Both the position numbers and the translations under genes were made by a program. Source: an uncultured Candidatus Saccharibacteria bacterium (GTDB taxonomy: Bacteria > Patescibacteriota > Minisyncoccia > Minisyncoccales > GWA2-38-27). Taken from it: a DNA stretch of 64,000 nucleotides. The stretch lies in contig CAYZKD010000001.1 of NCBI GenBank assembly GCA_964479375.1, positions 7,540 to 71,539 of the forward strand, read 5' to 3'. Numbering within the stretch: position 1 is the stretch's first letter; the number at the start of each line of letters is the position of its first letter. A model generated the notes under the pieces. It was not told where the DNA came from. It was given only the letters and a program-made list of their open reading frames with translations, and ran no database searches. Shown in pieces: positions 1 through 64,000 of this stretch.

Positions 1-1
1 G

Positions 2-58
2 AAGAAATGGACAGATAAATTAATAATAAAAAGAAGAAAAAAGAAGAAAAATAGATAA
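2..58 (+). CDS. rplB: ribosomal protein L2, C-terminal fragment (5' partial at window edge)
   Basis: Frame 2 reads a basic tail ...KRRKKKKNR* ending immediately upstream of rpsS. L2 normally precedes S19. Very short, so tentative. Confidence 0.35.
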
Positions 59-60
59 AT

Positions 61-369
61 ATGGCTAGATCGCTTAAAAAAGGCCCGTATATTGATGAGA
101 ATCTGATAAATAAGGTGAAGAATTCCAAGTTGGGCGATAAGATAAAGACTTGGTCCAGACAATGTACCATAGTGCCGGAAATGGTGGGTTTTAATTTTGG
201 CGTTTATAACGGCAAAGAATTTGTAGATGTGAGCGTAACAGAAGATATGGTCGGCCACAAACTTGGGGAGTTTTCTCCCGCTACCAAATTCTCCAGGCAC
301 GGAGGCAGAATACAGAGAGAAATAGAGAAAAAGCCCGCCTCCGGCGGTCCGCCAGAAAAATCTAAATAA
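61..369 (+). CDS. rpsS: 30S ribosomal protein S19
   Basis: [12 protein letters not shown]...[14 protein letters not shown]...[12 protein letters not shown] matches the S19 signature. Confidence 0.95.
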
Positions 370-377
370 TTTGATTT

Positions 378-905
378 ATGCAAGTTAATGCCCGCTTAAA
401 ACATCTTAGGGTGGCGCCCAGGAAAGTAAGGCTTGTTGCCGATGTGATCAGGAACAAAAAGGCAGAAGAAGCCCAGAACATTTTGAGTTTTACGGTCAGG
501 AAAGCAGCAAAACCCATGCTTGATTTGGTTAATTCTGCCCTGGCTAACGCTCAGAACAATTTTCAACTTGACTCTAAAAATTTATACATTTCCAAGATAA
601 TGGTTGGCGAGGGGCCTAAACTGAAAAGATGGAAACCCCGGGCGAGGGGACAGGCGGGAGCAATCCAGAAAAAAACATCGCATATAACTTTGGTTTTAGA
701 TGAAGTCAGGGCTAAGTCCGAAAAGAAAAAAAGCAAGGAAAAGCCAGAAGTAGTAAAGAGGCCGGGGACAGATATTAAAGATGCTATAAAGGAGCCTCCG
801 AAAGAGAAGAAAAAAAAGGAGTTCAAAAAGCAGGATAAAGGTTTTAAGAAACCCAAACAGGCTTCAGGAGCAGGCCCTAGAATTTTTAGGAGAAAATCTA
901 TATAA
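378..905 (+). CDS. rplV: 50S ribosomal protein L22 with a long K/E-rich C-terminal extension
   Basis: The L22 core (LVADVIRNKKAEEAQNIL...ISKIMVGEGPKLKRWKPRARGQA) is followed by an extra lysine-rich tail of about 60 aa. Confidence 0.9.
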   Translation: MQVNARLKHLRVAPRKVRLVADVIRNKKAEEAQNILSFTVRKAAKPMLDLVNSALANAQNNFQLDSKNLYISKIMVGEGPKLKRWKPRARGQAGAIQKKTSHITLVLDEVRAKSEKKKSKEKPEVVKRPGTDIKDAIKEPPKEKKKKEFKKQDKGFKKPKQASGAGPRIFRRKSI

Positions 906-914
906 TTAATATTT

Positions 915-1598
915 ATGGCACACAAAGTTGATCCAAAAACATTTAGGACGAGAAGGATTTCTGATTGGAAGACCCGTGCTTTTTATGAGAATCCTGCCAG
1001 ATACCTTGAAGAAGATTTTGTAATAAGAGAATTTTTAAAAGAAAAACTGGAAAAGTTTGGATTGGAGGAGATAGAGATTGAAAGATCCGCAGCCAAGCTT
1101 AGTATTATAATCACCAGTTCTCGCCCCGGTCTGATAATCGGCAGAGGGGGAGAGGGCGTAGAGATCATAAAAAAAGGACTGGAAGAAAAACTGAATAAGA
1201 TTTCCAAACATCCTTGGCAGAAAGACAAGGGAAGAAAAAAAAGAGAAGGAGATAAAAGAGAAATGAAGATAGAGATCAAAGAGATTAAAAATCCCTGGGT
1301 CTCTGCCAGCTTGACAGCCCAGTGGGCCGCTTCCCAATTGGAGAAGAGAATGGCTTATAGAAGGGTTTTAAAGCAGGCCCTGAGCAAGATGGTGGCCAAC
1401 AAAGAGGTTAAGGGAGCAAGGATAGAGTTGTCGGGACGCCTTAATGGTGCCGAAATTGCAAGAAGGCAATGGGTCGCTTCGGGCAACCTTCCCTTGCAGA
1501 CCCTAAGGGCCGACATTGACTATGCCAAGCACATAGCAAGATGTTCTTACGGGGTGATTGGAATAAAAGTTTGGATTTATAAAGGAGAATTATTCTAA
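915..1598 (+). CDS. rpsC: 30S ribosomal protein S3
   Basis: MAHKVDPKTFR..., KH-domain motif IIGRGGEGVEIIKK and the S3 C-terminal domain. Contains a KE-rich insertion. Confidence 0.95.
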   Translation: MAHKVDPKTFRTRRISDWKTRAFYENPARYLEEDFVIREFLKEKLEKFGLEEIEIERSAAKLSIIITSSRPGLIIGRGGEGVEIIKKGLEEKLNKISKHPWQKDKGRKKREGDKREMKIEIKEIKNPWVSASLTAQWAASQLEKRMAYRRVLKQALSKMVANKEVKGARIELSGRLNGAEIARRQWVASGNLPLQTLRADIDYAKHIARCSYGVIGIKVWIYKGELF

Positions 1599-1602
1599 GA
1601 CT

Positions 1603-2013
1603 ATGGCCCTTTTAATGCCTAAAAAAGTAAAACATAGGAAACAAAGACAGAGAGCGCATAAGGGAAAGGACAAAAAAGCCACGGAACTCCACTTTGGAAA
1701 TTGGGGGCTTAAGGCAATGACTGAAAGATGGATTACTTCCAGCCAGATCGAGGCTGCCAGAAGAAGCATTATCAGATATCTGAAAAAGGGAGGGAAGGTT
1801 TGGATAAGAGTATTTCCCAATAAAGCAGTGAGCAAGAAAGGAACAGAGGTGCCCATGGGAGGGGGCAAGGGAGCTGTCGACCACTATGTTTATCCTGTGA
1901 GAAAAGGGAGAATTCTTTTCGAAGTAAGCGGTATCCCGGAAGCAGAAGCCAGCGAGGCGTTGAGAAAAGCAGGAAACAAACTGCCGCTAAAAACAAAGTT
2001 TGTCAAAAGATAA
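1603..2013 (+). CDS. rplP: 50S ribosomal protein L16
   Basis: MPKKVKHRKQ...IEAARRSIIRYLKKGGKVWIRVFPNKAVSKK matches L16. The true start may be the internal Met at 1615. Confidence 0.93.
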   Translation: MALLMPKKVKHRKQRQRAHKGKDKKATELHFGNWGLKAMTERWITSSQIEAARRSIIRYLKKGGKVWIRVFPNKAVSKKGTEVPMGGGKGAVDHYVYPVRKGRILFEVSGIPEAEASEALRKAGNKLPLKTKFVKR

Positions 2014-2199
2014 ATGAAAACCAAAGAATTAAGACAAAAAAATAAAAAGGAGATGCGGCAGACACTTCGCAATTTAAGAGAAAAATTAAGGCAGCTAAGG
2101 TTTGATCTTTCTGCTGGGAAAGTAAAGAATGTTAAAGAATTGAGGGAGATTAAGAAAGATATTGCCAAAACCCTTACTGTTTTAAATGAAAAAGAATAA
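2014..2199 (+). CDS. rpmC: 50S ribosomal protein L29
   Basis: 61-aa helical protein [30 protein letters not shown] in the operon position of L29. Confidence 0.85.
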
Positions 2200-2201
2200 T
2201 T

Positions 2202-2471
2202 ATGCCTAAAAAAAGATTAACAGGAACAGTCGTTTCCAATAAAATGAACAAAACCCTGGTTGTGGAGGTTGAACGAAAAAAAGAACACCCAAAGTATAAG
2301 AGAAAGTACCGGGTTGGAAAAAGATACAAGGCCCACTATGAAAATGGAGAGTTTAAAGTTGGAAGCAGGGTTGTGATAGAGGAGTGTCCTCCCAAGAGCA
2401 AAGATAAAAAATGGAGAGTGGTTCAGGGTGATCCTTCCTTGGAAGAGCAGTCCGGTAACCCAGATAATTAA
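2202..2471 (+). CDS. rpsQ: 30S ribosomal protein S17
   Basis: [43 protein letters not shown] matches the S17 OB-fold signature. Confidence 0.9.
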
Positions 2472-2473
2472 TT

Positions 2474-2842
2474 ATGATTCAGACTCAGACAAAATTGAAA
2501 GTGGCAGATAATTCAGGGGCAAAGATTATAGAATGCATTAAGGTGTTGGGGTCAAGCAGAAAAAGGTATGCTCAGTTAGGGGACATTATCGTAGCCGCTG
2601 TCAAAGAGGCAGATCCCAGGAGGCCGGTCGAGAAACATCAGGTAGTTAAGGCAGTAATAGCCAGACAAAAAAAGCCTTTTAGGAGAAAGAATGGCTTTTA
2701 CATATCTTTTGACGAGAACGCGGCCGTGGTTTTAGGGAACAACAAAGAACCCAAAGGGGGGAGAATTTTCGGTCCCATTGCCAAGGAATTAAGAGAAAAG
2801 GGATTCGAGAAAATAACTAATTTAGCAAAAGACATTGTTTAA
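2474..2842 (+). CDS. rplN: 50S ribosomal protein L14
   Basis: MIQTQTKLKVADNSGAKIIECIKVLGSS...GDIIVAAVKEA is canonical L14. Confidence 0.95.
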   Translation: MIQTQTKLKVADNSGAKIIECIKVLGSSRKRYAQLGDIIVAAVKEADPRRPVEKHQVVKAVIARQKKPFRRKNGFYISFDENAAVVLGNNKEPKGGRIFGPIAKELREKGFEKITNLAKDIV

Positions 2843-2843
2843 A

Positions 2844-3155
2844 ATGCATATTCGCAAAGGCGACAAAGTTTTAGTGGTCGCGGGGAAAGACAAAGGAAGA
2901 AAGGGCAAGGTGATAGATGTTTTTCCGAAACAAGGCAAGATTTCTGTCGAAGGTCTTAATTTAAAGAAGAAAAGCATTAAGCCGAAAAAGTCTGGGGAGA
3001 AGGGACAGATAGTCCAGGCTCCTGCTCCGGTTATTTCTTCAAACGTGAAGGTTGTCTGTAGCAAGTGCGGCAAGCCCACTCGAGTGGGTTACAAAAAAGA
3101 AGGAGATAATAAATACAGGGTTTGCAAGAAATGCAAGGAGGCAATAGACAGTTAA
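2844..3155 (+). CDS. rplX: 50S ribosomal protein L24 with a C-terminal zinc-ribbon-like extension
   Basis: MHIRKGDKVLVVAGKDKGRKGKVIDV is the KOW motif of L24. The C-terminus carries CSKCGK...CKKCK. Start placed at ATG 2844 to avoid overlapping the end of rplN. Confidence 0.9.
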   Translation: MHIRKGDKVLVVAGKDKGRKGKVIDVFPKQGKISVEGLNLKKKSIKPKKSGEKGQIVQAPAPVISSNVKVVCSKCGKPTRVGYKKEGDNKYRVCKKCKEAIDS

Positions 3156-3167
3156 TTATGAAAAAGG

Positions 3168-3234
3168 CAATTACCCTGACACCCGGTTTAAGAAACCTCT
3201 CGGTTTTTTACTTTTTTCCGACACAGGGTAATCG
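3168..3234. repeat. nested palindromic element in the rplX-rplE spacer
   Basis: An outer 9-bp inverted repeat ATTACCCTG...CAGGGTAAT encloses an inner hairpin AGAAACC-TCTC-GGTTTTTT followed by a T-run. rplX and rplE are normally adjacent. Confidence 0.5.
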
Positions 3235-3250
3235 CCATAATTAAAAAATT

Positions 3251-3817
3251 ATGGGTAACATAAAGGAAAAATACCAAAAAGAGGCAGTTCCTCAAATAAT
3301 GAAAGAGGAGAAAGTAAAAAGTCCCATGGCAGTCCCCGCTATTGAAAAAGTGGTAGTGAGCACTGGTTTTGGCAAAAAAGTTGCCGGCCTGGGCTCAGAC
3401 GCGCAGAAGAAGACTTCTTCTTCTATTGCCAAAGACCTTTCCTTGATTACAGGCCAGTACCCCGTGTTGAATAATGCGAGGAGGGCCATTTCCAGTTTTA
3501 AATTAAGAAAAGGAATGCCAGTGGGCGCTTCGGTTGTTTTAAGGGGAGAAAAAATGTACGATTTTCTGGAGAGGGTTATTAACATAGCTCTCCCCAGATC
3601 CCGAGATTTTAGCGGGATCCCCTTGAAATCTTTTGATAGGGAGGGTAACCTTACTATACCAGTAAAAGAACATACTGTTTTCCCCGAAATTTTACCTGAA
3701 GACTCTAAGGTTTCTTTCGGCTTGGAAATAACAGTAGTTACTACTGCTAATAAAAAAGAAGGGGGCGTAAAATTGCTGAGATTATTGGGCTTTCCTCTTA
3801 GAAAAGAAGAATTATAA
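3251..3817 (+). CDS. rplE: 50S ribosomal protein L5
   Basis: Collinear with L5, e.g. [17 protein letters not shown]...[10 protein letters not shown]. Confidence 0.95.
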
Positions 3818-3819
3818 AT

Positions 3820-4005
3820 ATGGCTAAAGAGTCGCAAATAGCAAAATCAAATAAAAAACCGAAATATAGCACCAGGGTAGTAAGGCGTTGCTTTAGGTGT
3901 GGAAGAAAGAGGGGCTATATGAGGAAATTCGGTTTGTGCAGGATATGCTTTAGGGAAATGGCAAATAAAGGAGAAATCCCCGGGATTAAAAAATCATCTT
4001 GGTAA
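3820..4005 (+). CDS. rpsZ: 30S ribosomal protein S14, zinc-binding type Z
   Basis: 61 aa with [23 protein letters not shown] (the C-x2-C...C-x2-C motif of S14 type Z). Confidence 0.9.
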
Positions 4006-4012
4006 ATTATTT

Positions 4013-4420
4013 ATGACAGATCCAGTATCAGATATGCTAAACAGAATAAGGAATGCCCAGGCAGTTTGTGCGCCGTCAGTGCCGGTTCCCTTTTCTAATT
4101 TTAAATATCAAATAGCAAAGGTTTTAGAAAAAGAGGGGTACGTCAAGAAAGTAGAGAGAAAAGGAAAAAAGCCCGATAAAACGATCAAGATTGATTTGAA
4201 ATACATAAAAGACCCTTCTTCAATAATGCCTGCTCCGTTTATCAATGGTCTAAAAAAAACCTCAAAGCCGGGACAGAGAATCTATGCCTCCAGCAAGGAT
4301 ATGAGAACCACTAAGGGTAAACTTTCTCAATTGATTGTGACTACCTCCGAGGGAGCAATGACAGCAAGAGAGGCTAAAAAGAAAAATGTTGGAGGAGAAA
4401 TAATTTTTGAGATCTGGTAA
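4013..4420 (+). CDS. rpsH: 30S ribosomal protein S8
   Basis: MTDPVSDMLNRIRNAQAV...EGYV...IVTTSEGAMTAREAKKKNVGGEIIFEIW matches the S8 signature. Confidence 0.95.
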   Translation: MTDPVSDMLNRIRNAQAVCAPSVPVPFSNFKYQIAKVLEKEGYVKKVERKGKKPDKTIKIDLKYIKDPSSIMPAPFINGLKKTSKPGQRIYASSKDMRTTKGKLSQLIVTTSEGAMTAREAKKKNVGGEIIFEIW

Positions 4421-4422
4421 TT

Positions 4423-4971
4423 ATGTCTAGAATAGGAAAAAAACCAATATCAATTCCCGAAGGGGTGGAAGTTCAGAAAGAAGGAGAAAAAATAAAAGTA
4501 AAAGGCTCTAAAGGAGAATTAGAGAGGGCTGTTAACCCTGAAATCAGGGTTGAAATAAAAGAAAACCGGATATCGGTTATTCCTCAGGGAGAAACCAAAA
4601 AAACAAAAGCCCTCTGGGGTTTAAACAGGGCCCTTATTGCCAATATGGTCCAAGGAGTCACCAATGGTTTTGAAAAGAAACTGGAAATAGAAGGAGTGGG
4701 TTATAAGGCAAGGATGGAGGGCAATGATTTGATAATCGAGGTTGGATTTTCCCATCCCGTAAAAATTGCTGCCCCTGAAGGAATTAATTTTTCCGTAGTA
4801 AAAAATATTATAACCGTTTTTGGCATAGAGAAAGACAAGGTGGGACAGTTGGCAGCCAAAATAAGAAGAGTTAAGCCGCCAGAGCCTTATAAAGGCAAGG
4901 GCATTAGATATCAAGGCGAGAAAATTAGAAGAAAGGCCGGCAAAAAAGCAGCAGCGTCTGAAGGAGAATAA
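4423..4971 (+). CDS. rplF: 50S ribosomal protein L6
   Basis: MSRIGKKPISIPEGVEV...GVGYKA...GFSHPV is canonical L6. Confidence 0.95.
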   Translation: MSRIGKKPISIPEGVEVQKEGEKIKVKGSKGELERAVNPEIRVEIKENRISVIPQGETKKTKALWGLNRALIANMVQGVTNGFEKKLEIEGVGYKARMEGNDLIIEVGFSHPVKIAAPEGINFSVVKNIITVFGIEKDKVGQLAAKIRRVKPPEPYKGKGIRYQGEKIRRKAGKKAAASEGE

Positions 4972-4973
4972 TT

Positions 4974-5339
4974 ATGACAGTTAATACAAAGACCAAAAGA
5001 AAAAGAAGACACAGGGCGTTGAGGCAAAAAATAAAGGGGGTAGCCGGCCGGCCGCGCCTTTGCGTTTTTAGGTCTTCAAAGCATATATATGCTCAATTAG
5101 TTGACGACCAGAAAAGGAAGACTCTTCTTTCTGCTTCGGACAAGGAGATCGGGAAGAAGAGATCCCCTAAGGATTATTCCGGGAAAAAGGGGAAAGCATA
5201 CGTTGTCGGACAAATAATAGCCCAGAAATCTCAGGATAAGGAAATAAAGGAAGCGGTTTTTGACAGAGGAGGGTACAAATACTGTGGTAGAGTCAAGGCC
5301 TTGGCAGAAGGAGCCAGAAAAGAAGGTCTAAGGTTCTAA
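4974..5339 (+). CDS. rplR: 50S ribosomal protein L18
   Basis: KRKRRHRALRQKIKG...RPRLCVFRSSKHIYAQLVDD...FDRGGYKYCGRVKALAEGAR matches L18. Confidence 0.9.
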   Translation: MTVNTKTKRKRRHRALRQKIKGVAGRPRLCVFRSSKHIYAQLVDDQKRKTLLSASDKEIGKKRSPKDYSGKKGKAYVVGQIIAQKSQDKEIKEAVFDRGGYKYCGRVKALAEGARKEGLRF

Positions 5340-5341
5340 AT

Positions 5342-5830
5342 ATGCAAAATACTAAAAAAATGCCTAAAAGAAGGTTTGAAAAAAAGGACGAGTTTGAGTC
5401 CAAGCTTTTAGACTTAGCCAGAATCGCCAGGATGACAGCAGGCGGAAGACGTTTTAGGTTCAGGGCCCTTGTTATAGTAGGAAACATGAAGGGCAAAGTT
5501 GGTTTTGGCATAGCAAAAGGGGAGGATGTTTCTCAAGCCGTGGAAAAAGCGACCAAAAAAGCAAAAAAGGATCTGGTGGAGGTGCCCATTGTGGAAGACA
5601 CTATTCCTTGCCAAGTGGAAGCCAAATGCGGAGCAGCCCATATTTTATTGAAACCTCAGAGCAAAGGAAGAGGTCTCGTCGCAGGAGGGACAGTAAGGAC
5701 TTTGTGTCTGCTCGCGGGTATTAAGAATATATCCTCTAAGATCATAGGAAAGACAGTCAATAAGGTCAATAACACCAAGGCCACTATTAAGGGTTTTAAG
5801 AAATTAGAAACCTTTGCCAGGAAAAAGTAA
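5342..5830 (+). CDS. rpsE: 30S ribosomal protein S5
   Basis: RMTAGGRRFRFRALVIVGNMKGKVGFGIAKGEDV...GRGLVAGG is canonical S5. It runs directly into rplO, so L30 is absent. Confidence 0.95.
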   Translation: MQNTKKMPKRRFEKKDEFESKLLDLARIARMTAGGRRFRFRALVIVGNMKGKVGFGIAKGEDVSQAVEKATKKAKKDLVEVPIVEDTIPCQVEAKCGAAHILLKPQSKGRGLVAGGTVRTLCLLAGIKNISSKIIGKTVNKVNNTKATIKGFKKLETFARKK

Positions 5831-5832
5831 TT

Positions 5833-6264
5833 ATGCAGTTGCAAGACTTAAAACCAAAACATAAAATAAAAGAAAGAAAGAGAATAGGCAGAGGGGGAAC
5901 GGGAGGTACTTACTCTGGCAGAGGAATAAAGGGCCAGAAAGCTAGAGCCGGCCGTACAACCAAACCGATCATCAGGGGCTTTATTAAGAGATTTCATAAA
6001 TTAAGGGGGTATCAAAATAAAGCCAGGAATAATTTAGTGAGAGTGGTTGACCTGGACCAACTGGAAAAGAGCTTTAAGGGTTTAGAAAAAGTGAGTCCCT
6101 CTTCTTTGGTGGAGAAAGGAGTAGTTTCTAAAATTAAAGGCAGATTGCCTAAGATCAAGATACTGGCAGATGGAGAGATTAAAAAGAAATTGGAAGTAAA
6201 AAAATGCCAAGTTTCTGCTAAAGCCAAAGAGAAAATAGAAAAATCAGGAGGCAGGATTTTATAA
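5833..6264 (+). CDS. rplO: 50S ribosomal protein L15
   Basis: LKPKHKIKERKRIGRGGTGGTYSGRGIKGQKARAG matches L15. Confidence 0.9.
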   Translation: MQLQDLKPKHKIKERKRIGRGGTGGTYSGRGIKGQKARAGRTTKPIIRGFIKRFHKLRGYQNKARNNLVRVVDLDQLEKSFKGLEKVSPSSLVEKGVVSKIKGRLPKIKILADGEIKKKLEVKKCQVSAKAKEKIEKSGGRIL

Positions 6265-7541
6265 TGTGGTATCAAAAAGTAGTCCAAATTTTTAAAATAA
6301 AAGAATTGAGAAACAAGGCGCTTTTTGTTCTCGGTGTTTTTGCTATTTTTCGGGTAATGGCTAATATTCCTATTCCCGGCATTAACGCCGAGAATCTGCA
6401 GAATTTCTTCAATCAATTTCAGATGTTCGGTCTTTTAAACGTGTTCACCGGAGGCGCTTTAGACAAGCTTTCTGTTGTTATGTTGGGACTGGGCCCTTAC
6501 ATTACGGCCGTCATTATTCTCCAGCTACTAACCATGATCTTTCCTCAACTGGAAAAGATATATCACGAGGAAGGAGAGGCGGGCAAGAAGAAGTTTAACC
6601 AATACGGCAGGCTGGCCACCATCCCTCTGGCTTTACTCCAAGGATATGGAATGCTTACTCTTCTGCAGAGACAGGGGGCGATCACCAATACGACTCCCGG
6701 AGTGATGGTAAGTTCTTTGGTTACTATCACAGCGGGCACTGTTCTTTTGATGTGGCTAGGAGAGCTTATTACAGAAAAAGGAATCGGAAACGGAGTTTCT
6801 CTTTTGATCTTTGCAGGAATTATTGCTGGTTTTCCCAGCAATATTCGCCAGATGATAATCACATGGGACGTTTCCAAGGCCCCCTCCTACCTCCTATTCT
6901 TCGCCACAGCCCTTTTAATTATAGCAGGAGTAGTGTGGATTACTCAGGGGAGGCGAAATATACCTATATCTTACGCCAAGAGAGTAAGGGGGAGAAAGGT
7001 TTACGGAGGAGTTTCCACCTATTTGCCTCTTAATGTAAATCCGGCAGGAGTAATTCCTATCATCTTTGCTTTGGCCGTTCTTCTTTTCCCAAGCATGATA
7101 GCCAACTTTTTCGCGGGGTCTGAAGGATTTATAGGGAACGCTGCTCAGGCGGTAAGTGGTTTCTTTTCCAATCCTTGGATTCATGGCATATTCTACTTTG
7201 GTCTGGTTGTTTTATTCACCTTTTTTTATACTGCTGTTACCTTTGACCCTAAGTCCATTGCTTCTAATCTTCAAAAAATGGGAGGATTTATACCCGGCAC
7301 AAGGCCTGGCAAACCTACAGCAGATTTTCTGAAATATATATTAAAAAGAGTATTATTAATCGGCGCTCTCTTTTTGGGGACTATTGCGGTTATGCCCTCT
7401 ATTGTCGGAGGGGTTACCGGCGTTACTACTTTTGGCTTCTTAATAGGAGGAACCTCTATTCTGATTGTGGTTTCTGTTGTTTTGGAGACAATGAAACAGA
7501 TCAACGCTCAACTTCAAATGAGAGAGTACGAGACATTTTAA
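6264..7541 (+). CDS. secY: preprotein translocase subunit SecY
   Basis: 425-aa protein with ten transmembrane segments and SecY motifs (LGVFAIFRVMANIPIPG..., GIGNGVSLLIFAGII), in the conserved position after rplO. Confidence 0.95.
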   Translation: MWYQKVVQIFKIKELRNKALFVLGVFAIFRVMANIPIPGINAENLQNFFNQFQMFGLLNVFTGGALDKLSVVMLGLGPYITAVIILQLLTMIFPQLEKIYHEEGEAGKKKFNQYGRLATIPLALLQGYGMLTLLQRQGAITNTTPGVMVSSLVTITAGTVLLMWLGELITEKGIGNGVSLLIFAGIIAGFPSNIRQMIITWDVSKAPSYLLFFATALLIIAGVVWITQGRRNIPISYAKRVRGRKVYGGVSTYLPLNVNPAGVIPIIFALAVLLFPSMIANFFAGSEGFIGNAAQAVSGFFSNPWIHGIFYFGLVVLFTFFYTAVTFDPKSIASNLQKMGGFIPGTRPGKPTADFLKYILKRVLLIGALFLGTIAVMPSIVGGVTGVTTFGFLIGGTSILIVVSVVLETMKQINAQLQMREYETF

Positions 7542-8239
7542 TGAAAAAACAAGTTATTATATTATTCGGTCCTCCGGGAGCCGGCAAAGGGACTCAGGCA
7601 GAATTGCTGTCTGACAAATTAAGTTTGTATTATTTTGAAACAAGCAAGATTTTAGAGAGAGAATTTGTTAAAGCCGAGGATTCAGACAAAAGGTATATTG
7701 AGGAAGACGGAAAGAAATACGATATCCTTGACGAAAAGAAATTGTGGCAGGGAGGGAAGCTGTGCAGCCCTCCCTTTGTAGCCAATCTTGTTAAAAAAGA
7801 GATAAGAGAGCTGGCAGAAAAAGGAGAGAGCTTGGTTTTAGCAGGATCTCCCCGCACCCTTTATGAGGGAGAGAAAATAACCCCCGTCTTGAAAGACCTT
7901 TACGGAGAAGCCAATATTAAGGTTTTATTCATCGAGATATCTCCCGGAGAAACGCTTTTCAGGAATTCGCATCGCAGAATTTGCGAACTAATGAGGCACC
8001 CCATTTTGTATACAGAACAGACCAAAGACCTTACTATCTGCCCCCTGGACGGGTCTGATCTGGTTGAGAGGAAAGGGTTAGACGATCCTGAGACCATAAA
8101 AGTGAGATTAAAGGAGTACGAAGAAAGAACTCTTCCCTTGCTCGATTTCTTTAAAAAAGAGGGGGTGGGAGTTAGAAAAATTAATGGAGAGCAGTCAGTG
8201 TCCGATGTCTTTAGAGATGTCCAGAAGGCGCTGGAATAA
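7541..8239 (+). CDS. adk: adenylate kinase
   Basis: P-loop ILFGPPGAGKGTQAE, an LID region with cysteines, and the conserved secY-adk-map order. Confidence 0.9.
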   Translation: MKKQVIILFGPPGAGKGTQAELLSDKLSLYYFETSKILEREFVKAEDSDKRYIEEDGKKYDILDEKKLWQGGKLCSPPFVANLVKKEIRELAEKGESLVLAGSPRTLYEGEKITPVLKDLYGEANIKVLFIEISPGETLFRNSHRRICELMRHPILYTEQTKDLTICPLDGSDLVERKGLDDPETIKVRLKEYEERTLPLLDFFKKEGVGVRKINGEQSVSDVFRDVQKALE

Positions 8240-8241
8240 TT

Positions 8242-8994
8242 ATGGGGGTGATAATTAAAAACAAACGAGAAATTCAGGTTATGGCAGAATCTGGGAAGAT
8301 TTTAGCCAAGATCTTAAAAGAGGTCGCCACCAACGTTAGGCCGGGAATTACTACCAATTATTTAAACAAGGTCGCAGAAGACCTTGTTTTTAAGTATAAA
8401 GTAAAGCCTTCTTTTGAGGGATACGACGGATTTCCTGCTGTTTTATGCACTTCTGTGAATGAGGAGATCGTTCATGCTGTGCCCTCGGAGAGAAAGCTTC
8501 AGGAAGGAGATATATTGTCTCTGGATATGGGGGTTTGCTATAAGGGGTTCCATTCTGACATGGCTGTGACTTTGCCTGTGGGAGAGATCGGCTCTGAGGC
8601 CGGCAGATTGATTAAGACTACCAAAAAAGCCCTTAAGAGAGGGATTAAAAAAGCCAAGCCCGGCAACGCCTTGGGAGACATAGGGAATACTATGCAGCGC
8701 TTTGTTGAGGGACAGGGATTCGGCGTAGTCAGAGATCTTTGCGGACACGGCATAGGCCGGAATCTCCACGAAGACCCCCAAGTTCTTAATTTTGGCAAGC
8801 GTCACAAGGGGATGGAATTAAAAGAAGGCATGGTTATTTGCATAGAGCCCATGGTCGCAATGGGAGGCTATAGAATAGAGAAGACAGAAGACAATCATGG
8901 CTACAAGACATGCGACAATTCTTTATCTGCCCATTTTGAGCATACTTTGGTCATAACAAGAAAGGGGGCAAGGGTGCTTACTTTCTTGGAATAA
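8242..8994 (+). CDS. map: methionine aminopeptidase type I
   Basis: MetAP metal-ligand context is present (ILSLDMGVCYKGFHSD, CGHGIGRNLHEDP, ICIEPM, FEHTLVIT). Confidence 0.95.
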   Translation: MGVIIKNKREIQVMAESGKILAKILKEVATNVRPGITTNYLNKVAEDLVFKYKVKPSFEGYDGFPAVLCTSVNEEIVHAVPSERKLQEGDILSLDMGVCYKGFHSDMAVTLPVGEIGSEAGRLIKTTKKALKRGIKKAKPGNALGDIGNTMQRFVEGQGFGVVRDLCGHGIGRNLHEDPQVLNFGKRHKGMELKEGMVICIEPMVAMGGYRIEKTEDNHGYKTCDNSLSAHFEHTLVITRKGARVLTFLE

Positions 8995-9059
8995 TTTTCC
9001 ACTTATTTAATTTATGTTTTTCTGTTAGAATAAGATAAGAATAATATAAAAAATACTTT

Positions 9060-9791
9060 ATGTACTTATCTGTTATTGTTCCGGCCTATAATGAGGAGAG
9101 GAGGCTGCCCAAAACCTTAAGATCTATTAATGGCTATTTAGAAAATCAAAACTACGATTATGAGATTCTGGTGGTTTCTGACGGGTCTAAAGACAAAACA
9201 GCAGAGGTTGCCCGCGATCTTATGGGTGAGATCGGCGGATTGAGAGTAATAGACAATAAAAAAAACCATGGCAAGGGTTTTGTTGTAAGGCAGGGCTTAA
9301 CGGAGGCCAAGGGAGAAATAAGGCTATTTACAGACGCTGACGACTCTACCTCCGTAGACCAGGTAGAAAAGATGTTCCCCTTTTTCAAAAAGGGCTTTGA
9401 TATCGTAATAGGATCTAGGGACATAAAGGGCGCAGTTTTGGATCCCCCTCAGCCTTGGCGCAGAAGAATAATAGGGGACGTCTTCAATTTAATGGTTCAG
9501 GTTGTTGTGGGGCTTTGGGGTGTTTGGGATACTCAGTGCGGATTTAAGGCTTTTTCTTCAAGAGTTGTTCAGGATGTCCTGTCTTTGTGCGAGATAGACA
9601 GATGGGCCTTTGATCCTGAAGTGCTAAAGATAGCAAAGAAAAAAGGGTATAAGATAAAAGAGGTTCCCGTGAGGTGGGTTAACGATCCCGACAGCAAAGT
9701 GAATCTAAAAGGAATGATGAGGATGGGGGTGGATCTCCTTAAGATAAGGTGGAATTTAATTACTGGAAAATATGCCCAAAAAGAAAAATAA
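9060..9791 (+). CDS. family 2 glycosyltransferase (dolichyl/polyprenyl-phosphate sugar synthase-like)
   Basis: GT-A fold N-terminus (LSVIVPAYNEERRLPKTL...ILVVSDGSKDKT), a DAD motif (TDADDS) and QCGFKAF. Confidence 0.85.
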   Translation: MYLSVIVPAYNEERRLPKTLRSINGYLENQNYDYEILVVSDGSKDKTAEVARDLMGEIGGLRVIDNKKNHGKGFVVRQGLTEAKGEIRLFTDADDSTSVDQVEKMFPFFKKGFDIVIGSRDIKGAVLDPPQPWRRRIIGDVFNLMVQVVVGLWGVWDTQCGFKAFSSRVVQDVLSLCEIDRWAFDPEVLKIAKKKGYKIKEVPVRWVNDPDSKVNLKGMMRMGVDLLKIRWNLITGKYAQKEK

Positions 9792-10809
9792 ATTTCCTTC
9801 AGAGCTAAGGTCTGATTTGGCTTCAAGAGACTGGGTGATAATTGCCACAGGAAGGGCAAGGAGACCCGAGACATTTAAGAAAGAGAAAAGGGCGGCCCAG
9901 GCTACTCCCAAAAAGGATTGCCCTTTTTGTGATATTAAAACACAAGAGAAGGCCACTCTCGTTTTTTCTAGGGGCAGAGAGGTCCCTTTTAAGCAGTGGA
10001 GGGACCTGCCCAAAGATTGGAGCGTGGTGGTTGTTCCCAATAAATATCCTGCTTTCAGGCCGTATCCTAAACTAAATACTAAAACCGAGAACGGCCTTTA
10101 TACCAAAATGAATGCAGTGGGATTTCATGAAGTGGTGGTGACAAGAGACCATAAAAAACAAGTAGCCCAGTTTTCCAAAGATAAAGTGAAAGAACTCATG
10201 GATGTTTACCAGAAAAGATATCTAGGATTAAAGGATAAAAAATTTGTCAATCATATTTCTATTTTCCATAATCACGGGCAAGAAGCCGGCGCCTCTATCG
10301 GCCATCCTCACTCCCAAATTATTACCACCCCCCTTATTGATGTTGATTTACAGGAGGCTCTTTCTAATTCAAGAAAGTTTAAAAAAAGGAAGAAAGACTG
10401 TATTTACTGCAAAATGAACGAGTGGGAAATGAGGAAAAAAGAAAGGATTGTCTTCGAGAATAAAAACTTTCTGGCGGTTTGTCCCTTTGCCTCCAAAACT
10501 GCCTTCCAGACCATAGTTTCCCCGAAGAAGCACCAATCTTATTTCGAAGAGGTAACAGAAAAAGAAAAAGAGAGTTTGGCAGAAGCATTTGGAGAAACAA
10601 TAAGAAAGATTTACAAAGGCCTTGATGATCCTGCCTACAACTTTTATCTGCATACTGCCCCTTGCGACGGCAATAAACACGATTATTATCATTGGCACTG
10701 GACCATTCTGCCCAAGACCTCAATTTGGGCGGGATTTGAGTTAGGCACTCAAATGGAAATTTCTACCATTGAACCCGAAAAAGCGGCAGACTATTTGAGG
10801 AAACAGTAG
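9772..10809 (+). CDS. galT: galactose-1-phosphate uridylyltransferase-like protein (HIT superfamily, GalT family)
   Basis: Zinc-site CPFCD, active-site HPHSQI (the H-x-H-x-Q nucleotidyl-transfer motif), a second CIYCK motif, and two HIT-like half-domains. Confidence 0.7.
   Translation: MPKKKNKFPSELRSDLASRDWVIIATGRARRPETFKKEKRAAQATPKKDCPFCDIKTQEKATLVFSRGREVPFKQWRDLPKDWSVVVVPNKYPAFRPYPKLNTKTENGLYTKMNAVGFHEVVVTRDHKKQVAQFSKDKVKELMDVYQKRYLGLKDKKFVNHISIFHNHGQEAGASIGHPHSQIITTPLIDVDLQEALSNSRKFKKRKKDCIYCKMNEWEMRKKERIVFENKNFLAVCPFASKTAFQTIVSPKKHQSYFEEVTEKEKESLAEAFGETIRKIYKGLDDPAYNFYLHTAPCDGNKHDYYHWHWTILPKTSIWAGFELGTQMEISTIEPEKAADYLRKQ
10759..10808. repeat. 50-bp direct repeat, copy 1 (last 50 nt of galT)
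   Basis: ATTTCTACCATTGAACCCGAAAAAGCGGCAGACTATTTGAGGAAACAGTA is exactly repeated at 10947-10996, flanking a 138-bp insertion. Confidence 0.9.
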
Positions 10810-10850
10810 ACCTTAAAATATATCATATTATCAGGATCGGTAGAAATTTC

Positions 10851-10935
10851 GGTTTCCCCCGTGTCGGAAAACAGCCCCGCTTTTAGCGGGACGTTAGAAA
10901 CCGAGGGTTTCTAAAAAGGGGGGGCGGGGGAAACC
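10851..10935 (-). repeat. MITE-like palindromic element, copy A (family with terminal inverted repeats GGTTTCCCCCG / CGGGGGAAACC)
   Basis: 85 bp with a perfect 11-bp terminal inverted repeat and a nested near-palindrome TTAGAAACCGAGGGTTTCTAA. Its conserved ends match two more copies at 62224-62319 and 62424-62519, in opposite orientation, with a different central hairpin. Confidence 0.7.
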
Positions 10936-10946
10936 GTATGAACGTA

Positions 10947-10996
10947 ATTTCTACCATTGAACCCGAAAAAGCGGCAGACTATTTGAGGAAACAGTA
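10947..10996. repeat. 50-bp direct repeat, copy 2 (duplicate of the galT 3' end)
   Basis: Identical to 10759-10808. It is followed by TAA instead of TAG. Confidence 0.9.
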
Positions 10997-11080
10997 AAAA
11001 GAAGATTAATTGGGGAACGAAGGAGGGGGGGCTATCCTTGGCAAAGTCTATGAGGAGGATTTAATAAAAAGAAAAAATAG

Positions 11081-11096
11081 TGCTAAAATTATAATA
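11081..11096 (+). promoter_or_regulatory. candidate extended -10 promoter (TGCTAAAATTATAAT) upstream of the pilin gene
   Basis: TGnTAAAAT plus TATAAT 20-35 nt upstream of the start. A near-identical TTGCTAAAATTAT lies at 12639-12652 before the next operon. Confidence 0.4.
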
Positions 11097-11115
11097 ATTA
11101 ATAGCATTAAAAAAT

Positions 11116-11913
11116 ATGAAACAAAAAGCGTTTACATTAGTTGAATTGTTAGTTGTTATAGCCATAATAGGGCTTTTAGCCAGCATTGTTTTGGTTTCCC
11201 TGAAAGGGGCTAGGCAAAGGGCAACCGAGGCCAGCGGCGAACATTTCAGTTCTTCTGTTTATCACGCCCTTGGAGCCGACGCTATAGGGATTTGGAATTT
11301 TGACGACTCAAGCGATTTAGGGAAAGACAGCAGCGGAAACGGAAATGACGGAAGTCTCCAGTATGTTTCTGAGGCAGAGGGAAAGATAAGAGGAGGAGCT
11401 TCTTTTAACGGTACTAATTCTGATATTGAGATTGATGATACTGATGGAGGTATTGCAAGCGAAATGGAAGAGGGGTTTACCATAGAGAGTTGGTTTAATT
11501 CCGCAAGAGACCTTAGCAGTGGCACGCCGAATATAATATCAAAACATGACTACAATATTCTTCTTTATTTTTCCAGCAATAGTTTGGTGTTTTATCTATA
11601 TGGTGCCGGGTGGGATATTCTGGATTCTGGTGAGATATTAGAAAAGGAGAGGTGGCACCATGCTGCTGTTTCCTGTGATGGTCATGTTTCGGGGGCTAAC
11701 TGTACAATGTATGTTGACGGCAAAGAGGTAGATAGCGCATCGCTCTCTGGCGACATAGATTTGTCTGGGAACGTTAAGATAGGAGAGTGGCCATACGGTA
11801 ACTTCGAAGGCGTCTTAGACGAGGTTCGTCTTTACAGTCTTCCGATTTCCTCGGCTCAAATTAGAGAGCATTATGTTAAAGGAGCAAAAGAAAAAGGATT
11901 AGCAATAAAATAG
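11116..11913 (+). CDS. type IV pilin / pseudopilin-like protein with a C-terminal concanavalin-A-like (LamG) lectin domain
   Basis: N-terminal prepilin signal KQKAFTLVELLVVIAIIGLLASIV (class III signal peptide, conserved E5). The C-terminal 180 aa are G/D/S-rich with a LamG-like jelly-roll signature (...GVLDEVRLYS). Confidence 0.8.
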   Translation: MKQKAFTLVELLVVIAIIGLLASIVLVSLKGARQRATEASGEHFSSSVYHALGADAIGIWNFDDSSDLGKDSSGNGNDGSLQYVSEAEGKIRGGASFNGTNSDIEIDDTDGGIASEMEEGFTIESWFNSARDLSSGTPNIISKHDYNILLYFSSNSLVFYLYGAGWDILDSGEILEKERWHHAAVSCDGHVSGANCTMYVDGKEVDSASLSGDIDLSGNVKIGEWPYGNFEGVLDEVRLYSLPISSAQIREHYVKGAKEKGLAIK

Positions 11914-11918
11914 TCGCC

Positions 11919-12623
11919 ATGAAGCCTTTGGTAGTAGCAAATTGGAAAATGAATCCTGCCGGCGCTGAGGAAGCGGCTGGCTTGGCAGGAGGGATAAAGA
12001 GCAGCGAAAAAGCAGAGGTTGTAATCTGTCCCCCTTTTTGTTTCCTTTCTTCTTTTGAAGGAGTCAAAAAAGGAGCTCAGGATGTTTTCTGGGAGAAAGA
12101 GGGCGCTTTTACGGGAGAGGTTTCTCCTTTGATGCTGAAGGACTTAGGGTGCGATTATGTTATTGTCGGGCATTCAGAAAGAAGAAAGTATTTTTCAGAG
12201 AGCGACGATATAGTTAACAAAAAGGCGCGAGCCGCCCAAGACAATGACCTAACTCCTATTATTTGTATCGGAGAAAGAGAAGAGGAGAGAAGCAGAGCAG
12301 AAGAAATATTGGCAAGGGAGATAAAAAGAGGGCTGGAAGATTTGGATTCTAATGTTGTTTTGGCTTACGAACCCATCTGGGCTATCGGTACGGGAAATGC
12401 CTGCGGCAAAGAGGATGCTTTGAAAATGAGAGAAGCTATAGTCAATATCTTAAAAGAAAATTTCGGAGAGAAGTTTTCTGAGACTTCTGTTCTTTATGGA
12501 GGAAGCGTGAAAAGTCACAATGCCGGAGAATATGTCAAAGAAGCAGGCTTTAACGGTCTATTGGTGGGCGGGGCCTCTTTAAAACTCGAAGAGTTTAATA
12601 AAATAGTCGAAGAGGCAATTTGA
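11919..12623 (+). CDS. tpiA: triosephosphate isomerase
   Basis: ANWKMN, IVGHSERR, AYEPIWAIGTG and GGSV are canonical TIM motifs. Confidence 0.95.
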   Translation: MKPLVVANWKMNPAGAEEAAGLAGGIKSSEKAEVVICPPFCFLSSFEGVKKGAQDVFWEKEGAFTGEVSPLMLKDLGCDYVIVGHSERRKYFSESDDIVNKKARAAQDNDLTPIICIGEREEERSRAEEILAREIKRGLEDLDSNVVLAYEPIWAIGTGNACGKEDALKMREAIVNILKENFGEKFSETSVLYGGSVKSHNAGEYVKEAGFNGLLVGGASLKLEEFNKIVEEAI

Positions 12624-12638
12624 TCTAAAGATCTCATT

Positions 12639-12652
12639 TTGCTAAAATTATT
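12639..12652 (+). promoter_or_regulatory. candidate -10 element TTGCTAAAATTAT
   Basis: Same motif as at 11081, about 6 nt upstream of the 12658 start, which suggests a leaderless or short-leader transcript. Confidence 0.35.
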
Positions 12653-12657
12653 CCATT

Positions 12658-13170
12658 ATGCAGGGAAGATTTTTTTATAACCCGACAAGAGGAAAGATAA
12701 CAGAAGAGGAGGTAATAAAGGAGATGGTAAAATATATGCAGGAGGCCCCTGACAGGTTTTATGATATAATCGTGGGGTGCGATTCTTCCTCCGAAAAGAT
12801 TCCTCATTTTCCTGTAGCAGTCGCTATCTTAAGAGTGGGAGAAGGAGGACGGTTTTTTTTGAAAAAGATAAGATACAAAGACTCTTTTAACAAAAAGTTT
12901 AGTAACTGGAAAAACAGAATAATTCAGGAAGTTTTGCTGTCTTGCGAATTGGCTATTAATATGAGAGGAAAATTTGAGAAAAAAATGGAAGAGATGGCAG
13001 AAAAGAGCCTTAGGTTCCAGTTTCGCTATATTCATGCTGATATCAGCAAAAACGGGGGAACAGGGGAAATGGTGAAAGAACTAACAAACCTTATTCGCGG
13101 TAACGGCTTTGAGCCCAAAATCAAGCCGGAGGCGCATATTGCCACCAGTGTTGCTGATAAATTTTCCTAA
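12658..13170 (+). CDS. YkuK/DUF458-family RNase H-like protein
   Basis: Collinear with B. subtilis YkuK as recalled: FYN.T.GK.T.EEV, I.GCDSS (YkuK has IGTDSQ), and a C-terminal GGTGEMVKELTNLIRGNGFEPKIKPEAHIATSVADKFS. Confidence 0.65.
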   Translation: MQGRFFYNPTRGKITEEEVIKEMVKYMQEAPDRFYDIIVGCDSSSEKIPHFPVAVAILRVGEGGRFFLKKIRYKDSFNKKFSNWKNRIIQEVLLSCELAINMRGKFEKKMEEMAEKSLRFQFRYIHADISKNGGTGEMVKELTNLIRGNGFEPKIKPEAHIATSVADKFS

Positions 13171-13173
13171 ATT

Positions 13174-14958
13174 GTGAAATCCGCGGAATTAAGAAAAAAG
13201 TTCTTAGGTTATTTTGAGGAAAAGGGCCACAAGATAATGCCCTCCAGCTCTTTGGTTCCGGAGAGCAAGACGGTTCTTCTGACTTCAGCCGGCATGCAAC
13301 AGTTTATACCATACCTTTCAGGAGAAAAGGATGTTATCGGAGACCTTGGAAGTCGCCACCTAGCCTCTGTCCAAAAATGCTTTAGAACCCCCGATATTGA
13401 AGAAGTGGGAGATGATACCCACCATACTTTTTTTGAAATGATGGGGAACTGGTCTATTGGCGAAGATAAACATGGCTATTTTAAAGAAGGGGCTATTGAA
13501 TTGGCCCTTGATTTTTTAATAAAGGGTTTGGGCTTAGAGAAAGAAAGAATGTGGACAACTGTTTTTAGGGGCGGAAACAATATGCCAAGAGACAAAGAAT
13601 CTGCTGAGATTTGGGAGAGAAAAGGAATCCCCAGAAAGAGAATAAAAGAATTCGGCTTAGAAGACAATTTTTGGGGGCCTGTAGCAAAAACCGGCCCCTG
13701 TGGCCCCTGTTCTGAGATTCACTACGACAGAGGCCCGGAATTTGGGTGCAAAGACTGTGGCCCCAATTGCGAAAAATGCGACAGATATGTAGAATTATGG
13801 AACCTTGTTTTTATGGAGTATAACAAAAAAGAGGACGGCTCTTTTGAGCAGATGTCGCAGAGAAATGTAGATACGGGTATTGGATTTGAGAGATTGGTCG
13901 CTCTTTTGCAGGGGGAAGAATCTGCTTACGGAACAGATCTATTCTCTTCTGTGATTGAAAAAATAGAGGAGATTTCAGGGAAAAAGCATGAAGAAGAAAA
14001 AAGAAACTTTAGAATTGTTGCAGATCATATACGAGGAGCTGTCTTTCTGGCTTCAGACGGGGTAGCGCCAAGCAACATAGAGGAAGGATATATTTTAAGA
14101 AGAGTTTTAAGAAGAGCCATTCAGCAGGGGCGAATTCTTGATATGAAAGAAGGATTTTTGAATGATTTAGCAGAAGAAATAGTCTTTAAATACGGAGAGG
14201 CTTATCCAGAACTCAAAAAAAACAAAGAAAAAGCTTTAAAAGTTATTAAAGAAGAAGAAAAAAAATTTAGGCAGACTCTGGAGACGGGGATTAGAGTTAC
14301 TGCTGCTGTGATAGATGAAGCCGGAGAACTTACAGGAGAATTGGCTTTTAGGCAGTACGAGAGCAAGGGGGTTCCCCTGAAGGTTAGCAAAAAAATAGCT
14401 TCAGAAAAGGGAGCAATAATTTCAGATAATTTAGAAGAGGATTTTAAAAAAAGACTAAAAGAGCACCAGGAGGTTTCCCGGGCTGGAGCAGAGAAGAAGT
14501 TCGGAGGAGTGGGCAAGGGCGCAGGATACGAGGAAACAAAACTTCATACAACCACTCATCTTTTGCACCAGGCCTTGAGGGAGGTTTTGGGAGAAGAGGT
14601 AAAGCAAATGGGATCTGACATTAATTCAGAGAGATTAAGATTTGACTTTTCTTATCCCAGAAAAATGACGGAAGATGAAAAAGAGAAGGTGGAACAAATT
14701 GTAAATCAAAAAATCCAAGAAGGGCTGGAAGTCAGAAAAGAACAGATGGCCCTGAAGGAAGCCTTAAACACTGGCGCCCTAGATTTCTTCCGAGAGAAAT
14801 ATCCCGATAAAGTCAATGTTTACTCTATGGGCGACTTCTCTAAAGAGATATGTGCCGGGCCCCATATAAAAAATACTTCTGAGTTGGGCAGATTTAAAAT
14901 TGTGAACGAGAAGTCTTCCGGGGCGGGGGTGAGAAGAATTAAGGCGGTATTGGAATAG
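13174..14958 (+). CDS. alaS: alanyl-tRNA synthetase, truncated form lacking the C-terminal C-Ala domain
   Basis: GTG start. Class II core (LLTSAGMQQF, HHTFFEMMGNWSIGE), the editing-domain HxxxH motif (HTTTHLLHQAL) and a C-terminal CAGPHIKNT. Only 594 aa against a typical 870. Confidence 0.9.
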   Translation: MKSAELRKKFLGYFEEKGHKIMPSSSLVPESKTVLLTSAGMQQFIPYLSGEKDVIGDLGSRHLASVQKCFRTPDIEEVGDDTHHTFFEMMGNWSIGEDKHGYFKEGAIELALDFLIKGLGLEKERMWTTVFRGGNNMPRDKESAEIWERKGIPRKRIKEFGLEDNFWGPVAKTGPCGPCSEIHYDRGPEFGCKDCGPNCEKCDRYVELWNLVFMEYNKKEDGSFEQMSQRNVDTGIGFERLVALLQGEESAYGTDLFSSVIEKIEEISGKKHEEEKRNFRIVADHIRGAVFLASDGVAPSNIEEGYILRRVLRRAIQQGRILDMKEGFLNDLAEEIVFKYGEAYPELKKNKEKALKVIKEEEKKFRQTLETGIRVTAAVIDEAGELTGELAFRQYESKGVPLKVSKKIASEKGAIISDNLEEDFKKRLKEHQEVSRAGAEKKFGGVGKGAGYEETKLHTTTHLLHQALREVLGEEVKQMGSDINSERLRFDFSYPRKMTEDEKEKVEQIVNQKIQEGLEVRKEQMALKEALNTGALDFFREKYPDKVNVYSMGDFSKEICAGPHIKNTSELGRFKIVNEKSSGAGVRRIKAVLE

Positions 14959-14985
14959 CCGCATTTTTACAAGTATAATTAAACA

Positions 14986-16191
14986 ATGAAACTGGGATTG
15001 CTGAAAAACAAAAAAGAAAAGCTTTTGTTAGGACTTGATACGGGAACGGAGGCAGTAAAAGCCGCCTTATTTCTTGACAAAGGGGCAGGGGGCTGCAAGA
15101 TTTTAGGATACTCTTCTTGTTATTATGAAAAATACGGAGTATTTAATACCCGGGAATTTTTTAAAGATCTTTTCAAAAATACTGTTTCCAAAGCAGTTAG
15201 GGGAGCCCAAGAGAATGTCGCCCTTTCTGAGGTGCCTCTTGATCTGAAAAAAAGGGTTAGCAAAACAAATTGGGAAGTAGTTTTAACCTTTTCTCCGGAA
15301 TATCTGAAAGCCAGGATTGTCGAGGTTTGTTTTAAGAGGAAAAACAGAAATGTATCTATATCAAAAAAAGAAAAAACGAACATTAAAGAAAACATTCTTT
15401 TTCAGGCCAGAAAGAGAATTTCAGACCAGTTTGCCAGAGAAGCCGGTATTCTGCCCGCAGAAATAGAGTGGCTTTCCTTCAAGGTCCTTGAAAACAAGGT
15501 TGATGGATATAGGGTAGCCGACCTTAAGGATCATAAGGGCGAGAGGCTTGGTTTTAAAATCATGGTTGTATTCTCTCCGCAACATTACCTCAGGAGAATA
15601 AGGAATATTCTCGAAGAATTAAACTTTAATATTATTGGGATCGTTCATCTTGCAGAGATTATTGTTCCGGAAGAGGCCGGATTATTTTTAGATATGGGAG
15701 GTACGGTTAGCCAGGGAATTTGCTTTAAGGGAGGGGCGGTTAAAGAAGTCTTTGAATTCTACAAAGGAGGGCGTGATTTTACAGAAACTCTTTCTCAAGA
15801 CCTGGGCATTGATGAAACCACAGCCCGGAACTTTAAAGAAAGATACTCTTTGGGAGATTTGGGGAAGGGCGCGGAGAAGAAAGTGAAAAGTATTTTTGCT
15901 CAACTCAGAAGGGACTGGTACAATAGTCTTAGGGACAAAGTTAATCTAGTAGACCTTGTTCCTTCCGGGATAAATTTTGTAGGGGGAGGGGCATTGCTTC
16001 CTGACATTGGAAATGTTTTAAAAGAGAATCTGGCAGCGGAATTTCAAAAATCAAGTTTTTCTTATTCTCTGAAAACGAAAATGATTCACCCCGCTGATCT
16101 TAAAAACGGTCTGGAAATTTTAACAAAAAATTTGAACAGCATTCAAGCCACCCCGCTTTTATACATCTGTTCCAACTTCAAAAATGAGTAA
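14986..16191 (+). CDS. actin-fold ATPase of the FtsA/PilM family
   Basis: N-terminal LLGLDTGTEAVKAALF and C-terminal FVGGGALLPDIGNVLKENL phosphate-binding motifs of the ASKHA fold. FtsA cannot be distinguished from PilM by eye. Confidence 0.6.
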   Translation: MKLGLLKNKKEKLLLGLDTGTEAVKAALFLDKGAGGCKILGYSSCYYEKYGVFNTREFFKDLFKNTVSKAVRGAQENVALSEVPLDLKKRVSKTNWEVVLTFSPEYLKARIVEVCFKRKNRNVSISKKEKTNIKENILFQARKRISDQFAREAGILPAEIEWLSFKVLENKVDGYRVADLKDHKGERLGFKIMVVFSPQHYLRRIRNILEELNFNIIGIVHLAEIIVPEEAGLFLDMGGTVSQGICFKGGAVKEVFEFYKGGRDFTETLSQDLGIDETTARNFKERYSLGDLGKGAEKKVKSIFAQLRRDWYNSLRDKVNLVDLVPSGINFVGGGALLPDIGNVLKENLAAEFQKSSFSYSLKTKMIHPADLKNGLEILTKNLNSIQATPLLYICSNFKNE

Positions 16192-17428
16192 TAAATTTTT
16201 TGATGTCATTCCTCCCGAGAGAGGCATAAAAAAGGAAGAGAAAGAAATCTCCCAAGAGGAAAAACCTAAGAAAAAATTAAAAAAACCTTTTGGAAATAAA
16301 GTTAAGGGAATTGTTATTGTTGTCGCCCTCCTTTTATTATTGCTGGGGGCGAGTATGTTTTTTTTCCAGTCACCGGAAGTGAAGATCTATCCCCGGATAA
16401 CAGACTTAAAATTGGAAGAGGAGGCTATTATTGATTCCTCAACAGAAAAGGCCGATTTTGTGGCTAAAGTTATTCCCGGAGAAATCGTAGAAGTTCAGCA
16501 GTCTGCCGCTAAAGAGTTTTCGGTTACAGGAACTACCTCAGAAGAAAAAAGAGCTACGGGTGTCCTTCGGGTTTACAATGCTTACTCTACCAGTCCCCAG
16601 ATTCTAGTGGCTTCTACGAGGTTTGTTTCTGCAGACGGCAAACTTTTCCGTTCTGTTCACCGGGAAACTGTTCCCGGAGGCCATTATGAGGGCGGGGAGT
16701 TTGTCCCCGGCTATGTTGATATTGAAGTAAAAGCAACAGAGCCCGGAGAGGAGTATAACATAAAGCCGACCACTTTTTCCATCCCGGGCTTTGCAGGCAC
16801 TGAACGCTATACTGCTTTTTACGGAAGATCTTTCCAACCCATGGAAGGGGGACATGTAGGAGAGATGGGCCAAGTGACTCAGGAAGACCTTGGCAGAGCA
16901 AGAGAGGAGGTTTTAAATCAGGCAAAGTCGGAAAGCAGAGATTCTCTTGAAAGGAGGGTATCTGAGGACTATGAAATTGTAGCAGAAACAATTACCCAAG
17001 AAGTTCTTTCTGAAAACGCTTCAGCAGAAGCCGAGGAAGCAACAGAAACTTTTGATTATCAGGTTGAAATAAAGACCACGGGGCTGTCTTTCAAGAAAAG
17101 TCATTTAGAAGAGTTTGCCAATAACCTTATCAACCTAAGTCTGCCCGAGAAAAGGAAAATAAAAGAGGGCAGTCGGGAATTTGATTATTCTTTTTTGGAA
17201 GCGGGGATGGAAACGGCAAATCTTAAGGTTTTAGTTGAGGCAAAGGCCTATTACGATTTAGATCTGACAGCCATAAGGGAGTTTTCGGTCGGACAGACCG
17301 AACAAGAGGTAAGGATTATGCTTGAGAGCCAGCCCGGCATTGAAAAAACAGAGCTGGATTTAGGCGCTTTCTGGAACAGGCGGTTTCCCAAAAAACCCGA
17401 GGAAATAACAGTGGAGATTTGCCTTTGA
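16184..17428 (+). CDS. hypothetical bitopic membrane protein (N-terminal TM, large extracytoplasmic domain)
   Basis: The start overlaps the preceding stop. A basic N-terminus is followed by a single TM (GIVIVVALLLLLLGASMFFF). No recognisable motifs. Confidence 0.5.
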   Translation: MSNKFFDVIPPERGIKKEEKEISQEEKPKKKLKKPFGNKVKGIVIVVALLLLLLGASMFFFQSPEVKIYPRITDLKLEEEAIIDSSTEKADFVAKVIPGEIVEVQQSAAKEFSVTGTTSEEKRATGVLRVYNAYSTSPQILVASTRFVSADGKLFRSVHRETVPGGHYEGGEFVPGYVDIEVKATEPGEEYNIKPTTFSIPGFAGTERYTAFYGRSFQPMEGGHVGEMGQVTQEDLGRAREEVLNQAKSESRDSLERRVSEDYEIVAETITQEVLSENASAEAEEATETFDYQVEIKTTGLSFKKSHLEEFANNLINLSLPEKRKIKEGSREFDYSFLEAGMETANLKVLVEAKAYYDLDLTAIREFSVGQTEQEVRIMLESQPGIEKTELDLGAFWNRRFPKKPEEITVEICL

Positions 17429-17433
17429 GTCTT

Positions 17434-17468
17434 GACTTAATTGAGAAAATTTGATAGGTTATATAATT
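17434..17468 (+). promoter_or_regulatory. candidate sigma-70-like promoter (TTGACT ... TATATAAT) upstream of infA
   Basis: TTGACT at 17434 and TATAAT-like at 17461-17468. Spacing is approximate. Confidence 0.3.
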
Positions 17469-17472
17469 ACAA

Positions 17473-17697
17473 ATGTCAAAAACAGATAAAAATACGCATC
17501 GCACGCAAGGCGTTGTTTTAGAAAATTTGCCCAGCACCAATTTTAAGGTTAAGCTAGAGGACGGAAGAGAAATAATTGCTCATTTAGCCGGGAAATTGAG
17601 GATTCATAGAATTAAAATTTTACCGGGAGACAACGTTACAGTTGAAATGAGTCCCTATGACGAAAGCAGAGGCAGAATAGTTTATCGAAACAAATGA
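17473..17697 (+). CDS. infA: translation initiation factor IF-1
   Basis: S1-like OB fold, [51 protein letters not shown]. Confidence 0.95.
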
Positions 17698-17719
17698 ATG
17701 GTTGGGCAGATGAAAAATT

Positions 17720-17833
17720 ATGAAGGTCAGGCCCTCAGTCAAGAAAATTTGTAATCATTGTAAGATCGTCCGCAGAAAGGGGCGTGTTTATGTTATCTGT
17801 TCTAACCCTAGACACAAACAGAGACAAGGATAA
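17720..17833 (+). CDS. rpmJ: 50S ribosomal protein L36
   Basis: 37-aa [37 protein letters not shown]. It is under 60 aa, so it is absent from the ORF track. Confidence 0.9.
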
Positions 17834-17836
17834 ATT

Positions 17837-18226
17837 ATGCCGAGAATAGCAGGCACCAATATACCAGATCAAAAACAGATTGAAATAGCCCTAACGCATA
17901 TCTATGGAATAGGGAGGAGTTTGAGTAGAAAGATTCTTAAAGAGGCGGGCATTAAGCCCCAAGAAAAGGTCTCTGGCTTAAAGGCAGAGGAGATCAATAG
18001 GTTAAGGGATATAATTGAGAAGAACTATACTACAGAGGGCGATCTAAGAAGAAGAACTATAACTGACGTTAAAAGGTTGAAGGAAATTGGATGCTGGCGG
18101 GGGATGAGGCATCGTAAGGCCCTTCCCGTAAGGGGCCAGCGCACCAAAACAAACAGCAGGACTGTAAGGGGAAATGTTAGAAAGACTGTCGGTTCTGGAA
18201 AAAGACCTGCTCCTGAAGCCACCTAA
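17837..18226 (+). CDS. rpsM: 30S ribosomal protein S13
   Basis: MPRIAGTNIPDQKQIEIALTHIYGIGRSLS matches S13. Confidence 0.95.
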   Translation: MPRIAGTNIPDQKQIEIALTHIYGIGRSLSRKILKEAGIKPQEKVSGLKAEEINRLRDIIEKNYTTEGDLRRRTITDVKRLKEIGCWRGMRHRKALPVRGQRTKTNSRTVRGNVRKTVGSGKRPAPEAT

Positions 18227-18231
18227 TAATT

Positions 18232-18684
18232 ATGGGAAAAAAAAGAGTTGTTAAAAAAAGCGAAGAGGAGTTAATTAAAGAGGGGGAGAAAGTAGAAGCG
18301 GGAGTAAAGAAAGAGATTAAATCTTCAGCAGCCCCTCAGAGAAAAGAGGGCAGGATTTATATCGCCTCCTCTTACAATAACACGGCTATAACCCTTACCG
18401 ATGCCAAGGGCAATGTTTTGACTTGGGCAAGCGCAGGCTCTATAGGGTTTAAAGGAACCAAAAAAGCGACTCCATTCGCCGCTTCCAAGACGGCAGAGGC
18501 TATTGCTCTTGCTGCCAATAAAATAAAGATGAAGAAATTTTCAGTTTTTATTAAGGGTATTGGAGGAGGACGGGATTCTGCTTTAAGGTCTCTGGCTGCC
18601 CGCGGCCTTGAGATTGTTTCTATTAAGGAATGCACTCCCATTCCTCACAATGGTTGCAGGCCGCCTAAAGCAAGAAGAGTATAA
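18232..18684 (+). CDS. rpsK: 30S ribosomal protein S11
   Basis: GRIYIASSYNNTAITLTDAKGNVLTWASAG...TPFAA...RGLEIVSIKECTPIPHNGCRPPKARR is canonical S11. Confidence 0.95.
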   Translation: MGKKRVVKKSEEELIKEGEKVEAGVKKEIKSSAAPQRKEGRIYIASSYNNTAITLTDAKGNVLTWASAGSIGFKGTKKATPFAASKTAEAIALAANKIKMKKFSVFIKGIGGGRDSALRSLAARGLEIVSIKECTPIPHNGCRPPKARRV

Positions 18685-18686
18685 TT

Positions 18687-19316
18687 ATGAAAGAGAATAA
18701 GTGTAAAATCTGTAGAAGGCTGGGAACGAAACTTTTTCTTAAGGGAGAGAGGTGTTTTTCCCAAAAATGCGCGGTTCTCAGAAAGCCCTATCCCCCTGGC
18801 CAAAAAAGCAAAAAAAGGAGAAGAAATGTTTCAGAATATGGCAAAGAACTTCAGGAAAAGCAAAAACTGAAGAGATGGTATCATCTCAAAGAGAGTCAGT
18901 TTAGAAGTTATGTTCTGGGCGCCTTAGCCAAAAGAGGAGGGGCGGAAGACGCCGGGACATTTTTAATCCAAAAGTTAGAGAAAAGACTTGACAACGTGCT
19001 TTTCAGGATGGGAATAACTTCTTCCCGCCAAAGGGCTAAACAGATAGTAGGACATGGCCACGTTTTAGTAAATGGAAGAAAAATAGACACCCCATCTTAC
19101 GAGGTTAAGAAAGGAGATGTTGTCTCCCTTAATCCCGAAAGTTTGGAAAAGGAAGGACTGAAGGATACGCCCTCTCTGCTTAAAAAATATGAGGCTGCCC
19201 CTTGGATTAATTTAAATAAAACAAAAGTAGAGGCAAAAATTGTCGGAGAACCTTCTATTGAGGATGTTGTTCCTCCTGCTGAGGTCTCTGCCATTTTTGA
19301 GTTTTACTCAAGATAA
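18687..19316 (+). CDS. rpsD: 30S ribosomal protein S4
   Basis: N-terminal zinc finger CKICRRLG...CFSQKC plus an S4 RNA-binding domain (RLDNVLFRMGITSSRQRAKQIVGHGHVLVNGRKID). Confidence 0.95.
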   Translation: MKENKCKICRRLGTKLFLKGERCFSQKCAVLRKPYPPGQKSKKRRRNVSEYGKELQEKQKLKRWYHLKESQFRSYVLGALAKRGGAEDAGTFLIQKLEKRLDNVLFRMGITSSRQRAKQIVGHGHVLVNGRKIDTPSYEVKKGDVVSLNPESLEKEGLKDTPSLLKKYEAAPWINLNKTKVEAKIVGEPSIEDVVPPAEVSAIFEFYSR

Positions 19317-19335
19317 TAAAACTTAAATAAACTAT

Positions 19336-20265
19336 ATGATTGTTCTACCCAAACCACCTAAAGTTGTTGATAAAAAAGATAATCGGGCTCGTATTGAAAT
19401 CGAGGGTCTTTATCCCGGCTACGGATTGACAATCGGAAACAGCTTAAGAAGGGTTTTGCTTTCTTCTTTGGAGGGAGCGGCCATTACCCAGATTAAGATC
19501 AAAGGCGTACAGCATGAATTTTCCACTATTTCGGGCGTCTTAGAGGATGTAATTACCATAATGATGAATTTAAAAAAAGCTAGGTTTAGAATGCACACAG
19601 GCGAGCCCCAGAAAGCCACTCTTAATGCGAAGGGGGAAAAGAAGGTTTCTGGGAAGGATTTTAAATTTCCCAGTCAGGTGGATTTGATAAATAAAGACTG
19701 TCATGTGGCTACTTTGACCAGCAAGAACGCAGAATTGGAAATAGAGGCCACTATCGAAAAGGGGGTGGGGTATGAACCCGTAGAAAGAAGAAAGAGGGAA
19801 GGAAAACTGGAAATAGGCGTTATCCCGGTGGACGCTGTTTTTACCCCGGTGAGGAAAGTAAGCTATAGCATAGAGAATATGAGGGTAGGGGAAAGAACGG
19901 ATTTTGACAGACTAGCCGTGGAGATAGAAACAGACGGCTCTTTGTCTCCGGAAGAGACCATATCTCAAGCCTCCAATATTCTGGTTGAACACTTCTCTTT
20001 GATCGCCTTGATCGCCGGCAAGGAGAAAAAGACTGAAAAAAAAGAATCTCCCAAGAAAGAAGACTTCAGAAAAATGAAAGTTGACGACTTGGAGCTCTCT
20101 CTCAGGGTGAAAACCGCACTTCAGGGTAATAATATTAAGACAGTGGGCGGCATTTTAAAGAAGAAAGAAGACGATCTTTTAAGTCTTCCCGGTATGGGAG
20201 ATCAGGGCCTTAAAGAGATAAAAAAGGCCTTGAAGAAATACGGATTAGAACTTAAATCAGGCTAG
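19336..20265 (+). CDS. rpoA: DNA-directed RNA polymerase alpha subunit
   Basis: N-terminal dimerisation domain (IGNSLRRVLLSSLEGAAITQIKI) and C-terminal domain (DLELSLRVKTALQGNNIKTVGGIL). Confidence 0.95.
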   Translation: MIVLPKPPKVVDKKDNRARIEIEGLYPGYGLTIGNSLRRVLLSSLEGAAITQIKIKGVQHEFSTISGVLEDVITIMMNLKKARFRMHTGEPQKATLNAKGEKKVSGKDFKFPSQVDLINKDCHVATLTSKNAELEIEATIEKGVGYEPVERRKREGKLEIGVIPVDAVFTPVRKVSYSIENMRVGERTDFDRLAVEIETDGSLSPEETISQASNILVEHFSLIALIAGKEKKTEKKESPKKEDFRKMKVDDLELSLRVKTALQGNNIKTVGGILKKKEDDLLSLPGMGDQGLKEIKKALKKYGLELKSG

Positions 20266-20267
20266 AG

Positions 20268-20627
20268 ATGAACAAGCAGAAAAGAGGAAGAAAATTTTCA
20301 AGGAAAAATCAACAAAGAAAAGCAATGATTAAATCATTGATATCTTCCCTTTTCTTAAAGGAGAAAATAAAAACCACAGAGGCCAAAGCCAAAGAAGCGG
20401 CACCTTTTGCGGAAAAGGCTATCAGCAGGGCCAATAAAGGAGGAGTCCAGGCCATTAGGATACTGAATAAAGACTTTAGCAAAAAAGTAGTTCAAAAACT
20501 GATTCAAGAGATAGCCCCGCTTTTTAATACAAGGAAAGGAGGGTACACCAGAATTATCAAAACGGAGCCTCGAAAGTCAGACGGGGCCAGAATGGCTATT
20601 ATTGAGTTGGTAGAGAAAACCAAGTGA
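20268..20627 (+). CDS. rplQ: 50S ribosomal protein L17
   Basis: GRKFSRKNQQRKAMIKSL...GGYTRIIKTEPRKSDGARMAIIELV matches L17. Confidence 0.9.
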   Translation: MNKQKRGRKFSRKNQQRKAMIKSLISSLFLKEKIKTTEAKAKEAAPFAEKAISRANKGGVQAIRILNKDFSKKVVQKLIQEIAPLFNTRKGGYTRIIKTEPRKSDGARMAIIELVEKTK

Positions 20628-20632
20628 TTATT

Positions 20633-20983
20633 ATGGAGAGAAAAACACATAACATTAATGCCGAGAACAAAATTTTGGGACGCTTTGCTACCAGAGTGGC
20701 TAATTTGCTGAGAGGAAAAAACAAGCCTGATTTTAGGCCTGACGCTGATTTGGGAGACTTCGTAGTTGTAAATGATATAGACAAGTTGAAATTCAGCGGC
20801 AATAAAGAGAGCAATAAGATCTATTACAGCCACAGTGGATATCTGGGGCACCTAAAGAAAGAACCCTTGGGGAAAATGTTCGAAAGAAGCCCAGAAAAGG
20901 TTTTCAGGAAAGCAGTTTATGGCATGCTTCCCAAGAACAAGTTGAGGGACATCCAGATTAAAAGACTTAAATTCCAGCAATAG
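20633..20983 (+). CDS. rplM: 50S ribosomal protein L13
   Basis: ILGRFATRVANLLRGKNKPDFRPDADLGDFVVVNDIDKLKFSGNK matches L13. The ORF could start at 20624. Confidence 0.9.
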   Translation: MERKTHNINAENKILGRFATRVANLLRGKNKPDFRPDADLGDFVVVNDIDKLKFSGNKESNKIYYSHSGYLGHLKKEPLGKMFERSPEKVFRKAVYGMLPKNKLRDIQIKRLKFQQ

Positions 20984-20985
20984 TT

Positions 20986-21420
20986 ATGCCTACTAAAACT
21001 ACCAAAAGGAAAACTTCTAAAGAAAAAAACAAAAAATACCTTGAAGCTGTGGGGAAAAGGAAAACGGCTGCAGCCCGGGTTCGTCTTTTTGAGGGAGGCA
21101 AAGGTGAAATTATAGTAAACAGCAAGGATTATAAGGATTATTTTCCCACCCCAGAGCTGCAGAAGATAGTGACCGCAGCCATGGAGGAAATGGAGTGCCT
21201 GAATAAGTTTGATTTGTCAGTAAAGGTAGCGGGCTCGGGTGTGCATTCTCAGGCTGAGGCAGTAAGGCATGGAACAGCCCGCGCCCTAGTGGAGTTCAAC
21301 GAGGATTTTAGGAAGAAGCTAAGAAAAGCAGGATTTTTGACCAGAGACCCCAGACAGAGAGAGAGGAAGAAATTCGGTCTTAAGAGGGCTAGAAGGGCAA
21401 GGCAATGGCGCAAGAGATAA
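20986..21420 (+). CDS. rpsI: 30S ribosomal protein S9
   Basis: GKRKTAAARVRLFEGGKGEIIVN...GSGVHSQAEAVRHGTARAL...RDPRQRERKKFGLKRARRARQWRKR matches S9. Confidence 0.9.
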   Translation: MPTKTTKRKTSKEKNKKYLEAVGKRKTAAARVRLFEGGKGEIIVNSKDYKDYFPTPELQKIVTAAMEEMECLNKFDLSVKVAGSGVHSQAEAVRHGTARALVEFNEDFRKKLRKAGFLTRDPRQRERKKFGLKRARRARQWRKR

Positions 21421-21491
21421 GATGTTAAAGATGTTAAAAAAGTATTATTTAGAAGAGGAATAAGACAAAGAGCGGACCCATTCCTATATCA

Positions 21492-21528
21492 CCGATGCAG
21501 GGAAATGACCCTGGTCGGTTTTTTTTAA
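21492..21528 (+). terminator. rho-independent terminator after rpsI
   Basis: Hairpin CAGGG-AAATGA-CCCTG with flanking pairing, followed by TTTTTTTT. Confidence 0.55.
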
Positions 21529-22225
21529 TTTAAAAATGCGTCAAAAAAAGCTTTATCCCCCAACATCTTAAGGATTTTCGATCACGGGGACTATATTCAT
21601 CAATTAATTATACGTGCTCTTTGGGACCAAGGGCATAAAAGTGGTCTGTTCTGAGATCGATTTCTTCTCAGGGGATAATATAGGGCAGGGCAGATGCTAT
21701 TGTCAGCGATCGCAAGAGGTACCATGTTCTTGATACAAAAAGCAGCAACAGATTTTCTTTCAAGGGGCTTAAAGAATTCAAGCCTGAAAATGTTTGCCAG
21801 ATTCAGCCGCATGTCCCCATTTCAAGCCTTCCAAAGGCATTCTGCTTTATACAAACAAGAATAATTAGGATCTTAATGTTCTTCGGGAAGTTAGAGAATA
21901 GCATATTTACTCGCCGCGCTTTGATATTTCCAAAAATGAAAAGCAACGCGGTTAGAATATATTGGCAGGTCGGACCCCTAGACGAGCAGTCAGAATCTTG
22001 CGTTCTAAGACTAAGAGTTTGTTATTGACTATGATTCCAATATGGCGGGGACCCTTATTGCCAATTTGAAAATTTTTCAAAAAAATAAAAGCAGGATTAA
22101 TCTCCGCTCGTTTAGCTGATTATCCCAGAAACCAAGAATGCCGTTAATGTCAGTTTAAGGAAATCTGTTCTGCGACAGGCCCGGGAGGAATGAGGTGGAA
22201 GAAGTTTGAAAAGAAAACCGACAAT

Positions 22226-23581
22226 TTAGGGGATTAAGGGTTCAGAGCAAAAGAAGCTTCCTTCAGAAAGCAAACACAATTTATTTATCCCTTGGTACCA
22301 AAGTATCTCGGGATCGGGAAATTCCGCTAGATCACAGGAATTTATTTTGCCTCTGTTATCAATTTCAGAGACTTTTATTTTATCGCCGGTATTGAATATT
22401 AAGTAGTGGGAAGTATACCAGAAGACATTCTTTAATGGCTCTGAGAAGCGGCTGAGAAAAAGGGTCTCGCCTTTTTTTCTTTGGGGCTGGTCTGTAATAT
22501 CTTCGAGAAAAACTATCCATATTTCAGAATCATTGAAATAGGCTATTTTTTTATTGTTGGGGGAAACCTTTAGCCCCTCAATCTTATCTGATATTTTTTG
22601 GAATTCTTTTTCTGGATTTGTTAAGTAAAAGGTCTTCCCCTCTAAAAGAGCAATGTGGAACCCTATTTTATCCACTTTGTATTTGGTTTCTTTTTTAACG
22701 GAGATGGGGGAGTTGGTTATTCTTTCCCGGAACAGAAGATCGTAGTCAGTCTTAACAATAAACCCTTCCTGGTCTAAGAAATAGATGCCGTCTTTTTCCA
22801 GAGAGGCGGTTACCACTTTTTTTAAAGATTTTTCTTTCCCCAGTTCTGATAATTTATTTTCTTTCAGGTAGAATATTCGGGAAGGGTTCCCTGGGTGGAA
22901 ATATACCCGGAGAGGGCCCGAGAGACCCAGTTTTTCCAAAGAAGCGGGCAGAGGGAAAATATCTAAAAGGAAATAGCTAATTTCTCCTGAAACAGCTACT
23001 TTTAAAAAAGCATATTCTCCGTCAGGGGTGATTTCCAAGGAGATTAAATCTACATTTTCTTTTGAGATATCCTCTTTCTTTATGAGGTGGCTTTTAAGGT
23101 TTTTATCCACTTCGACCAGCTTTAGAGACCACATCTCTTCCCTCGACTCCAGCATTATGGTCTTTTGTCCTCGGGTGGAAAAGAAAGAATTCTCGATGTC
23201 TTTGGAGATTAGTTGAAACACCGGTTCTCTGGGAATCAAGACTACGTTTTTCGCTTCTGTCACCCCCCCTTTTTCTATTTCCAAGGTCTTCTTCCAGGGG
23301 CAATAATTTTCTTTTTCTATGCTAAAGCTGTGTTTGCCCGGCAAGATGTTTTCAATAAGAAGGGATCCGAAAAAGCCGTCTGTCCTTTCCTTTTTCTTGT
23401 TGTCTAAAAAGACATTAGTTGCCTTTGGAACAGTCTTGCAGAAGAACATACCGGGCTTGATAACCCCTTTTTCTTTCCAACTAAAACGCCACCCCATAGA
23501 GTAAAAAACAATAAGGGGCGACGCGACTAAAAAAAGTGCGGCAAAGAAGACAAAAATGATTCTGCGGGTTTTTCTTCTCAT
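22226..23581 (-). CDS. membrane-anchored protein with a PEGA-like domain and a large beta-rich extracytoplasmic region
   Basis: N-terminal TM (RRIIFVFFAALFLVASPLIVFYSMGW). A PEGA-like segment (VPKATNVFLDNKKKERTDGFFGSLLIENILPGKHSFSIEKENYCPWKKTLEI) is typical of S-layer or cell-surface proteins. Start chosen at MRRKTRR; the ORF extends to 23638. Confidence 0.5.
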   Translation of the reverse strand: MRRKTRRIIFVFFAALFLVASPLIVFYSMGWRFSWKEKGVIKPGMFFCKTVPKATNVFLDNKKKERTDGFFGSLLIENILPGKHSFSIEKENYCPWKKTLEIEKGGVTEAKNVVLIPREPVFQLISKDIENSFFSTRGQKTIMLESREEMWSLKLVEVDKNLKSHLIKKEDISKENVDLISLEITPDGEYAFLKVAVSGEISYFLLDIFPLPASLEKLGLSGPLRVYFHPGNPSRIFYLKENKLSELGKEKSLKKVVTASLEKDGIYFLDQEGFIVKTDYDLLFRERITNSPISVKKETKYKVDKIGFHIALLEGKTFYLTNPEKEFQKISDKIEGLKVSPNNKKIAYFNDSEIWIVFLEDITDQPQRKKGETLFLSRFSEPLKNVFWYTSHYLIFNTGDKIKVSEIDNRGKINSCDLAEFPDPEILWYQGINKLCLLSEGSFFCSEPLIP

Positions 23582-23828
23582 GTAATTGAATTTTATCAGA
23601 AAAAAATTAATATAAAAAGGTCTGTTATTTTTTAACACCGTGGCGGGGGCTCAAAGAACGATTTGCCGCTCCAAGAGGTCCTTGCTGTGGATAGAGCCGT
23701 TTGTTGTTTGCCCTTTCGGATCCAGAAAGAACGCTTATTTAAACAACGAACACAAAAGCGAATTGATAGTCCGTCTTTGCGTGGCTGCTTGTCATTTGTC
23801 CTATTTTGAATTAAGATAGTATATAAAG

Positions 23829-25142
23829 ATGACTGAAAAATTTGTAATAAAAGGGGGTAAGCGACTCAAGGGGGAGATAGAAGTAAATGGGGCTAAGAAC
23901 TCAACCCTTCCTATTCTTGCTGCCACTATATTAACCGACAAGCCTTGCGTTATTGGCAATCTTCCTCTGATACAGGATGTTTTCAGAATGCTCGAGGTTA
24001 TAGAAAGTTTGGGTGCTGATGTCACTTGGTTGGAAGAAAAAAAGGTGAAAATAAGGTGTGCTAATATTAAAGTTGACAATATTCCCTTTGAAACAGTTGC
24101 CAGGTTCCGTGGGTCTATTCTTATCCTTGGCGCTCTTTTGGCACGGTTTGACAAGGTAGAAATTCCTCCTCCGGGCGGATGTCTTATCGGCGCCCGGCCC
24201 CTGGATACCCATTTGGACGCCCTTGCTCAACTGGGAGTCGAATCTCAAGAAAAAGACAACCTTTTTTCTTTTAAAAAGGATGAAATTGCAGGGGGGTCTT
24301 TTGAAACTTTGGAATTCTTTAAGAGGAAACAGAAGGAAAAAGATTTAAAAGAGTTAGTTCTCAAAGAATTCAGCGTTACTGCCACAGAAAATGCTCTGCT
24401 GTTTTCTTCTTTAAGCAAGAATAGGATTTTAATGAAGGTTACAGATCAGGATTATCAGGTTCAGGAATTAATAGAGGTTCTCAGGAGCATGGGGGCTGAT
24501 ATTGAAACCAAAGAATGTCACGCTCTTGAGATGCGGGGAAAGGATAATTTAAAAGGATTTGAGCACACAATTGATCCAGACCCAATTGAAACAGGCACTT
24601 TCATAGTTGCCTCTCTGGCTACACAAGGGGAGATTGTTATAAAAAAAGCGGGTCTTGGTTTTCTGGATCTTTTTCTGAAGAGATTATATGACTCAGGGGC
24701 CAAGTTCGAGATTGTCAAAGAGGACGAGTTAAGGGTTTTTCCTTCCCCGGACCTTAAAATAGACAAGATACAAAGTTTGCCCTATCCCGGGGTACATAGC
24801 GACTTGCAACCCGAATTGGGGGTTTTGGCCACTCAAACCGAAGGGGCCACTTTAATACACGATCCTTTATACGAAGGCAGATTGAAATATTTGGAAGAAT
24901 TGAATAAAATGGGGGCTGATATTATTTTCTGCGACCCCCATCGGGCTATTATAAGCGGACCTACGTCCTTGAGGGGCATAGAAATTCCCAGCCTTGACCT
25001 GAGGGCGGGTGCTGCTCTTATTGTCGCGGGGCTGATTGCAGAAGGAGAAACAGTAATAAACAATATTTATCAAATTAGCCGGGGATATGAGAAAATAGCA
25101 GATCGTCTCCGGTCTCTGGGAGCAGATATTAAAGAAGTATAG
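23829..25142 (+). CDS. murA: UDP-N-acetylglucosamine 1-carboxyvinyltransferase
   Basis: KGGKRLKGEIEVNGAKNSTLPILAATIL, the catalytic Cys context PPPGGCLIGARPLDTHL, and a C-terminal YQISRGYE..RL..LGA. Carries an insertion of about 50 aa in the middle. Confidence 0.93.
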   Translation: MTEKFVIKGGKRLKGEIEVNGAKNSTLPILAATILTDKPCVIGNLPLIQDVFRMLEVIESLGADVTWLEEKKVKIRCANIKVDNIPFETVARFRGSILILGALLARFDKVEIPPPGGCLIGARPLDTHLDALAQLGVESQEKDNLFSFKKDEIAGGSFETLEFFKRKQKEKDLKELVLKEFSVTATENALLFSSLSKNRILMKVTDQDYQVQELIEVLRSMGADIETKECHALEMRGKDNLKGFEHTIDPDPIETGTFIVASLATQGEIVIKKAGLGFLDLFLKRLYDSGAKFEIVKEDELRVFPSPDLKIDKIQSLPYPGVHSDLQPELGVLATQTEGATLIHDPLYEGRLKYLEELNKMGADIIFCDPHRAIISGPTSLRGIEIPSLDLRAGAALIVAGLIAEGETVINNIYQISRGYEKIADRLRSLGADIKEV

Positions 25143-25146
25143 AGAT

Positions 25147-26154
25147 ATGTTTGTTAAAAAAATTGGTATTGACCTAGGAACATGCAACTCTATTGTATTT
25201 ACTGCCAACAAGGGGGTAGTGCTTGACGAGCCCTCCGTAGTGGCCGTGGCTTTTGAAGAGAACAAAATTCTGGCAGTGGGACAAGAAGCAAAAGAAATGA
25301 CGGGAAGAACCCCCGATACCATAAAGGTTTACAGGCCCCTTAAAGATGGAGTGATAGCGGATTATAGGATCACCGAAGCAATGCTGCGCTATTTCATTGA
25401 AAGAACTTGCGGAAGAGTGAGAATTTTTAAACCCGAACTACTGGTTGGAATTCCTGCTGGCATTACTTCTACAGAGAGAAGGGCTGTTGTTGAAGCGGGC
25501 ATGGCGGCTGGAGCCAAGGCGGTTTATGTTGCCAAAGAGCCCGTGTTGGCTGCTATCGGAGCAGGAATTCCTATAAACTCTTGCTCTGGGCACATGCTAA
25601 TTGATATTGGAGGGGGCACTACTGAAATCGCAGTCATTTCCCTAGGAGGCATTGTTACTTGGAATTCTTTAAGGGTGGCGGGCGACAAGATGGATTATGC
25701 TATCTCAGACTATATCAAAGAAAAACACAATCTGGCCATCGGAGAACAGACAGCGGAGGAGCTGAAAATTAAAATAGGCACGGCTCTTCTAGAGAAGAAA
25801 CCCAAAGAGTTAGAGATCAGGGGCAGGGATTTGGCATCGGGATTGCCCAAAAATATTAAGATTTCTTCTAATGAGATCTGTAAGGCCATAGAAGAGAGGC
25901 TCTCTGAGATTATTCAGGTAGTTAAAAAGGTGTTGAGAGAAACTCCGCCTGAGCTTTCAGCAGACATTATGGACAAAGGGATGGTTCTTTCCGGGGGAGG
26001 AGGGATGCTTGATAATCTGGACCAATTGATCACTCAGAATACCGGAGTACCCTGTTTTGTTGCGGAAGATCCCTTGTTGTGCGTGGCTAAGGGGACCGGT
26101 GCCGTTCTTGACAACTTGGAAGTCTATAAGAGAAGCATAATGACGAAAAAATAG
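25147..26154 (+). CDS. mreB: rod-shape determining protein MreB (paralog 1)
   Basis: IGIDLGTCNSIV, DEPSVVA, LIDIGGGTTEIAVISLGG, VLSGGGGML. Confidence 0.9.
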   Translation: MFVKKIGIDLGTCNSIVFTANKGVVLDEPSVVAVAFEENKILAVGQEAKEMTGRTPDTIKVYRPLKDGVIADYRITEAMLRYFIERTCGRVRIFKPELLVGIPAGITSTERRAVVEAGMAAGAKAVYVAKEPVLAAIGAGIPINSCSGHMLIDIGGGTTEIAVISLGGIVTWNSLRVAGDKMDYAISDYIKEKHNLAIGEQTAEELKIKIGTALLEKKPKELEIRGRDLASGLPKNIKISSNEICKAIEERLSEIIQVVKKVLRETPPELSADIMDKGMVLSGGGGMLDNLDQLITQNTGVPCFVAEDPLLCVAKGTGAVLDNLEVYKRSIMTKK

Positions 26155-26158
26155 AATT

Positions 26159-27088
26159 ATGTTTATCGGTCATCAAAAACAATGGCATTTTTTGAAGGAT
26201 AGTTTTGAGAACAAGAAACTACCCCACGCCCTCTTATTCTGCGGACAGGAAAAAATAGGGAAGAAAAAGGTAGCAATAGAATTGGCAAAATATATTAACT
26301 GCACAGGAGGGGACAAGCCCTGTGACAATTGCAGAAATTGTTTAGATATAGAGAGAGGCCTTTTTCCGGACTTTGTATTAATAGCCCCTCCAAAAAAACA
26401 ATCGAAGATACAGATAGCAGAAATTAGAAACGCGGTTAAAAGATTGTCTCTCAAGCCCTATTCCTCTTCTTTGAGAATCGCTTTGGTTGATCGGGCTCAT
26501 CTAATGACAGCAGATGCCCAGGGGTGTTTTCTAAAATTTTTAGAAGAGCCGAAAGGAGACTCTCTAATAATTTTAGCAACTGAATATCCGGAAACTCTCC
26601 TTCCTACCATCAGATCTAGAATTCAGAAAGTGGGATTTTATCTTGTGTCAGGCAGGAAAATTAAAAAATATCTTCAAAGAAAGGGGGCGGAAGAAAAAAA
26701 AGCAGAAATTCTTTCTGCGGTTTGCGGGGGGAAGCCCGGAGTAGCCCTTGATCTTTTAGAGAATCCTGACATTTTAGAACAAAGAAAAAGGACTGTGCAA
26801 GATTTCATTTCATTGAGTAAAGGCGACTTGGTATTACGGCTCGATTATGCCAAAAAATTTTTTAAAGAACCAAAGTTTGAGCTACAGGAGGTTTTAGATG
26901 CCTGGCTGCATTATCTGAGAAAGATTTTTCTGGTTCAGGCTACAGAAGATAAAGAGAGTAACCCTTTTGATTATTCTCTGTCAGAATCAAGAAAGATAAT
27001 ATCATTAATCCAAGAAACAAAATTTCTGGTCTCGACTACAAATGTTAATCCTAGACTGGCCTTTGAAATTTTGTTAATGGAGATATAA
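26159..27088 (+). CDS. holB: DNA polymerase III delta-prime subunit (clamp-loader AAA+)
   Basis: LPHALLFCGQEKIGKKK, the zinc module CTGGDKPCDNCRNC, the SRC motif (PTIRSRIQKV), about 300 aa. Confidence 0.8.
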   Translation: MFIGHQKQWHFLKDSFENKKLPHALLFCGQEKIGKKKVAIELAKYINCTGGDKPCDNCRNCLDIERGLFPDFVLIAPPKKQSKIQIAEIRNAVKRLSLKPYSSSLRIALVDRAHLMTADAQGCFLKFLEEPKGDSLIILATEYPETLLPTIRSRIQKVGFYLVSGRKIKKYLQRKGAEEKKAEILSAVCGGKPGVALDLLENPDILEQRKRTVQDFISLSKGDLVLRLDYAKKFFKEPKFELQEVLDAWLHYLRKIFLVQATEDKESNPFDYSLSESRKIISLIQETKFLVSTTNVNPRLAFEILLMEI

Positions 27089-27097
27089 AAATAAAAT

Positions 27098-27652
27098 ATG
27101 TATAAAGATATAATAGAAAAAATTAAACCGGAATTAAACAAGGCAGTAGATTACTTGGAGGGAGAAGTTAAAAAATTAAGAACAGGCCGCGCAACCCCTT
27201 CTCTTGTTGAAGATATCGAAGTCAACTGTTTCGGAAACAAGATGCCTCTTAAACAACTGGCCGCCATATCTGTTTCCGGTCCTAGGCAAATAGTGATACA
27301 GCCTTGGGATGACTCTTATATCCAGTCGATAGAAGAGGCAATTTCTAAATCCGAGCTGGGGACCTCTCCAGTGGTAGATAAGAATATTATCCGCATATTT
27401 TTGCCAGAAGCAACAGAGGAATATAGAAAAGAACTTCTTAAACTGCTTTCGGAAAAGAAAGAAGAGGTCCGTCAAACTATTAGGAGATGGAGAGAAGAGG
27501 TTTGGAAAGAAATCCAGGAGAAGACAGACTCGGGGGAAATAAGGGAGGATGATAAGTTCAAGGCTAAAGAGGAACTTCAAAGGGTGGTTGATGATTACAA
27601 CCAGAAGGCGGAAGAGATCGTAGAAAGGAAAGAAAAGGAGATATCAGAGTAA
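27098..27652 (+). CDS. frr: ribosome recycling factor
   Basis: 184 aa, LRTGRATPSLVEDIEV..YG...PLKQLAAISV...IQPWD....IEKAI.SELG matches the RRF signature. Confidence 0.93.
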   Translation: MYKDIIEKIKPELNKAVDYLEGEVKKLRTGRATPSLVEDIEVNCFGNKMPLKQLAAISVSGPRQIVIQPWDDSYIQSIEEAISKSELGTSPVVDKNIIRIFLPEATEEYRKELLKLLSEKKEEVRQTIRRWREEVWKEIQEKTDSGEIREDDKFKAKEELQRVVDDYNQKAEEIVERKEKEISE

Positions 27653-27655
27653 AAT

Positions 27656-28741
27656 ATGACAACTATTATTTTAATCGCAATTATTTCTCTAGTTCTGCTG
27701 TTAATTTTTCACGAATTGGGACATTTCCTTTTGGCCAAACTATTTGGCGTAAGGGTGCCGGAGTTTGGTTTGGGTTATCCTCCTCGTATTGTAGGCAAGA
27801 AAATAGGGGAGACCCTATATTCTCTAAACCTTATTCCCTTTGGCGCCTTTGTGAAAATACACGGGCAAGAAAAAAAGATTGACAGCCCCGAAAGTTTCTC
27901 CTCCAAGCCTCTTTGGCAAAAATCCCTTATTATCTTGGGCGGAGTGATGAGTTTCTGGTTAATCGCTGCTATCTTGCTGTCTGTCGTGATGTATATGGGA
28001 GTGCCCACGGTAGTGGAAGATGCCGTCGAGGGAGGGGTGATAGAACCAAAAGTTCAAGTGGTGGGTGTTGCTTCTGATTCTCTTGCAGAGCAGGTGGGTC
28101 TGGAGATAGGGGATGTAGTTAAGGGTATCTCCGTTTCGGGAACTTTCTACAAAACAAATAAGGTAGGGGAGGTGCAGAAGATAGTACAAGAACACAAAGG
28201 AGAAGAAATTTCTTTAAAAATAGCCAGAGGAGCGGAAGAAATTAATGTTGTTCTAATTCCTAGAGTGGATCCTCCTGAAGGAGAGGGAGCCATAGGGGTA
28301 GCCCTTCTTAGAACCGCTCTCAAGTCTTATCCTTGGTATTTAGCCCCTGTTGAGGGAATAAAGGCTACGGGTGGGTTGACCTTAACTATAATTCAGGCTT
28401 GGGGCATGACTTTTTCCAGTCTGTTCGGAGGGGAGGGCCTTCCTGCTGGAGTAGAAGTAAGGGGGGTAGTAGGCATTTTCGAATTATTTATACAAGCCGG
28501 GGCTCTGGGGATTGCTTACTTCTTGCAATTAATCGCCATAATCGCGGTGCATCTTGCTTTAATTAATGCTCTGCCCATTCCTGCTCTGGACGGAGGATGG
28601 CTTGCTTTTCTCGTCATAGAAAAGATAACAGGAAAGCCCCTGAATCAGAAAATAGTTCAAGGGGTAAGCGGCGTTTTCTTTATTTTGTTAATAATTCTAA
28701 TGGTTTGGATTACTATTAATGATGTAGCCAGGCTTTTCTAG
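27656..28741 (+). CDS. rseP: RIP metalloprotease RseP (site-2 protease, M50 family) with a PDZ domain
   Basis: HELGH zinc motif in TM1, PDZ segment (VVGVASDSLAEQVGLEIGDVV), and a C-terminal LDGG motif (NALPIPALDGGWL). Confidence 0.85.
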   Translation: MTTIILIAIISLVLLLIFHELGHFLLAKLFGVRVPEFGLGYPPRIVGKKIGETLYSLNLIPFGAFVKIHGQEKKIDSPESFSSKPLWQKSLIILGGVMSFWLIAAILLSVVMYMGVPTVVEDAVEGGVIEPKVQVVGVASDSLAEQVGLEIGDVVKGISVSGTFYKTNKVGEVQKIVQEHKGEEISLKIARGAEEINVVLIPRVDPPEGEGAIGVALLRTALKSYPWYLAPVEGIKATGGLTLTIIQAWGMTFSSLFGGEGLPAGVEVRGVVGIFELFIQAGALGIAYFLQLIAIIAVHLALINALPIPALDGGWLAFLVIEKITGKPLNQKIVQGVSGVFFILLIILMVWITINDVARLF

Positions 28742-28745
28742 AAAA

Positions 28746-29990
28746 ATGAGGCAGTCAAAACTTTTCTTTAAAACTTCAAAAAAGATTTCCGGCAAAGAGA
28801 TGGTTCCTTCCCACAAGTTCCTTTTAAGGGGAGATTTTATCTCCCAACTTTCTGCCGGTGTTTATAGTCTTTTGCCACTGGGACTAAAGGTTCACAGGAG
28901 AGTGGAAAATATAATTAGGGATGAATTGAATAAAATAGGGTCTCAGGAAATTTTCTTACCCGCTCTTCAGCCTAAAAAAATCTGGCTTAAGAGTGGAAGG
29001 TGGGACAGTATGGATCCTCCTTTATTCAGATTGAAGGACAGACACAAAAAGGAGTTTGCCTTGGGTTCTACCCATGAAGAAGTAATTGCTGATTTGGCTA
29101 AAAACAGGGTCCAGTCCTATAAAAACCTCCCCCTCGCCCTTTATCAGATTCAGACAAAGTTTCGCAACGAGATGCGTTTTGCGGGCGGCCTCCTTAGGGC
29201 CCGGGAATTTATCATGAACGATCTTTACAGTTTTCATAAAGACAGAAAGAGTTTGGACAGTTTTTTTCAGAGGGTTCTTTCTGCTTATAACAGTATTTTT
29301 GAGAGATGCGGCGTCCCTGCCCTAAAAAGCGAGGCCTCGGGCGGTGTTTTTACTAAAGAAAATAATTATGAGTTTCAGGTGGTTTCGGGGTCCGGCGAGG
29401 ACAAAATTATTTACTGCCCCGAATGCAAATGGGCTGCAAACTTGGAGGTGGCTAAGGTGAAAAAGGGTCATAAGTGTCCTTATTGCTCCGGTAAACTGAC
29501 AGATGCCAAGTCAATTGAGGTGGCTCACACCTTTAAACTGGGAGATAAGTATTCAAAGCCTTTGGGCGTTTATTTTACAAACAGGCAGGCAGAAAAGAAG
29601 GCAGTATTAATGGGCTGCTATGGCATAGGGGTAGGAAGACTGGTGGCCACCATTGTAGAGCTTAACCATGACAAAAACGGGATTATCTGGCCCAAAGAAG
29701 TAGCTCCCTTTGATATCCACTTGGTCAAGATCGGCGGAACTTCAGTCAAAAATAGGGCAGAAGCCTTTTATAAAGATTTACAAAGAAAGAAAGTAGAAGT
29801 ATTATACGATGACAGAGAAGAGATAGCGGCAGGGGAGAAATTAGTAGAGTCAGATCTAATCGGCATTCCTTTGAGAGTAATAGCAAGCGAAAAAAGCGTT
29901 AAAAAAGGATCTTTTGAGGTTACGAGGAGAGGAGGAAGCACGGAACTGGTTAAATTTAATAAAATCTTAAGTTATATAGAAAAGTGTTAA
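28746..29990 (+). CDS. proS: prolyl-tRNA synthetase (short form without the INS editing domain, with a zinc ribbon)
   Basis: Class II motifs (FRNEMRFAGGLLRAREFIMNDLYSF, GCYGIGVGRL), an inserted C-x2-C...C-x2-C module, and a C-terminal anticodon-binding domain. Confidence 0.85.
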   Translation: MRQSKLFFKTSKKISGKEMVPSHKFLLRGDFISQLSAGVYSLLPLGLKVHRRVENIIRDELNKIGSQEIFLPALQPKKIWLKSGRWDSMDPPLFRLKDRHKKEFALGSTHEEVIADLAKNRVQSYKNLPLALYQIQTKFRNEMRFAGGLLRAREFIMNDLYSFHKDRKSLDSFFQRVLSAYNSIFERCGVPALKSEASGGVFTKENNYEFQVVSGSGEDKIIYCPECKWAANLEVAKVKKGHKCPYCSGKLTDAKSIEVAHTFKLGDKYSKPLGVYFTNRQAEKKAVLMGCYGIGVGRLVATIVELNHDKNGIIWPKEVAPFDIHLVKIGGTSVKNRAEAFYKDLQRKKVEVLYDDREEIAAGEKLVESDLIGIPLRVIASEKSVKKGSFEVTRRGGSTELVKFNKILSYIEKC

Positions 29991-31036
29991 ACAAACTTTT
30001 ATCCCATCTTTCATACGATATAGCCATTGACTTGGGGACTGCCACTTCCTTGGTTTATATCGAAGGAAAGGGGATTGTTATTAACGAGCCCTCGGTGGTC
30101 GCTATTAACCAGAAAACGGGGCAGGTTTTGGCAATTGGAGAGGAGGCAAGAAGAATGGTGGGCAGAACTCCCGCCCATATCACAGCCACTAGGCCCTTGG
30201 TGGACGGCGTAGTTTCTAATTTTGAAGTAACAGAACAGATGCTCAAGTACTTTATTGATAAGGTTCACAGAAGAAAGTTTCTGTTCGGCCCAGGGCCTCG
30301 GGTTATTGTAGGTATTCCTTACGGGGTTACCGAAGTTGAAAAAAAAGCGGTACGCGATGCTACCAAAAATGCGGGAGCCAGAGAAGTCTTCTTAATAGAG
30401 GAGCCAATGGCAGCAGCCATAGGAGCAAGAATGCCGGTGCAGGAAGCCAGCGGGAATTTTATCGTGGATATTGGAGGAGGCACTACAGAGGTGGCGGTTA
30501 TTTCTCTGGGTGGCGTTGTTATAGCAAAAAGTTTGAGGGTGGCGGGAGACCGTCTTAACGAGGATATTGTCACCTTTGCCCAGGAAGAGTATAAACTTCT
30601 TATTGGGTTAAGGGTGGCAGAAAAGATAAAAATTGGCATAGGATCTGCCTATCCTCAGAAGGAAAAAAAAGAACTTCCTATGAGAGGAAGGAATATTATT
30701 ACCGGTCTGCCGGAGGAGGTCTGGATTTCTAGCACAGATGTTAGAAAATCACTTGAGAAGTCAATCAAACAGATTGTTTCTGCCATAAAAGATACGGTTG
30801 AAGAAACGCCTCCGGAACTTCTGGCCGATATTATGTCCCGGGGCATTTATTTGGCAGGAGGAGGAAGCCTGTTAAGGGGATTGGACATTTTAATCCAGGA
30901 AGAAACCAAAATGCCTGTCAAACTCATTGAAGATCCCATGACAGCGGTAGTTAGGGGATCAGGCATGGTCTTAGAGGGCCTTGATAATCTAAAAGACGTT
31001 TTATCGGAAACAGAACAATTAGAACCCCCTCGTTGA
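29984..31036 (+). CDS. mreB: rod-shape determining protein MreB (paralog 2)
   Basis: IAIDLGTATSLVY, NEPSVVA, FIVDIGGGTTEVAVISLGG, YLAGGGSLLRGL. It is a second full-length MreB only 3.8 kb from the first. Confidence 0.85.
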   Translation: MLNKLLSHLSYDIAIDLGTATSLVYIEGKGIVINEPSVVAINQKTGQVLAIGEEARRMVGRTPAHITATRPLVDGVVSNFEVTEQMLKYFIDKVHRRKFLFGPGPRVIVGIPYGVTEVEKKAVRDATKNAGAREVFLIEEPMAAAIGARMPVQEASGNFIVDIGGGTTEVAVISLGGVVIAKSLRVAGDRLNEDIVTFAQEEYKLLIGLRVAEKIKIGIGSAYPQKEKKELPMRGRNIITGLPEEVWISSTDVRKSLEKSIKQIVSAIKDTVEETPPELLADIMSRGIYLAGGGSLLRGLDILIQEETKMPVKLIEDPMTAVVRGSGMVLEGLDNLKDVLSETEQLEPPR

Positions 31037-31157
31037 TAAGAACCTGAGCTTCGCTCAGAACCTTGTTTCGCCAAGGAATAATTATATAGTCTTGAAGTAA
31101 GAACCTGAGCTTCGCTCAGAACCTTGATTCGCTAAGGTAAAGCACATAGTCTTGAAA
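31037..31157. repeat. two tandem direct repeats of about 60 bp, each with a small hairpin, in the mreB2-gatC spacer
   Basis: Unit AAGAACCTGAGCTTCGCTCAGAACCTTG(T/A)TTCGC(C/T)AAGG...ATAGTCTTGAA(G/A)T occurs at 31037-31097 and 31098-31157. Each has the hairpin CTGAGCTTCGCTCAG. Confidence 0.7.
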
Positions 31158-31158
31158 T

Positions 31159-31473
31159 ATGGTTGATAAAAAAGACGTTAATCACATAGCAAAACTAGCC
31201 AGGCTAAAGATTACAGAAGAAGAGGCAGGAGAATACCAAGAGGAATTTACCTCTATCTTGGACTATTTTGAGTTGTTAAAAGAACTGGATGTATCAAAAG
31301 TGGATCCTACTTTTCATCCAGCAGAGCTCTTTTTCAAAGAGAAAATAGGAGAGGCGAGAGAAGATAGAGAGGCGTCGGCAGAGGAGGGGGTCAAAGAATC
31401 ACTTAGGGAGGCGTTTCCCGAAAAGAAAGGGAAATATACAAAAGTTAAAACAGTTTTTGATGATGAAAGTTGA
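31159..31473 (+). CDS. gatC: Asp/Glu-tRNA(Asn/Gln) amidotransferase subunit C
   Basis: IAKLARLKITEEEAGEYQEEFTSILDYFELL matches GatC. It precedes gatA. Confidence 0.9.
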   Translation: MVDKKDVNHIAKLARLKITEEEAGEYQEEFTSILDYFELLKELDVSKVDPTFHPAELFFKEKIGEAREDREASAEEGVKESLREAFPEKKGKYTKVKTVFDDES

Positions 31474-32878
31474 GCAACTGACCATAAGAGAGATAAGCCG
31501 TGGCTTGAAGAATAAGAATTTTTCTGCTGTTGACTTGACTAAAGAATATTTTTCTAAGATAAAAAAAGAAGACAATCAGATATCATCTTTTCTGACTCTC
31601 ACTGAAGACCTCGCCGAAGAACAGGCCAAAAAAATAGACGAAAGAATATCTTTTGGCAAAGACATTCCTTCTCTAGCAGGGGTTCCCTTGGCCGTAAAGG
31701 ACAATATTTTAGTAAAGGGGGCCAGAACAACCTGTGCTTCCAAGATGTTGGAAAAGTATAATCCTCCATATAATGCTACCTGTATTGATAAATTAAGAAA
31801 AAGTGGCGCTGTTTTTTTGGGTAAAACTAACCTGGACGAGTTTGCAATGGGGGGGTCTACTGAAAATTCCGCTTTTTTCTCTACCAAAAATCCTTACGAC
31901 TTAGAAAGGGTGCCCGGAGGCACTTCTGGGGGATCCGCCGCTGCAGTAGCCGCTGGGTTCTGTCCCTGCGCCTTAGGCTCTGACACAGGAGGCTCCATCA
32001 GGCAGCCTGCTTCTTTCTGCGGGGTAGTGGGCTTAAAGCCCACCTACGGATCAGTCTCCAGGTACGGATTGATTGCTTACGGCTCTTCTTTTGATCAGAT
32101 AGGGCCTATTGCCAAGAACGCTGAAGACGCGGAAATAATCTTTGAAGAGATTTCGGGAAAAGACGACAGGGACTCTACTAGCGTTGTTAGGCCTCCAGCC
32201 GGGCCCCTAAAGGCTATTAATAAAATTCGTATTGGCGTGCCTAACGAATACTTTCAGGAAGGGCTTGGGCCTGAAGTCAAGCAGATAGTGGAGAATAAAA
32301 TAAAAGAGTTTGAAGATCTGGGCGCTGAGGTAGAAAAAATTAATCTGCCTCATACTAAGTACGCAGTACCTGCTTATTATCTGATTGTAGATTCTGAGGC
32401 TTCTACCAACCTGGCCAGGTACGATGGGATAAAATACGGACTTTCCAATAAGAAAGGGGATACGCTAAAAGAGGTTTATTCCGAAACTAGGGGAGAAGGG
32501 TTTGGAAATGAAGTCAAAAGAAGGATTATGCTGGGAACTTACGCTCTCTCTGCCGGGTATTACGAGGCCTACTACCTGAAGGCTCAAAAGACAAGAACTC
32601 TTATCGCTCAGGATTTTTACAAAGCGTTTGATAAAGTAGACGTTATAATGACTCCGGTAGCCCCGACCCCTCCTTTTAAATTGGGAGAGAAAATAGCAGA
32701 TCCTCTGGCGATGTATCTTTGTGATGTCTTTACTGCACCCGTTAATTTGGCGGGTCTGCCCGCTCTTTCCCTTCCTGCTGGATTTTCCGGGAAACTGCCC
32801 GTGGGCCTCCAGATTATTGGCAAACCCTTTGAAGAGACAACAATTTTTAATATTGCCAAACAGGCCGAGAATCAATGA
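31457..32878 (+). CDS. gatA: Asp/Glu-tRNA(Asn/Gln) amidotransferase subunit A (amidase)
   Basis: Amidase signature GGSSGGSAAAVAAG...GSDTGGSIRQPASFCGVVGLKPTYG and the Ser-cisSer-Lys triad context. Confidence 0.95.
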   Translation: MMMKVEQLTIREISRGLKNKNFSAVDLTKEYFSKIKKEDNQISSFLTLTEDLAEEQAKKIDERISFGKDIPSLAGVPLAVKDNILVKGARTTCASKMLEKYNPPYNATCIDKLRKSGAVFLGKTNLDEFAMGGSTENSAFFSTKNPYDLERVPGGTSGGSAAAVAAGFCPCALGSDTGGSIRQPASFCGVVGLKPTYGSVSRYGLIAYGSSFDQIGPIAKNAEDAEIIFEEISGKDDRDSTSVVRPPAGPLKAINKIRIGVPNEYFQEGLGPEVKQIVENKIKEFEDLGAEVEKINLPHTKYAVPAYYLIVDSEASTNLARYDGIKYGLSNKKGDTLKEVYSETRGEGFGNEVKRRIMLGTYALSAGYYEAYYLKAQKTRTLIAQDFYKAFDKVDVIMTPVAPTPPFKLGEKIADPLAMYLCDVFTAPVNLAGLPALSLPAGFSGKLPVGLQIIGKPFEETTIFNIAKQAENQ

Positions 32879-33432
32879 TGGATTTTATTGATATAATCGC
32901 ATCCTTTTTTTTCAATATATTTTCTCAGAGAACGCTTAGCTTTGTGCTGAATCCCGAGTTTGGGGGATGGCTCTTGGTTATTAGGAATGCTTTTCTCTTT
33001 GTTTCAGGAATACTTATTTTGCTTTCCTTGTTTCTTCTGGGTGCTTCTGGCTGGTTGAGGAAACGGTACACAGAGGATTTATATGAGGCGACCGCCTACA
33101 AGCCCTATGGCGCCAAAAAGTTCGAGAAAGAATGGAAAAGGATATCTGCAAGACTAGATAGCGGAGAAGGGGCGGGTTACAAGTTGGCCGTTATCGAAGC
33201 GGATGATTTATTAGAAGAAAGATTGAGAAGCATGGGGTACAAAGGGGGAAAGATGCAGGATCTTTTAGAACAGGTTCCAGAGACTATTGTCCCCAATGTT
33301 GAGGAGGTAAGCCGGGTGCACGAATTGCGCAACAATATAGTGCATGACCCCGACTACAGACTGGAGTTAGAAGAAGCAAATAAGGCAGTGGCGGTTTTCG
33401 AAAGGGCGTTACAAGAGTTGGGAGCGATATAA
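32875..33432 (+). CDS. hypothetical membrane protein (two TM helices, cytoplasmic C-domain)
   Basis: Translationally coupled to gatA. Two hydrophobic helices. No known motif. Confidence 0.5.
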   Translation: MMDFIDIIASFFFNIFSQRTLSFVLNPEFGGWLLVIRNAFLFVSGILILLSLFLLGASGWLRKRYTEDLYEATAYKPYGAKKFEKEWKRISARLDSGEGAGYKLAVIEADDLLEERLRSMGYKGGKMQDLLEQVPETIVPNVEEVSRVHELRNNIVHDPDYRLELEEANKAVAVFERALQELGAI

Positions 33433-33436
33433 ATTC

Positions 33437-33465
33437 TTGATTTCCTTTCCAATTTAGTATATAAT
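33437..33465 (+). promoter_or_regulatory. sigma-70-type promoter for the tRNA cluster
   Basis: TTGATT, 17 nt, TATAAT, with the -10 ending 12 nt before the first tRNA nucleotide (33478). Confidence 0.55.
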
Positions 33466-33477
33466 TCCAATTGACAT

Positions 33478-33790
33478 CGCGGGGTGGAGAAGTAGTATCT
33501 CACGAGGCCCATGCATTAGTGTGGCCAAAGACGGAAACGCCTTTGGAAAAACTCCTGAAATTGCTGGAAAACCATAAGAGTTTCTCTTGCTACAACGCAA
33601 TCTGTAAAGATAGGCGTGAATGTTTAAAAAAAGAGGAAATTTGGCAACCAGCAGCCAAGCCTCCTGATCGGAGGAAGGTTCAGAGACTATAATAGGAGCT
33701 CCCCTTTGGGGAGATGGGATAGTCCATTCCATTTGGAAACAGATGGTATTTAAGAACCTCGAGACGCGGGTGCAATTCCCGCCCCCGCAA
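33478..33790 (+). tRNA. initiator tRNA-fMet(CAT) interrupted by a group I intron (exons 33478-33512 and 33755-33790)
   Basis: The 5' exon CGCGGGGUGGAGA...CGAGGCCCAU and 3' exon AACCUCGAGACGCGGGUGCAAUUCCCGCCCCCGCAA rebuild a 71-nt tRNA. It shows the bacterial-initiator hallmarks: C1xA72 mismatch, the CGCGGGG/CCCCGCAA acceptor (identical to E. coli tRNA-fMet), anticodon stem CGAGG/CCUCG, anticodon CAU. Confidence 0.75.
33513..33754 (+). ncRNA. group I self-splicing intron (242 nt) in the tRNA-fMet anticodon loop
   Basis: The 5' splice site follows U (P1 pairing CCAU with GUGG at 33521-33524) and the intron ends with G (omega G at 33754). Core elements: P AATTGCTGGAAA (33562-33573), Q AACCAGCAGC (33647-33656) with a compensatory change relative to P, R GTTCAGAGACTATAA (33678-33692), S GATAGTCC (33718-33725). 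Confidence 0.7.
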
Positions 33791-33987
33791 CATTTTTATC
33801 TGCGACTACAAGGAATTCGAAATAACAATTCACCAAAACATTTTGGTAAAATTAAAAATAAAAAGAACCGTAACCATTTCTCGGTTTATCACATAGGAAA
33901 ACACTTATTACAAAAATTAGGAAGTCAGCATTTTTATTATGAAACCAAAGGGCTGATTGGGCAATCGGGGAGAGCAGGGAGGTCCCG

Positions 33988-34058
33988 GCCGGGGAGTAGA
34001 ATGGCATCTAAGGCCGTCTCATAAGCGGTTAACGTGGGTTCGATTCCCGCCCCCGGCA
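33988..34058 (+). tRNA. tRNA with CAT anticodon (elongator Met or lysidine-Ile2), slightly non-canonical D-arm
   Basis: Acceptor GCCGGGG/CCCCGGC, T-arm GTGGG-TTCGATT-CCCGC, anticodon loop CTCATAA. The D-loop is short (6 nt) and the anticodon stem has wobble pairs. The antisense ORF reads GAGIEPT, which is typical over a tRNA. Confidence 0.55.
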
Positions 34059-34064
34059 TATAAT

Positions 34065-34139
34065 GCGGACGTAGCTTAGCTGGCTTAAAGCGCCGCCCTG
34101 TCACGGCGGAGATCGTGGGTTCAAATCCCATCGTCCGCG
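34065..34139 (+). tRNA. tRNA-Asp(GTC)
   Basis: GCGGACG-TA-GCTTAGCTGGCTTAAAGCG-CCGCC-CTGTCAC-GGCGG-AGATC-GTGGG-TTCAAAT-CCCAT-CGTCCGC-G. The cloverleaf is regular and CCA is not encoded. Confidence 0.9.
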
Positions 34140-34352
34140 CAATAATCTGACTTTCTGGAAGTTTTTCTAAATTTTCGGCGGCGGGGCAAAGCGCCGCCCA
34201 ATGTGTTTTGAGGGAGAAATTCGTCTCGTTCGGCGTGCCTTGCGGTTTGCCAAAATGAGGTTCAACCCGAAAATTTTCTTGGCAGTAGCCTTTTTATCTA
34301 AAAGGCTGCTCGCGGGCGAAGATCCTTCCTTCAAATCTCCTTCATTAATGTA

Positions 34353-34380
34353 GGAGGCCCGTCCTCCCACATTTATTTTG
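34353..34380 (+). repeat. hairpin direct repeat, copy 1 (GGAGGCCCGTCCTCCCACATTTATTT)
   Basis: Perfect stem GGGAGG/CCTCCC with loop CCCGT, followed by ACATTTATTTT. An identical 26-mer recurs at 35399-35424, so the pair brackets the CDS 34444-35190. Confidence 0.75.
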
Positions 34381-34443
34381 GAAGCCTTGTTTTTTTGTTT
34401 TTATGTCCTATTATAAGAAAATAGAAGTTAATATCACGAGCCT

Positions 34444-35190
34444 ATGTTTAAATATCTAAATCGTAGCATATCCATGCCAATAGCAATAGGAATTATTGTT
34501 ATTTTAATAATTTTAGTTGGAGGAGGGACATTTATTTACCAGTATTATTGGCCCAAAACAGAACCGCAACCAATATCTTTTTCAAACGATTGTAATGAAT
34601 TAATAAGACAAGTAAGCAATTTAGTTGAAGAAGCAAATTATTGTAATGCGGATTCCGATTGTACGATATCAACCGAAACTACAAAATTCTGCGGTTGTTG
34701 GAGTTTAATTAACAAAAATGCCGATTTGTCAAAAATAAAAGAGGGAAATGAGAAATATAATAAATTAAATTGCCCGATACTTATGTGCGCTGAGTGTATG
34801 CTAACCCCGCAGCAAGAGGATATAGAATGTGTAAATCATAAGTGCGTTGTATCTTCTTCTGGCATCGTTAAGTTGGGGGATATAGTTTCAAACCCGTCCC
34901 AATATAGTAATAAAACTGTAATCGTTGAAGGAAAATACGGGGGCTGGAAACCCACAGCCGATATTCCCTGCAATGAGGCGAATATAGCAATTCTAACAAA
35001 AAGCGATACGCTAATTTATGATGGCACCGATTGTTTGTTTATGTCAGCCATCGGGGGGGTTAATATTTTATCCGAACCGAAAAATCTAAACCCAGTAGAA
35101 AACTCCATAAATATTGGCCAAGATATTAAGGTAGAAGCAGTAGTTAACTTGATCAACGGAAAACCAATCCTAGGGCTGATAAACCAATAA
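34444..35190 (+). CDS. cysteine-rich secreted or membrane-anchored protein, AT-rich (putative horizontally acquired cargo)
   Basis: N-terminal signal anchor (MPIAIGIIVILIILVGGG). There are 14 Cys including CNADSDC, CGC, CPILMCAEC and CVNHKC. Codon usage is markedly more AT-rich than neighbouring genes. Confidence 0.6.
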   Translation: MFKYLNRSISMPIAIGIIVILIILVGGGTFIYQYYWPKTEPQPISFSNDCNELIRQVSNLVEEANYCNADSDCTISTETTKFCGCWSLINKNADLSKIKEGNEKYNKLNCPILMCAECMLTPQQEDIECVNHKCVVSSSGIVKLGDIVSNPSQYSNKTVIVEGKYGGWKPTADIPCNEANIAILTKSDTLIYDGTDCLFMSAIGGVNILSEPKNLNPVENSINIGQDIKVEAVVNLINGKPILGLINQ

Positions 35191-35398
35191 ACGACTCTAA
35201 TAATAAAGCCGAATAAAAAAGAAAATCAAATGTTTCGAAAATAAAATTTTTTAGCGGCGGGGCGGGACACCTAAAATTTTATGTTGGGGTTTTCTATAAA
35301 AAAGGTTCTAACTTGGCCGTAAAGACGCGCAGAGTTTTAATATTAGAATCCAGATTCCATTGTGCCGGTTCATATGGCATTATCCAAAAAAATGTGGG

Positions 35399-35424
35399 AG
35401 GCCCGTCCTCCCACATTTATTTGT
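35399..35424 (+). repeat. hairpin direct repeat, copy 2, followed by a second related hairpin (GGAGGTTCGTCCTCC)
   Basis: Identical to 34355-34380. The adjacent hairpin at 35428-35442 has the same stem with a different loop. Confidence 0.75.
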
Positions 35425-35467
35425 GGAGGTTCGTCCTCCGCGGAAATTTTTGGTATAAAAAAATCCC

Positions 35468-35499
35468 TCGGTGTTGTTTGCCCGAGGGATTTAGCGTTG
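35468..35499 (+). terminator. strong hairpin (11-bp stem AAATCCCTCGG / CCGAGGGATTT)
   Basis: Perfect 11-bp inverted repeat with a 10-nt loop, preceded by an A-run and followed by TTTAG. A possible bidirectional terminator bounding the island. Confidence 0.45.
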
Positions 35500-35782
35500 G
35501 TCACGGAGGATGCATGATTGTCCTTTCTTGAGTTGGACGCTCTCACAGAGAAGTGGAGGTGTCGAGGTCGCCGGCGGTCACAAGATCTTGCGGTGACTGA
35601 GCTGGCACTGACGCACAATCATAGGATTCTCCTTAAAAAGGGTTCTCGTGGAACTAACGCAAGGTACTGAGAATATATTATCATATGTATTCATTTTTGT
35701 CAATACCGAAGTTGTTGACAGATAAATGATTTGAGGGTACAAAGAAGGGGCAGGCTCTTTAACAATAAGGAAAGGATAACAA

Positions 35783-36502
35783 ATGGTACCGGCAGACAAA
35801 GAGGCGTTACTTAACGCTGATCCGATTGAATTTGAAGACATGGATCTTTCTTCGGCGATGGTTCTTCAATGGTTCAGCATTTTGGATGCCGGCTGGATCC
35901 ACGACAATAATCCCAAGCATCCTCACGCCAAGTTGACATCCGGCAAGTGTAGCAATGGATTCTTCGACTGCCTCCGGGTCCTTCGTCATCCTAACCTTAA
36001 CGAAATTTTGGCTAAGCAGCTCGCAGCCAAATTAAAAGATCAAGGGATTTCTGAAAGGGATGTTGATTGGGTCGTCGGATCTCCTTATGCCGGCATAACC
36101 TTTTCCTACGAGGTAGCCAAAGATCTCTGCGCTGTTCATGGCTTTGCGGAGAAACAGCTTTCTTCTGGGGGGAGGAAGATGGTCTGGCCCAGAAGCAGTA
36201 TGGCTATTCCTTCTGGCGCTCGTGTTCTTCAGGTTGAAGAACTGATTACAACAAGCAAGACCTTTCAAAAGGTAAGGAAGGCCATAGAAGAAGGAAATCA
36301 GGAGTCGGTTGAGTTCCTTCCTGTTGTGGGTACTCTTATTCACCGGCCCTCTCGCTTGCCGGCTGAATATGACGGCAGAAGGGTTGTCGCCGTGGTCGAA
36401 AAGGAAGTCTGGGCCGCAGATCCCGGGAACTGTCCTCTTTGCCGTCAAGGCTCTGAGAGACTGGAGCCCAAAGTTGACTGGAAGAAACTGACCAAACCAT
36501 AA
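35783..36502 (+). CDS. phosphoribosyltransferase-family protein (type I PRTase fold, OPRTase-like)
   Basis: PRPP-binding-like motif VLQVEELITTSKTF (acidic residues followed by a T/S-rich loop) and an OPRT-like DWVVGSPYAGITFSYEVA. The C-terminus has CPLC. Assignment is to the fold only. Confidence 0.55.
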   Translation: MVPADKEALLNADPIEFEDMDLSSAMVLQWFSILDAGWIHDNNPKHPHAKLTSGKCSNGFFDCLRVLRHPNLNEILAKQLAAKLKDQGISERDVDWVVGSPYAGITFSYEVAKDLCAVHGFAEKQLSSGGRKMVWPRSSMAIPSGARVLQVEELITTSKTFQKVRKAIEEGNQESVEFLPVVGTLIHRPSRLPAEYDGRRVVAVVEKEVWAADPGNCPLCRQGSERLEPKVDWKKLTKP

Positions 36503-36513
36503 ACACACATAAG

Positions 36514-36540
36514 CCACTGGTTAAAACCGGTGGTTTTTTA
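36514..36540 (+). terminator. rho-independent terminator
   Basis: CCACTGG-TTAAAA-CCGGTGG followed by TTTTTT. Confidence 0.55.
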
Positions 36541-36601
36541 TTTATTTTTCCCCAATTTCTGCCTTGATTTGAAGGGATTTTTAAGGTAAAATAAGTATAA
36601 T

Positions 36602-37606
36602 ATGGACCTAAGAGAGATAAAAAGAAAAGCCCTAGAGGATGTGAAAAAAGCAGAGAGCGCAGAGGCTCTGAAGGTTTGTTATAAGAAATATTTGAGCAAA
36701 AAAGGAGAGTTGGCCAAGACCTTTTCTTCTTTAAAAGATTTGTCCGGAGAGGAGAAATCAAAAACAGGGAAGGTGGCCAATGAAATCAAGAAAGAAGTAG
36801 AAAAAGCAATTAAACAAAGAGAAAAGTTTGTTGATTCTTTTAAGAAAGGCAGTAAAAAAGGATTGGATATAACTATTCCTGCCCGAAAGGCGAAAATAGG
36901 TCATCTTCACCCCTTGACTTTAGTAAGAAGAAAAATAGAAGATATTTTTCAAGGTATGGGTTTTTCTGTTGTTGAGGGCCCTGAGGCGGAAACTGAGTTC
37001 TATAACTTCGACGCTTTGAATATTCCTAAAGACCACCCTGCCCGCGATTTATGGGACACTTTTTACTTAGAAAATGACATGGTTTTAAGGACTCATACTT
37101 CTCCTGTACAGATAAGATACATGGAAAAAAACAATCCTCCCTTTAAGATTATAGCGCCAGGCAGGATTTATAGAAACGAAGCCACAGATGCCTCTCACGA
37201 TTTCCAGTTTTATCAGGTGGAGGGCCTAATGGTCGGAGATAATATTTCCGCCGCCAATTTTAGGGCTATTATCCAGGAGTTTTTGTCTTGCTTTTTTGGG
37301 ACTACTGCCGAAATCAGATTAAGGCCCAGTTATTTTCCTTTTACAGAGCCCTCTTTTGAGGTAGACATTAAATGTCTTGTTTGCGGGGGGAAAGGATGTA
37401 GCGTCTGCTCTGGTACCGGTTGGGTAGAACTAATGGGAGCTGGCATGGTCCATCCCAACGTGTTAAAGGCTGGCAGGCTTAATCCTAAAAATTGGCAAGG
37501 ATTTGCTTTCGGCATAGGCATGGACAGGCTGGCTATGATGAAGTATAAGATTGACGACGTGAGACTGTTTAGGTCCGGGGATATAAGGTTTTTGGAGCAA
37601 TTTTAA
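36602..37606 (+). CDS. pheS: phenylalanyl-tRNA synthetase alpha subunit
   Basis: Class II motifs (HPARDLWDTFYL, FRNEATDASHDFQFYQVEGL, GFAFGIGMDRLAMMKY). Contains an inserted zinc knuckle CLVCGGKGCSVC. Confidence 0.95.
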   Translation: MDLREIKRKALEDVKKAESAEALKVCYKKYLSKKGELAKTFSSLKDLSGEEKSKTGKVANEIKKEVEKAIKQREKFVDSFKKGSKKGLDITIPARKAKIGHLHPLTLVRRKIEDIFQGMGFSVVEGPEAETEFYNFDALNIPKDHPARDLWDTFYLENDMVLRTHTSPVQIRYMEKNNPPFKIIAPGRIYRNEATDASHDFQFYQVEGLMVGDNISAANFRAIIQEFLSCFFGTTAEIRLRPSYFPFTEPSFEVDIKCLVCGGKGCSVCSGTGWVELMGAGMVHPNVLKAGRLNPKNWQGFAFGIGMDRLAMMKYKIDDVRLFRSGDIRFLEQF

Positions 37607-37608
37607 CT

Positions 37609-39612
37609 ATGACATTTTCCTATAACTGGCTCCAGACATTTTTTCAGAAAAGACTTCCCAAGCCAGAGAAACTGGCAGAACTTTTAACTATGCATAGTTT
37701 TGAAGTAGAGGGAGCAGAGAAGAAGAACAAAGACTATCTTTTAGACATAGATGTTTTGCCTGACCGGAGCTCTGATTGCTTTTCTCATCTCGGAGTAGCC
37801 CGGGAGATAGCAGCCATCACTAACCAAAAATTGAAATATCCTGATAAGATAAAGAAAAAAAAGGGAGGGAAGAAACCAATAAATCTTAAAGTTGAAAACA
37901 ATGAGGACTGTCTTCGCTATACAGCCAAACTAATAGAAGGCGTAAAGGTGGGGCCTTCTCCTAAGTGGCTGAAAGATAAAATAAATTCCTGCGGTGTCCA
38001 GTCCATTAATAATATAGTGGACATCACAAACTATGTGATGCTTGAGATGGGACAGCCTCTTCATGCCTTTGATATTAACAAGATAAGGAACAGAGAGATA
38101 ATTGTAAGAAGGGCCAAGAGAGGAGAAAGGATAACTACTCTAGACGACAAGGAGTATAAACTAGACAGAGACATTTTAGTTATATCAGACCCGGAAAGCT
38201 CTTTGGCTATAGCCGGGATAAAAGGAGGAAAAAAAGCAGAAATTGACTCCGAAACCAACGCTATTGTTTTAGAATCTGCTAATTTTGCCTCTTTGCTGAC
38301 GAGGCGCGCCTCAAGGAAGCTTCAATTAAAAACGGATGCTTCTTGGAGATTTGAGAATGAAATAGATCCCAACCTTACAGAAGAGGCTATAAACAGAGCC
38401 GTTTTCTTGATTAAGAAAGAAGCAGGAGGAAAAGTAGTATCTGGTACGGCCGATTTTTATCCCCAGAAGAGGTTTCCTAAAAAGATAAAGATAGACCCTA
38501 GCGATATCAGAAAATTACTCGGCATTATAATTCCGGAAAAAGATATAAGGAATATTTTCTCTAGATTGGGTCTTAAGAATAAAAAGAAAGGCAAGATGAT
38601 AGAAGTAGAGATTCCCACCCGAAGATTGGATTTATCAATACCTCAAGATTTAGTAGAAGAAGTGGGACGGATTTACGGATATGAAAATATCACAGCCTCT
38701 TTCCCTTTAATATCTTTGGCGCCGCCTGATAAGAATTTTTCTGTTTTTTGGGAAAATTTTACAAAAAATGTATTCAAGGAACTGGGTTTTTTCGAATCCT
38801 ACAACTATTCTTTCATTGGAGAAGACGTTAAGGAGATATTCGGGTATAAAGAACTGGCAGGGTTGAAAAATCCTCTCAGCGATGAGCACAAATATTTAAG
38901 ACCCAGTCTGATTCCCAATCTTCTAAAAAACGTGAAAACTAATGGAGAAAAAGAGGTTGATATTTTTGAAATAGGGAAAGTTTTCAAATCTTCTCAAAAG
39001 GAAAAGAAAATGCTTTCCGCCCTCTCTACCCATAAAGATTTTTATAACATGAAAGGTATTGTTGACGCGCTTTTAAATAAAGTGGGAATTAGTGAAGTGT
39101 GGTACGATGACTTTAAAGCCACTCCCGAAAACAGTAAAATTAATGTGTGGGAAAAGAAAAGAGCCGCTGAAATCAAAGTGGGCTTTGAAGAAATAGGTTT
39201 CCTGGGCGAAATTTCTTCTGAGATATTAGATGAAACGAAGATAGGAAAGAAGGTGGTTCTGTTCGAAATTGATTTTGAGAAATTCCAAAAGATAGCTTCA
39301 GAAGAACAGGAGTATCAACCGATTTCGCGGTATCCAGTAGCAGTGAGAGATATAGCGGTATTGGTTCCCCGGTCGGTAAAGGTGGAGGCTGTGATGAATA
39401 AAATCAATGCTGTGGGAGGATCTTTAATTAGAGACATCGATCTTTTTGATATTTACGAAGGAGAAAATCTGCCGTTTGGTAAGAAGAATCTGGCTTTTCA
39501 TATAATCTATCAGGCAGAAGACAGAACCCTATCTAATGAAGCAATTCTCGCCCTACAGGACAGGATTATAAGGTTTTTGGAGGCTGAGCCGGACTGGCAG
39601 GTAAGAAAATAA
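37609..39612 (+). CDS. pheT: phenylalanyl-tRNA synthetase beta subunit (short form)
   Basis: It follows pheS. B3/B4, B5 and anticodon-binding domains are present. 667 aa against about 795 in E. coli. Confidence 0.9.
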   Translation: MTFSYNWLQTFFQKRLPKPEKLAELLTMHSFEVEGAEKKNKDYLLDIDVLPDRSSDCFSHLGVAREIAAITNQKLKYPDKIKKKKGGKKPINLKVENNEDCLRYTAKLIEGVKVGPSPKWLKDKINSCGVQSINNIVDITNYVMLEMGQPLHAFDINKIRNREIIVRRAKRGERITTLDDKEYKLDRDILVISDPESSLAIAGIKGGKKAEIDSETNAIVLESANFASLLTRRASRKLQLKTDASWRFENEIDPNLTEEAINRAVFLIKKEAGGKVVSGTADFYPQKRFPKKIKIDPSDIRKLLGIIIPEKDIRNIFSRLGLKNKKKGKMIEVEIPTRRLDLSIPQDLVEEVGRIYGYENITASFPLISLAPPDKNFSVFWENFTKNVFKELGFFESYNYSFIGEDVKEIFGYKELAGLKNPLSDEHKYLRPSLIPNLLKNVKTNGEKEVDIFEIGKVFKSSQKEKKMLSALSTHKDFYNMKGIVDALLNKVGISEVWYDDFKATPENSKINVWEKKRAAEIKVGFEEIGFLGEISSEILDETKIGKKVVLFEIDFEKFQKIASEEQEYQPISRYPVAVRDIAVLVPRSVKVEAVMNKINAVGGSLIRDIDLFDIYEGENLPFGKKNLAFHIIYQAEDRTLSNEAILALQDRIIRFLEAEPDWQVRK

Positions 39613-39616
39613 TTAA

Positions 39617-43798
<4,182 letters not shown>

Positions 43799-43842
43799 CT
43801 GAAACTTGACTTCGTCCTAACTTTTAGATATTATTAAACCAC

Positions 43843-43863
43843 AAGGCCGGAAGGCCGTTTTTA
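43843..43863 (+). terminator. possible terminator hairpin after gyrB (GGCCGGAAGGCC + TTTTT)
   Basis: GC-only 4-bp stem, GGAA loop, T-run. A weak stem. Confidence 0.3.
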
Positions 43864-43868
43864 AAACT

Positions 43869-44066
43869 ATGAAAATGTCTATTTTCTCCAGAACAATAGC
43901 CTTCTTGAAAGAAGTTAAGATTGAAATGAAAAAAGTTAACTGGCCCACAAGGACAGAAACTATTAGATATACCTTGATAGTGGTAGGGGCTTCTCTTGTT
44001 GTCGCCGCTTTTTTAGGCGGCCTTGATTTTATTTTCTCTGTCTTGCTTAATACTTTTGTATTCTAA
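43869..44066 (+). CDS. secE: preprotein translocase subunit SecE
   Basis: 65 aa, KEVKIEMKKVNWPTRTETIRYTLIVVGASLVVAAFLGGLDFIF. Conserved position before nusG. Confidence 0.85.
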   Translation: MKMSIFSRTIAFLKEVKIEMKKVNWPTRTETIRYTLIVVGASLVVAAFLGGLDFIFSVLLNTFVF

Positions 44067-44069
44067 GTT

Positions 44070-44615
44070 ATGCCTAAGCAAAAATTGCCTCAAAAAAGGA
44101 ACTGGTACGTTATTCATACTTATTCAGGATATGAAGAGTCGGTGGCAAAGAATCTTAGACAGAGAGTGGATTCTTTGGGTATGGAAGATAAGATTTTTGA
44201 TGTTTTGGTTCCCAAGGAAAAAAAGATTAAAATTAAAAGCGGCAAGAGGAAAAATGTTGAAGAAAAGATTTATCCGGGATATGTTCTGGTGGAGATGATA
44301 GTTACTGACGATTCTTGGTATGTAGTAAGAAACACCCCCAACGTTACGGGATTTGTAGGAGTGGGCACCACCCCGGTTCCGGTTTCTCAGGAAGAAATAG
44401 ATAGCCTCAAGAAAAGGATGGGTACAGAAACCCCCAGTTATAAGATTGAGGTGAAAGTAGGGGACTCTGTTAAGGTTACAGACGGCCCCTTTAAGGATTC
44501 TGACGGAAAGGTTTCAGAAGTTGATCAGGAAAGAGGCAAGGTTAAGGTAATGGTAAATATGTTCGGTCGCGATACTCCAGTAGAACTGGACTCTTTGCAA
44601 ATTAAGAAATTGTAA
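44070..44615 (+). CDS. nusG: transcription termination/antitermination factor NusG
   Basis: NGN domain ([14 protein letters not shown]) and KOW motif ([23 protein letters not shown]). Confidence 0.95.
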
Positions 44616-44619
44616 AATC

Positions 44620-45042
44620 ATGGCTAAAAAAATAATAGCAGTTGTAAAACTTCAAATTAAAGCGGGTCAGGCGACCCCGGCTCCGCCGGTGGGTCCTTCT
44701 TTGGCTCAGCACGGGATAAATATTTCTGACTTTTGCCAGAAGTTTAATGACGAAACCAAGGATAAGGAAGGGAGCACCATTCCCGTTGAAATAACCGTTT
44801 ACGAAGACAAGAGTTTCGGCTTTAAATTAAAAAAGCCTCCTGCTTCAGAGTTGTTGAAAAAAATGGCGGGCATAGAAAAGGGATCAGGAACTCCTAATAA
44901 AAAGAGAGCGGGACAGATAACACGAGACCAGCTTAAAAAAGTAGCCCAAGAGAAAATGGAAGATCTGAATACTGATGATGTGGAGCAGGCGATGAAGATA
45001 ATTGAGGGTACCGCTAAAAACATGGGTCTTGAAATTAAATAA
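44620..45042 (+). CDS. rplK: 50S ribosomal protein L11
   Basis: [23 protein letters not shown]...FC..FN matches L11. No rplA follows, which is unusual. Confidence 0.95.
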
Positions 45043-45043
45043 T

Positions 45044-45577
45044 ATGGACACCAAAAGACCTCCAAAAGATGAGTATTATTTGGGTATAGCCAAGGAAATA
45101 TCCAAGCGGTCCACTTGTTTTAGAGTAAAAGCCGGCGCCCTTATAGTAAGAGACGACCAATTAATTTCCGCAGGCTACGTGGGTGCTCCCAGAAAAACAA
45201 AAGATTGTTTTGAAAGAGGAAACTGTTTGAGGGATAAATTAAGTATTCCCCATGGAAAGCAATATGAAATATGCAGGAGCGTGCATGCTGAACAAAATGC
45301 CCTTATCAATGCTGCCAGATCCGGAACGAGTGTTTTGGGAGGAACTATGTATATTTATCTTGAAGACAGGGAAGAAAAAACAATAGATTCTTTTCCCTGT
45401 TTTATTTGTAAAAAAATGATAATTAATTCTGGAATAAATCGGGTAGTGTGTTCTAAAAAAGATGGGGGAATTAAGATATTTTATGCCCGTGACTGGACAG
45501 AACACTGGCGGCAGGGTGACATAGTTGACGATGAAGAAAAATTTGGTGAGGACTTGAACAAAAAAGAAAACCTGTAA
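45044..45577 (+). CDS. comEB: dCMP deaminase (ComEB-like cytidine/deoxycytidylate deaminase)
   Basis: Zinc-ligand motifs HAEQNAL and PCFICKKMIINSGI. Start taken at the ATG just after the rplK stop. Confidence 0.85.
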   Translation: MDTKRPPKDEYYLGIAKEISKRSTCFRVKAGALIVRDDQLISAGYVGAPRKTKDCFERGNCLRDKLSIPHGKQYEICRSVHAEQNALINAARSGTSVLGGTMYIYLEDREEKTIDSFPCFICKKMIINSGINRVVCSKKDGGIKIFYARDWTEHWRQGDIVDDEEKFGEDLNKKENL

Positions 45578-45607
45578 CCAAGTTCTTTAAAAAGAAAGGA
45601 AAGAGAG

Positions 45608-46480
45608 ATGGATAAGGTACAGATAGTGCGGGTTAGGCCAGACGCTTTGCTTCCTCGACGGGCTTCTGCTTTTGCAGTAGGATACGATGTTTATGCTTCT
45701 CGTGTTTTAGACAAAGAAACTAAAGAAGTTTTATCAGAATTACCCGCGACCATCGGACCGGGGGAGAGTCTTCTTGTCGGGATTGGCGTAGCTTTTGCTA
45801 TTCCGTGGCCTTGGGAAGCCCAGCTTAGACCAAGAAGCGGGCTGGCTAATAAATACGACATTGAACTTTCTAATTCTCCCGGTACCATTGACCCCGATTT
45901 CAGAGGAGAGGCTGGTGCTCTCTTAAGAAATAGGGGGGAGAAGTCTTTTATTGTAGACAAGGGGATGAGAGTAGCCCAGATTATTTTCTCGGTTGTGAAA
46001 ACCCCTGTCTTTTTGGAAACCAATGCGCTTCCTTCGACTATCCGGGGAAATGGTGGTTTTGGTTCCACAGGCCTCTACGAGATAGAAGAAGGAACGGCAG
46101 AATTCTGGAGAAGGGTAGCCGAAGAGGATGTGGCCTATATGAGGGTTGTTCAAGATCTTGCCCGCTTTCCTTCCGCAGAAGGTGGCGCTTGTATCATCGT
46201 AAAAGACGGAAACATTATTTCGACCAGCCACACCTTGTTTGGGCAGAAGGGAATTTCTGCTGAAGGAAAGGCCCTCAGCGCTCTTTTGAAGGTCGGATCT
46301 GGTGTTTCTACGACCGGAGCGAGGGCATACCTTAATGTTGTCCCGATTCTCTCTTTCGCCTCTCTTATTATTGCTTGCGGCATAGAAGAAATGGTTTTGC
46401 CGCAAGGGGAGTACGAGAGAGAAGCCATAAGATTTTTAGAAGACAACGGTCTTTATATCCGTTACATTAAATTACCTTAA
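45608..46480 (+). CDS. dut: dUTP diphosphatase fused to a C-terminal degenerate deaminase-like domain
   Basis: All five dUTPase motifs are present in residues 1-155 (VGYDVYAS, RPRSGLANKY, GTIDPDFRGE, MRVAQIIF, RGNGGFGSTG). Residues 160-290 align to the adjacent dCMP deaminase but with the zinc ligands altered (HAE to SAEGKAL, PCxxC to LIIACG). Confidence 0.8.
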   Translation: MDKVQIVRVRPDALLPRRASAFAVGYDVYASRVLDKETKEVLSELPATIGPGESLLVGIGVAFAIPWPWEAQLRPRSGLANKYDIELSNSPGTIDPDFRGEAGALLRNRGEKSFIVDKGMRVAQIIFSVVKTPVFLETNALPSTIRGNGGFGSTGLYEIEEGTAEFWRRVAEEDVAYMRVVQDLARFPSAEGGACIIVKDGNIISTSHTLFGQKGISAEGKALSALLKVGSGVSTTGARAYLNVVPILSFASLIIACGIEEMVLPQGEYEREAIRFLEDNGLYIRYIKLP

Positions 46481-46506
46481 AGGGTCTATAAAGACCCTTT
46501 TTTTAT
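46479..46506 (+). terminator. rho-independent terminator after dut
   Basis: AAGGGTC-TATA-AAGACCCTT followed by TTTTTTT. Confidence 0.6.
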
Positions 46507-46554
46507 ACGCCTTTTAATTAGAAAGATTTTTTGGTATAGTAATATTAATTAGAA

Positions 46555-47175
46555 ATGATCAAGAATCACAACCCAGGAAAATTTATAATCTTTGAAGGTC
46601 CGGATGGCTCAGGCCAGAGCACCCAATCCTCTTTGCTAAGGAGCTTTTTAATTGAAAAGGGATATCAAGTGATTGTGACCAAAGAACCCACAATTGACTC
46701 AGAGGCGGGAAAAAAGATTAAAAAGGTTTTGGAAAAGGAAATTGAAATCAGCTCAGAAGAACTTCAGCAATTATTTGTCCATGACAGAAAAGAACATCTG
46801 GAAAACCTGATTATTCCTGCCCTTAAAAAAGGCAGATTTGTTATTTCTGACCGCTACTTCTTTTCAACTTTTTGTTTTGGGGCCGCAGCCGGACTTGATA
46901 TGGAGAAGTTAATCAAAATGAACAAAAATTTTCTGCTCCCAGACCTCACTTTTATACTGAAAGCAGATCCTAAGGTTTGCGTTCGAAGAATTACAGAAAG
47001 AGGGAGCAAGAAAACCCTATTTGAGGTGGAGGAAAGATTAACAAAAGTAATGGAAAACTACGAAAAAATGCCTTCTCGGTTCGAAAACGTAAAAATTATA
47101 AACGGCGAGCAATCGATAGAAAAAGTCTCGGAAGACATAGAAAGGGCCGTTTTCTCGCAACTTTTGACTAAATAG
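46555..47175 (+). CDS. tmk: thymidylate kinase
   Basis: P-loop IIFEGPDGSGQSTQ, DRY motif (ISDRYFFS), and the LID region. Confidence 0.9.
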   Translation: MIKNHNPGKFIIFEGPDGSGQSTQSSLLRSFLIEKGYQVIVTKEPTIDSEAGKKIKKVLEKEIEISSEELQQLFVHDRKEHLENLIIPALKKGRFVISDRYFFSTFCFGAAAGLDMEKLIKMNKNFLLPDLTFILKADPKVCVRRITERGSKKTLFEVEERLTKVMENYEKMPSRFENVKIINGEQSIEKVSEDIERAVFSQLLTK

Positions 47176-47179
47176 TAAT

Positions 47180-48880
47180 ATGGCAGAAATACTAAAAAAT
47201 GCAGGCTCTCACAAGATTTTGTCTATTATGGGAGGGAGTGAGGGGGAGAGTCCTCTTCAGTTGATAGAGGTTGCGGGAAGGACTGCATACCAAAGCAGGG
47301 ACAAGATCAGCGATGAGTCAGCATCAAGGTTTGTCGAAATGATAAGGAAGAGGGGACACGAATCAGTATTGGAGCATTCTTGTATGACAGTAGAATTTAA
47401 TAATGTCTCCCGTGGTTTTTGTTATGACGACAAAACAGAGGTTTTGACAAAAGAAGGCTGGAAATATTTTTATGAAACCACAGAAAAAGATAAATTTTTG
47501 ACTTTAAACTTGAAAAACAAAAAAATAGAATATCAAAAACGTAAGGATTTTACAGCCGAAGATTGGAATGGTCAGTTGATTTATGGGAAGTCTTCTATGG
47601 TTGATTTTGCCGTCACCCCTAACCATAGAATGGTCTATTTTCCTTACGACAAGCGGGTTGATAAAGAGTGGGGGATTGCTCAGGCAAAAGAAATTTATGG
47701 TAAAAGAGTAAAGTTTGAGAGGGGGCTATTTAATAATTGGACAGGACTTAAAATTAAGAATAAATATTCTCAACAAGACAGCCTGTCTTTTGCAAAATTT
47801 ATGGGGGTTTTTATTACAGATGGTTCTTTGTGGAAAGGAAAGCAGACCGGCGGCAGGATAGTTTTAAGCCAGACAAAAAAAGGAGGGAGAGATTTCATCA
47901 GGAAGACGCTGAGTGATTTAGGATGGAATTTTAAGGAACGCAGGGACGGTTTTAGAATAAATGATACTAAGCTTTATCATTTTCTTAGGAAATATTTTCC
48001 TGAGACAAAGAAAAAAAGTGAAGACGGTCGGGTCCCCGAATGGATAAGGATGTCATCTCCGGAATATATCAGAGAGTTTATGAACGGCGTTATTGTCGGA
48101 GACGGGAATATTCATAAGGGGAACAAACACATAGTTATTTATTCTGGTTCTCAAAAATTATCTGGTGATTACCAAGAATGTATATTCAAGATGGGACTGT
48201 GTTCTACGGTGAGGATGGACGATAGAAGGGGTCAGGCGCATAAAGTTGGTAAAGCTCCGATAAAAAACAAAAGAAAATCATATATTGTTTCTATTACGAA
48301 AAGAACCAATGCCCATTTGTTTAATAGAAAACTATGGTCAAAAAGAAAGTATAGGGGTAAAGTATATTGCGTGACGGTTCCGAACGGGACTCTTTATGTA
48401 AGAAGAAACGGAAAGGCGTTTTGGTCTGGGAATACCCACGAGATGGTTCGCCATAGGTTAGTTGCTTACACTCAAGAATCTACAAGATACGTGGACGAGA
48501 GTAATTTTAGGGTGGTTGTCCCTCCCGACAAAGATCCTCAGAAAAAAATAGTAACCTTGGGTCTTCCCAATGGGGACAAATCAGAGGTTTCTTTTGAAGA
48601 CTGGGTTAATCTTAACGAGCAAATGTACAGAGGACTGAGAAAGGCCGAATGGGTGCCTCAGGACGCCAGGCAGACATTACCTATAGGGATAAAGTCTCAG
48701 ATTGTAGCCACAGCCAACTTTAGGGAATGGCGCCACATTTTTACCTTAAGATGTTCCCCCAAGGCTCATTGGGAAATAAGGAGAGTGATGACCAACCTTT
48801 TAAAAGAGGTAAAAGAAAGGGTTCCTGTTATTTTCGATGACTTTGAAATTTTAGAAGAAGGCGCTCAAAAAAAGCCTTAA
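47180..48880 (+). CDS. thyX: flavin-dependent thymidylate synthase ThyX precursor containing an intein (mature about 228 aa)
   Basis: Exteins: ...HESVLEHSCMTVEFNNVSRGF | THEMVRHRLVAYTQESTRY... This is the ThyX RHR...S...R motif, split by the intein. Confidence 0.9.
   Translation: MAEILKNAGSHKILSIMGGSEGESPLQLIEVAGRTAYQSRDKISDESASRFVEMIRKRGHESVLEHSCMTVEFNNVSRGFCYDDKTEVLTKEGWKYFYETTEKDKFLTLNLKNKKIEYQKRKDFTAEDWNGQLIYGKSSMVDFAVTPNHRMVYFPYDKRVDKEWGIAQAKEIYGKRVKFERGLFNNWTGLKIKNKYSQQDSLSFAKFMGVFITDGSLWKGKQTGGRIVLSQTKKGGRDFIRKTLSDLGWNFKERRDGFRINDTKLYHFLRKYFPETKKKSEDGRVPEWIRMSSPEYIREFMNGVIVGDGNIHKGNKHIVIYSGSQKLSGDYQECIFKMGLCSTVRMDDRRGQAHKVGKAPIKNKRKSYIVSITKRTNAHLFNRKLWSKRKYRGKVYCVTVPNGTLYVRRNGKAFWSGNTHEMVRHRLVAYTQESTRYVDESNFRVVVPPDKDPQKKIVTLGLPNGDKSEVSFEDWVNLNEQMYRGLRKAEWVPQDARQTLPIGIKSQIVATANFREWRHIFTLRCSPKAHWEIRRVMTNLLKEVKERVPVIFDDFEILEEGAQKKP
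47420..48433 (+). mobile_element. thyX intein (338 aa) with a LAGLIDADG endonuclease domain
   Basis: Starts CYDDKTEVLTKEGW right after SRGF, ends ...FWSGN, and the +1 residue is Thr of THEMVRHR. LAGLIDADG-like blocks FMGVFITDGSL and EFMNGVIVGDGNI. The penultimate residue is Gly rather than the usual His. Confidence 0.8.
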
Positions 48881-48882
48881 GC

Positions 48883-50346
48883 ATGAAGTACACTCCTGTC
48901 ATTGGGCTAGAAATACACGTGGAATTGAAGACGCGCTCTAAGATGTTTTGTTCTTGCCCGAATAATCAAGATATAAAAGAAGCAAATACTAATGTTTGCC
49001 CTGTCTGCATGGGACATCCCGGCACTCTTCCTGTTGCCAACAAAGAGGCGGTTAGAAAAGTTCTAAAAACGGGCATGGCTTTGAATTGTAGTGTGCCGGA
49101 GTATTCCAAATTTGATAGGAAAAATTATTTCTATCCCGACCTCCCTAAGGGATACCAAATTTCTCAGTATGATATGCCTTTGTGCGGAAAAGGAGAGTTG
49201 AGCATAGGGAAGGAGGTGGTGAGGATAACAAGGATCCATTTAGAAGAAGATACCGGCAGTCTGCAGCATTCTTCAGAAGACAACTCCTCTTTGGTTAATT
49301 TTAACCGCGCCGGTATTCCCTTGATGGAACTTGTGACAGAGCCCGACCTTTCTTCTGGCAAAGAAGCAAGGAAATTTGCAGAAGAGTTGAGATTGATATT
49401 GAGATACCTTGATGTTTCTAGTGCTGATATGGAAAAAGGCCAGCTGAGAGTAGAGGTTAATATTAGTTTAAGCAAAGATTCCAAGAAGGGAACAAAAGTA
49501 GAGATTAAAAACCTTAACTCTTTTCGAGCAGTAGAAGGAGCGGTTGATTATGAAATCGAAAGACAGAGAGATCTTCTAGAAGGGGGAGAAGAGGTTATCC
49601 AAGAGACTAGGGGGTGGGATGAGAATAAGGGCAAAACCTGCAGCCAGAGAGAAAAAGAGGAAGCGCATGATTATCGGTATTTGCCAGAGCCCGATCTTCC
49701 TACTCTTAAATTGGATTCTGATCTTTTATCTGAGATCAGATCAGAAATACCAGAGTTTCCCGCCCAAAGAAGAGAAAGGCTTAAAAGACAATATCTTTTG
49801 GACCCGAATATGGCAGAGTTTTTTACTTTTTACAAAGAAATAGGGGAGTATTACGAGCAGGCGTGTTCTGAATTGAAAAACTGGATGAAAAATTCCGGGA
49901 TAAAAGATGAAAAAGAATTTGAAAAAGCCGCCAAACTTGCTGCCAACTATATCTCTTCGGACTTGATGGGGCTGTTGAGCGGCATGTCAGTGGAGAGCAA
50001 AGAATTTGCTATAACCGCTGAGAACTTTGCCGAATTTATCCTTCTTCTTTACAAAAAAGAAATTTCTAGCAAGATAGCAAAGCAGGTCTTAAAAGAAATG
50101 TTTAAAACGGGAGCAGATCCTTCTCATATTATCGAAGAGAAGGGCTTGTCCCAGGTTAGCGATGAGTCGGAAATAGAAAAAATTGTTAAAGATGTGATAT
50201 CTAAAAACGAAAAAGCGGTTGAGGATTATAAAAAGGGAAAAGAAAACGCTTTAAAATTCCTTATGGGGCAGGTGATGGCGGCCACCAAGGGTATGGCAGA
50301 GCCTGAGTCGGTTAACAGAATATTGAAGAAATCGTTATCTTCTTAG
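48883..50346 (+). CDS. gatB: Asp/Glu-tRNA(Asn/Gln) amidotransferase subunit B
   Basis: IGLEIHVELKTRSKMFC.CPN......N.CPVC.G.PG.LP and C-terminal GatB/YqeY domains. Confidence 0.95.
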   Translation: MKYTPVIGLEIHVELKTRSKMFCSCPNNQDIKEANTNVCPVCMGHPGTLPVANKEAVRKVLKTGMALNCSVPEYSKFDRKNYFYPDLPKGYQISQYDMPLCGKGELSIGKEVVRITRIHLEEDTGSLQHSSEDNSSLVNFNRAGIPLMELVTEPDLSSGKEARKFAEELRLILRYLDVSSADMEKGQLRVEVNISLSKDSKKGTKVEIKNLNSFRAVEGAVDYEIERQRDLLEGGEEVIQETRGWDENKGKTCSQREKEEAHDYRYLPEPDLPTLKLDSDLLSEIRSEIPEFPAQRRERLKRQYLLDPNMAEFFTFYKEIGEYYEQACSELKNWMKNSGIKDEKEFEKAAKLAANYISSDLMGLLSGMSVESKEFAITAENFAEFILLLYKKEISSKIAKQVLKEMFKTGADPSHIIEEKGLSQVSDESEIEKIVKDVISKNEKAVEDYKKGKENALKFLMGQVMAATKGMAEPESVNRILKKSLSS

Positions 50347-50518
50347 CGTCCTTTGAGAAGTTAGATAATGGCTGATTTCTTTGTTGCGTCTTCTCGGGCA
50401 GTGCGCAGACCACGCCTTGCCAACAAGTCTTGAAATCATCTTATTTTGGAGAGCCCAACCTGCCATTATGTTTTGCCGCGATACGAGTAAGTTTTGGCGA
50501 GTCAGATTCTTTTACTTA

Positions 50519-51427
50519 TCAGGGAGATGAGCGGTCAGAGTCCTGCGCTCCAAGTTCTTTTACCAATTTTTCCGCCTCTTTCTGGTTCCTAATCCAATGA
50601 ACCTCTTTTTCTTTTTTAAACCAAGTCATTTGGCGTTTGGCAAAATGCTCTATGTCTTTTTGCAGCCTCTCTTCCATTTTTTCGCGGCTGATTTTCCCTT
50701 GAAGATATCTGGCTATCCATCTGTACTCAAGACCAAAACTTTCCAGTCTTTTCCAAGAGAGGCCTGAGTTTCTTAATCTTTTTACCTCGGCCATTAATCC
50801 TTCTTGCAACTCCTTTTTTAATCTTTTTTTTATTCTTTTCTTTAGTTCTTTCGGGCCTCTTTTTACGCCTAATACCAGGATACTCCATCGGGGAGGAGAT
50901 TTCTCGATTAAAGGAACGGGCCCCCTTGTTTTATGGACGATTTCAAGTGCCCTTATCAGCCTCCTTTTATTGTGTCTGTCTATGTTTTTAGCCCTCCGCG
51001 GATCTTTCTTTTGTAAGAAGGAGAAAAGTTGCTGCGGGGTTTTCTTTTCCAGATTTTTTCTCAATTTCCAGTCAGGTTTTACTTTCGGGATTTTAATTCC
51101 GTCTATTATAGTTTGGATGTAAAAAGCAGTTCCTCCCACCAGAAAGGGGACATTTCCTTTTTTCTGGATTCTCTTTATAGCCCTAAGAGCTCTTTTTTTA
51201 AATTGGGCTATTGTGAATTTTCTCTTAGGAGAAGCTACATCCAGAAGATGATGGGGGACCCCCTGCATTTCTTTTTTTGTTATCTTTCCTGTGCCTATAT
51301 CCATTCCTTTGTAAACTTGCCTGGAGTCGGCAGAAACCACCTCTCCCCTAAATTTTTTAGCCAGTGCTATAGAAAGATCTGTTTTTCCGGCAGCGGTTGG
51401 ACCTAAAATTACAACTAATTTTTTCAT
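50519..51427 (-). CDS. miaA: tRNA dimethylallyltransferase
   Basis: P-loop VVILGPTAAGKTDLSIALA, SADSRQVYKGMDIGTGK, HHLLD. Start at MKKLVV; the ORF extends to 51448. Confidence 0.9.
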   Translation of the reverse strand: MKKLVVILGPTAAGKTDLSIALAKKFRGEVVSADSRQVYKGMDIGTGKITKKEMQGVPHHLLDVASPKRKFTIAQFKKRALRAIKRIQKKGNVPFLVGGTAFYIQTIIDGIKIPKVKPDWKLRKNLEKKTPQQLFSFLQKKDPRRAKNIDRHNKRRLIRALEIVHKTRGPVPLIEKSPPRWSILVLGVKRGPKELKKRIKKRLKKELQEGLMAEVKRLRNSGLSWKRLESFGLEYRWIARYLQGKISREKMEERLQKDIEHFAKRQMTWFKKEKEVHWIRNQKEAEKLVKELGAQDSDRSSP

Positions 51428-52650
51428 AATTTCCCTGCAAGGCCCCAAGAAAGAGCCTTTGTTATTTCAACTTTTACAAATTGGCCCGTATAGTCTTTTT
51501 CAGACAGGAATTTCACTGTTTTATGAGTCCTGTTTTTTCCTATGCAAAAACCCTGTTGGCAATCAGAGACCAAAACCTTCTCTGTTTGGCCTATCTGTTT
51601 TTTGTTTTTTTTCAAAGCGCAACTTTTCAGAATTTCTGTTAACATTTTCTCTCTTCTGTCCTTTTCTTCAGGAGAAACGCTGTCTTTTAATTTTGAAGCA
51701 ACTGTGCCGTATCGAGCAGAGTATTTGGCGACATATGCCATGTCGTACTCTATTTCCTTGAATAGTTTCGCCGTATTGCTGAACTGTTCTTCGGTTTCGC
51801 CCGGAAAGCCCACTATAATGTCGGTGGATAGGGCTATATTCGGGATTTGCTTTCTTATTTTTTTTACCAAATCTTTGTATTGCTTTTCGGTATAGGGGCG
51901 TCTCATTTTTTTTAAGATGCTATTGTCTCCCGACTGGGCAGGAAGATTAAGGTATTCCGTAACTTTTTCAGAGTCAGCCATAATCTCGATAAGTTCTTTC
52001 GAAAAATCTTTAGGATGGGGGGAGGTAAACCTTATCCAAAAATTTCCCTTAATATCATTGACCATTCTTAAGAGATCAGGGAAGGTTGTTTCTTTGTCCT
52101 TGTAAGCGTTTACGTTTTGTCCTAATAGCCAAATTTCCTTATAATTCTTCTGTACCAGACTTTTGATTTCTTTTATTATATCTTTTGCAGATCTGGAGAT
52201 TTCCCTTCCTCGGGTGTAGGGGACTACGCAATAAGCGCAAAAGTTGTTGCATCCTGTCATAATAGGAACAAGAGCGGAGAAGTTGTTGGAATAATTTGGT
52301 CTAATCTCCAGATAATTTCCGCAAGAATTTTCTGCTAAAAAATCGGGCCAGTTGGGTAATTCCGTTATGTCTAGCACATGGTCAAATATTTCTGCCAGTT
52401 TTCTTTTGTCTTTATTCAAAATACAGCCTGTGAGTATTGTTTTTTTATCCTTTAATTTTGGTGCTAGGCCGTAAACTCTGTCTACTGCCCTTTGTCTAAC
52501 AGAACACATGTTAACTATTATCAAGTCCGCCTCTCTTATGCTAGAAACCATTTTGTGCCCCGACCCCTTGAACGCGGCAGAAATTCTTTCGCTATCTGAT
52601 TTATTCATTTGGCAACCGAAAGTAATTATGTGGTATTTCATACTGAGCAT
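51424..52650 (-). CDS. miaB: tRNA-i6A37 methylthiotransferase MiaB (radical SAM MTTase)
   Basis: UPF0004 cysteines (ITFGCQMN, NMCSVR), radical-SAM CNNFCAYC, and a TRAM domain. Adjacent to and overlapping miaA. The start may be at MKYHII (52638). Confidence 0.85.
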   Translation of the reverse strand: MLSMKYHIITFGCQMNKSDSERISAAFKGSGHKMVSSIREADLIIVNMCSVRQRAVDRVYGLAPKLKDKKTILTGCILNKDKRKLAEIFDHVLDITELPNWPDFLAENSCGNYLEIRPNYSNNFSALVPIMTGCNNFCAYCVVPYTRGREISRSAKDIIKEIKSLVQKNYKEIWLLGQNVNAYKDKETTFPDLLRMVNDIKGNFWIRFTSPHPKDFSKELIEIMADSEKVTEYLNLPAQSGDNSILKKMRRPYTEKQYKDLVKKIRKQIPNIALSTDIIVGFPGETEEQFSNTAKLFKEIEYDMAYVAKYSARYGTVASKLKDSVSPEEKDRREKMLTEILKSCALKKNKKQIGQTEKVLVSDCQQGFCIGKNRTHKTVKFLSEKDYTGQFVKVEITKALSWGLAGKL

Positions 52651-52687
52651 TTTATCTTTTTAGAAGATAGAAGACAAGAGAGTATAA

Positions 52688-52716
52688 TAAAACAGCCCTA
52701 CCTGAGGGCTGTTTTT
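52688..52716. terminator. bidirectional terminator hairpin (CAGCCC-TACCTGA-GGGCTG) with flanking A- and T-runs
   Basis: Located just downstream of the minus-strand membrane-protein gene and upstream of miaB. Confidence 0.5.
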
Positions 52717-52724
52717 GTAAGAAG

Positions 52725-54347
52725 TTAATGGATTTTTTCTTTTTTTTCTTTAAGGAAATAACGCCATTGCTCTATGAACTCGATGAAGATCATAAAGGGC
52801 ATATCGATTAGAGCATTGAATACCGCAGAGATTACATTGTACCTTTTCCATCTAGTAGTAAGCCATTTGCCAAGTTGGACTACGGGGACGGCGAAGGGAT
52901 CGAAAATAAAGTGGAAGAAGGTCTCTTTTCTTTCGATTATCTGTAGCTCTTTTGCTCTTTGCCTTATTTTGGCCCCGGCGAAAGCGATTAAGGATAGGAA
53001 TACGATAAAGATAACGTAAGAGAGGGGAGGGAAGTTTGCTTGGTAAAGCCCCCATATTATTAAAGTCAAAAAGACAGCAGAGCTCAAAAGGTAAATAAAG
53101 TTGATTATAGAGCGAATAACAACACCTCCCTTGCGATAAGCTTTAACCTCGTAGATATCTTCCTCTTCTGTTTTGTAAGTTATTTTCATGACTTCAACTA
53201 TAACCCGCTGAAGATTTCCTTTCTTGGGGGGCTTGATGGAGATTACCAGACAAGCCATCAGTAGGGTGGGAATAAATATGTCCACCCCAATGGCGAATAA
53301 ACTAAAGTTACCCATTACATATTTTGAAAAGGGAATTTCAATGGCGAGCAAAGAAACGACGTTGGTTAAAAATATAGAAAGAGTGGAATAAAACGCAGCC
53401 CTTCCCAGTCGGGATTTCAGGGTTTTAAGGCGCCCCTTATATTTTTCTTTAACTTTTGTCTCTAGGGCCTCAGGGTTTCCTATCTTTTCTTCCGCTTCTG
53501 GAGGGGACTCTTCAATAATGTCGCCTAGCAGTAAGTAGGGAGTGTCGTATTTTTCACAAATCTGATAAAATTTGTCTCCCAGAGGGTGATTTAAGTCTTT
53601 TTCTACCCGATTCCAAATAGAGTAGATATTTTTAGTAACTTTTTCTGTTCCTTCCTGCGATTGGTTCTTCCAAGTAGGATAGTAGTATTTTAATAGATGG
53701 TAACTAATAACCGAGGAATCCAAATTAAACAGAGCTCTTTGGGAGGCAATATATGTTTGGATATTTCTTTCTTCTTCGGGCATACCATTCTTTACTATCA
53801 GCCCTTCGTTTACTCTTATTTTCTTTTTCATTTGAGAGAACATATAATCAATCAGCGCTCTTTCTTTGGAAACCGAAGTAAGAATTTCTTCTATCTCGCA
53901 GGCCGCTATAGAAAAAAGCCAGTTATAAAGCCTTATCTTGGATTTCTTTTTTGAAGCGGGGCTGTTGTTGATAATTTTTGTGTATTTTTCAATCGCTTTC
54001 TGAGCCTCTGCTATTTTTTCTTCTTCTATCTTGTCATTAGGAAAGTGACCGCTTCTGATAAGATCTAAAACCATGGGCTCTGCCAAATCCCCCACTGAAA
54101 AGTTCCCGCTTAGCAGGTCTGCTTTAGAATAGACCCTTCTTTTAAGTATTCTTTCTATCGCCCCTCTTTTAAGGAGATGCTCTTCTTTCCAGTCAATAAT
54201 CCCCCTTAACTTTTCATAAAAAGTCGCGACCTTTGAGGCCACTTCGTCTACATGGATGGTATTTGCTTCTTTCGAAGGCCTTAAGGACCAATACCAGGCC
54301 TTGTATCTGTCTATTAATTTTTGAGTTTCTTCTGAAATTCCCTTCAT
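52725..54347 (-). CDS. hypothetical large membrane protein (N-terminal soluble domain of about 330 aa, C-terminal 5-6 TM helices)
   Basis: The hydrophobic C-terminal half has TM helices. No motif recognised. Translationally coupled to the thrS stop. Confidence 0.5.
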   Translation of the reverse strand: MKGISEETQKLIDRYKAWYWSLRPSKEANTIHVDEVASKVATFYEKLRGIIDWKEEHLLKRGAIERILKRRVYSKADLLSGNFSVGDLAEPMVLDLIRSGHFPNDKIEEEKIAEAQKAIEKYTKIINNSPASKKKSKIRLYNWLFSIAACEIEEILTSVSKERALIDYMFSQMKKKIRVNEGLIVKNGMPEEERNIQTYIASQRALFNLDSSVISYHLLKYYYPTWKNQSQEGTEKVTKNIYSIWNRVEKDLNHPLGDKFYQICEKYDTPYLLLGDIIEESPPEAEEKIGNPEALETKVKEKYKGRLKTLKSRLGRAAFYSTLSIFLTNVVSLLAIEIPFSKYVMGNFSLFAIGVDIFIPTLLMACLVISIKPPKKGNLQRVIVEVMKITYKTEEEDIYEVKAYRKGGVVIRSIINFIYLLSSAVFLTLIIWGLYQANFPPLSYVIFIVFLSLIAFAGAKIRQRAKELQIIERKETFFHFIFDPFAVPVVQLGKWLTTRWKRYNVISAVFNALIDMPFMIFIEFIEQWRYFLKEKKEKIH

Positions 54348-56074
54348 TTTCTTTGTTCAATCTCCTTGTTGACTCTTCTAATGAAAGTTTTTAGTTTTAT
54401 CATTCCATCGTCCCCCTCTTTCCTTTTTCGTACTCTTACGGAATTACCCTTTTTTTCTTTATCTCCGACGACCAAGATATAAGGAATTTTTTGTTTCTCT
54501 CCCTCTCTTATTTTTTTGCCCACAGTCTCTGCTTGGGTTTTTGATTCGCTTCTTATGTTACTGCTATTTAATTCTTTCTGGATGTCTTCTGCATATTTTC
54601 GGTGGTCAGATCCTACTGGAACTATCCATACTTGGACGGGGGAGAGCCAGACTGGAAATGCGCCTGCGAAATGTTCGATAAGAAGAGCCATGATTCTTTC
54701 GTAAGATCCCAAAATAGCCCTATGAACCATCACCGGCGGCTGCTTCCTTCCCTTTTTGTCGACATAGGAGAGATTAAACCTTTTCGCGGTGGCAAAATCA
54801 ATCTGGACAGTAGGTATCTGGATTTCTTTGCCGAGAGCGTCTTTAAACATAAAATCTATTTTAGGGCCGTAATGAGCAGCCTCTCCTTCTATTTTTTTGG
54901 CTCCGAGTTTCATTTCTTTGCAAACCTCTTCCAGGATCTTTTCGCATTTGTCCCAGTCTTTTTTCTCCCCGATGTATTTTTCAGGATGTTCGTAGTCTCT
55001 GAGAGACAAAGATACCCAGTGGTTTCCCCACAATCCGAGCGATTTGTAAAACTTCTTGATAATTTTTACCATGTCTTTTATTTCATTCTTAATCTGTCCG
55101 ATGGCACAGAAGGAATGACCATCCTCTACGGTAATGGCGTAGACCCTGTTTAAGCCACCCACCTCTCCTGGCTTTTCTGCTCGGTATTGTTTTTCAGACT
55201 CCATGTATCTAATAGGGAGATCTCTGTAAGAGCGTGGTTTGGAAGCGTAGATTTGAGTTTGGTGGGGGCACTGGACGGGCTTTAGTACAAACTTGTGTCC
55301 TCTTTTAGAAGAAACATGAAACAGTTCTTCGTTAAATTTTTCTGCATGGCCTGAAATTTCAAACAACTTTATTTTCGCCAAGTGAGGAGTAATTACTTTT
55401 TGGAACCCATAGTCGTAGCAGATTGTTTCTACCTCTTTCTGCAGTTCTTCTTTGACAATTGTTCCCTTGGGAGTATAAAGGGGGAGGCCGGCTCCAACTA
55501 TATCTGAAAAACAGAATAAATCTAATTCTTTTCCCAGTTTCCTATGGTCTCTCTCCTTTGCTTCTTTTTGAAGATCAAGATATTTCTGGAGCTCATTTTT
55601 ATTTTCAAAAGCTAATCCGTAAATTCTGGTAAGCATGGGGTTCTTTTCGTTTTCTCTCCAATAAGCCCCGGCCACCTTTGTTAACTTAAAGCTATCAAAT
55701 TTTATCTTTCTGGTAGATTTAACATGAGGCCCCTTGCAAAGATCAATAAAATCTCCGCTTTCGTAAATAGTGACGCTCTTGGCAGGCATCTCTTTAATCA
55801 GTTCTTTTTTATAGGGCTGATCTTTAAAGAGGGTTCTTGCTTTTTCTTTAGAAACTACCCTTTTTTTGAAAAAAATATTTTGCTTGATAATTCTTTTCAT
55901 TTCCTTTTCTATCTTGGGCAAATCTTTAAGGGTGACTTTTTCTGGGAACTCTATATCGTAATAGAAGCCGTTTTCAATAGCGGGTCCTATGCCAAATTTG
56001 GCTCTTGGATAGAGGTTTTGAACGGCCGAAGCCAGAATATGGGCTAAGGAATGTCTAATAATATTTATTTCCAT
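54344..56074 (-). CDS. thrS: threonyl-tRNA synthetase lacking the N-terminal TGS/N1 domains
   Basis: Starts at the editing domain (IIRHSLAHILASAV). Class II core and anticodon-binding domain present (PIRYMESEKQYRAE, VMVHRAILGSYER). Confidence 0.9.
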   Translation of the reverse strand: MEINIIRHSLAHILASAVQNLYPRAKFGIGPAIENGFYYDIEFPEKVTLKDLPKIEKEMKRIIKQNIFFKKRVVSKEKARTLFKDQPYKKELIKEMPAKSVTIYESGDFIDLCKGPHVKSTRKIKFDSFKLTKVAGAYWRENEKNPMLTRIYGLAFENKNELQKYLDLQKEAKERDHRKLGKELDLFCFSDIVGAGLPLYTPKGTIVKEELQKEVETICYDYGFQKVITPHLAKIKLFEISGHAEKFNEELFHVSSKRGHKFVLKPVQCPHQTQIYASKPRSYRDLPIRYMESEKQYRAEKPGEVGGLNRVYAITVEDGHSFCAIGQIKNEIKDMVKIIKKFYKSLGLWGNHWVSLSLRDYEHPEKYIGEKKDWDKCEKILEEVCKEMKLGAKKIEGEAAHYGPKIDFMFKDALGKEIQIPTVQIDFATAKRFNLSYVDKKGRKQPPVMVHRAILGSYERIMALLIEHFAGAFPVWLSPVQVWIVPVGSDHRKYAEDIQKELNSSNIRSESKTQAETVGKKIREGEKQKIPYILVVGDKEKKGNSVRVRKRKEGDDGMIKLKTFIRRVNKEIEQRK

Positions 56075-56091
56075 TTTTTAGTACTTTTAGT

Positions 56092-56958
56092 TTAATACTT
56101 TTTTTTGGCAAAAGCCACACCAATGCTTTTATCGGCCCCTCCGTAGTAAATGAAATATTTATTTTTCATTTGTACTAACCCTTCTGCAAAAACTACGTAA
56201 TTAATTTTTCCATAACTTTCCCAGGAACTGGTGGGGGAGAGGATAGGATCCTCTTTCCTGGCTATTGCCTTACCGGGGTCATTTTTATCTAACATAGCGC
56301 ACCCTGCGCTGTATTCTTCGCCGTTAAAACTGTTATAAATTACAAAAATTCCTTTTTTGGTGATTATGGGGGCAGGACCCATCTCTACTAATCTTGAGTC
56401 GAAATGATCTCTTCTTGGCGTTAACACGGGCTTTTCTTGGGTCTGCCAATCCTTCAAGTTTCTAGAGGTGGCCAGATAGATGTTCGTATCTCCGTAGTAA
56501 AGGTAATATTTCCCTTTTATCTTTTTTGGCAAAAGAACGCCCGATTTTGCGTATTTCATCAATAAACCTTTCTTTTTCCAGTGGAGCAGGTCTTTAGACT
56601 CGGCTAAGGCAATGTGGCTTTTTCTTCCGGTAAAGGCCACATAGATCAGGTAATAAGTATCTTCAATTTTGGTTATTCTTGGATCCTCGCACCCTCTTTT
56701 TTCATATCTTCTTTCTGGCTTTATTACGGGCTCTTTTTTCCTCTCAAACTCTAATCCGTTTTTACTGACAGCCATTCCGATACTGGAAATATAGTCATTG
56801 TAATAGTGTTGTTCTGCTCGGTAATAAAGATAGACTTTGTTATTTTCTTTTAGAGCGGTTCCGTTGTAAGTTGCAGCGCTTTCAAATTTGTTGCTTCTAT
56901 AGGGATTAAGGACGGGGTTTTTCCTGTATTTCTTTACTTTTCCAATAGGCCACCTCAT
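56092..56958 (-). CDS. GH130 / DUF377-family glycosidase or phosphorylase (five-bladed beta-propeller)
   Basis: GCEDPRI motif, repeated YY/LYYG beta-strand motifs, 288 aa. Confidence 0.65.
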   Translation of the reverse strand: MRWPIGKVKKYRKNPVLNPYRSNKFESAATYNGTALKENNKVYLYYRAEQHYYNDYISSIGMAVSKNGLEFERKKEPVIKPERRYEKRGCEDPRITKIEDTYYLIYVAFTGRKSHIALAESKDLLHWKKKGLLMKYAKSGVLLPKKIKGKYYLYYGDTNIYLATSRNLKDWQTQEKPVLTPRRDHFDSRLVEMGPAPIITKKGIFVIYNSFNGEEYSAGCAMLDKNDPGKAIARKEDPILSPTSSWESYGKINYVVFAEGLVQMKNKYFIYYGGADKSIGVAFAKKKY

Positions 56959-56962
56959 AAAA

Positions 56963-59900
56963 TCAGGAAGAATTTACAATTTCTTCGATCGCTTCTGCGA
57001 TAAGCTTTATTTCTCCCTGCCTGTCGTCTACTCTGGCTGAGACAAACACAACCTTATTCTCTTCAAAAACGTCAGGGTTTTTTTCCATAATGCTCGGGAA
57101 AACAACAACCTCTCTTTTGCCGGTCAGATCTTCTAATTGCATGAAGAGCATTGATTTTCCGTTTTTGGTAAGTATTTTTTTTATTCCAGAAATAATGCCG
57201 CCGACCCTTACTCTTCTATTGGTTAAGGAGGTTCCAATTTTCGCCAGAGAGAGCGCTCCCTCTTTAAAAACATTCCTGTAGTCTTCTAGGGGATGGGAGC
57301 TGATATAGAGCCCCAAAAGCTCTTTTTCCCAGCCTAGTTTTTTGAAATTGGAAACGGGTTCTGCCGAAGCCAGATTAAGGTGGTTATTAAACTTTGATCC
57401 GTCAAACAATCCTTTTTGGCCGTTCTCTTTAGATTTACTTTTTTCTCTAACGGCCTCTAAGACTCTTTCCATGTTTTGGAATAAGCGGTTTCTTTCCCCA
57501 AACTCGTCAAAGACCCCGGCTCTGATTAAGCTTTCTAAGGACTTCTTGTTTAAGACGCCGCTGTCCATTCTTTCTGCGAAATCCCCAATAGACTTGAAGG
57601 GGCCTCTCTCTTTTTTTTCTTTGACAATGGCGTCTACTACATTCTCTCCCACGTTTTTAATAGCCAAAAGCCCGAAGCGGATTTGTTTTTTATCAGGGAT
57701 TACAGTGAAGTTTTTTAAACTTTCGTTGAGACTGGGGGGGAGGGTTTCGATATCCATTTCGCGTGCGTTTTCTATAAGTATAGCAATCTTTTCTACGTCG
57801 TTTCTTTCAGAGGTCATTAAAGAAGCCATAAATTCTACCGGGTAGTGGGCCTTCAAATAGGCGGTCTGGTAGGCGATCATGGCATAGGCTGTCGAGTGCG
57901 AGTTATGAACAAAAATATCATTGGCTATGAAATTGTGAGTGTCTTTAATGGTCAGATCAAAGGTTTCCTCTGTTCCTTTGGGCGCAATGGAGGCGATCTC
58001 ATCCCAAAAAACATCAGAGGTGGCGTATTTTTCCAATTCCTTGCTATGCATTGATTGAGAAATAAAAGAAACGGCCTCTCTTAAATATCCCTTTTTCTCG
58101 GGATCTTTAAGAAACAATCTCTTTGAAAAACTGTTTTCTCTGCTTATCTGAGCGAAAGTTAGCATTTCTCTCTCGGCTGTCTGTCGCATAATGTCAACTA
58201 CAATATTTGCCGGTACAATATCTCTGCTTCCCCGGGCTGGCCATGGTTTTATGGTTCCGTTTAGAATTGGGTGGGCTTTCTTTATCTCTTCTAACACCCC
58301 CTTTTTTTCTTTCAGTGAATAGGGGCTGAGGTGCTTGATGAACTTTTGGATGTTGTCGTGGCGGCTGATATTAATTGTATATCCTATTTTCACCCCTTCT
58401 CTGTATCTGAATTTCTTTTTGTGGATAACCGAGATGATGCCTAGCCTGAGCAGCAGGCTCTGGAAGGCTTCGGCAATAGCAGCAGAGGACGTGGAGTAAA
58501 AGATAGCAGGGAGCTTGTTTTTGAAATTAATACAACCGTCACCCTGGAACATCTTGGCTGCAAGAAGAGCAACCTTTGATTCGGGAAGCTGGAAAACAAA
58601 TTCTGGTAGGAATTTTTGGGTTGCTTTCTTGTTGTGTAATCCCAGACCCCTGATCCATTCTACTGCTTCTGATTTTTCTTTTCTGTTTTTTCTTTTTGAG
58701 TAGACTGCAATGGCTTTCTTTTTGTAGTCTTTTCTTCCAAGAGTATTATCAAATTTTTCCAGGTAACGAATGTAGTCTTCTATCTCTTCCTTTGATTTTG
58801 AATAGAAATAGAAACCGCGAGGATGGCAGAAGTTGCCCTCGGCCAGAAGATAGCCCAAAATGGCGACCTTGTGGTCTTCAATGTCAACAGGCTTTGAGGG
58901 CTCTGGAACAATTCTCGGAGTTGCAACTCTTTCTCCAACCTTGATTTCCTCGAGCTTTTTCCAGCCATCCCCTGTAAGGAAGGGGTGGTTTTTGGTAACT
59001 TTTATTCTCTTTCCGGTTTTGGTTCTGACTTCAAATACAGGCTTCCTGCCATTTGAAAAAACATCAACTATTTTTGACTTCTTTATCTTGAGATCTTTGG
59101 AAAGGGAGAAAGCTCCTTTGGCTCGTTTTTTGTCGTTTAAAAGGTCTGTTACTTTCACCCTTTCGCCTGTTTCCGGGTTGATTATCTTTGTGTCGCCGGT
59201 TACGCACTTGTTAAAGCCATAGCGGGCAAAAGGCAAGATCCATTGCCAGATCTTTTCGCCCACTTCTTTTTTTATACCGTTTTTTACAGTGCCCTCGATA
59301 AACTTTTTCTTCTGGCCATGAAGCAATTTTTCTATTTTCTTTCCCACCGCTTTTCTCAAGATATCTGCTTCTGAGAGAGTAAACCCCGCTATTTCCCTGG
59401 CAATTCTCATCAACTGCTCTTGATAAATGCAGATACCGTTTGTTTCTTCAAGGATGGGTTTTAGTTTTGGGTGTAGATACTCGGTTTTCTGACGACCGTG
59501 TCTTCTTTCAATAAAATCAGGAAGAAACTGCATGGGTCCTGGGCGATAAAGGGCAACCATCGCGATGATGTCTTCAAACTTAACAGGCTTTAGCTGCTTG
59601 AGAAATCTCCTAATCCCGCCTCCTTCCAGTTGGAATACTCCTGTCGTATTTCCCTGCTGCAGAAGTTGAAAGGTTTTCTCGTCGTCTAGGGGTATTTCTT
59701 CGATATCTACTTTTTCTTTGTTTCTTACTACATAGATTCTGGCCAAAGTGTCCTCAATGATGGTAAGATTTTTTAGGCCCAAAAAATCCATTTTCAATAA
59801 TCCCAAATCTTCAATGGCGTGCATTTCATACTGGGTTACTATAGTTTCATCGTTTTGGGTGGGGCGTTGAAGAGGAACTGAATTAGTAAGAGGGTCTGCC

Positions 59901-61438
59901 GATATCACTACGCCGCAGGCATGAGTAGAGGCGTGCCGGGCCACTCCTTCTAATTTCAGAGCCAAATCTATTAATCTTTTTGCCTGTTCGTCTGATTGGT
60001 ATAAGTCCTTGAACTCTTTTACTTTCTTTAAGGTTTCTTCCAGAGAGAACCCAAAGGGAATCATCTTGGCTATTTTATCGCAATAGCCATAGCTGTAATT
60101 TAAAACCCTGCCCACGTCTCTTATTACGGCCCTGGCTGCCATTGTTCCAAAAGTTATAATTTGGGCTACTCTTTCTCTTCCATATTCTTGGGCGACATAA
60201 GATATTACTTCGTCTCTTCTTCTGTCTGCAAAGTCAAGGTCAATATCTGGCATAGAAACTCTTTCCGGATTTAAGAATCTTTCAAAGAGAAGATCGTATT
60301 TAAGGGGGTTAATATTAGTGATATTCAGAAGATAGGCGGCCAAAGATCCGCCCACAGAGCCCCTTCCCGGTCCTACAATGATGCGGTTTTCTTTTGCCCA
60401 GTTAACAAAGTCCTGAACAATAAGAAAATAAGAGGCAAAACCCGTCTGTTTGATTACAGACAACTCGTATTCTAGGCGGTCTTCCATTTCTTTTTTATAA
60501 TTCTTCCCGAATTTTTCTTCTAATCCCCTATAGCACAATTCTTTTAAATGTTCCTCTGTTGTTTTTTTATCTGGCAAGTCAAACCTAGGTAGTTTCGTCT
60601 TTCCCAGTTCAAGTTCAAAATTGCACTTTTCTGCTATCTTTTGGGTATTCTCTATGGCCTGAGGCACGTTCTTGAAGGCTTTCTTCATTTCTTCGGGAGA
60701 CTTTAAGGAGAGGTCTTCGGTCTTCATGGTGAGACGTTCGGGATCGTTTTGGTCGGCCCCGGTGTTTATCATCATTAAAATATCTTGAGCCTGTCCGTCT
60801 TCTGTTTTCAAATAATGAACGTCATTAGTGGCTACCAGAGGGATATCAAGCTCTTTTGCCATGGGGATTATAGATTTATTGACTTTAACCTGGCCTTCGT
60901 TTTGAGGATGGTGCTGTATTTCTAGATAAAAATCTTCTCCGAAAATCTTTTTGTATTTTAAAGCCACTCTTTTAGCCTCCTCTTCTTTTTTAGCCAGAAT
61001 AAGGCGAGGAATTTTTCCCTGTATACAGGCCGTACAGGCGACGAGCCCTTCGGAATATTGTTCTAAAATCTCTTCGTCTATTCTTGGTTTATAATAAAAG
61101 CCCTCAAGATGGGCTTTGGTCACTAATTTTACAAGGTTTTCGTATCCCTTTTTGTTCTTGGCAAGCAGGAGAAGATGATATCTGGTATCGTCAATTCTGG
61201 GTCTTTTCTGTTGCCTGCTCTCGTAGGCCTGATAGACCTCGCACCCTATGATTGGTTTTATGCCTCTTTCTTTGGCTTTTTGGAAGAATTCTACTGCGCC
61301 ATACATTACCCCATGGTCGGTAAGAGCCAAAGAGTCCATGCCCAATTCCTTTGCGTAATCTAAAAGTTCTTCGGGCTTGGCTAGCCCGTCTAATAAGGAG
61401 TAGTGGGAGTGGACGTGCAGGTGGGTAAATTTAGACAT
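56963..61438 (-). CDS. dnaE: DNA polymerase III alpha subunit precursor containing an intein (mature about 1056 aa)
   Basis: PHP domain (HLHVHSHYSLLDG), palm and fingers domains, then ...ILPFARYGFNK | SHSTAYAMIAYQTAYLKAHYPVEF split by the intein, and a C-terminal OB fold. Confidence 0.95.
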   Translation of the reverse strand: MSKFTHLHVHSHYSLLDGLAKPEELLDYAKELGMDSLALTDHGVMYGAVEFFQKAKERGIKPIIGCEVYQAYESRQQKRPRIDDTRYHLLLLAKNKKGYENLVKLVTKAHLEGFYYKPRIDEEILEQYSEGLVACTACIQGKIPRLILAKKEEEAKRVALKYKKIFGEDFYLEIQHHPQNEGQVKVNKSIIPMAKELDIPLVATNDVHYLKTEDGQAQDILMMINTGADQNDPERLTMKTEDLSLKSPEEMKKAFKNVPQAIENTQKIAEKCNFELELGKTKLPRFDLPDKKTTEEHLKELCYRGLEEKFGKNYKKEMEDRLEYELSVIKQTGFASYFLIVQDFVNWAKENRIIVGPGRGSVGGSLAAYLLNITNINPLKYDLLFERFLNPERVSMPDIDLDFADRRRDEVISYVAQEYGRERVAQIITFGTMAARAVIRDVGRVLNYSYGYCDKIAKMIPFGFSLEETLKKVKEFKDLYQSDEQAKRLIDLALKLEGVARHASTHACGVVISADPLTNSVPLQRPTQNDETIVTQYEMHAIEDLGLLKMDFLGLKNLTIIEDTLARIYVVRNKEKVDIEEIPLDDEKTFQLLQQGNTTGVFQLEGGGIRRFLKQLKPVKFEDIIAMVALYRPGPMQFLPDFIERRHGRQKTEYLHPKLKPILEETNGICIYQEQLMRIAREIAGFTLSEADILRKAVGKKIEKLLHGQKKKFIEGTVKNGIKKEVGEKIWQWILPFARYGFNKCVTGDTKIINPETGERVKVTDLLNDKKRAKGAFSLSKDLKIKKSKIVDVFSNGRKPVFEVRTKTGKRIKVTKNHPFLTGDGWKKLEEIKVGERVATPRIVPEPSKPVDIEDHKVAILGYLLAEGNFCHPRGFYFYSKSKEEIEDYIRYLEKFDNTLGRKDYKKKAIAVYSKRKNRKEKSEAVEWIRGLGLHNKKATQKFLPEFVFQLPESKVALLAAKMFQGDGCINFKNKLPAIFYSTSSAAIAEAFQSLLLRLGIISVIHKKKFRYREGVKIGYTINISRHDNIQKFIKHLSPYSLKEKKGVLEEIKKAHPILNGTIKPWPARGSRDIVPANIVVDIMRQTAEREMLTFAQISRENSFSKRLFLKDPEKKGYLREAVSFISQSMHSKELEKYATSDVFWDEIASIAPKGTEETFDLTIKDTHNFIANDIFVHNSHSTAYAMIAYQTAYLKAHYPVEFMASLMTSERNDVEKIAILIENAREMDIETLPPSLNESLKNFTVIPDKKQIRFGLLAIKNVGENVVDAIVKEKKERGPFKSIGDFAERMDSGVLNKKSLESLIRAGVFDEFGERNRLFQNMERVLEAVREKSKSKENGQKGLFDGSKFNNHLNLASAEPVSNFKKLGWEKELLGLYISSHPLEDYRNVFKEGALSLAKIGTSLTNRRVRVGGIISGIKKILTKNGKSMLFMQLEDLTGKREVVVFPSIMEKNPDVFEENKVVFVSARVDDRQGEIKLIAEAIEEIVNSS
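57902..59206 (-). mobile_element. dnaE intein (435 aa) with a LAGLIDADG endonuclease domain
   Basis: Starts CVTGDTKIINPETGE after FNK, ends DIFVHN, and the +1 residue is Ser. LAGLIDADG-like blocks ILGYLLAEGNF and LLAAKMFQGDGCI. Boundaries were checked codon by codon on the minus strand. Confidence 0.85.
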
Positions 61439-61526
61439 AAGTCCAGATTTATATTATAGCATTTTAACTTGATTGTGTGGAGAAAGCAAGTTTCTTTTTT
61501 CTTTGCTCTTGTTATAGAATAAGGCA

Positions 61527-62168
61527 ATGGAAAAACCAGATCTTAAAGAGGAAAAAATTGCTTGGAGGAAGGGGCACAGAAGAATATTGGGAGTAGACGA
61601 ATCCGGCAGAGGTTGCCTGGCAGGTCCGGTTGTGGCAGCGGCTGTTTCTTTGGATAGGCCTTCTAAGCATTTTTTAAATAAATTTCCGGGACTGAAAGAC
61701 TCCAAGAAACTTTCTGCTTCTAAAAGAGAGGATATTTTTAAACTCGCTCGTCTAGACCCGAGAGTAAAGTGGAGTGTTGCCAGGGTCTCAGGAAAAGTGA
61801 TTGATAGAATCAACATCTTTGAGGCTACAAAACTGGCCATGAAGAAAGCGGTGCTGAGCCTGGAGACAGATTTTATCCTTATAGACGGGATAATCAAGTT
61901 AGATCTTGATATCCCCCAGAAATATGTTGTTAGGGGAGACGACAGAATTTTCTCCTGTGCCCTGGCCTCTGTTTTTGCAAAAGTCATCAGGGACAAGGCC
62001 ATGGTAAAATACCATAAAAAATATTCTTGTTACGGCTTTGACAGGCACAAGGGATATTCCACTCGGTTGCATCAGAGCAATATTGAACAATACGGTTTAT
62101 GCAAAATCCATAGGAGAAGTTACGCTCCCTGCCGGCAAGCCCTTGCCAAAAGACGATTTTCTTGTTAG
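61527..62168 (+). CDS. rnhB: ribonuclease HII
   Basis: ILGVDESGRGCLAGPVVAAAV, DSKKLS, LIDG. Confidence 0.9.
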   Translation: MEKPDLKEEKIAWRKGHRRILGVDESGRGCLAGPVVAAAVSLDRPSKHFLNKFPGLKDSKKLSASKREDIFKLARLDPRVKWSVARVSGKVIDRINIFEATKLAMKKAVLSLETDFILIDGIIKLDLDIPQKYVVRGDDRIFSCALASVFAKVIRDKAMVKYHKKYSCYGFDRHKGYSTRLHQSNIEQYGLCKIHRRSYAPCRQALAKRRFSC

Positions 62169-62223
62169 GTTATAAGATAATATGGCAGTTCCAAAGCAGA
62201 GGAAAACAAAATCACGATCACAG

Positions 62224-62319
62224 GGTTTCCCCCGACCCCCTTTTAGAAACCCGCGGTTTCTAACATTTTTGGCTTTGCTCCGCTCGGCCAAAAGCCTGTT
62301 TTCCTACACGGGGGAAACC
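62224..62319 (+). repeat. MITE-like palindromic element, copy B1 (same family as 10851-10935)
   Basis: GGTTTCCCCCGACCCCCTTTTAGAAACCCGCGGTTTCTAAC...CGGGGGAAACC. Ends and sub-palindrome are conserved with copy A, reverse-complemented. The central hairpin differs. Confidence 0.7.
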
Positions 62320-62423
62320 CCGATTTTGTTGAGATTTTGATTACTTTTTTTCTCCGGACATATTTTTTTTAATACTATATTATGGCAGTTCCAAAGCAGA
62401 GGAAAACAAAATCACGATCACAG

Positions 62424-62519
62424 GGTTTCCCCCGACCCCCTTTTAGAAACCCGCGGTTTCTAACATTTTTGGCTTTGCTCCGCTCGGCCAAAAGCCTGTT
62501 TTCCTACACGGGGGAAACC
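62424..62519 (+). repeat. MITE-like palindromic element, copy B2 (identical to B1)
   Basis: Identical sequence, 200 bp downstream of B1. Confidence 0.7.
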
Positions 62520-62581
62520 CCGATTTTGTTGAGATTTTGATTACTTTTTTTCTCCGGACATATTTTTTTTAATACTATATT

Positions 62582-62860
62582 ATGGCAGTTCCAAAGCAGA
62601 GGAAAACAAAATCGAGGAGAGATAAAAGAAGGATGCATATTTCTGTCAAAAAACCTGATTTAACCGCTTGCCCCAAATGCGGCAGTTTGGTCAGGCCCCA
62701 TACGGCTTGTTCAAAATGCGGTTTTTACAGAGGGAGAGAGGTAATAAATATTATGGAAAAAATGGATAAAAAGGAAAGGAAGAAAAAGGAAAAAGAAATG
62801 GCAGAACAGGAAAAGCAGGAGAAAAAACCTTTAAATATGGAGAAATTGTCTCAGAAATAA
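62582..62860 (+). CDS. rpmF: 50S ribosomal protein L32 with a KE-rich C-terminal extension
   Basis: [17 protein letters not shown]...[20 protein letters not shown] matches L32. An extra tail of about 35 aa follows. Confidence 0.85.
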
Positions 62861-62864
62861 TAAT

Positions 62865-63296
62865 ATGGCCTCTCGTCATCTAGCTCGTTCTATTGCAATG
62901 CAAAGTCTTTACGAGTGGGACTTTTACGGCAAGACCAAAGGTTCTTTGGAAGAAATTACAAAAAGAAACATAAAGGAATTTGGACCCGGTCTCCAAGACA
63001 CTTCTTTTGTGAACAAGTTGGTCGATGGGGTAGTTTCTAATTTGGACAAAATCGATAAAATATTGGGGAAAGCAGCCCCGGAATGGCCCGTTGAACAAAT
63101 CACCATAGTGGACAGAAATGTATTAAGGCTGGGTCTTTATGAGTTGCTTTTTGGCAGCAAGGAAGAAGTCCCCCCAAAGGTGGCCATTAATGAATCTATT
63201 GAATTGGCCAAGAAGTTTGGAGGGGAGAGCTCTGGGAAGTTTATTAATGGAGTTCTGGGGACAGTTTACAAACAAATGCAAGAAGAAGATGAGTAA
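62865..63296 (+). CDS. nusB: transcription antitermination factor NusB
   Basis: [14 protein letters not shown] and a C-terminal NGVLG. Confidence 0.88.
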
Positions 63297-64000
63297 TTCC
63301 TCTGTTCCTGCCAGCCAAGAGTCTTTGAAAAAGAAATTTGGCCGGCTGGAAAAGAAAACAGGCATAAGATTTAAAAATAAAGACCTTCTTATTCGTGCTT
63401 TTGTTCACAGGTCTTTTTTAAATGAAGCTTCGAACAAAGGGTTAAGGCACAATGAAAGGTTGGAGTTTTTGGGGGATGCCGTTTTGGAGCACATTGTCAC
63501 AGACTTTCTTTTCAGGAAGTACCCAGACCAGTCAGAAGGAGTGTTAACCGCTTGGAGAGCTGCCTTGGTTAATTCCAAGACCTTGGCCGAAGTTTCTGAA
63601 GAATCGGGATTTGAGGATTTTCTTTTGCTTTCCAAGGGAGAGAATAACGACAGCAGGAAATCCAAACAGTATATTTTGGCAAACACCTTTGAGGCCTTTG
63701 TTGGCGCTTTGTATCTTGACCAAGGATTGAAAGTATGCGATAAATTTATTAGCAAAAACCTTCTTACAAAACTAGGCGAGATTATAAAGAATAATCTTTT
63801 TCTGGATTCCAAATCGCATTTTCAGGAAATGGCCCAAGAAAGGAAAAGAATAACCCCGGTCTATAAGGTTCTTAAAGAGTGGGGTCCAGATCACGCTAAG
63901 CACTTCATTGTTGGCGCCTATCTCGGCAAAGCGCTGGCAGCCAAGGGGGAGGGCCTTTCCAAGCAGGAAGCAGAAGAAAAAGCAGCTGAAAAAGCTCTTA
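63289..64000 (+). CDS. rnc: ribonuclease III (3' partial, continues beyond the window)
   Basis: RNase III signature [15 protein letters not shown], a catalytic domain, and the start of the dsRBD. It overlaps the nusB stop. It has no stop in the window, so it is missing from the ORF track. Confidence 0.9.

Follow-up and report, generated by a model that had tools for sequence, protein, structure and literature searches.

Patescibacteria have genomes that are among the smallest and most compact of bacteria, and their repeats are little known. The closest described small repeats are MITEs and the Correia, ERIC, RUP and Rickettsia palindromic elements, which are short, non-coding and multi-copy, contain a stem-forming inverted repeat and are present or absent between relatives; copies of the Rickettsia elements are intergenic or, occasionally, in frame within genes. 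IS608 is cut about 10 nt 3' of the hairpin at its right end, and a guide base-pairs with the cleavage site. The IS1634 family members IS1549 and IS1634 produce direct repeats of 8-514 bp on insertion by an unknown mechanism (PMC2266710) and are the only bacterial elements that we found documented to do so. The element family reported here, with four copies in the whole 64-kb stretch of DNA that we analysed (the window), shares the traits listed for the small repeats, including a copy in rpsB (L035) that is read through in frame, and resembles IS1549 and IS1634 in its long, variable direct repeats.

At galT, an exact direct repeat of the gene's 3' end (spacing 188) encloses one copy of the element (Table 1). 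An earlier note on this DNA had described an exact duplication of 50 bp, which is in fact 51 nt long, and had correctly read the first gene end as closing in TAG and the second in TAA; the two copies are 100% identical, the third base of the stop codon being their sole difference. The same note described an 85-bp element with a perfect 11-bp terminal inverted repeat. The 85 nt and the 11-nt complementary ends (GGTTTCCCCCG/CGGGGGAAACC) stand, but these ends pair as P1, the stem that closes a three-way junction, and the true element ends lie 10 nt and 2 nt beyond them. Its nested near-palindrome and central hairpin were both recovered, the former as TTAGAAACC-GAG-GGTTTCTAA at 10894-10914, whose arms form P2, and the latter as a GC hairpin at 10876-10891; P3 is a variable hairpin. 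An exact-protein look-up of the window GalT returned no record, and blastn-short comparison of the galT filler with the retrieved loci and the window gave chance 12-13-mers only.

Two further copies, in the orientation opposite to that at galT, have their cores at 62224-62319 and 62424-62519 and are accompanied by duplication of the rpmF 5' end, as had been noted before. They sit in two tandem 200-nt units (62172-62371 and 62372-62571; 99% identical, repeat family D1), each of which carries the first 32 nt of rpmF (ATGGCAG...AAAATC) at its beginning. All three 32-nt copies, the last being the true gene start, are identical to one another and to the empty-site relative. In the first inserted unit, the linker ACGATCACAG (62214-62223) is followed by the core, CC, the inverted target copy GATTTTGTT (62322-62330) and a 51-nt filler with promoter-like hexamers (62331-62381). 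The array is one gene-terminal insertion of the family, and its apparent doubling is probably the outcome of unequal exchange involving the 32-nt repeats. Ribosomal bypassing or splicing was rejected as an account of the array, since the last copy represents an intact gene that has a start of its own, and relatives have no array. The fourth window copy, a divergent member of a second subfamily, has a fully compensated P1 (GGCAATTACCCTG/CAGGGTAATCGCC) and lacks both P3 and a long duplication. Relative L042 has a near-identical subfamily-2 copy in its miaB-miaA interval, which holds no insertion in the window or in L043.

Table 1. Positions of the element copies and their target duplications in the window.
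Feature	Position	Strand	Details
galT-attached copy of duplicated target	10758-10808	+	last 51 nt of ORF 9772-10809; stop TAG 10807-10809; repeat family D8
Filler/spacer, 29 nt	10810-10838	.	source: none in window or retrieved loci
Inverted copy GGTAGAAATT of the duplicated segment's first 10 nt (AATTTCTACC)	10839-10848	+	match 11/13; begins 2 nt from core
2-nt element end, TC	10849-10850		next after inverted copy at galT
Element core, 85 nt, three-way junction	10851-10935	-	model match 92 bits, E 2e-22; covariation; orientation A = minus strand
Linker, 10 nt, ACGTTCATAC on minus strand (family consensus ACGATCACAC)	10936-10945	-	precise element end abutting target; conserved family-wide
Free copy of galT terminal 51 nt	10946-10996	+	stop TAA 10995-10997; second copy absent in relative L047
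Divergent subfamily-2 copy between rplX and rplE	3166-3236	+	30.8 bits, E about 1e-5
Free copy 1 of rpmF first 32 nt	62182-62213	+	continuous with native rnhB-rpmF spacer; single copy at empty site in L042/L043
Inserted unit 1	62214-62381	+	model match 86.5 bits; relatives without it
Second tandem unit	62382-62581	+	rpmF-start free copy 2 (62382-62413), identical linker, core 62424-62519, inverted copy, filler
Third 32-nt copy, real rpmF start	62582-62613	+	ORF 62582-62860

Outside the window, contigs of Patescibacteria (Nealsonbacteria, Parcubacteria, Saccharibacteria) carry about 30 more members. About 30 members, from independent assemblies, have their flanks laid out alike, and in 253 kb of retrieved Patescibacteria DNA the family model matched 31 times in 26 sources. 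Chance is excluded because the 21-nt palindrome pattern was matched 3 times against 0.00 expected, and the 11-mer 6 times exactly (8 times with at most one mismatch) against 1.4 expected; 9 of the 14 genome-scan matches (L002, L004-L007, L010, L012-L014) came from GC-rich genomes and were discarded as due to chance. Between classes as far apart as Saccharibacteria and Parcubacteria the core hardly differs, with a 27-nt identical stretch. Members often lie near contig ends, and contigs often break there. The family, which the earlier note did not recognise, is apparently undescribed so far: no Rfam 15 covariance model matched at gathering score (at E up to 10 there were only weak, clearly unrelated alignments of 15-19 bits), viral contigs, plasmids and phages contained no members and one chance match (L041), and a literature search for a named family, the literal sequence included, gave no match. 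The peptide read through the element had two weak matches only in a set of 5.8 billion proteins. Among the 40 ORFs of the window, 31 have housekeeping-type Pfam domains and 9 have no match; none is a reverse transcriptase, transposase, Y1 HUH gene or integrase, the last in agreement with the earlier note.

The element ends were set by empty-site comparison and 20 or more flank alignments. In orientation A, the element proper runs from the 10-nt linker through the three-way-junction core to 2 nt more, usually GA; the structured element measures about 75-110 nt, or about 87-125 nt with its ends. It is inserted directly 3' of CAAAAT(C/T), and this motif, the linker, the core and the 2 nt are followed by an inverted target copy of 6-19 nt, 0-52 nt of filler and the direct target copy. 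The direct duplication repeats the sequence on the 5' side of the cut, and the inverted copy repeats the 6-19 nt beside it. Direct duplications range from 4 to 93 nt across the family, with 4-5 nt in L042, about 6 nt in L035, 17-23 nt at rpsT, 32-42 nt at the window rpmF, 51-63 nt at galT sites and 63, 69 and about 93 nt at others. Nearly all loci have an exact linker junction and an inverted copy that begins 2 nt past the core, and every long-duplication locus has an inverted copy. The filler sequences have no source or homolog in the retrieved DNA. The rpmF site was hit independently in different sub-lineages (the window and L020), and the rpmF and rpsT targets have A(A/T)AACAAAATC before and G after the cut in common; both observations point to sequence-specific targeting.

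At gene-terminal insertions (galT, rpmF, rpsT, a mraY-like gene and a YjbQ-like gene), the duplication extends past the nearby gene start or stop. The CAAAAT(C/T) motif usually lies inside a gene in these genomes, which have almost no intergenic DNA. Presumably only gene-preserving insertions survive, which would explain why all of them spare the gene. Adjacency of the free copy to the linker at 6 of 6 sites was dismissed as a mechanistic clue, since it follows from one-sided duplication and scarce intergenic DNA. Most copies have an open frame on both strands, and copies occur in both orientations relative to transcription. Three copies adjoin position +1 of a tRNA exactly, without a CAAAATC target, and these are outside what a simple insertion rule explains. 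Even in copies without duplications, the core is followed by a GATTTTG-like sequence and an AT-rich palindrome, AATTTTG-N-CAAAATT; the element itself may have brought part of the filler and the inverted patch, or these may have evolved once it was inserted.

The earlier note had proposed comparing relatives for empty sites, and these were found at both loci. The rnhB-rpmF junction carries a single ATGGCAG...ACAAAATC in L042 (RpmF 95% identical, syntenic) and in L043-45 (76%). In L047 (GalT 89% identical), the galT stop lies 1 nt from the next gene and there is no second copy. More distant relatives also have empty sites, at rpmF in L030 and at galT in L033. Because close relatives have empty sites, and one relative is occupied where the window is empty, the window copies are recent insertions, and we are confident that the family is mobile and that the duplications arise as it inserts. 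Assemblers can create exact repeats and a 200-nt tandem doubling, and these elements are places where contigs often break. Repeat-induced local misassembly is nonetheless hardly credible here, as the architecture recurs in over 20 contigs, which stem from different projects and assemblers, while the repeat sequences and lengths differ; the copy count and flank inspection proposed in the earlier note came out in favour of a genuine family. The same very low probability applies to a template/variable repeat pair of a diversity-generating retroelement (DGR). DGR variable repeats, which differ from the template at its adenines, likewise lie at gene 3' ends, but the window has no reverse transcriptase, the galT copies are identical throughout the 51 nt and diverge at the third base of the stop codon alone, 5' ends are duplicated too, and relatives are without the second copy.

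The earlier note left it that the element either duplicates a gene end or carries a replacement for one. Target duplication of variable length bears out the former, and a carried end is not needed. An element-borne repeat would be part of a mini integrative cassette, in which a small circle (linker, core, tail and carried gene end) integrates at CAAAAT(C/T) by a site-specific or Campbell-type event. A repeat on either side of the element, and the alternation of three repeats and two elements at rpmF, match precisely the product of circle integration or rolling-circle copying; the same sites (galT, rpsT, rpmF) recur in different genomes, and the filler preceding the second and third rpmF copies resembles a promoter and differs from the native upstream sequence. 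However, a cassette accounts for homing only and not for the origin of new sites with new repeats, and repeat length varies between 5 and 93 nt. What the inverted copy mirrors is the sequence of the recipient itself: L029 and L019 differ at four positions of the target tail, and the inverted copy of L029 is complementary to its own target at 4 of 4. Moreover, the three rpmF copies match each other and the empty-site relative, yet the filler has no homolog, and no recombinase was found in the window. We consider this explanation quite unlikely.

Because of the variable duplications, the filler and the inverted target patch, we favour a polymerase-made, target-primed insertion of a single-stranded intermediate over a fixed-stagger transposase or recombinase. 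A nick 3' of CAAAAT(C/T) would prime copying of the single-stranded form of the element. Once the end of the template was reached, the new strand would fold, with P1 closing, snap back on the target tail and copy a few bases, leaving the inverted patch. Re-priming further upstream on the chromosome would then yield the filler and the direct duplication. The enzyme would act in trans and be encoded outside the 64-kb window. That a polymerase, and not a cut-and-paste enzyme, makes the insertion is a tentative assignment of mechanism class, which we hold with slightly less than even confidence. Taken as a whole, we find it fairly probable that this is a small, non-coding, non-autonomous mobile element, widespread in Patescibacteria, with the insertion anatomy described above and a polymerase-made insertion.

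The earlier note called the element MITE-like, and its short, non-coding, multi-copy, polymorphic character and its insertion with gene-end duplication uphold that comparison; its ends, however, are not an inverted repeat, its duplication is neither fixed nor short, and a parent IS was not found in the window or in the plasmids and phages searched. A conventional DNA MITE, mobilised by a DDE transposase that makes long, variable staggered cuts, would have the inverted-repeat stem and the lack of an ORF on its side, together with the precedent of IS1549 and IS1634 mentioned above. Such a transposase, of which the window has none, is not expected to leave filler or an inverted target patch, and a double-stranded transposase site would not need the conserved junction sequences and one-strand pairs (G.U, tandem G.A) found here. 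Near-identity of the core across classes is also atypical of MITEs, and we regard this origin as decidedly unlikely. Still less probable, in our judgement, is a REPIN-like single-strand DNA element of the IS200/IS605 or REP-RAYT type, mobilised by a Y1 HUH enzyme in trans through pairing of a stem-foot guide with the target. The insertion 3' of a specific short motif, the fixed distances of the ends from the foot of a strand-specific fold and the complementarity of the sequence beside the stem foot to the target tail agree with such a system, but that family makes no target duplication or filler, its guides are constant and 4 nt long whereas the patch here is locus-specific and 6-19 nt long, and the window has no Y1 gene.

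The covariation test that the earlier note had suggested supports the fold. The family forms a three-way junction of a closing stem P1 (11-13 bp), a P2 hairpin (9 bp) and a variable P3 hairpin, with conserved C/U-rich junction strands. In the fold model 96.5% of cells are paired, and 8 of the 20 modelled pairs have changed on both sides (29 cells). None of 500 shuffles reached this level of compensatory change, and pairing was at most 70% with partners slid. A fold resembling that of HDV, built from the GGUUUC/GAAACC repeats, was rejected, as P1 covaries with the 3' end and not with P2. One strand is clearly the better folder, and the pairing evidence favours the complement of A. On that strand all five non-Watson-Crick cells of P1 are G.U, and the minimal P3 reads GC-GA-GC-GAA-GC-GA-GC, that is, tandem G.A and a GCGAAGC mini-hairpin that covaries to ACGAAGU; on strand A these positions are U.C/C.U mismatches. 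The complement of A also folds better in 24 of 28 copies, in an energy comparison that is biased towards the G-rich strand. By contrast, cUUCGg loops occur on strand A and four solitary copies have -10-like boxes on strand A, 7-9 nt upstream of the linker, both of which conflict with the pairing evidence. The molecule that adopts the modelled fold may be RNA, as the earlier note had considered, or single-stranded DNA.

If the element were chiefly a host-useful RNA (an sRNA gene or a terminator, processing or stability module), selection would have kept the duplicated ends and the inverted patch as parts of a regulatory hairpin. The strong conservation of the core across classes accords with this explanation, and near-identity of this degree is not what a purely selfish repeat usually shows and hints at a function for the host. 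On strand A, the -10-like box of the four solitary copies stands at the right distance, a U-tract follows P1, and the C-rich unpaired strands resemble Shine-Dalgarno-binding sRNAs, the sole Rfam hint being a weak LhrC-like alignment of 19 bits. Many copies adjoin translation genes (rpmF, rpsT, rpsB, rplE, rpsD, tRNAs), and the inverted patch of L029 covaries with the attached gene copy. Against it, presence and absence vary between genomes that are 87-95% identical, so the element is dispensable at a given site; copies stand in both orientations relative to transcription, with the better-folding strand antisense to the operon in several, and a function leaves the duplications unexplained. As a complete account, host function is a very unlikely one, although function and mobility are compatible and not mutually exclusive.

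Activity of the favoured mobile element is seen among genomes whose compared proteins share 87-95% identity. Even where its target lies within an essential translation gene (rpmF, rpsT, rpsB), duplication of the gene end keeps that gene whole. Decoy gene starts arise in this way, as do new 5' leaders and 3' hairpins. The element also breaks metagenome assemblies, and in annotation work gene ends that are cut short or occur twice are to be expected, along with spurious ORFs running across it.

Compared with MITEs and related small repeats, the family has a subterminal inverted repeat, duplications of 5-93 nt, filler and an inverted target patch, and a three-way junction with conserved single strands; its core is near-identical across class-level lineages, and no autonomous IS with matching ends was found in the window or in the plasmids and phages searched. 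IS1549 and IS1634 are autonomous elements of 1.5-2 kb with a DDE transposase and terminal inverted repeats, whereas the family shows constraints on one strand and the window lacks a transposase. With IS200/IS605 and REP/REPIN-RAYT elements it has in common an apparently recognised folded single strand, a short target motif, fixed distances between ends and stem foot, and presumed mobilisation in trans; those elements, however, have simple hairpins and insert 3' of a specific tetra- or pentanucleotide without duplication, while here insertion at CAAAAT(C/T) is accompanied by duplications and no Y1 gene was found in the window. In tRNA-targeting islands and integron attC cassettes, direct repeats of a gene terminus likewise flank the insert and leave the gene intact, and a folded single-strand site is plausible. 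Integron cassettes depend on a recombinase that acts precisely at a core site and leaves no filler. The inserts described here are 125-210 nt long and without cargo, occur at 5' as well as 3' ends, and have variable repeats, 0-52 nt of filler and an inverted patch, with no integrase in the window.

Eukaryotic SINEs, including Alu, and U6 and snoRNA retrocopies (PMC4476161, PMC1687206) resemble the family in a small, structured, RNA-sized unit with precise ends, in variable target duplications at an A/T-rich cut site, and in filler and inversions at the junctions. The three copies exactly at a tRNA 5' end lie where RNase P would free an RNA with the linker end of the element. In contrast to SINEs, there is no poly-A or LINE-derived tail, the window contains no reverse transcriptase partner, and the RNA intermediate is putative. 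The variable duplication, filler, inverted patch and exact tRNA +1 junctions are SINE-like signs, but an RNA template with SINE-like retroposition seems doubtful to us. The full bacterial counterpart of a SINE, in which a structured RNA would be transcribed as a tRNA 5' leader, released by RNase P with a GUGUGAUCGU 3' end and reverse-transcribed into CAAAAT(C/T) nicks by a host or intron reverse transcriptase, is unlikely; under it, the long, variable duplications would go back to snap-back and re-priming, as would the filler and the inverted patch. To our knowledge, no SINE-like system is known in bacteria, and a family of retroposed small RNAs would, if this is true, be described in them for the first time. 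The insertion scars, with their long variable duplication, filler and inverted target patch, are unlike those of any well-understood bacterial transposition pathway, and the family therefore offers a route to study polymerase-driven, possibly RNA-mediated, insertion in bacteria.

Exact repeats flank a small structured element at two sites of the window. An earlier note, made from the sequence alone, had proposed a MITE-like element that duplicates the ends of galT and rpmF, and both duplications were confirmed: the 51-nt end of galT is repeated exactly on the two sides of one copy, whose interior holds a palindrome (10894-10914) and a GC hairpin, and at rpmF two tandem units, each with the first 32 nt of the gene, precede the real gene start. 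Element motif counts in the window far exceed the shuffled expectation. A fourth, divergent copy, absent from the list of the earlier note, lies within a ribosomal protein operon.

Coordinates of element copies, duplicated target segments (X) and other features in the window and in compared Patescibacteria loci (L numbers)
Feature	Locus	Position	Remark
galT ORF	window	9772-10809	terminal 51-nt segment 10758-10808, then TAG
Second exact copy of galT end	window	10946-10996	then TAA
Element at galT	window	10851-10935	85 nt, between both 51-nt copies; ends pair, GGTTTCCCCCG/CGGGGGAAACC
Segment after galT	window	10997-11115	119 nt, between free galT-end copy and pilin-like gene
rpmF tandem units	window	62172-62371, 62372-62571	200 nt each, 99% identical
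Elements at rpmF	window	62224-62319, 62424-62519	96 nt, one per unit; orientation opposite to galT copy
Real rpmF gene	window	62582-62860	begins with third copy of the 32 nt
Subfamily 2 copy	window	3166-3236	between rplX and rplE
Subfamily 2 copy	L021		between rpsK and rpsD
Subfamily 2 copy	L003		adjoins tRNA-Ile
Subfamily 2 copy	L042		between miaB and miaA; near-identical to window 3166-3236
tRNA +1 copy	L003	471-805	tRNA-Ala
tRNA +1 copy	L009	4147-4341	tRNA-Ala
tRNA +1 copy	L030	7745-7917	tRNA-Trp
X, rpsT starts	L011, L016, L032, L038		17-23 nt
X, YjbQ-like site	L026, L034		17-21 nt; older free copy diverged
X, rpmF	window		32-42 nt
X, galT sites	window, L015, L019/21/23, L029, L040		51-63 nt
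X, mraY-like end	L028		63 nt
X, rpmF	L020		69 nt, promoter included
X	L031		about 93 nt
X	L035		about 6 nt
Group I intron	window	33503-33746	Rfam RF00028, 77.9 bits
tRNA-Met	window	33988-34058
tRNA-Asp	window	34065-34140
gyrB, with intein/LAGLIDADG insertion	window	39629-43798
dnaE, with intein/LAGLIDADG insertion	window	56963-61438
thyX, with intein/LAGLIDADG insertion	window	47180-48880
Tandem 40-nt repeats (two)	window	31037-31137	between mreB and gatC; 61-nt period
Palindrome AATGTRGGAGGCCCGTCCTCCCACATTTATTT	window	34344-34378, 35386-35422	32-35 nt, GC-cored; ~1 kb apart
ORF between palindromes	window	34444-35190	no Pfam match
Large ORFs	window	22226-23638 (-), 52725-54347 (-), 14986-17428 (+)	no Pfam match

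Short-pattern scans of genomes and metagenomes recovered 5 and 26 true family members, respectively, a lower bound since each scan used one pattern. All lie on AT-rich Patescibacteria contigs, with Nealsonbacteria, Saccharibacteria, 'Parcubacteria group' and 'Patescibacteria group' as named hosts. No Rfam family matched the element at gathering score, and searches at E up to 10 returned only noise. Read as GGTTTCCCCCGACCCCCCTCTTTTAGAAACC...CTGTTTTCCTACACGGGGGAAACC (orientation A; B is the complementary strand), the element folds as a three-way junction closed by a P1 stem of 11-13 bp, with P2 (TTAGAAACC/GGTTTCTAA, 3-nt loop), a P3 ranging from none (the 75-nt copy of L028) to long hairpins, and conserved, C/U-rich junction strands. 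A covariance model of 25 distinct copies recovered every one of these, together with the divergent subfamily 2, whose P1 is fully compensated (AATTACCCCG/CGGGGTAATT). In a 31-sequence alignment, 96.5% of cells pair and both-sided changes occur in 8 of the 20 pairs (29 cells), a count reached by none of 500 shuffles; because the sequences had been aligned to the model, both figures are biased in favour of the structure. Sliding the partners lowers pairing to <=70%.

Syntenic contigs of close relatives were reached through RpmF homologues. The rpmF site reads ...ggttataagataatATGGCAGTTCCAAAGCAGAGGAAAACAAAATCaaggagag in L042 (RpmF 95% identical), a single copy without an element, and is likewise empty in L043-45 (RpmF 76% identical); the 400 nt of window 62214-62613 are therefore an insertion, placed after ...AAAATC and accompanied by duplication of 32 nt. 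At galT, the stop codon lies 1 nt from the next gene in L047 (GalT 89% identical), and the contig of another relative (GalT 87% identical) breaks off right at the stop. Empty sites also exist in more distant genomes with family members at other loci: rpmF in L030, galT in L033. Reciprocally, the miaB-miaA copy of L042 faces an empty site in the window and L043, with a duplication of only 4-5 nt. Judged by these comparisons, the copies are evidently recent insertions. The earlier note had looked to further copies, covarying structure and empty orthologous sites for support, and all three were found. The segment that follows the free galT-end copy contains a G-rich run, GGGGAACGAAGGAGGGGGGG, and is missing in L047; it may be what is left of an older, decayed insertion.

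Across loci, an insertion in orientation A begins with X ending in CAAAAT(C/T), followed by the 10-nt linker ACGATCACAC, the core, 2 nt (mostly GA), X', which repeats the final 6-19 nt of X in inverted form, 0-52 nt of filler and X again, now continuous with the remaining host sequence. Long X repeats are identical or nearly so and short ones have drifted, which is compatible with gene conversion that requires a minimal length. X' tracks the local target: the target tails of L029 and L019 differ at four positions, with matching changes in X' of L029. The same rpmF position was hit independently by different sub-lineages (window and L020), and the rpmF and rpsT targets are near-identical, A(A/T)AACAAAATC|G, which together indicate sequence-specific targeting. 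The far end of X always lies just past a gene start or stop. We infer survivorship: the duplication is one-sided and the motif mostly falls within genes, so that a gene is spared only when the duplication spans its terminus. An rpsB-like gene of L035 holds, in its 5' region (1690-1850), a 120-nt insert that is in frame and without stops, with a predicted 40-residue insert in the ribosomal protein S2 homologue; in most copies a reading frame stays open across the core on both strands.

Three observations point to B as the strand that matters. P1 has 5 non-Watson-Crick cells, and each reads C.A on A and G.U on B. On B, the short P3 (GC-GA-GC-GAA-GC-GA-GC) forms a hairpin that combines tandem G.A pairs with a GCGAAGC mini-hairpin, which covaries to ACGAAGU and has a GAAA loop in some copies; the equivalent positions on A are mismatched pyrimidines. 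B is the better folder in 24 of 28 copies, as an energy model favouring G-rich strands would in any case tend to find. In favour of strand A are a -10-like box 7-9 nt upstream of the linker in four solitary copies, a U-tract after P1 and cUUCGg in some loops. Relative to transcription, copies face either way, and the strand-specific constraints seem more likely to stem from a mobile intermediate than from a role at the insertion site.

In three copies, the B-strand core plus GUGUGAUCGU ends exactly at tRNA position +1, without CAAAATC target or duplication. Two head-to-head copies fill the tRNA-Ile/tRNA-Ala spacer of L003, and in L009 the full copy is preceded, 44 nt upstream, by a 15-nt partial one made up of the linker and the last 5 nt of P1. 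The tRNA-linked copies could be source genes from whose transcripts RNase P frees the RNA, or these sites could represent another type of target.

Other features of the window were also recorded. A group I intron closely precedes two tRNA genes, and ARAGORN called no tRNA around the intron itself; as group I introns in Patescibacteria tRNA genes were recently described (PMC13011429), a split tRNA gene missed by ARAGORN is possible. Three essential genes carry intein/LAGLIDADG insertions; DnaE of L042/L043 (1056 aa) is intein-less, and intein presence is thus polymorphic in this lineage. Each tandem repeat between mreB and gatC forms the hairpins CTGAGC-TTC-GCTCAG and CCTTG-N6-CAAGG and shares the GCTTCGC/GCGAAGC motif with P3 of the element; they could represent a further small structured repeat or a terminator module. 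Two copies of a palindrome flank an ORF, and among the large Pfam-less ORFs one of 540 aa is conserved and syntenic in L042/L043.

The window holds ordinary housekeeping genes and several homing elements (inteins, group I intron). Its 40 scanned ORFs include no reverse transcriptase, transposase or integrase, in agreement with the earlier remark that no integrase lies nearby. Variable duplications, filler and an inverted target patch are not predicted by fixed-stagger DDE transposition, HUH single-strand transposition or site-specific recombination. They are typical scars of polymerase-completed insertion, and for this reason we tentatively favour target-primed copy-in of a single-stranded intermediate, at slightly under even probability; an RNA version of it is rather unlikely. 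Such a route would proceed by target-primed copying, then snap-back, then re-priming.

Neither plasmid and phage collections nor the literature, searched also with the literal element sequence, yielded a match, named family or description. The element falls outside the strict definitions of MITE, REP/RAYT, integron and DGR and is best filed as a new variety of the small non-autonomous mobile repeats. Long direct repeats of variable length have a single documented bacterial precedent, IS1549/IS1634, where they measure 8-514 bp and arise by an unexplained mechanism (PMC2266710).

Follow-up and report, generated by a model that had tools for sequence, protein, structure and literature searches.

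An initiator-type tRNA(CAU) gene lies at positions 33478-33790 on the forward strand of the window (the whole stretch of 64,000 nucleotides analyzed here) and is interrupted directly after its anticodon by 242 nt with the features of a group I intron (Table 1). The sequence-only reading of this DNA had rebuilt an initiator-type tRNA(CAT) from two segments lying 242 nt apart, and every element that it proposed was found in place. When the two exons are joined (71 nt), ARAGORN recognizes them as a tRNA-Met(CAT) with a clean cloverleaf (71/72 nt); the gene does not encode the CCA end. The same reading had described a U at the 5' splice site, a GUGG guide, a terminal G and a core of P, Q, R and S elements, and had named a match to the Rfam group I model as a check. 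Rfam and the covariation described below both agree with it: the Intron_gpI model (RF00028) matches positions 33503-33746 over its full length (model positions 1-253) with 77.9 bits (E = 4e-18), above the gathering score of 50, and homologous introns score 79.9-85.5 bits. The marks of group I membership that were found are this RF00028 score, a U.G pair at the splice site, an omega-G and a P3-P9 core with a P3/P7 pseudoknot.

The putative promoter upstream of the split gene ends 12 nt before tRNA position 1. Downstream, the genes for a tRNA-Met and a tRNA-Asp are followed by a terminator-like hairpin, and the split tRNA and these two tRNAs probably make up one transcription unit. A permissive Rfam scan of positions 33780-35800 revealed no further RNA gene. 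In its default mode ARAGORN missed the split gene and called only the tRNA-Met and the tRNA-Asp.

Within the anticodon loop the exon boundaries can be shifted by as much as 5 nt without a change in intron length, and among the eight possible junctions the one between tRNA positions 36 and 37 alone yields both a U at -1 and an omega-G. The location of the junction is also indicated by relatives that lack the intron. Of the 71 bases of the joined exons, 70 recur in their syntenic orthologues, and the sole difference falls in the variable loop. The window 5' exon is identical to the 5' half of these genes (loci L003/L004 and L005), which read CGCGGGGTGGAGAAGTAGTATCTCACGAGGCCCATAACCTCGgGACGCGGGTGCAATTCCCGCCCCCGCAA in full and ...GGCCCAUAACC... 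across the junction, with the anticodon loop CCCAUAA. Because the intronless syntenic genes match the joined exons, the junction is placed at U36|A37, and C33 is predicted to be present in the mature tRNA. As judged from this genomic comparison, the junction is fixed without recourse to any model, by an agreement that is far beyond chance.

Table 1. Coordinates of the interrupted tRNA gene, its intron and the neighboring elements in the window. Fractions of pairs with compensatory changes refer to the alignment of 82 homologous introns.
Feature	Positions	Strand	Remarks
Putative sigma-70-like promoter	33437-33465	+	TTGATT-17 nt-TATAAT; 10/12 consensus matches
5' exon	33478-33512	+	CGCGGGGTGGAGAAGTAGTATCTCACGAGGCCCAT; tRNA positions 1-36, 35 nt, position 17 absent; ends C34-A35-U36
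C33	33509	+	in 5' exon
P1	33509-33524	+	exon CCAU 33509-33512 with guide GUGG 33521-33524
Group I intron	33513-33754	+	242 nt; starts GCATTAGTGTGG, ends TTTAAG
P1 extension, intron-internal, 2 bp	33513-14 with 33519-20	+	AUUA loop
P2 hairpin	33525-33546	+	GAAA tetraloop; compensatory changes in 7/8 pairs
P3	33552-33556 with 33694-33698	+	CUCCU with AGGAG; 100% paired, double changes in 4/5 pairs
P4	33562-33567 with 33648-33653	+	TGCTGG with CCAGCA; P and Q of the sequence-only reading; pairs counted in the 82-intron alignment
P5 and extension	33572-33644	+	P5 is 33572-74 with 33642-44
P6/P6a hairpin	33655-33678	+	compensatory changes in 5/5 P6a pairs
P7, 5' strand	33683-33690	+	G, bulged A, GACUAU; within R of the sequence-only reading
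P7, 3' strand	33719-33725	+	AUAGUCC; S of the sequence-only reading; GACTAT 33685-33690 with ATAGTC 33719-33724
P8 hairpin	33699-33713	+	directly 3' of P3'; compensatory changes in 5/6 pairs
P9 hairpin	33729-33746	+	GAAA tetraloop; compensatory changes in 6/7 pairs
Omega-G	33754	+	last intron nucleotide; G before 3'-exon AA in 11/11 genome-derived introns (the fully recovered ones; the 71 metagenome introns were selected by their omega-G)
3' exon	33755-33790	+	AACCTCGAGACGCGGGTGCAATTCCCGCCCCCGCAA; 36 nt, tRNA positions 37-73
T-loop	33771-33777	+	UGCAAUU; G55 at 33772
tRNA-Met(CAU)	33988-34058	+	G1-C72 type; downstream of split gene
tRNA-Asp(GUC)	34065-34140	+	downstream of tRNA-Met
Terminator-like hairpin	34177-34198		3' of tRNA-Asp

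Structure of the intron and its pairing with the exon

The helices were placed by hand on the window sequence with the Rfam alignment as a guide, giving a layout of P1, P2, P3, P4, P5 with a P5a/P5b extension, P6/P6a, P7, P8 and P9. The pairing was tested by explicit counting of pairs in two MAFFT alignments, one of 11 homologues from genome assemblies and one of 82 homologues that comprises these 11 together with 71 from metagenomes. In the smaller alignment 96.2% of the pairs are formed, with double changes in 29 of 76 pairs, and in the larger one the corresponding values are 95.4% and compensatory changes in 66 of 92 pairs. None of 500 shuffles of the larger alignment reached any of five measures, and pairing fell to 37-45% when the 3' partners were slid by 1-3 columns.

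The individual helices contribute to this pattern in different ways. One pair of P4 varies (U-A, U.G or a C/A mismatch) and the rest of that helix is invariant. The extension of P5, ~67 nt in length and found in about half of the homologues, comprises P5a, a GUAA-capped P5b and an A-rich strand, and its two helices carry compensatory changes in 8/8 (P5a) and 7/8 (P5b) pairs of the 82-intron alignment. P7 is invariant in 82 of 82 introns, so that its support is sequence conservation without covariation; it is expected to be the guanosine-binding helix, pseudoknotted with P3. Just 3 nt (33691-33693) separate P7 from the 3' strand of P3, which means that P7.1/P7.2 are absent. The 242-nt intron contains no homing endonuclease ORF and has no room for one.

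P1 indicates that the intron and its host gene have evolved together. The wobble between U36 (33512) and G33521 at the 5' splice site is U.G in all 82 homologues, and the A-U and C-G pairs of this helix are likewise invariant in 82/82. Position 33 of the tRNA and the guide base opposite it are U-A in 50 homologues and C-G in the other 32, with no exceptions. The covariation of position 33 with the guide speaks directly for the formation of P1 and for selection upon it, and the intron appears to have been retained as a functioning ribozyme, with splicing activity predicted from this co-evolution. Directly 5' of the guide, 72 of 82 homologues have a U, and a P10 pairing with the AA of the 3' exon could possibly amount to only 1-2 bp.

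Occurrence of the intron in relatives, genomes and metagenomes

Exact look-ups of two proteins encoded in the window found nothing on record. Relatives were reached by a homology search whose query was the 185-aa product of the gene that directly precedes the tRNA, and the contigs of its homologues were compared. The order ProRS-MreB-GatC-GatA-185-aa protein-tRNA is kept among them. In L003/L004 (GCA_964493085.1) and L005 (ERZ10759774) an intronless tRNA gene begins about 45 nt after the gene for the 185-aa protein, and in L001/L002 (GCA_964468405.1) a 243-nt intron occupies the same site (RF00028 scores of 84.8 and 79.9 bits). Homologous introns at this site also exist in L010/L045, L023, L028 and others. 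L001, L003 and L005 retain the TTGATT...TATAAT block ahead of the orthologous tRNA, and the order of fMet, Met and Asp genes is repeated in L003, L005, L008 and L012. In a tree of GatA the window and L001, both intron-bearing, are sisters (86% identity) with the intronless L003 and L005 just outside them, and the intron-bearing L010 pairs with the intronless L008 (70%). Such a patchy presence would need a minimum of two gains, or else a number of precise losses, and suggests an intron lineage that is specific to the 36/37 site of the initiator tRNA and has been acquired or lost sporadically among closely related genomes.

To survey genomes more widely, the 5' exon signature GAAGTAGTATCTCN6CCCAT was sought in one genome per species (GTDB representatives). 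Among the 69 loci recovered, 5 are chance matches in unrelated phyla and 64 represent a C33 tRNA in 62 metagenome-assembled genomes (MAGs), the CCCAUAA loop being present in all 64 by construction of the search pattern. The labels of these MAGs include Paceibacterota, Nealsonbacteria, Harrisonbacteria, Wolfebacteria, Wildermuthbacteria, Minisyncoccia, Parcubacteria and (generically) Saccharibacteria. An intron at 36/37 exists in 10 of these 62 species-level Patescibacteria MAGs and measures 190-245 nt where it is complete; in none of these 10 MAGs did the signature occur a second time.

A scan of metagenomes for the intron core yielded at least 120 loci, at least 76 of which are tRNA(CAU) genes split at 36/37. 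Among the matches listed, which include 76 tRNAs, there are 58 distinct spliced sequences, with U33 in 55 of the tRNAs and C33 in 21. This type of intron is common in public metagenomes, where it constitutes a large conserved family without an endonuclease gene. The core pattern also had 58 matches in IMG/VR, none of them in tRNAs. Those that were inspected are introns of greater size that contain LAGLIDADG ORFs and interrupt a DnaE-like polymerase gene; they have nothing but the P7 core in common with the tRNA introns, and the IMG/VR matches were treated as a separate lineage.

Identity of the interrupted gene and alternative readings

Collectively, the observations point to a Patescibacteria initiator tRNA gene that is split between U36 and A37 by a 242-nt, endonuclease-free group I ribozyme, a reading to which we assign a probability of roughly 0.9 and in which comparative data supply the structure and the established mechanism of group I introns supplies the presumed splicing chemistry. 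Four other readings of the locus, discussed below, concern the state of the gene, the identity of the tRNA, its coding potential and the position of the junction.

It is quite improbable that the locus is a decaying, non-splicing remnant, that is, a tRNA pseudogene whose function is served by an intact initiator gene elsewhere in the genome. The window makes 64 kb of the genome visible and the intron is devoid of a homing endonuclease, as such a remnant might be. However, all of the helices maintain their pairing through compensatory changes and the guide tracks position 33 of the exon, which argues for selection for splicing; the promoter is conserved, the locus occupies the position of the initiator gene in the syntenic intronless relatives, and the 10 intron-bearing MAGs have no second copy with this 5' exon. 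The identity of the tRNA raises another possibility, namely that the product of the interrupted gene is not an initiator but either a tRNA-Met for elongation or a tRNA-Ile2 (CAU, lysidine), which would assign the intron to the classical Ile2 36/37 type. The site and the CAU|intron junction are as in Ile2.5Ug (preprint by Williams, 10.1101/2020.01.27.920355). The anticodon stem has G30-C40 and G31-C39, but 29-41 is A-U (as it also is in 72 of 82 homologues), so that just two consecutive G-C pairs exist where initiators have three (29-41, 30-40, 31-39). Several other features make this second possibility very improbable. The C1xA72 mismatch that the sequence-only reading had taken as diagnostic of an initiator is indeed present in the window tRNA, and the family is largely unpaired there: 1/72 is unpaired in 67 of 79 members, and most of the remaining ones have a weak U-A pair. 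Initiators are marked by A11-U24 and elongators by a pyrimidine 11-purine 24 pair, a rule known from E. coli tRNA-fMet, and A11-U24 is found in the window tRNA and in 76 of 82 homologues. The acceptor stem is the same as that of E. coli tRNA-fMet, which also speaks against an elongator or Ile2 identity, as does the C32...A38 loop of the window tRNA. A canonical tRNA-Met of the G1-C72 type is encoded immediately downstream in the window and in relatives, and some members of the family are near-canonical tRNA-fMets, for example L192 from a metagenome, whose anticodon stem is GGG/CCC and whose T-loop is UUCAAAU. We conclude from these sequence features that the split gene most likely specifies an initiator tRNA, for which formylation by MTF and entry into the P site through IF2 are predicted.

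Two further alternatives are hardly credible. The region might code for a small protein, either a 73-aa ORF at 33471-33692 (+) or a 92-aa ORF at 33454-33732 (-), since both frames are open in the window and the 73-aa frame is open in L001 too. An open frame in L001 means little, however, at ~93% identity, and neither ORF has a Pfam match; the sequence is wholly absent from the sister genomes L003 and L005, and the large indels that distant homologues have in P5, P6 and P8 preserve helices and not frames. The 73-aa ORF had already been dismissed as spurious in the sequence-only reading, and we agree because it has no Pfam match, lies inside an RNA that changes by compensation and disappears together with the intron in sister genomes. 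The other alternative places the splice junction elsewhere, as in the tRNA-Leu(AAG) with a 31/32 intron that is proposed by the intron mode of ARAGORN (-i), and is helped by the latitude of up to 5 nt with which an intron of this length can be moved. [quoted passage not shown] Tool errors of this kind have also been described in a recent survey (PMC13011429).

Position 33 of the reconstructed tRNA had been flagged as an unusual C that deserved checking, and it proves to be genuine and lineage-wide, as it is found in the intronless orthologues and in the 64 tRNA genes of 62 assemblies. Prokaryotic initiators are stated to have U33, with C33 being a mark of the initiators of multicellular eukaryotes, and the change U33C abolishes the formation of t6A37 by E. 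coli TsaBCDE (PMC8887486). A search of the available literature on Patescibacteria and initiator tRNA found nothing on C33. The C33 tRNAs also have an unusual elbow, with AGUAGUA as the D-loop and UGCAAUU as the T-loop. Among 54 distinct intron-bearing tRNAs, D-loops of the type ..AGUA occur with UGC (31 tRNAs) and those of the type ..GG.. with UUC (23 tRNAs), with no exceptions, which would be consistent with A18/G55 in place of the near-universal G18/U55 and with retention of G19-C56. The tRNA score is low (about 52 bits in the intronless orthologues) because the D- and T-loops are unusual.

If the locus is an initiator tRNA gene with a functioning ribozyme, its expression might proceed as follows. 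Transcription would begin at the TTGATT/TATAAT promoter and probably extend through the downstream tRNA-Met and tRNA-Asp. The intron would fold into P1-P9, with the guide GUGG pairing to C33-C34-A35-U36 of the 5' exon and thereby presenting the U.G wobble, and free guanosine or GTP bound in P7 would attack after U36. The terminal G (33754) would then enter the G site, and attack by the 5' exon on the 3' splice site would ligate U36 with A37. Trimming by RNase P and addition of CCA would yield a tRNA of 71 nt (74 nt with CCA).

The locus reveals no new mechanism; the intron belongs to the large family of group I introns in the tiny genomes of Patescibacteria, of which it is a good example and not a surprise. 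Its practical consequence is that standard annotation misses the initiator tRNA here and may call a bogus tRNA-Leu or the spurious 73-aa ORF instead; many metagenome contigs and no fewer than 10 species-level MAGs share this annotation gap. The sister genomes with and without the intron, the guide that tracks C or U at position 33 and the gain and loss of peripheral elements together provide a clean natural data set that might be used to study how introns that lack an endonuclease are maintained, spread or removed with precision when genomes are extremely reduced. In addition, the combination of C33 with an A18/G55 elbow bears on tRNA modification (t6A37 and pseudouridine-55) and on initiation in the CPR. 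A more speculative reading, which we consider unlikely as a whole, would combine an uncatalogued Patescibacteria lineage at the initiator 36/37 site, a sole copy of the initiator gene, co-evolution with a tRNA that has C33 and the A18/G55 elbow, and a gate at the level of guanosine. If this were true, these reduced cells could initiate translation only by way of a ribozyme reaction that requires GTP, and the intron could be a built-in gate tying the supply of initiator tRNA to the levels of guanosine nucleotides.

Comparison with known group I introns

The four classical types of bacterial tRNA introns, all of them IC3, reside in tRNA-Leu (34/35), tRNA-Arg (36/37), tRNA-fMet (33/34) and tRNA-Ile2 (36/37), and the Williams preprint lists 17 further combinations of tRNA and site (10.1101/2020.01.27.920355), which may include 'fMet.5Ug'. 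The sequence-only reading regarded a group I intron in a CPR-like genome as something out of the ordinary. That view does not hold, as about 40% of Patescibacteria genomes have group I introns and the tRNA introns of this phylum were surveyed in 2026 (PMC13011429). In that survey, Nakagawa et al. examined 95 complete Patescibacteria genomes with their own Infernal-based protocol and obtained 22 intron-containing tRNA genes, specifying Asn and Asp (introns at 35/36), Met (at 33/34), Phe and Tyr; Table 1 of that report adds three divergent tRNA-Thr introns at 36/37 that were detected by tFind only (PMC13011429). An fMet intron at 36/37 is absent from these 22 genes and three tRNA-Thr introns of the 95 genomes, and no Patescibacteria tRNA intron in the survey was IC (PMC13011429).

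Introns with the same class of host gene are those of initiator tRNAs in cyanobacteria and Bacteroidota ('fMet.2Ug'), which the sequence-only reading had invoked for the cyanobacteria. They have in common with the window intron the initiator tRNA as a host, a location in the anticodon loop and a sporadic distribution. The parallel is an analogy only, since the cyanobacterial introns are inserted at 33/34 (PMC13011429; 10.1101/2020.01.27.920355) and the window intron at 36/37. The exon of the fMet.2Ug type ends with U33, whereas C33 is present here and the insertion follows U36; some fMet.2Ug introns encode a PD-(D/E)XK endonuclease and the window intron has none; and the fMet.2Ug core reads GTGTAGAGACTT/GAAAGTCC as compared with GTTCAGAGACTA/GATAGTCC here (supplement of PMC13011429). 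Because site, exon end, core sequence and endonuclease all differ, the window intron is probably an independent insertion and not an fMet.2Ug intron.

In its site and layout, the features compared here, the window intron resembles the Ile2.5Ug and Arg.5Ug introns, for example that of the Azoarcus pre-tRNA-Ile. These are inserted at the same 36/37 site directly 3' of the anticodon and are also small and ORF-less, with a P1-P9 layout in which P2 and P9 are capped by GNRA tetraloops and P7.1/P7.2 are lacking; in the Ile2 type the 5' exon similarly ends in CAU, whose pairing to a guide of the GUG type places U.G at the splice site. They differ in their host, which is tRNA-Ile2 or tRNA-Arg and not an initiator tRNA, and in the P5a/P5b extension that exists in about half of the introns considered here.

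[quoted passage not shown] In nhmmer comparisons with 13 published introns, the best matches were to this tRNA-Asn/Asp group (42.7 and 32.6 bits for tRNA-Asn introns), and IC3 examples scored 24.4 and 21.4 bits. These introns differ from the one in the window in their tRNA and site and in having P7.1/P7.2, the hallmark of subgroup IA, between P7 and P3': the gap between the two helices is 30-60 nt in published tRNA-Asn introns as compared with the 3 nt found here. Similarity alone was not relied upon to assign a subgroup, since nhmmer leads to the IA-labelled Asn introns and the layout without P7.1/P7.2 leads in a different one. The tRNA-Met(CAU) introns of Microgenomatia are also small, ORF-less Patescibacteria introns without P7.1/P7.2 (PMC13011429, Tables 1 and S3). 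They differ in being inserted at 33/34 after U33 of a tRNA that has U1-A72 and other arms, and nhmmer detected no significant match between them and the window family. Taken together, these comparisons suggest an intron with an IC3-like layout and an atypical P5 extension, whose core sequence appears to be closer to that of the Asn introns of the Patescibacteria.

Neighborhood of the initiator tRNA gene

Across the Patescibacteria clade to which the window belongs, gatCA, the gene for a 185-aa predicted membrane protein and the initiator tRNA gene form a syntenic group, and the protein itself, which has no Pfam domain, is conserved in this clade at 36-74% identity. The second tRNA-Met(CAU) of the window is divergent (42.3 bits vs 72-73 bits for the syntenic tRNA of L003 and L005, two relatives with an intronless initiator gene), and its spacer from the initiator gene measures 197 nt, as compared to 10-26 nt in these relatives. 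Neither a Met nor an Asp tRNA is present in L001, a relative with the same-site intron.

Downstream of the tRNAs, two copies of a 32-nt terminator-like hairpin, 1044 nt apart, flank a 248-aa ORF without a Pfam match, and this ORF is followed by ~590 nt of hairpin-rich non-coding DNA without an Rfam match. In L003, PheS comes directly after the tRNAs; relative to that genome, the hairpin pair, the ORF and the non-coding DNA together look like an insertion.

Features of the initiator tRNA and its surroundings (window positions)
Feature	Position	Detail
185-aa predicted membrane protein	32875-33432	directly upstream of initiator tRNA gene
D-loop, initiator tRNA	33491-33497	AGUAGUA
tRNA position 33	33509	C
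T-loop, initiator tRNA	33771-33777	UGCAAUU
Second tRNA-Met(CAU)	33988-34058	
Hairpin + T-run, two copies	34347-34378, 35391-35422	AATGTrGGAGGCCCGTCCTCCCACATTTATTT
248-aa ORF	34444-35190	
Non-coding DNA	35191-35782	

Periphery of the intron and phage introns with the same core

In our alignment of 82 homologous introns, some members of the family carry lineage-specific hairpin insertions of up to about 90 nt, which are located in the P1 loop (L086, L108, L141, L147, L165, L169, L182, L191), between J3/4 and P4 (L087, L113, L141, L144) or in P6 (L123/L185), and the P5a/P5b extension of the window intron occurs in about half of the family. As judged from these sequences, the ribozyme periphery is modular and subject to rapid turnover.

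The family's P7 core GTTCAGAGACTATAAT...TGGNATAGTCC recurs in larger group I introns of big phage contigs; the matches listed include IMG/VR contigs L202-L259 (e.g. L212, L219, L205) and about 40 metagenome loci. In the examples inspected, these larger introns encode a LAGLIDADG-type ORF (..YIIRGIIDGDG..) and are inserted in a DnaE-like polymerase gene at the motif ..SHTLAYSL.ALQEMNLAYKYP...

Departures from the canonical tRNA

The near-universal G18 and U55 are absent from the window initiator tRNA, and likewise from L003, L005, L008 (also intronless), L012 and further loci of the genome and metagenome scans. Among the 54 distinct intron-bearing tRNAs, a T-loop UGC always accompanies a D-loop ..AGUA (31 cases) and UUC always accompanies ..GG.. 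(23), with 0 exceptions; this covariation suggests that an A18/G55 tertiary pair takes the place of G18/pseudouridine-55, with G19-C56 retained.

The near-universal U33 is also replaced, by C33. The scan of species-level genomes placed a C33 initiator tRNA in at least 62 Patescibacteria MAGs, its 5' exon signature ending in CCCAT and hence yielding C33 in all 64 loci by construction. U33C blocks bacterial t6A37 formation (PMC8887486), and published comparisons know C33 only from the initiators of multicellular eukaryotes (PMC8887486).

Follow-up and report, generated by a model that had tools for sequence, protein, structure and literature searches.

TnpA of IS608, a member of the IS200/IS605 family, is strand-specific, acts on folded hairpins, uses a base-paired internal guide and inserts the element 3' of its target. 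Guide and target of IS200/IS605 elements comprise 4-5 nt, the target is not duplicated, and the protein-less members of this group, the PATEs, depend on an enzyme that is provided in trans. The DNA stretch of 64,000 nt analysed here (the window), which derives from an uncultured Candidatus Saccharibacteria bacterium, contains a repeat array at the ribosomal protein gene rpmF. Its repeated element appears to share with IS200/IS605 elements and PATEs the strand specificity, the hairpins, the internal guide, the insertion 3' of a paired target, the existence of protein-less copies and an orientation bias relative to neighbouring genes. In contrast to these elements, its guide is 9-22 nt long and extends across the junction, its target repeat comprises 12-66 nt (possibly ~82 nt), a triplex-type strand and circular permutations are present, and neither TnpA, TnpB nor omega-RNA was found in its vicinity. 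We propose that the 400 bp which separate the remaining rpmF gene from its resident start are probably a small, protein-less mobile element in two identical units.

The array has the layout A-B-A-B-A across positions 62181-62613, where A is a 33-nt rpmF start that is perfectly repeated at 62181-62213, 62381-62413 and 62581-62613. The 32-mer ATGGCAGTTCCAAAGCAGAGGAAAACAAAATC occurs exactly three times in the window (at 62182, 62382 and 62582), the segment 62382-62581 repeats 62182-62381 without a mismatch (200 of 200 sites), and TRF returns a period of 200 with 2.2 copies, 99% matches and a score of 867. The first two ATGs lead into the element and open two identical decoy ORFs of 52 aa (62182-62340 and 62382-62540); the third ATG is the start of the 92-aa L32 gene (62582-62860; Pfam Ribosomal_L32p, E 4.9e-23). 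The triplicated rpmF start, the two perfect 200-bp units and the decoy frames described by the initial annotation are therefore all present, and its dismissal of a CRISPR array was correct, because the same 167 nt stand twice in place of unique spacers and the "repeat" is the rpmF start. Its triplicated promoter has to be abandoned, since the AT-rich segment TTTTTTTTAATACTATATT occurs only twice, upstream of rpmF-start copies 2 and 3, whereas copy 1 follows the resident rnhB-proximal region, a distinct sequence (...TAGGTTATAAGATAAT) that overlaps the rnhB stop codon. The element, described there as MITE-like and palindromic, is neither a MITE of the TIR type nor a simple palindrome; its core of ~100 nt is structured, with a covarying hairpin next to a triplex-like strand and with a guide that complements the target. 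The parts of the locus are as follows.

61527-62168, + strand: rnhB (RNase HII), the resident upstream gene (ORF; PF01351 on an identical Logan protein)
62143-62148 and 62166-62171: promoter-like TTGCCA and TAGGTT, 17 nt apart, overlapping the last rnhB codons and ending 10 nt before copy 1 (by eye, against relatives)
62181-62213, + strand: A1, the resident rpmF start copy (T plus ATG...AAAATC), with the rnhB spacing seen in relatives
Last 9 nt of A1: segment L, AACAAAATC, which pairs with the guide
62214-62223, + strand: 5' linker of unit 1, ACGATCACAG (W-type consensus ACGAWCACAG)
62224-62234, + strand: pyrimidine strand of the split hairpin P1/hp2 of unit 1, GGTTTCCCCCG
62235-62242, + strand: A plus CCCCCTT of unit 1, matched to the purine strand in parallel register in the manner of a triplex-forming strand
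62243-62264, + strand: invariant hairpin hp1 of unit 1, TTAGAAACC-CGC-GGTTTCTAAC, the family signature
62265-62295, + strand: variable hairpin of unit 1, unlike the galT copy in sequence but still forming a hairpin
62296-62308, + strand: conserved joiner of unit 1, CTGTTTTCCTACA
62309-62319, + strand: purine strand of P1/hp2 of unit 1, CGGGGGAAACC
62320-62330, + strand: guide of unit 1, CCGATTTTGTT, the complement of the intact target AACAAAATC followed by GG (rpmF codons 8-12), across the insertion junction
62331-62380, + strand: tail of unit 1, a U/T-rich stretch and then an AT-rich promoter-like segment before the next ATG
62381-62413, + strand: A2, the second rpmF start copy, which opens the second decoy ORF
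62414-62580, + strand: unit 2 (linker, core, guide, tail), an exact copy of 62214-62380
62581-62860, + strand: A3 (62581-62613), continuous with the remaining rpmF; functional L32 ORF at 62582-62860

The junction between L and the downstream target part R lies between 62613 and 62614, which places the insertion after nt 32 of rpmF, in codon 11. The linker ACGATCACAG is the bulge that separates the L:guide helix from P1, and the 83 nt between the guide end of unit 1 and the junction are the modal value of the family. Each unit contains a terminator-like hairpin with a U tract. A sigma-70 scan gave weak, consensus-level sites only, one of which overlaps the ATG. The tail does not exceed shuffles in local alignment scores against the rpmF promoters of relatives and was therefore dropped as evidence of a donor promoter; likewise, the similarity of the promoter-like layout before copy 1 to that of relatives is marginal and not above shuffled controls.

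A comparison of the locus with related genomes, proposed by the initial annotation, supports insertion and shows that the array is not ancestral: all 80 related rpmF loci have a single start and no core, and the order rnhB-rpmF-nusB is conserved in about 40 of the 80. Copy 1 stands at the native distance from rnhB and has a native-like spacing between -10 region and ATG when compared with relatives. Because copy 1 thus occupies the resident rnhB-proximal context, the insert corresponds to two units of B plus A. Among the 121 loci listed, two or more full units are found in the window only. Independent Logan contigs (SRR7048220; L120 and L121; k=31) all end inside the 33-nt repeat, and a search for independent assemblies by the exact L32 and decoy ORF products retrieved no record.

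The link that had been drawn to a second locus of the window (10759-10996) is confirmed: the same element is present there on the opposite strand, flanked by 51-nt repeats. The proposed association of the element with duplication of adjacent gene ends also holds. The features of this locus are listed below.

10758-10808, + strand: 51-nt repeat copy, continuous with the galT-like ORF (9772-10809), ending in the TA of the stop codon TAG
10809-10945, - strand: W-type element of 137 nt between two perfect repeats of 51 nt that derive from the 3' end of the galT-like ORF
10839-10849: the complement of these positions is the guide AAATTTCTACC
10850-10861 and 10925-10936: the two P1 strands
10893-10914: hp1
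10946-10996, + strand: displaced 51-nt repeat copy, ending in the TA of TAA; the 5' linker of the element abuts the start of this copy

At galT, the target GGTAGAAATT followed by TC beyond the junction pairs with the guide GAAATTTCTACC, and the repeat ends where the pairing ends. The upstream pairing arm likewise stops exactly at the repeat end. For a target 7-mer taken at the junction, 22 of 38 repeat-flanked copies contain its complement within the element; with the 7-mer shifted by ±12 or more, the number is 0-3 of 38. The guides (9-22 nt) span L and R, and that of locus L113 is perfect over 22 nt. Guide and target covary between two rpmF insertions, the window having AACAAAATC/GATTTTGTT where L019 has ATACAAAAT/ATTTTGTAT, and at loci with unequal repeat copies it is the gene-side copy that the guide matches. 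The exact repeats are locus-specific and 12-66 nt long, with 33 nt at rpmF, 51 nt at galT and 15-18 nt at tRNAs. Their inner end is set by guide pairing, and the perfect part usually stops at the gene terminus. Of eight insertions inspected at other loci, two (L017 and L107) have a repeat that extends outward at lower identity to ~82 nt, and L078 and L076 show a looser, indel-bearing similarity beyond the perfect repeat. An ordinary short target-site duplication is not compatible with an inner end that follows guide pairing and with lengths of up to 66 nt.

The family signature consists of TTAGAAACC-N3-GGTTTCTAAC, the joiner CTGTTTTCC and hp2 with its parallel-covarying strand, and all three window copies carry it. 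The exact 19-base signature is found at no fewer than 119 loci, nearly all of them in Patescibacteria MAGs; in viral contigs it yielded only two chance hairpins that lack the core. The core exists in two circular permutations, the W-type and M-type subtypes. Inserts comprise 105-184 nt, are ORF-free, occur in both orientations relative to genes and occupy tRNA T-loops or tRNA 3' ends, rpmF codon 11, the stop codon of the galT-like gene, starts of glycosyltransferase genes, and rRNA. Approximately 60% of the family members have no exact flanking repeat of at least 12 nt and no obvious guide, and a part of these may represent RNA or DNA elements that have become fixed or domesticated instead of active insertions. 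A search of full-text literature retrieved no description of this element, and this family, which is spread through the ultra-small Patescibacteria, apparently lacks a published account. Rfam 15 gave no relevant match at gathering thresholds for the whole window and 20 loci, and at E<=10 one W-type and one M-type copy matched nothing relevant, in particular no intron, omega-RNA or ribozyme family. When the ORFs within +/-2.5 kb of 119 listed loci were clustered, no recurrent family emerged beyond shared target genes; the best cluster covers 7 of these loci and consists of target genes. Neither these neighbouring ORFs nor Rfam revealed a Y1 HUH TnpA, TnpB or omega-RNA near the elements, and a Pfam search of ten unassigned window ORFs returned eight housekeeping proteins and two without family match, but no transposase, recombinase or reverse transcriptase.

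The two window copies are more stably folded than shuffled sequences (z -4.6 and -5.3). Over 92 distinct sequences hp2 comprises 777 Watson-Crick pairs, with compensatory changes in six pairs. The strand that follows hp2 covaries with it in parallel register, with 29 double changes compared with 11.2±3.4 after shuffling (0 of 500 shuffles reach 29) and shift 0 as the best register. The window copies obey the underlying code of G to C and A to T, with five G facing five C and two A facing two T. The strand flanking hp2 covaries as in an intramolecular triple helix. Mismatches in hp2 are asymmetric (12 A:C and 1 G:T), a bias among wobble pairs that indicates the strand antisense to rpmF. GCGAAGC, a mini-hairpin DNA motif (PMC13037366), is 38-fold enriched on that same strand. 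Neighbouring genes also lie preferentially on it (86 vs 23 on the left, 72 vs 36 on the right); the counts behind the strand assignment are modest, and at rpmF of the window the assigned strand is antisense to all neighbouring genes. From these observations together, we infer that the element folds and acts through the strand antisense to rpmF, possibly in the form of single-stranded DNA.

How such an array might arise can be outlined from these features. A unit of ~200 nt comprises the linker, the core of ~100 nt, a guide of 10-22 nt, the tail and a copy of the target-gene terminus (A), the core being composed of the invariant hairpin, the variable hairpin, the joiner and the covarying hairpin with its adjacent triplex-type strand. 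This unit is located exactly 3' of the guide-paired target segment L, and guide-target pairing presumably directs strand cleavage and joining by a trans-acting enzyme, either of the host or unlinked. As the unit ends in a promoter-like tail and A, the gene would be rebuilt downstream and an intact L-R target regenerated, and regeneration at each insertion would explain tandem arrays. The arrangement A-B-A-B-A could then result from a second insertion into the regenerated target or from unequal exchange between A copies. At L003 and L091, several different elements stand in tandem at one tRNA T-loop junction, which shows that regenerated targets are re-used. The primary event presumably duplicates ~82 nt of the target, and spread between genomes may occur via homologous sites. 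Consistent with the latter, the repeat copies of L019 differ at four synonymous sites only, which implies that one of them came from another allele. Mobility as such is deduced only from presence or absence of the element and from its multiplicity.

The second unit could also stem from unequal crossover or misassembly. An assembler that walked the A-B loop of a genome with one unit (A-B-A) twice would produce the same array; the complete identity of the units, the restriction of two or more full units to the window among the 121 loci listed and the k=31 Logan contigs that end inside A are in line with this, but we consider it unlikely. K-mers longer than 33-42 nt give a loop only if the junction of tail, A and linker exists in the reads, which requires at least two units, and serial occupation of one site is seen elsewhere (L003, L091). 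Furthermore, an artefact would concern the copy number only and leave element, guide and repeat in place. Later doubling of a single insertion, in which the 33-nt A copies underwent unequal homologous exchange or replication slippage without a second transposition, is a somewhat better candidate, albeit still a doubtful one. This route is open to any A-B-A structure, and it agrees with the identity of the units and with the rarity of identical tandem units in the family; nevertheless, 33 nt are short for RecA-dependent exchange, and the arrays of different elements at L003 and L091 cannot have been generated in this way.

Other explanations concern the nature of the unit itself. The mobile unit could instead be A1 plus linker, core and guide, a self-closed fold whose terminal helix mimics a gene end and which enters just outside the gene, with the tail as native flank. 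The outer repeat boundary at tRNA genes coincides with the tRNA 3' end within 0-3 nt, tails resemble native terminators or promoters, and the displaced, element-side copy at L066 equals a foreign tRNA-Gln allele, all of which fit this parsing. It nonetheless appears improbable, because rpmF copy 1 retains its native rnhB distance and -10/ATG spacing, the guide corresponds to the gene-side copy where copies differ, and the outer boundary lies at a distance of 24 nt (rpmF) or 41 nt (galT) from the segment that pairs with the guide, whereas pairing always ends exactly at the inner junction. That an ordinary MITE was moved by a DDE transposase, with the repeats as a long target-site duplication and the guide as a chance extension of terminal inverted repeats, is very improbable, even though the element is small, repeated, palindromic, protein-less and flanked by direct repeats. 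The repeats are locus-specific and lack the fixed length of a few bp, the outermost inverted pairing differs per locus and always matches the target, and the shared inverted repeat is internal (P1/hp2). Moreover, the core is circularly permuted between subtypes, and triplex-type covariation is unexpected for duplex ends bound by a transposase. A duplicated cis-regulatory leader or attenuator of rpmF, acting in ribosomal-protein autoregulation, would account for a structured segment with a terminator-like hairpin and a U tract per unit upstream of a ribosomal protein gene, but has hardly any probability left: it is missing from 80 of 80 related rpmF loci, and the core sits in either orientation to genes and at sites as different as tRNA 3' ends, a galT-like stop codon, the starts of glycosyltransferase genes and rRNA. 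Antisense regulation was rejected as well, since the guide, antisense to rpmF mRNA, is in sense orientation with respect to transcripts of galT and tRNAs. As accounts of the repeat boundaries, target-primed reverse transcription, synthesis primed by a tRNA and a reverse transcriptase stop at m1A58 were discarded because none of them fits both the tRNA and the protein-gene cases. A diversity-generating retroelement (TR/VR) was discarded because the repeats are 100% identical and no neighbouring protein recurs.

The element shares individual traits with several further systems. In the bridge (seek) RNAs of IS110/IS1111, too, a structured non-coding part of the mobile element has programmable bases that are complementary to the target left and right of the crossover; different from them, the element has one continuous guide instead of two loops with split guides for both strands, long target repeats and no DEDD recombinase, as no neighbouring ORF is conserved. 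Folded single-stranded substrates such as integron attC sites and CTX-phi attP, which is processed by host XerCD, likewise have no enzyme of their own and a structure on one strand, and inverted and direct target copies can fold into a duplex that mimics the chromosomal site. In contrast to these, the targets described here are not dif or attI, R/L boxes are absent, and involvement of Xer or IntI would be pure conjecture. Integrative elements at gene ends also use tRNA T-loop sites and leave a displaced partial copy, and in both cases the direct repeat spans the crossover point to the gene terminus, so that the gene stays intact. However, the "island" has only 105-170 nt here, is integrase-free without any recombinase ORF between the repeats, and uses dozens of targets, each matched by an internal inverted target copy.

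[quoted passage not shown] Unlike in these introns, the 3' end of the element abuts the duplicated 5' flank and not a 3' exon, and the wobble asymmetry favours the strand antisense to rpmF. A six-domain ribozyme with domain V and a 5' GUGYG is not present, the 5' end of the element being ACGAWCACAG, and group II introns were reported to be absent from Patescibacteria (PMC13011429). Covariance models of small self-cleaving ribozymes (hammerhead, twister, hatchet, pistol, HDV-like, hairpin) gave no match to W-type or M-type copies at E<=10.

We suggest, tentatively and at somewhat less than even chances, a new class of mobile element: a protein-less unit of ~200 nt whose single-stranded DNA (lagging or non-template strand) would adopt a hairpin-triplex fold with a programmable guide of 10-22 nt, enter terminal codons of conserved genes or tRNA T-loops, heal gene ends by a carried or newly made copy of ~82 nt of the end along with promoter or terminator, and spread among Patescibacteria via such conserved sites by means of a host enzyme. 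If this is true, target choice would occur by base pairing, retargeting would require a new guide alone, and essential genes such as rpmF and tRNAs would be spared by their rebuilt ends. Patescibacteria, with genomes of ~1 Mb, would host a widespread mobile element without a gene of its own, one that contains a long run of base triples in which all three strands covary cleanly, something seldom seen in nature. Such an element would represent a new principle beside group II introns, IS605, IS110 and CAST, and a testable, very compact programmable insertion module. At conserved genes of these genomes, annotation has to reckon with decoy starts and ends, with split assemblies and with tandem arrays.

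The rpmF and galT loci carry the element in opposite orientations on apparently one replichore, and as the GC skew of the window is dominated by gene strand, they hold no information on replication orientation. Assemblies that are named complete chromosome or have contig names of long-read style (L105, L017 and L110) display the same layout of repeat, element and repeat.

The rpmF start is arranged as A-B-A-B-A over 62181-62613, where A is a 33-nt repeat (T + ATGGCAG...AAAATC, one upstream base and the first 32 nt of rpmF) and B is the intervening element. The initial annotation described a triplicated rpmF 32-mer and two perfect 200-bp units; the 32-mer indeed occurs exactly three times at 200-nt spacing, 62182-62381 matches 62382-62581 at 200/200 positions, and only the third copy continues as L32 (92-aa product, L32 by Pfam). 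The first two ATGs run into the element as proposed, but the identical decoy ORFs are 52 and not 50 aa long, and the AT-rich segment claimed upstream of every copy precedes copies 2 and 3 only; upstream of copy 1 the sequence reads ...TAGGTTATAAGATAAT and overlaps the rnhB stop codon. The suggested link to 10759-10996 was borne out by a related element on the opposite strand (10809-10945), bracketed by perfect 51-nt repeats of a galT-like gene's 3' end, of which one terminates in TAG and the other in TAA. Read on the rpmF strand, the parts follow the same order at both loci:

Part 1 (5' side), both loci: end of A
Part 2, both loci: 10-nt linker ACG(A/T)TCA(C/T)A(G/C)
Part 3, both loci: GGTTTCCCCCG
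Part 4, both loci: A/C + CCCCCTT
Part 5, both loci: hairpin TTAGAAACC-NNN-GGTTTCTAAC
Part 6: hairpin of locus-specific sequence, different at rpmF and galT
Part 7, both loci: CTGTTTTCC(T/G)ACA
Part 8, both loci: CGGGGGAAACC
Part 9: guide, complement (~10 nt) of the end of A and the bases right after it
Guide pairing at rpmF: target AACAAAATC|GAGG, element CCCCGATTTTGTT
Guide pairing at galT: target GGTAGAAATT|TC, element GAAATTTCTACC

Both window copies fold far better than shuffled sequences (z -4.6 and -5.3), and in the predicted folds the flank-guide helix is stacked on the GGTTTCCCCCG/CGGGGGAAACC helix. Neither matched an Rfam family, even at E≤10.

Searching one-genome-per-species contigs for the exact 19 specified bases of the invariant hairpin (hp1) yielded at least 119 loci, nearly all in Patescibacteria MAGs (Paceibacteria/Parcubacteria groups, Saccharibacteria and others), with a complete 617-kb chromosome among the matches; two viral-contig matches were rejected as chance hairpins. 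Rfam reported only rRNA, tRNA and RNase P on 20 family loci and nothing for an M-type copy at E≤10. ORF clustering within ±2.5 kb of the loci revealed no protein that accompanies the element, the biggest cluster (7/119 listed loci) being a shared target gene. Two circular permutations of the core exist. The M type (~100 copies) runs linker, hp1, variable hairpin, joiner, hp2, ACCCCCTYCC and guide, with hp2 as a closed hairpin (CGGGGAAACC-loop-GGTTTCCCCG); in the W type of the window the hp2 loop is open, and both element termini, 5' and 3', lie there together with the guide. That one core can have its termini at either of two sites speaks for a three-dimensional module and against a pair of ends bound by a transposase. 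One M-type copy (L052) carries the W-type 5' linker ACGATCACAC within its hp2 loop and resembles either W-type termini closed into a junction or a recombinant of both permutations. About 60% of the family loci (e.g., L118 ~880, L010, L108, L116) are M-type copies devoid of a flanking repeat or target-specific guide; they have in common a conserved 3' extension, CCGATNTGGGRT, lie ~20 nt upstream of the start codons of unrelated genes on the opposite strand, and may be old, fixed or domesticated. Head-to-head pairs, in which a W-type element is directly followed by an inverted diverged copy, were seen at L062 (~575-800) and at L092, the latter within or adjacent to a 23S rRNA gene.

An exact flanking direct repeat of at least 12 nt is present in 49/125 instances, 38 of which remained after position filters for a test of the guide. 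The complement of the target 7-mer ending at the insertion junction lies inside the element in 22/38, compared with 10-18/38 at offsets of -4 to +8 and 0-3/38 past ±12; one artefactual peak stems from hairpins in tails. The upstream pairing arm terminates precisely at the final base of the upstream repeat copy, and guide complementarity extends across the junction into both halves of the uninterrupted target, with up to 22 perfect bases (L113). Whether it is sense or antisense to the RNA of the target gene varies by locus, which rules out the guide as a regulator of target mRNA and indicates that the pairing concerns DNA or the element's own strand.

The targets are gene ends. In ~17 cases a tRNA is targeted, which lies on the strand opposite to the rpmF-sense strand (hereafter F strand); the junction falls within the T-loop, ~15 nt from the 3' end, and the outer repeat boundary coincides with the tRNA 3' end within 0-3 nt. 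Protein genes behave alike: the perfect repeat extends from junction to ATG at rpmF (window and L019, a locus of a different lineage) and at a glycosyltransferase gene (L105 and relatives), and from junction to stop codon at the galT-like gene, while other copies sit right upstream of start codons (L017, L056, L107). The distance from guide end to junction is at most 84 nt throughout and clusters at 78-84 nt (rpmF 83, galT 81, L017 83, L018 82, L110 83, L019 84). Unit lengths cluster at 187-208 nt, so the 200-nt period of the window is the family norm. At L017 and L107 the perfect repeat extends outward at lower identity as far as the guide. On a simple reading, the primary event would duplicate ~82 nt of target, and the present perfect repeat would be the part common to donor and recipient, or the homogenised part.

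The proposed comparison of the rnhB-rpmF spacer was made on 80 rpmF loci from an L32 metagenome scan (48-71% identity), all of which have a single start and no element core within -500 to +700 of rpmF. The target is conserved in these relatives (AAAACAAAATC|AAGAAG), nusB follows rpmF in essentially all 80 and rnhB precedes it in ~40. Their rpmF is preceded by a sigma-70-like TTGAAA-17-TAGGAT or TATGAT, 8-9 nt and the ATG; copy 1 of the window shows TTGCCA-17-TAGGTT-10-ATG at the native distance from rnhB, with marginal sequence similarity. Mainly because of this position and the relative-like promoter-ATG spacing, the first A copy is taken to be the resident rpmF start, and what was inserted between rpmF nt 32 and 33 is taken as 2 × (linker-core-guide-tail-A). 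In L019 the same rpmF site is occupied by a W-type element whose guide fits the L019 target (ATACAAAAT/ATTTTGTAT). The L019 repeat copies differ at four synonymous sites only, so one derives from another rpmF allele; the same holds for the glycosyltransferase repeats of L012 in their own gene. In the relatives a -10-like box lies 8-10 nt before the rpmF ATG, with no Shine-Dalgarno sequence by eye, an indication that the L32 mRNAs of this clade are leaderless or nearly so. The window RnhB (61527-62168) has 213 aa, and alignments to relatives stop at residues 199-207; its C-terminal tail overlaps the region that is the rpmF promoter in relatives.

Insertion would join the downstream A to the remaining gene and thereby restore an intact guide-matching target. 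Occupied sites have been re-used elsewhere: at L003 one tRNA T-loop junction hosts an M-type element in tandem with a small element of another kind; an identical guide-tail-repeat block follows each of them (833-912 and 1017-1094), and a truncated third element lies upstream. L091 is arranged similarly. Re-insertion into the regenerated target is thus a plausible origin of the second window unit. Unequal exchange between A copies would leave an identical product and is a possible route. That the doubled unit is an assembler error we regard as unlikely, even though the window is the only case with two identical units among the 121 loci listed and independent contigs end within the repeat. The second small element is unrelated, starts TC(T)CGGTCA(C/T)GAGTTAC (L003 668-1094, L091, L024, L111) and occupies the tRNA T-loop junction also used by the M type.

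After insertion, the resident promoter would drive the decoy ORF into the element. Each unit contains a terminator-like combination of a small GC hairpin and a U-rich tract 3' of it, and ends in an AT-rich segment preceding the next ATG. The tail of the last unit probably drives L32 expression. Promoter predictions are weak.

The element structure is under selection: hp2 has 777 Watson-Crick pairs over 92 distinct sequences, with compensatory changes at six pairs by RNAalifold (e.g., A-U 13 / G-C 12 at one pair). The 7-8 nt 3' of hp2 mirror its purine strand in parallel order, G corresponding to C in 346/365 and A to T in 164/254 cases, and at variable positions nearly all combinations are G/C or A/T. 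Agreement is 81% in register 0 and 72% and 52% in the ±1 registers; pair counting gave 29 double changes where shuffles had 11.2±3.4 (0/500 as high), and the covariation score is 0.61 in register and at most 0.44 in slid registers. The window copies keep this code (5 G to 5 C, 2 A to 2 T). Parallel covariation of bases that also have a Watson-Crick partner points to base triples, meaning a mirror repeat able to form an intramolecular triple helix. Read on the F strand, the third strand is of the purine-rich type (G·G-C, A·A-T, T·A-T tolerated) that works at neutral pH, whereas the opposite-strand alternative would need a run of four or five protonated cytosines. Non-canonical hp2 pairs on the rpmF-sense strand are A:C in 12 cases and G:T in 1, which indicates wobble pairs on the F strand. 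GCGAAGC, a hyperstable DNA mini-hairpin motif (PMC13037366), has 63 occurrences in linkers and variable regions on the F strand (~38-fold over background) and 7 on the opposite strand. Flanking genes lie on the F strand rather than the other in 86 vs 23 (left) and 72 vs 36 cases (right), the rpmF copy of the window being in the minority orientation. These three observations and the triplex argument, none decisive, favour the F strand as the folding strand, be it as single-stranded DNA or as RNA.

In working principle the nearest systems are IS200/IS605 elements and intron homing. The former act through a single strand with hairpins, are cleaved at guide-paired sites, insert 3' of the target that is paired and have protein-less derivatives; in the latter, the flanks in their joined state are matched by a complementary internal guide. 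The identity block at the gene end is reminiscent of the att sites of integrative elements, and integron attC or CTX-phi would be alike if a host recombinase exploits the folded strand. Family copies have no fixed terminal repeats and no short fixed-length target duplication, no intron or ribozyme covariance model matched the element, and no transposase, recombinase or RT was found among recurrent neighbours within ±2.5 kb of the at least 119 loci. Group II introns are reported absent from Patescibacteria (PMC13011429). As all runnable membership tests failed and a limited full-text search found no published description, we provisionally rate the family, within these searches, as a new kind of element.

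The window holds further features. A 61-nt unit occurs twice between two ORFs at 31037-31156 (88% identity, two hairpins per unit, one with the GCTTCGC motif enriched in the element family) and may represent a further small element or a pair of terminators. An ORF (34444-35190) is flanked by a 35-nt palindromic repeat, ATGTGGGAGGCCCGTCCTCCCACAT, at 34344-34378 and 35386-35420. No transposase is present, and the repeat resembles a pair of bidirectional terminators. A group I intron (RF00028, 77.9 bits, 33503-33746, +) lies just upstream of tRNA-Met (33988-34058) and tRNA-Asp (34065-34140), and the DNA polymerase III alpha ORF (56963-61438, -, 1491 aa) contains, by eye, an intein-like insertion (...NKCVTGDTKI ... 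FVHNSHSTAY...).
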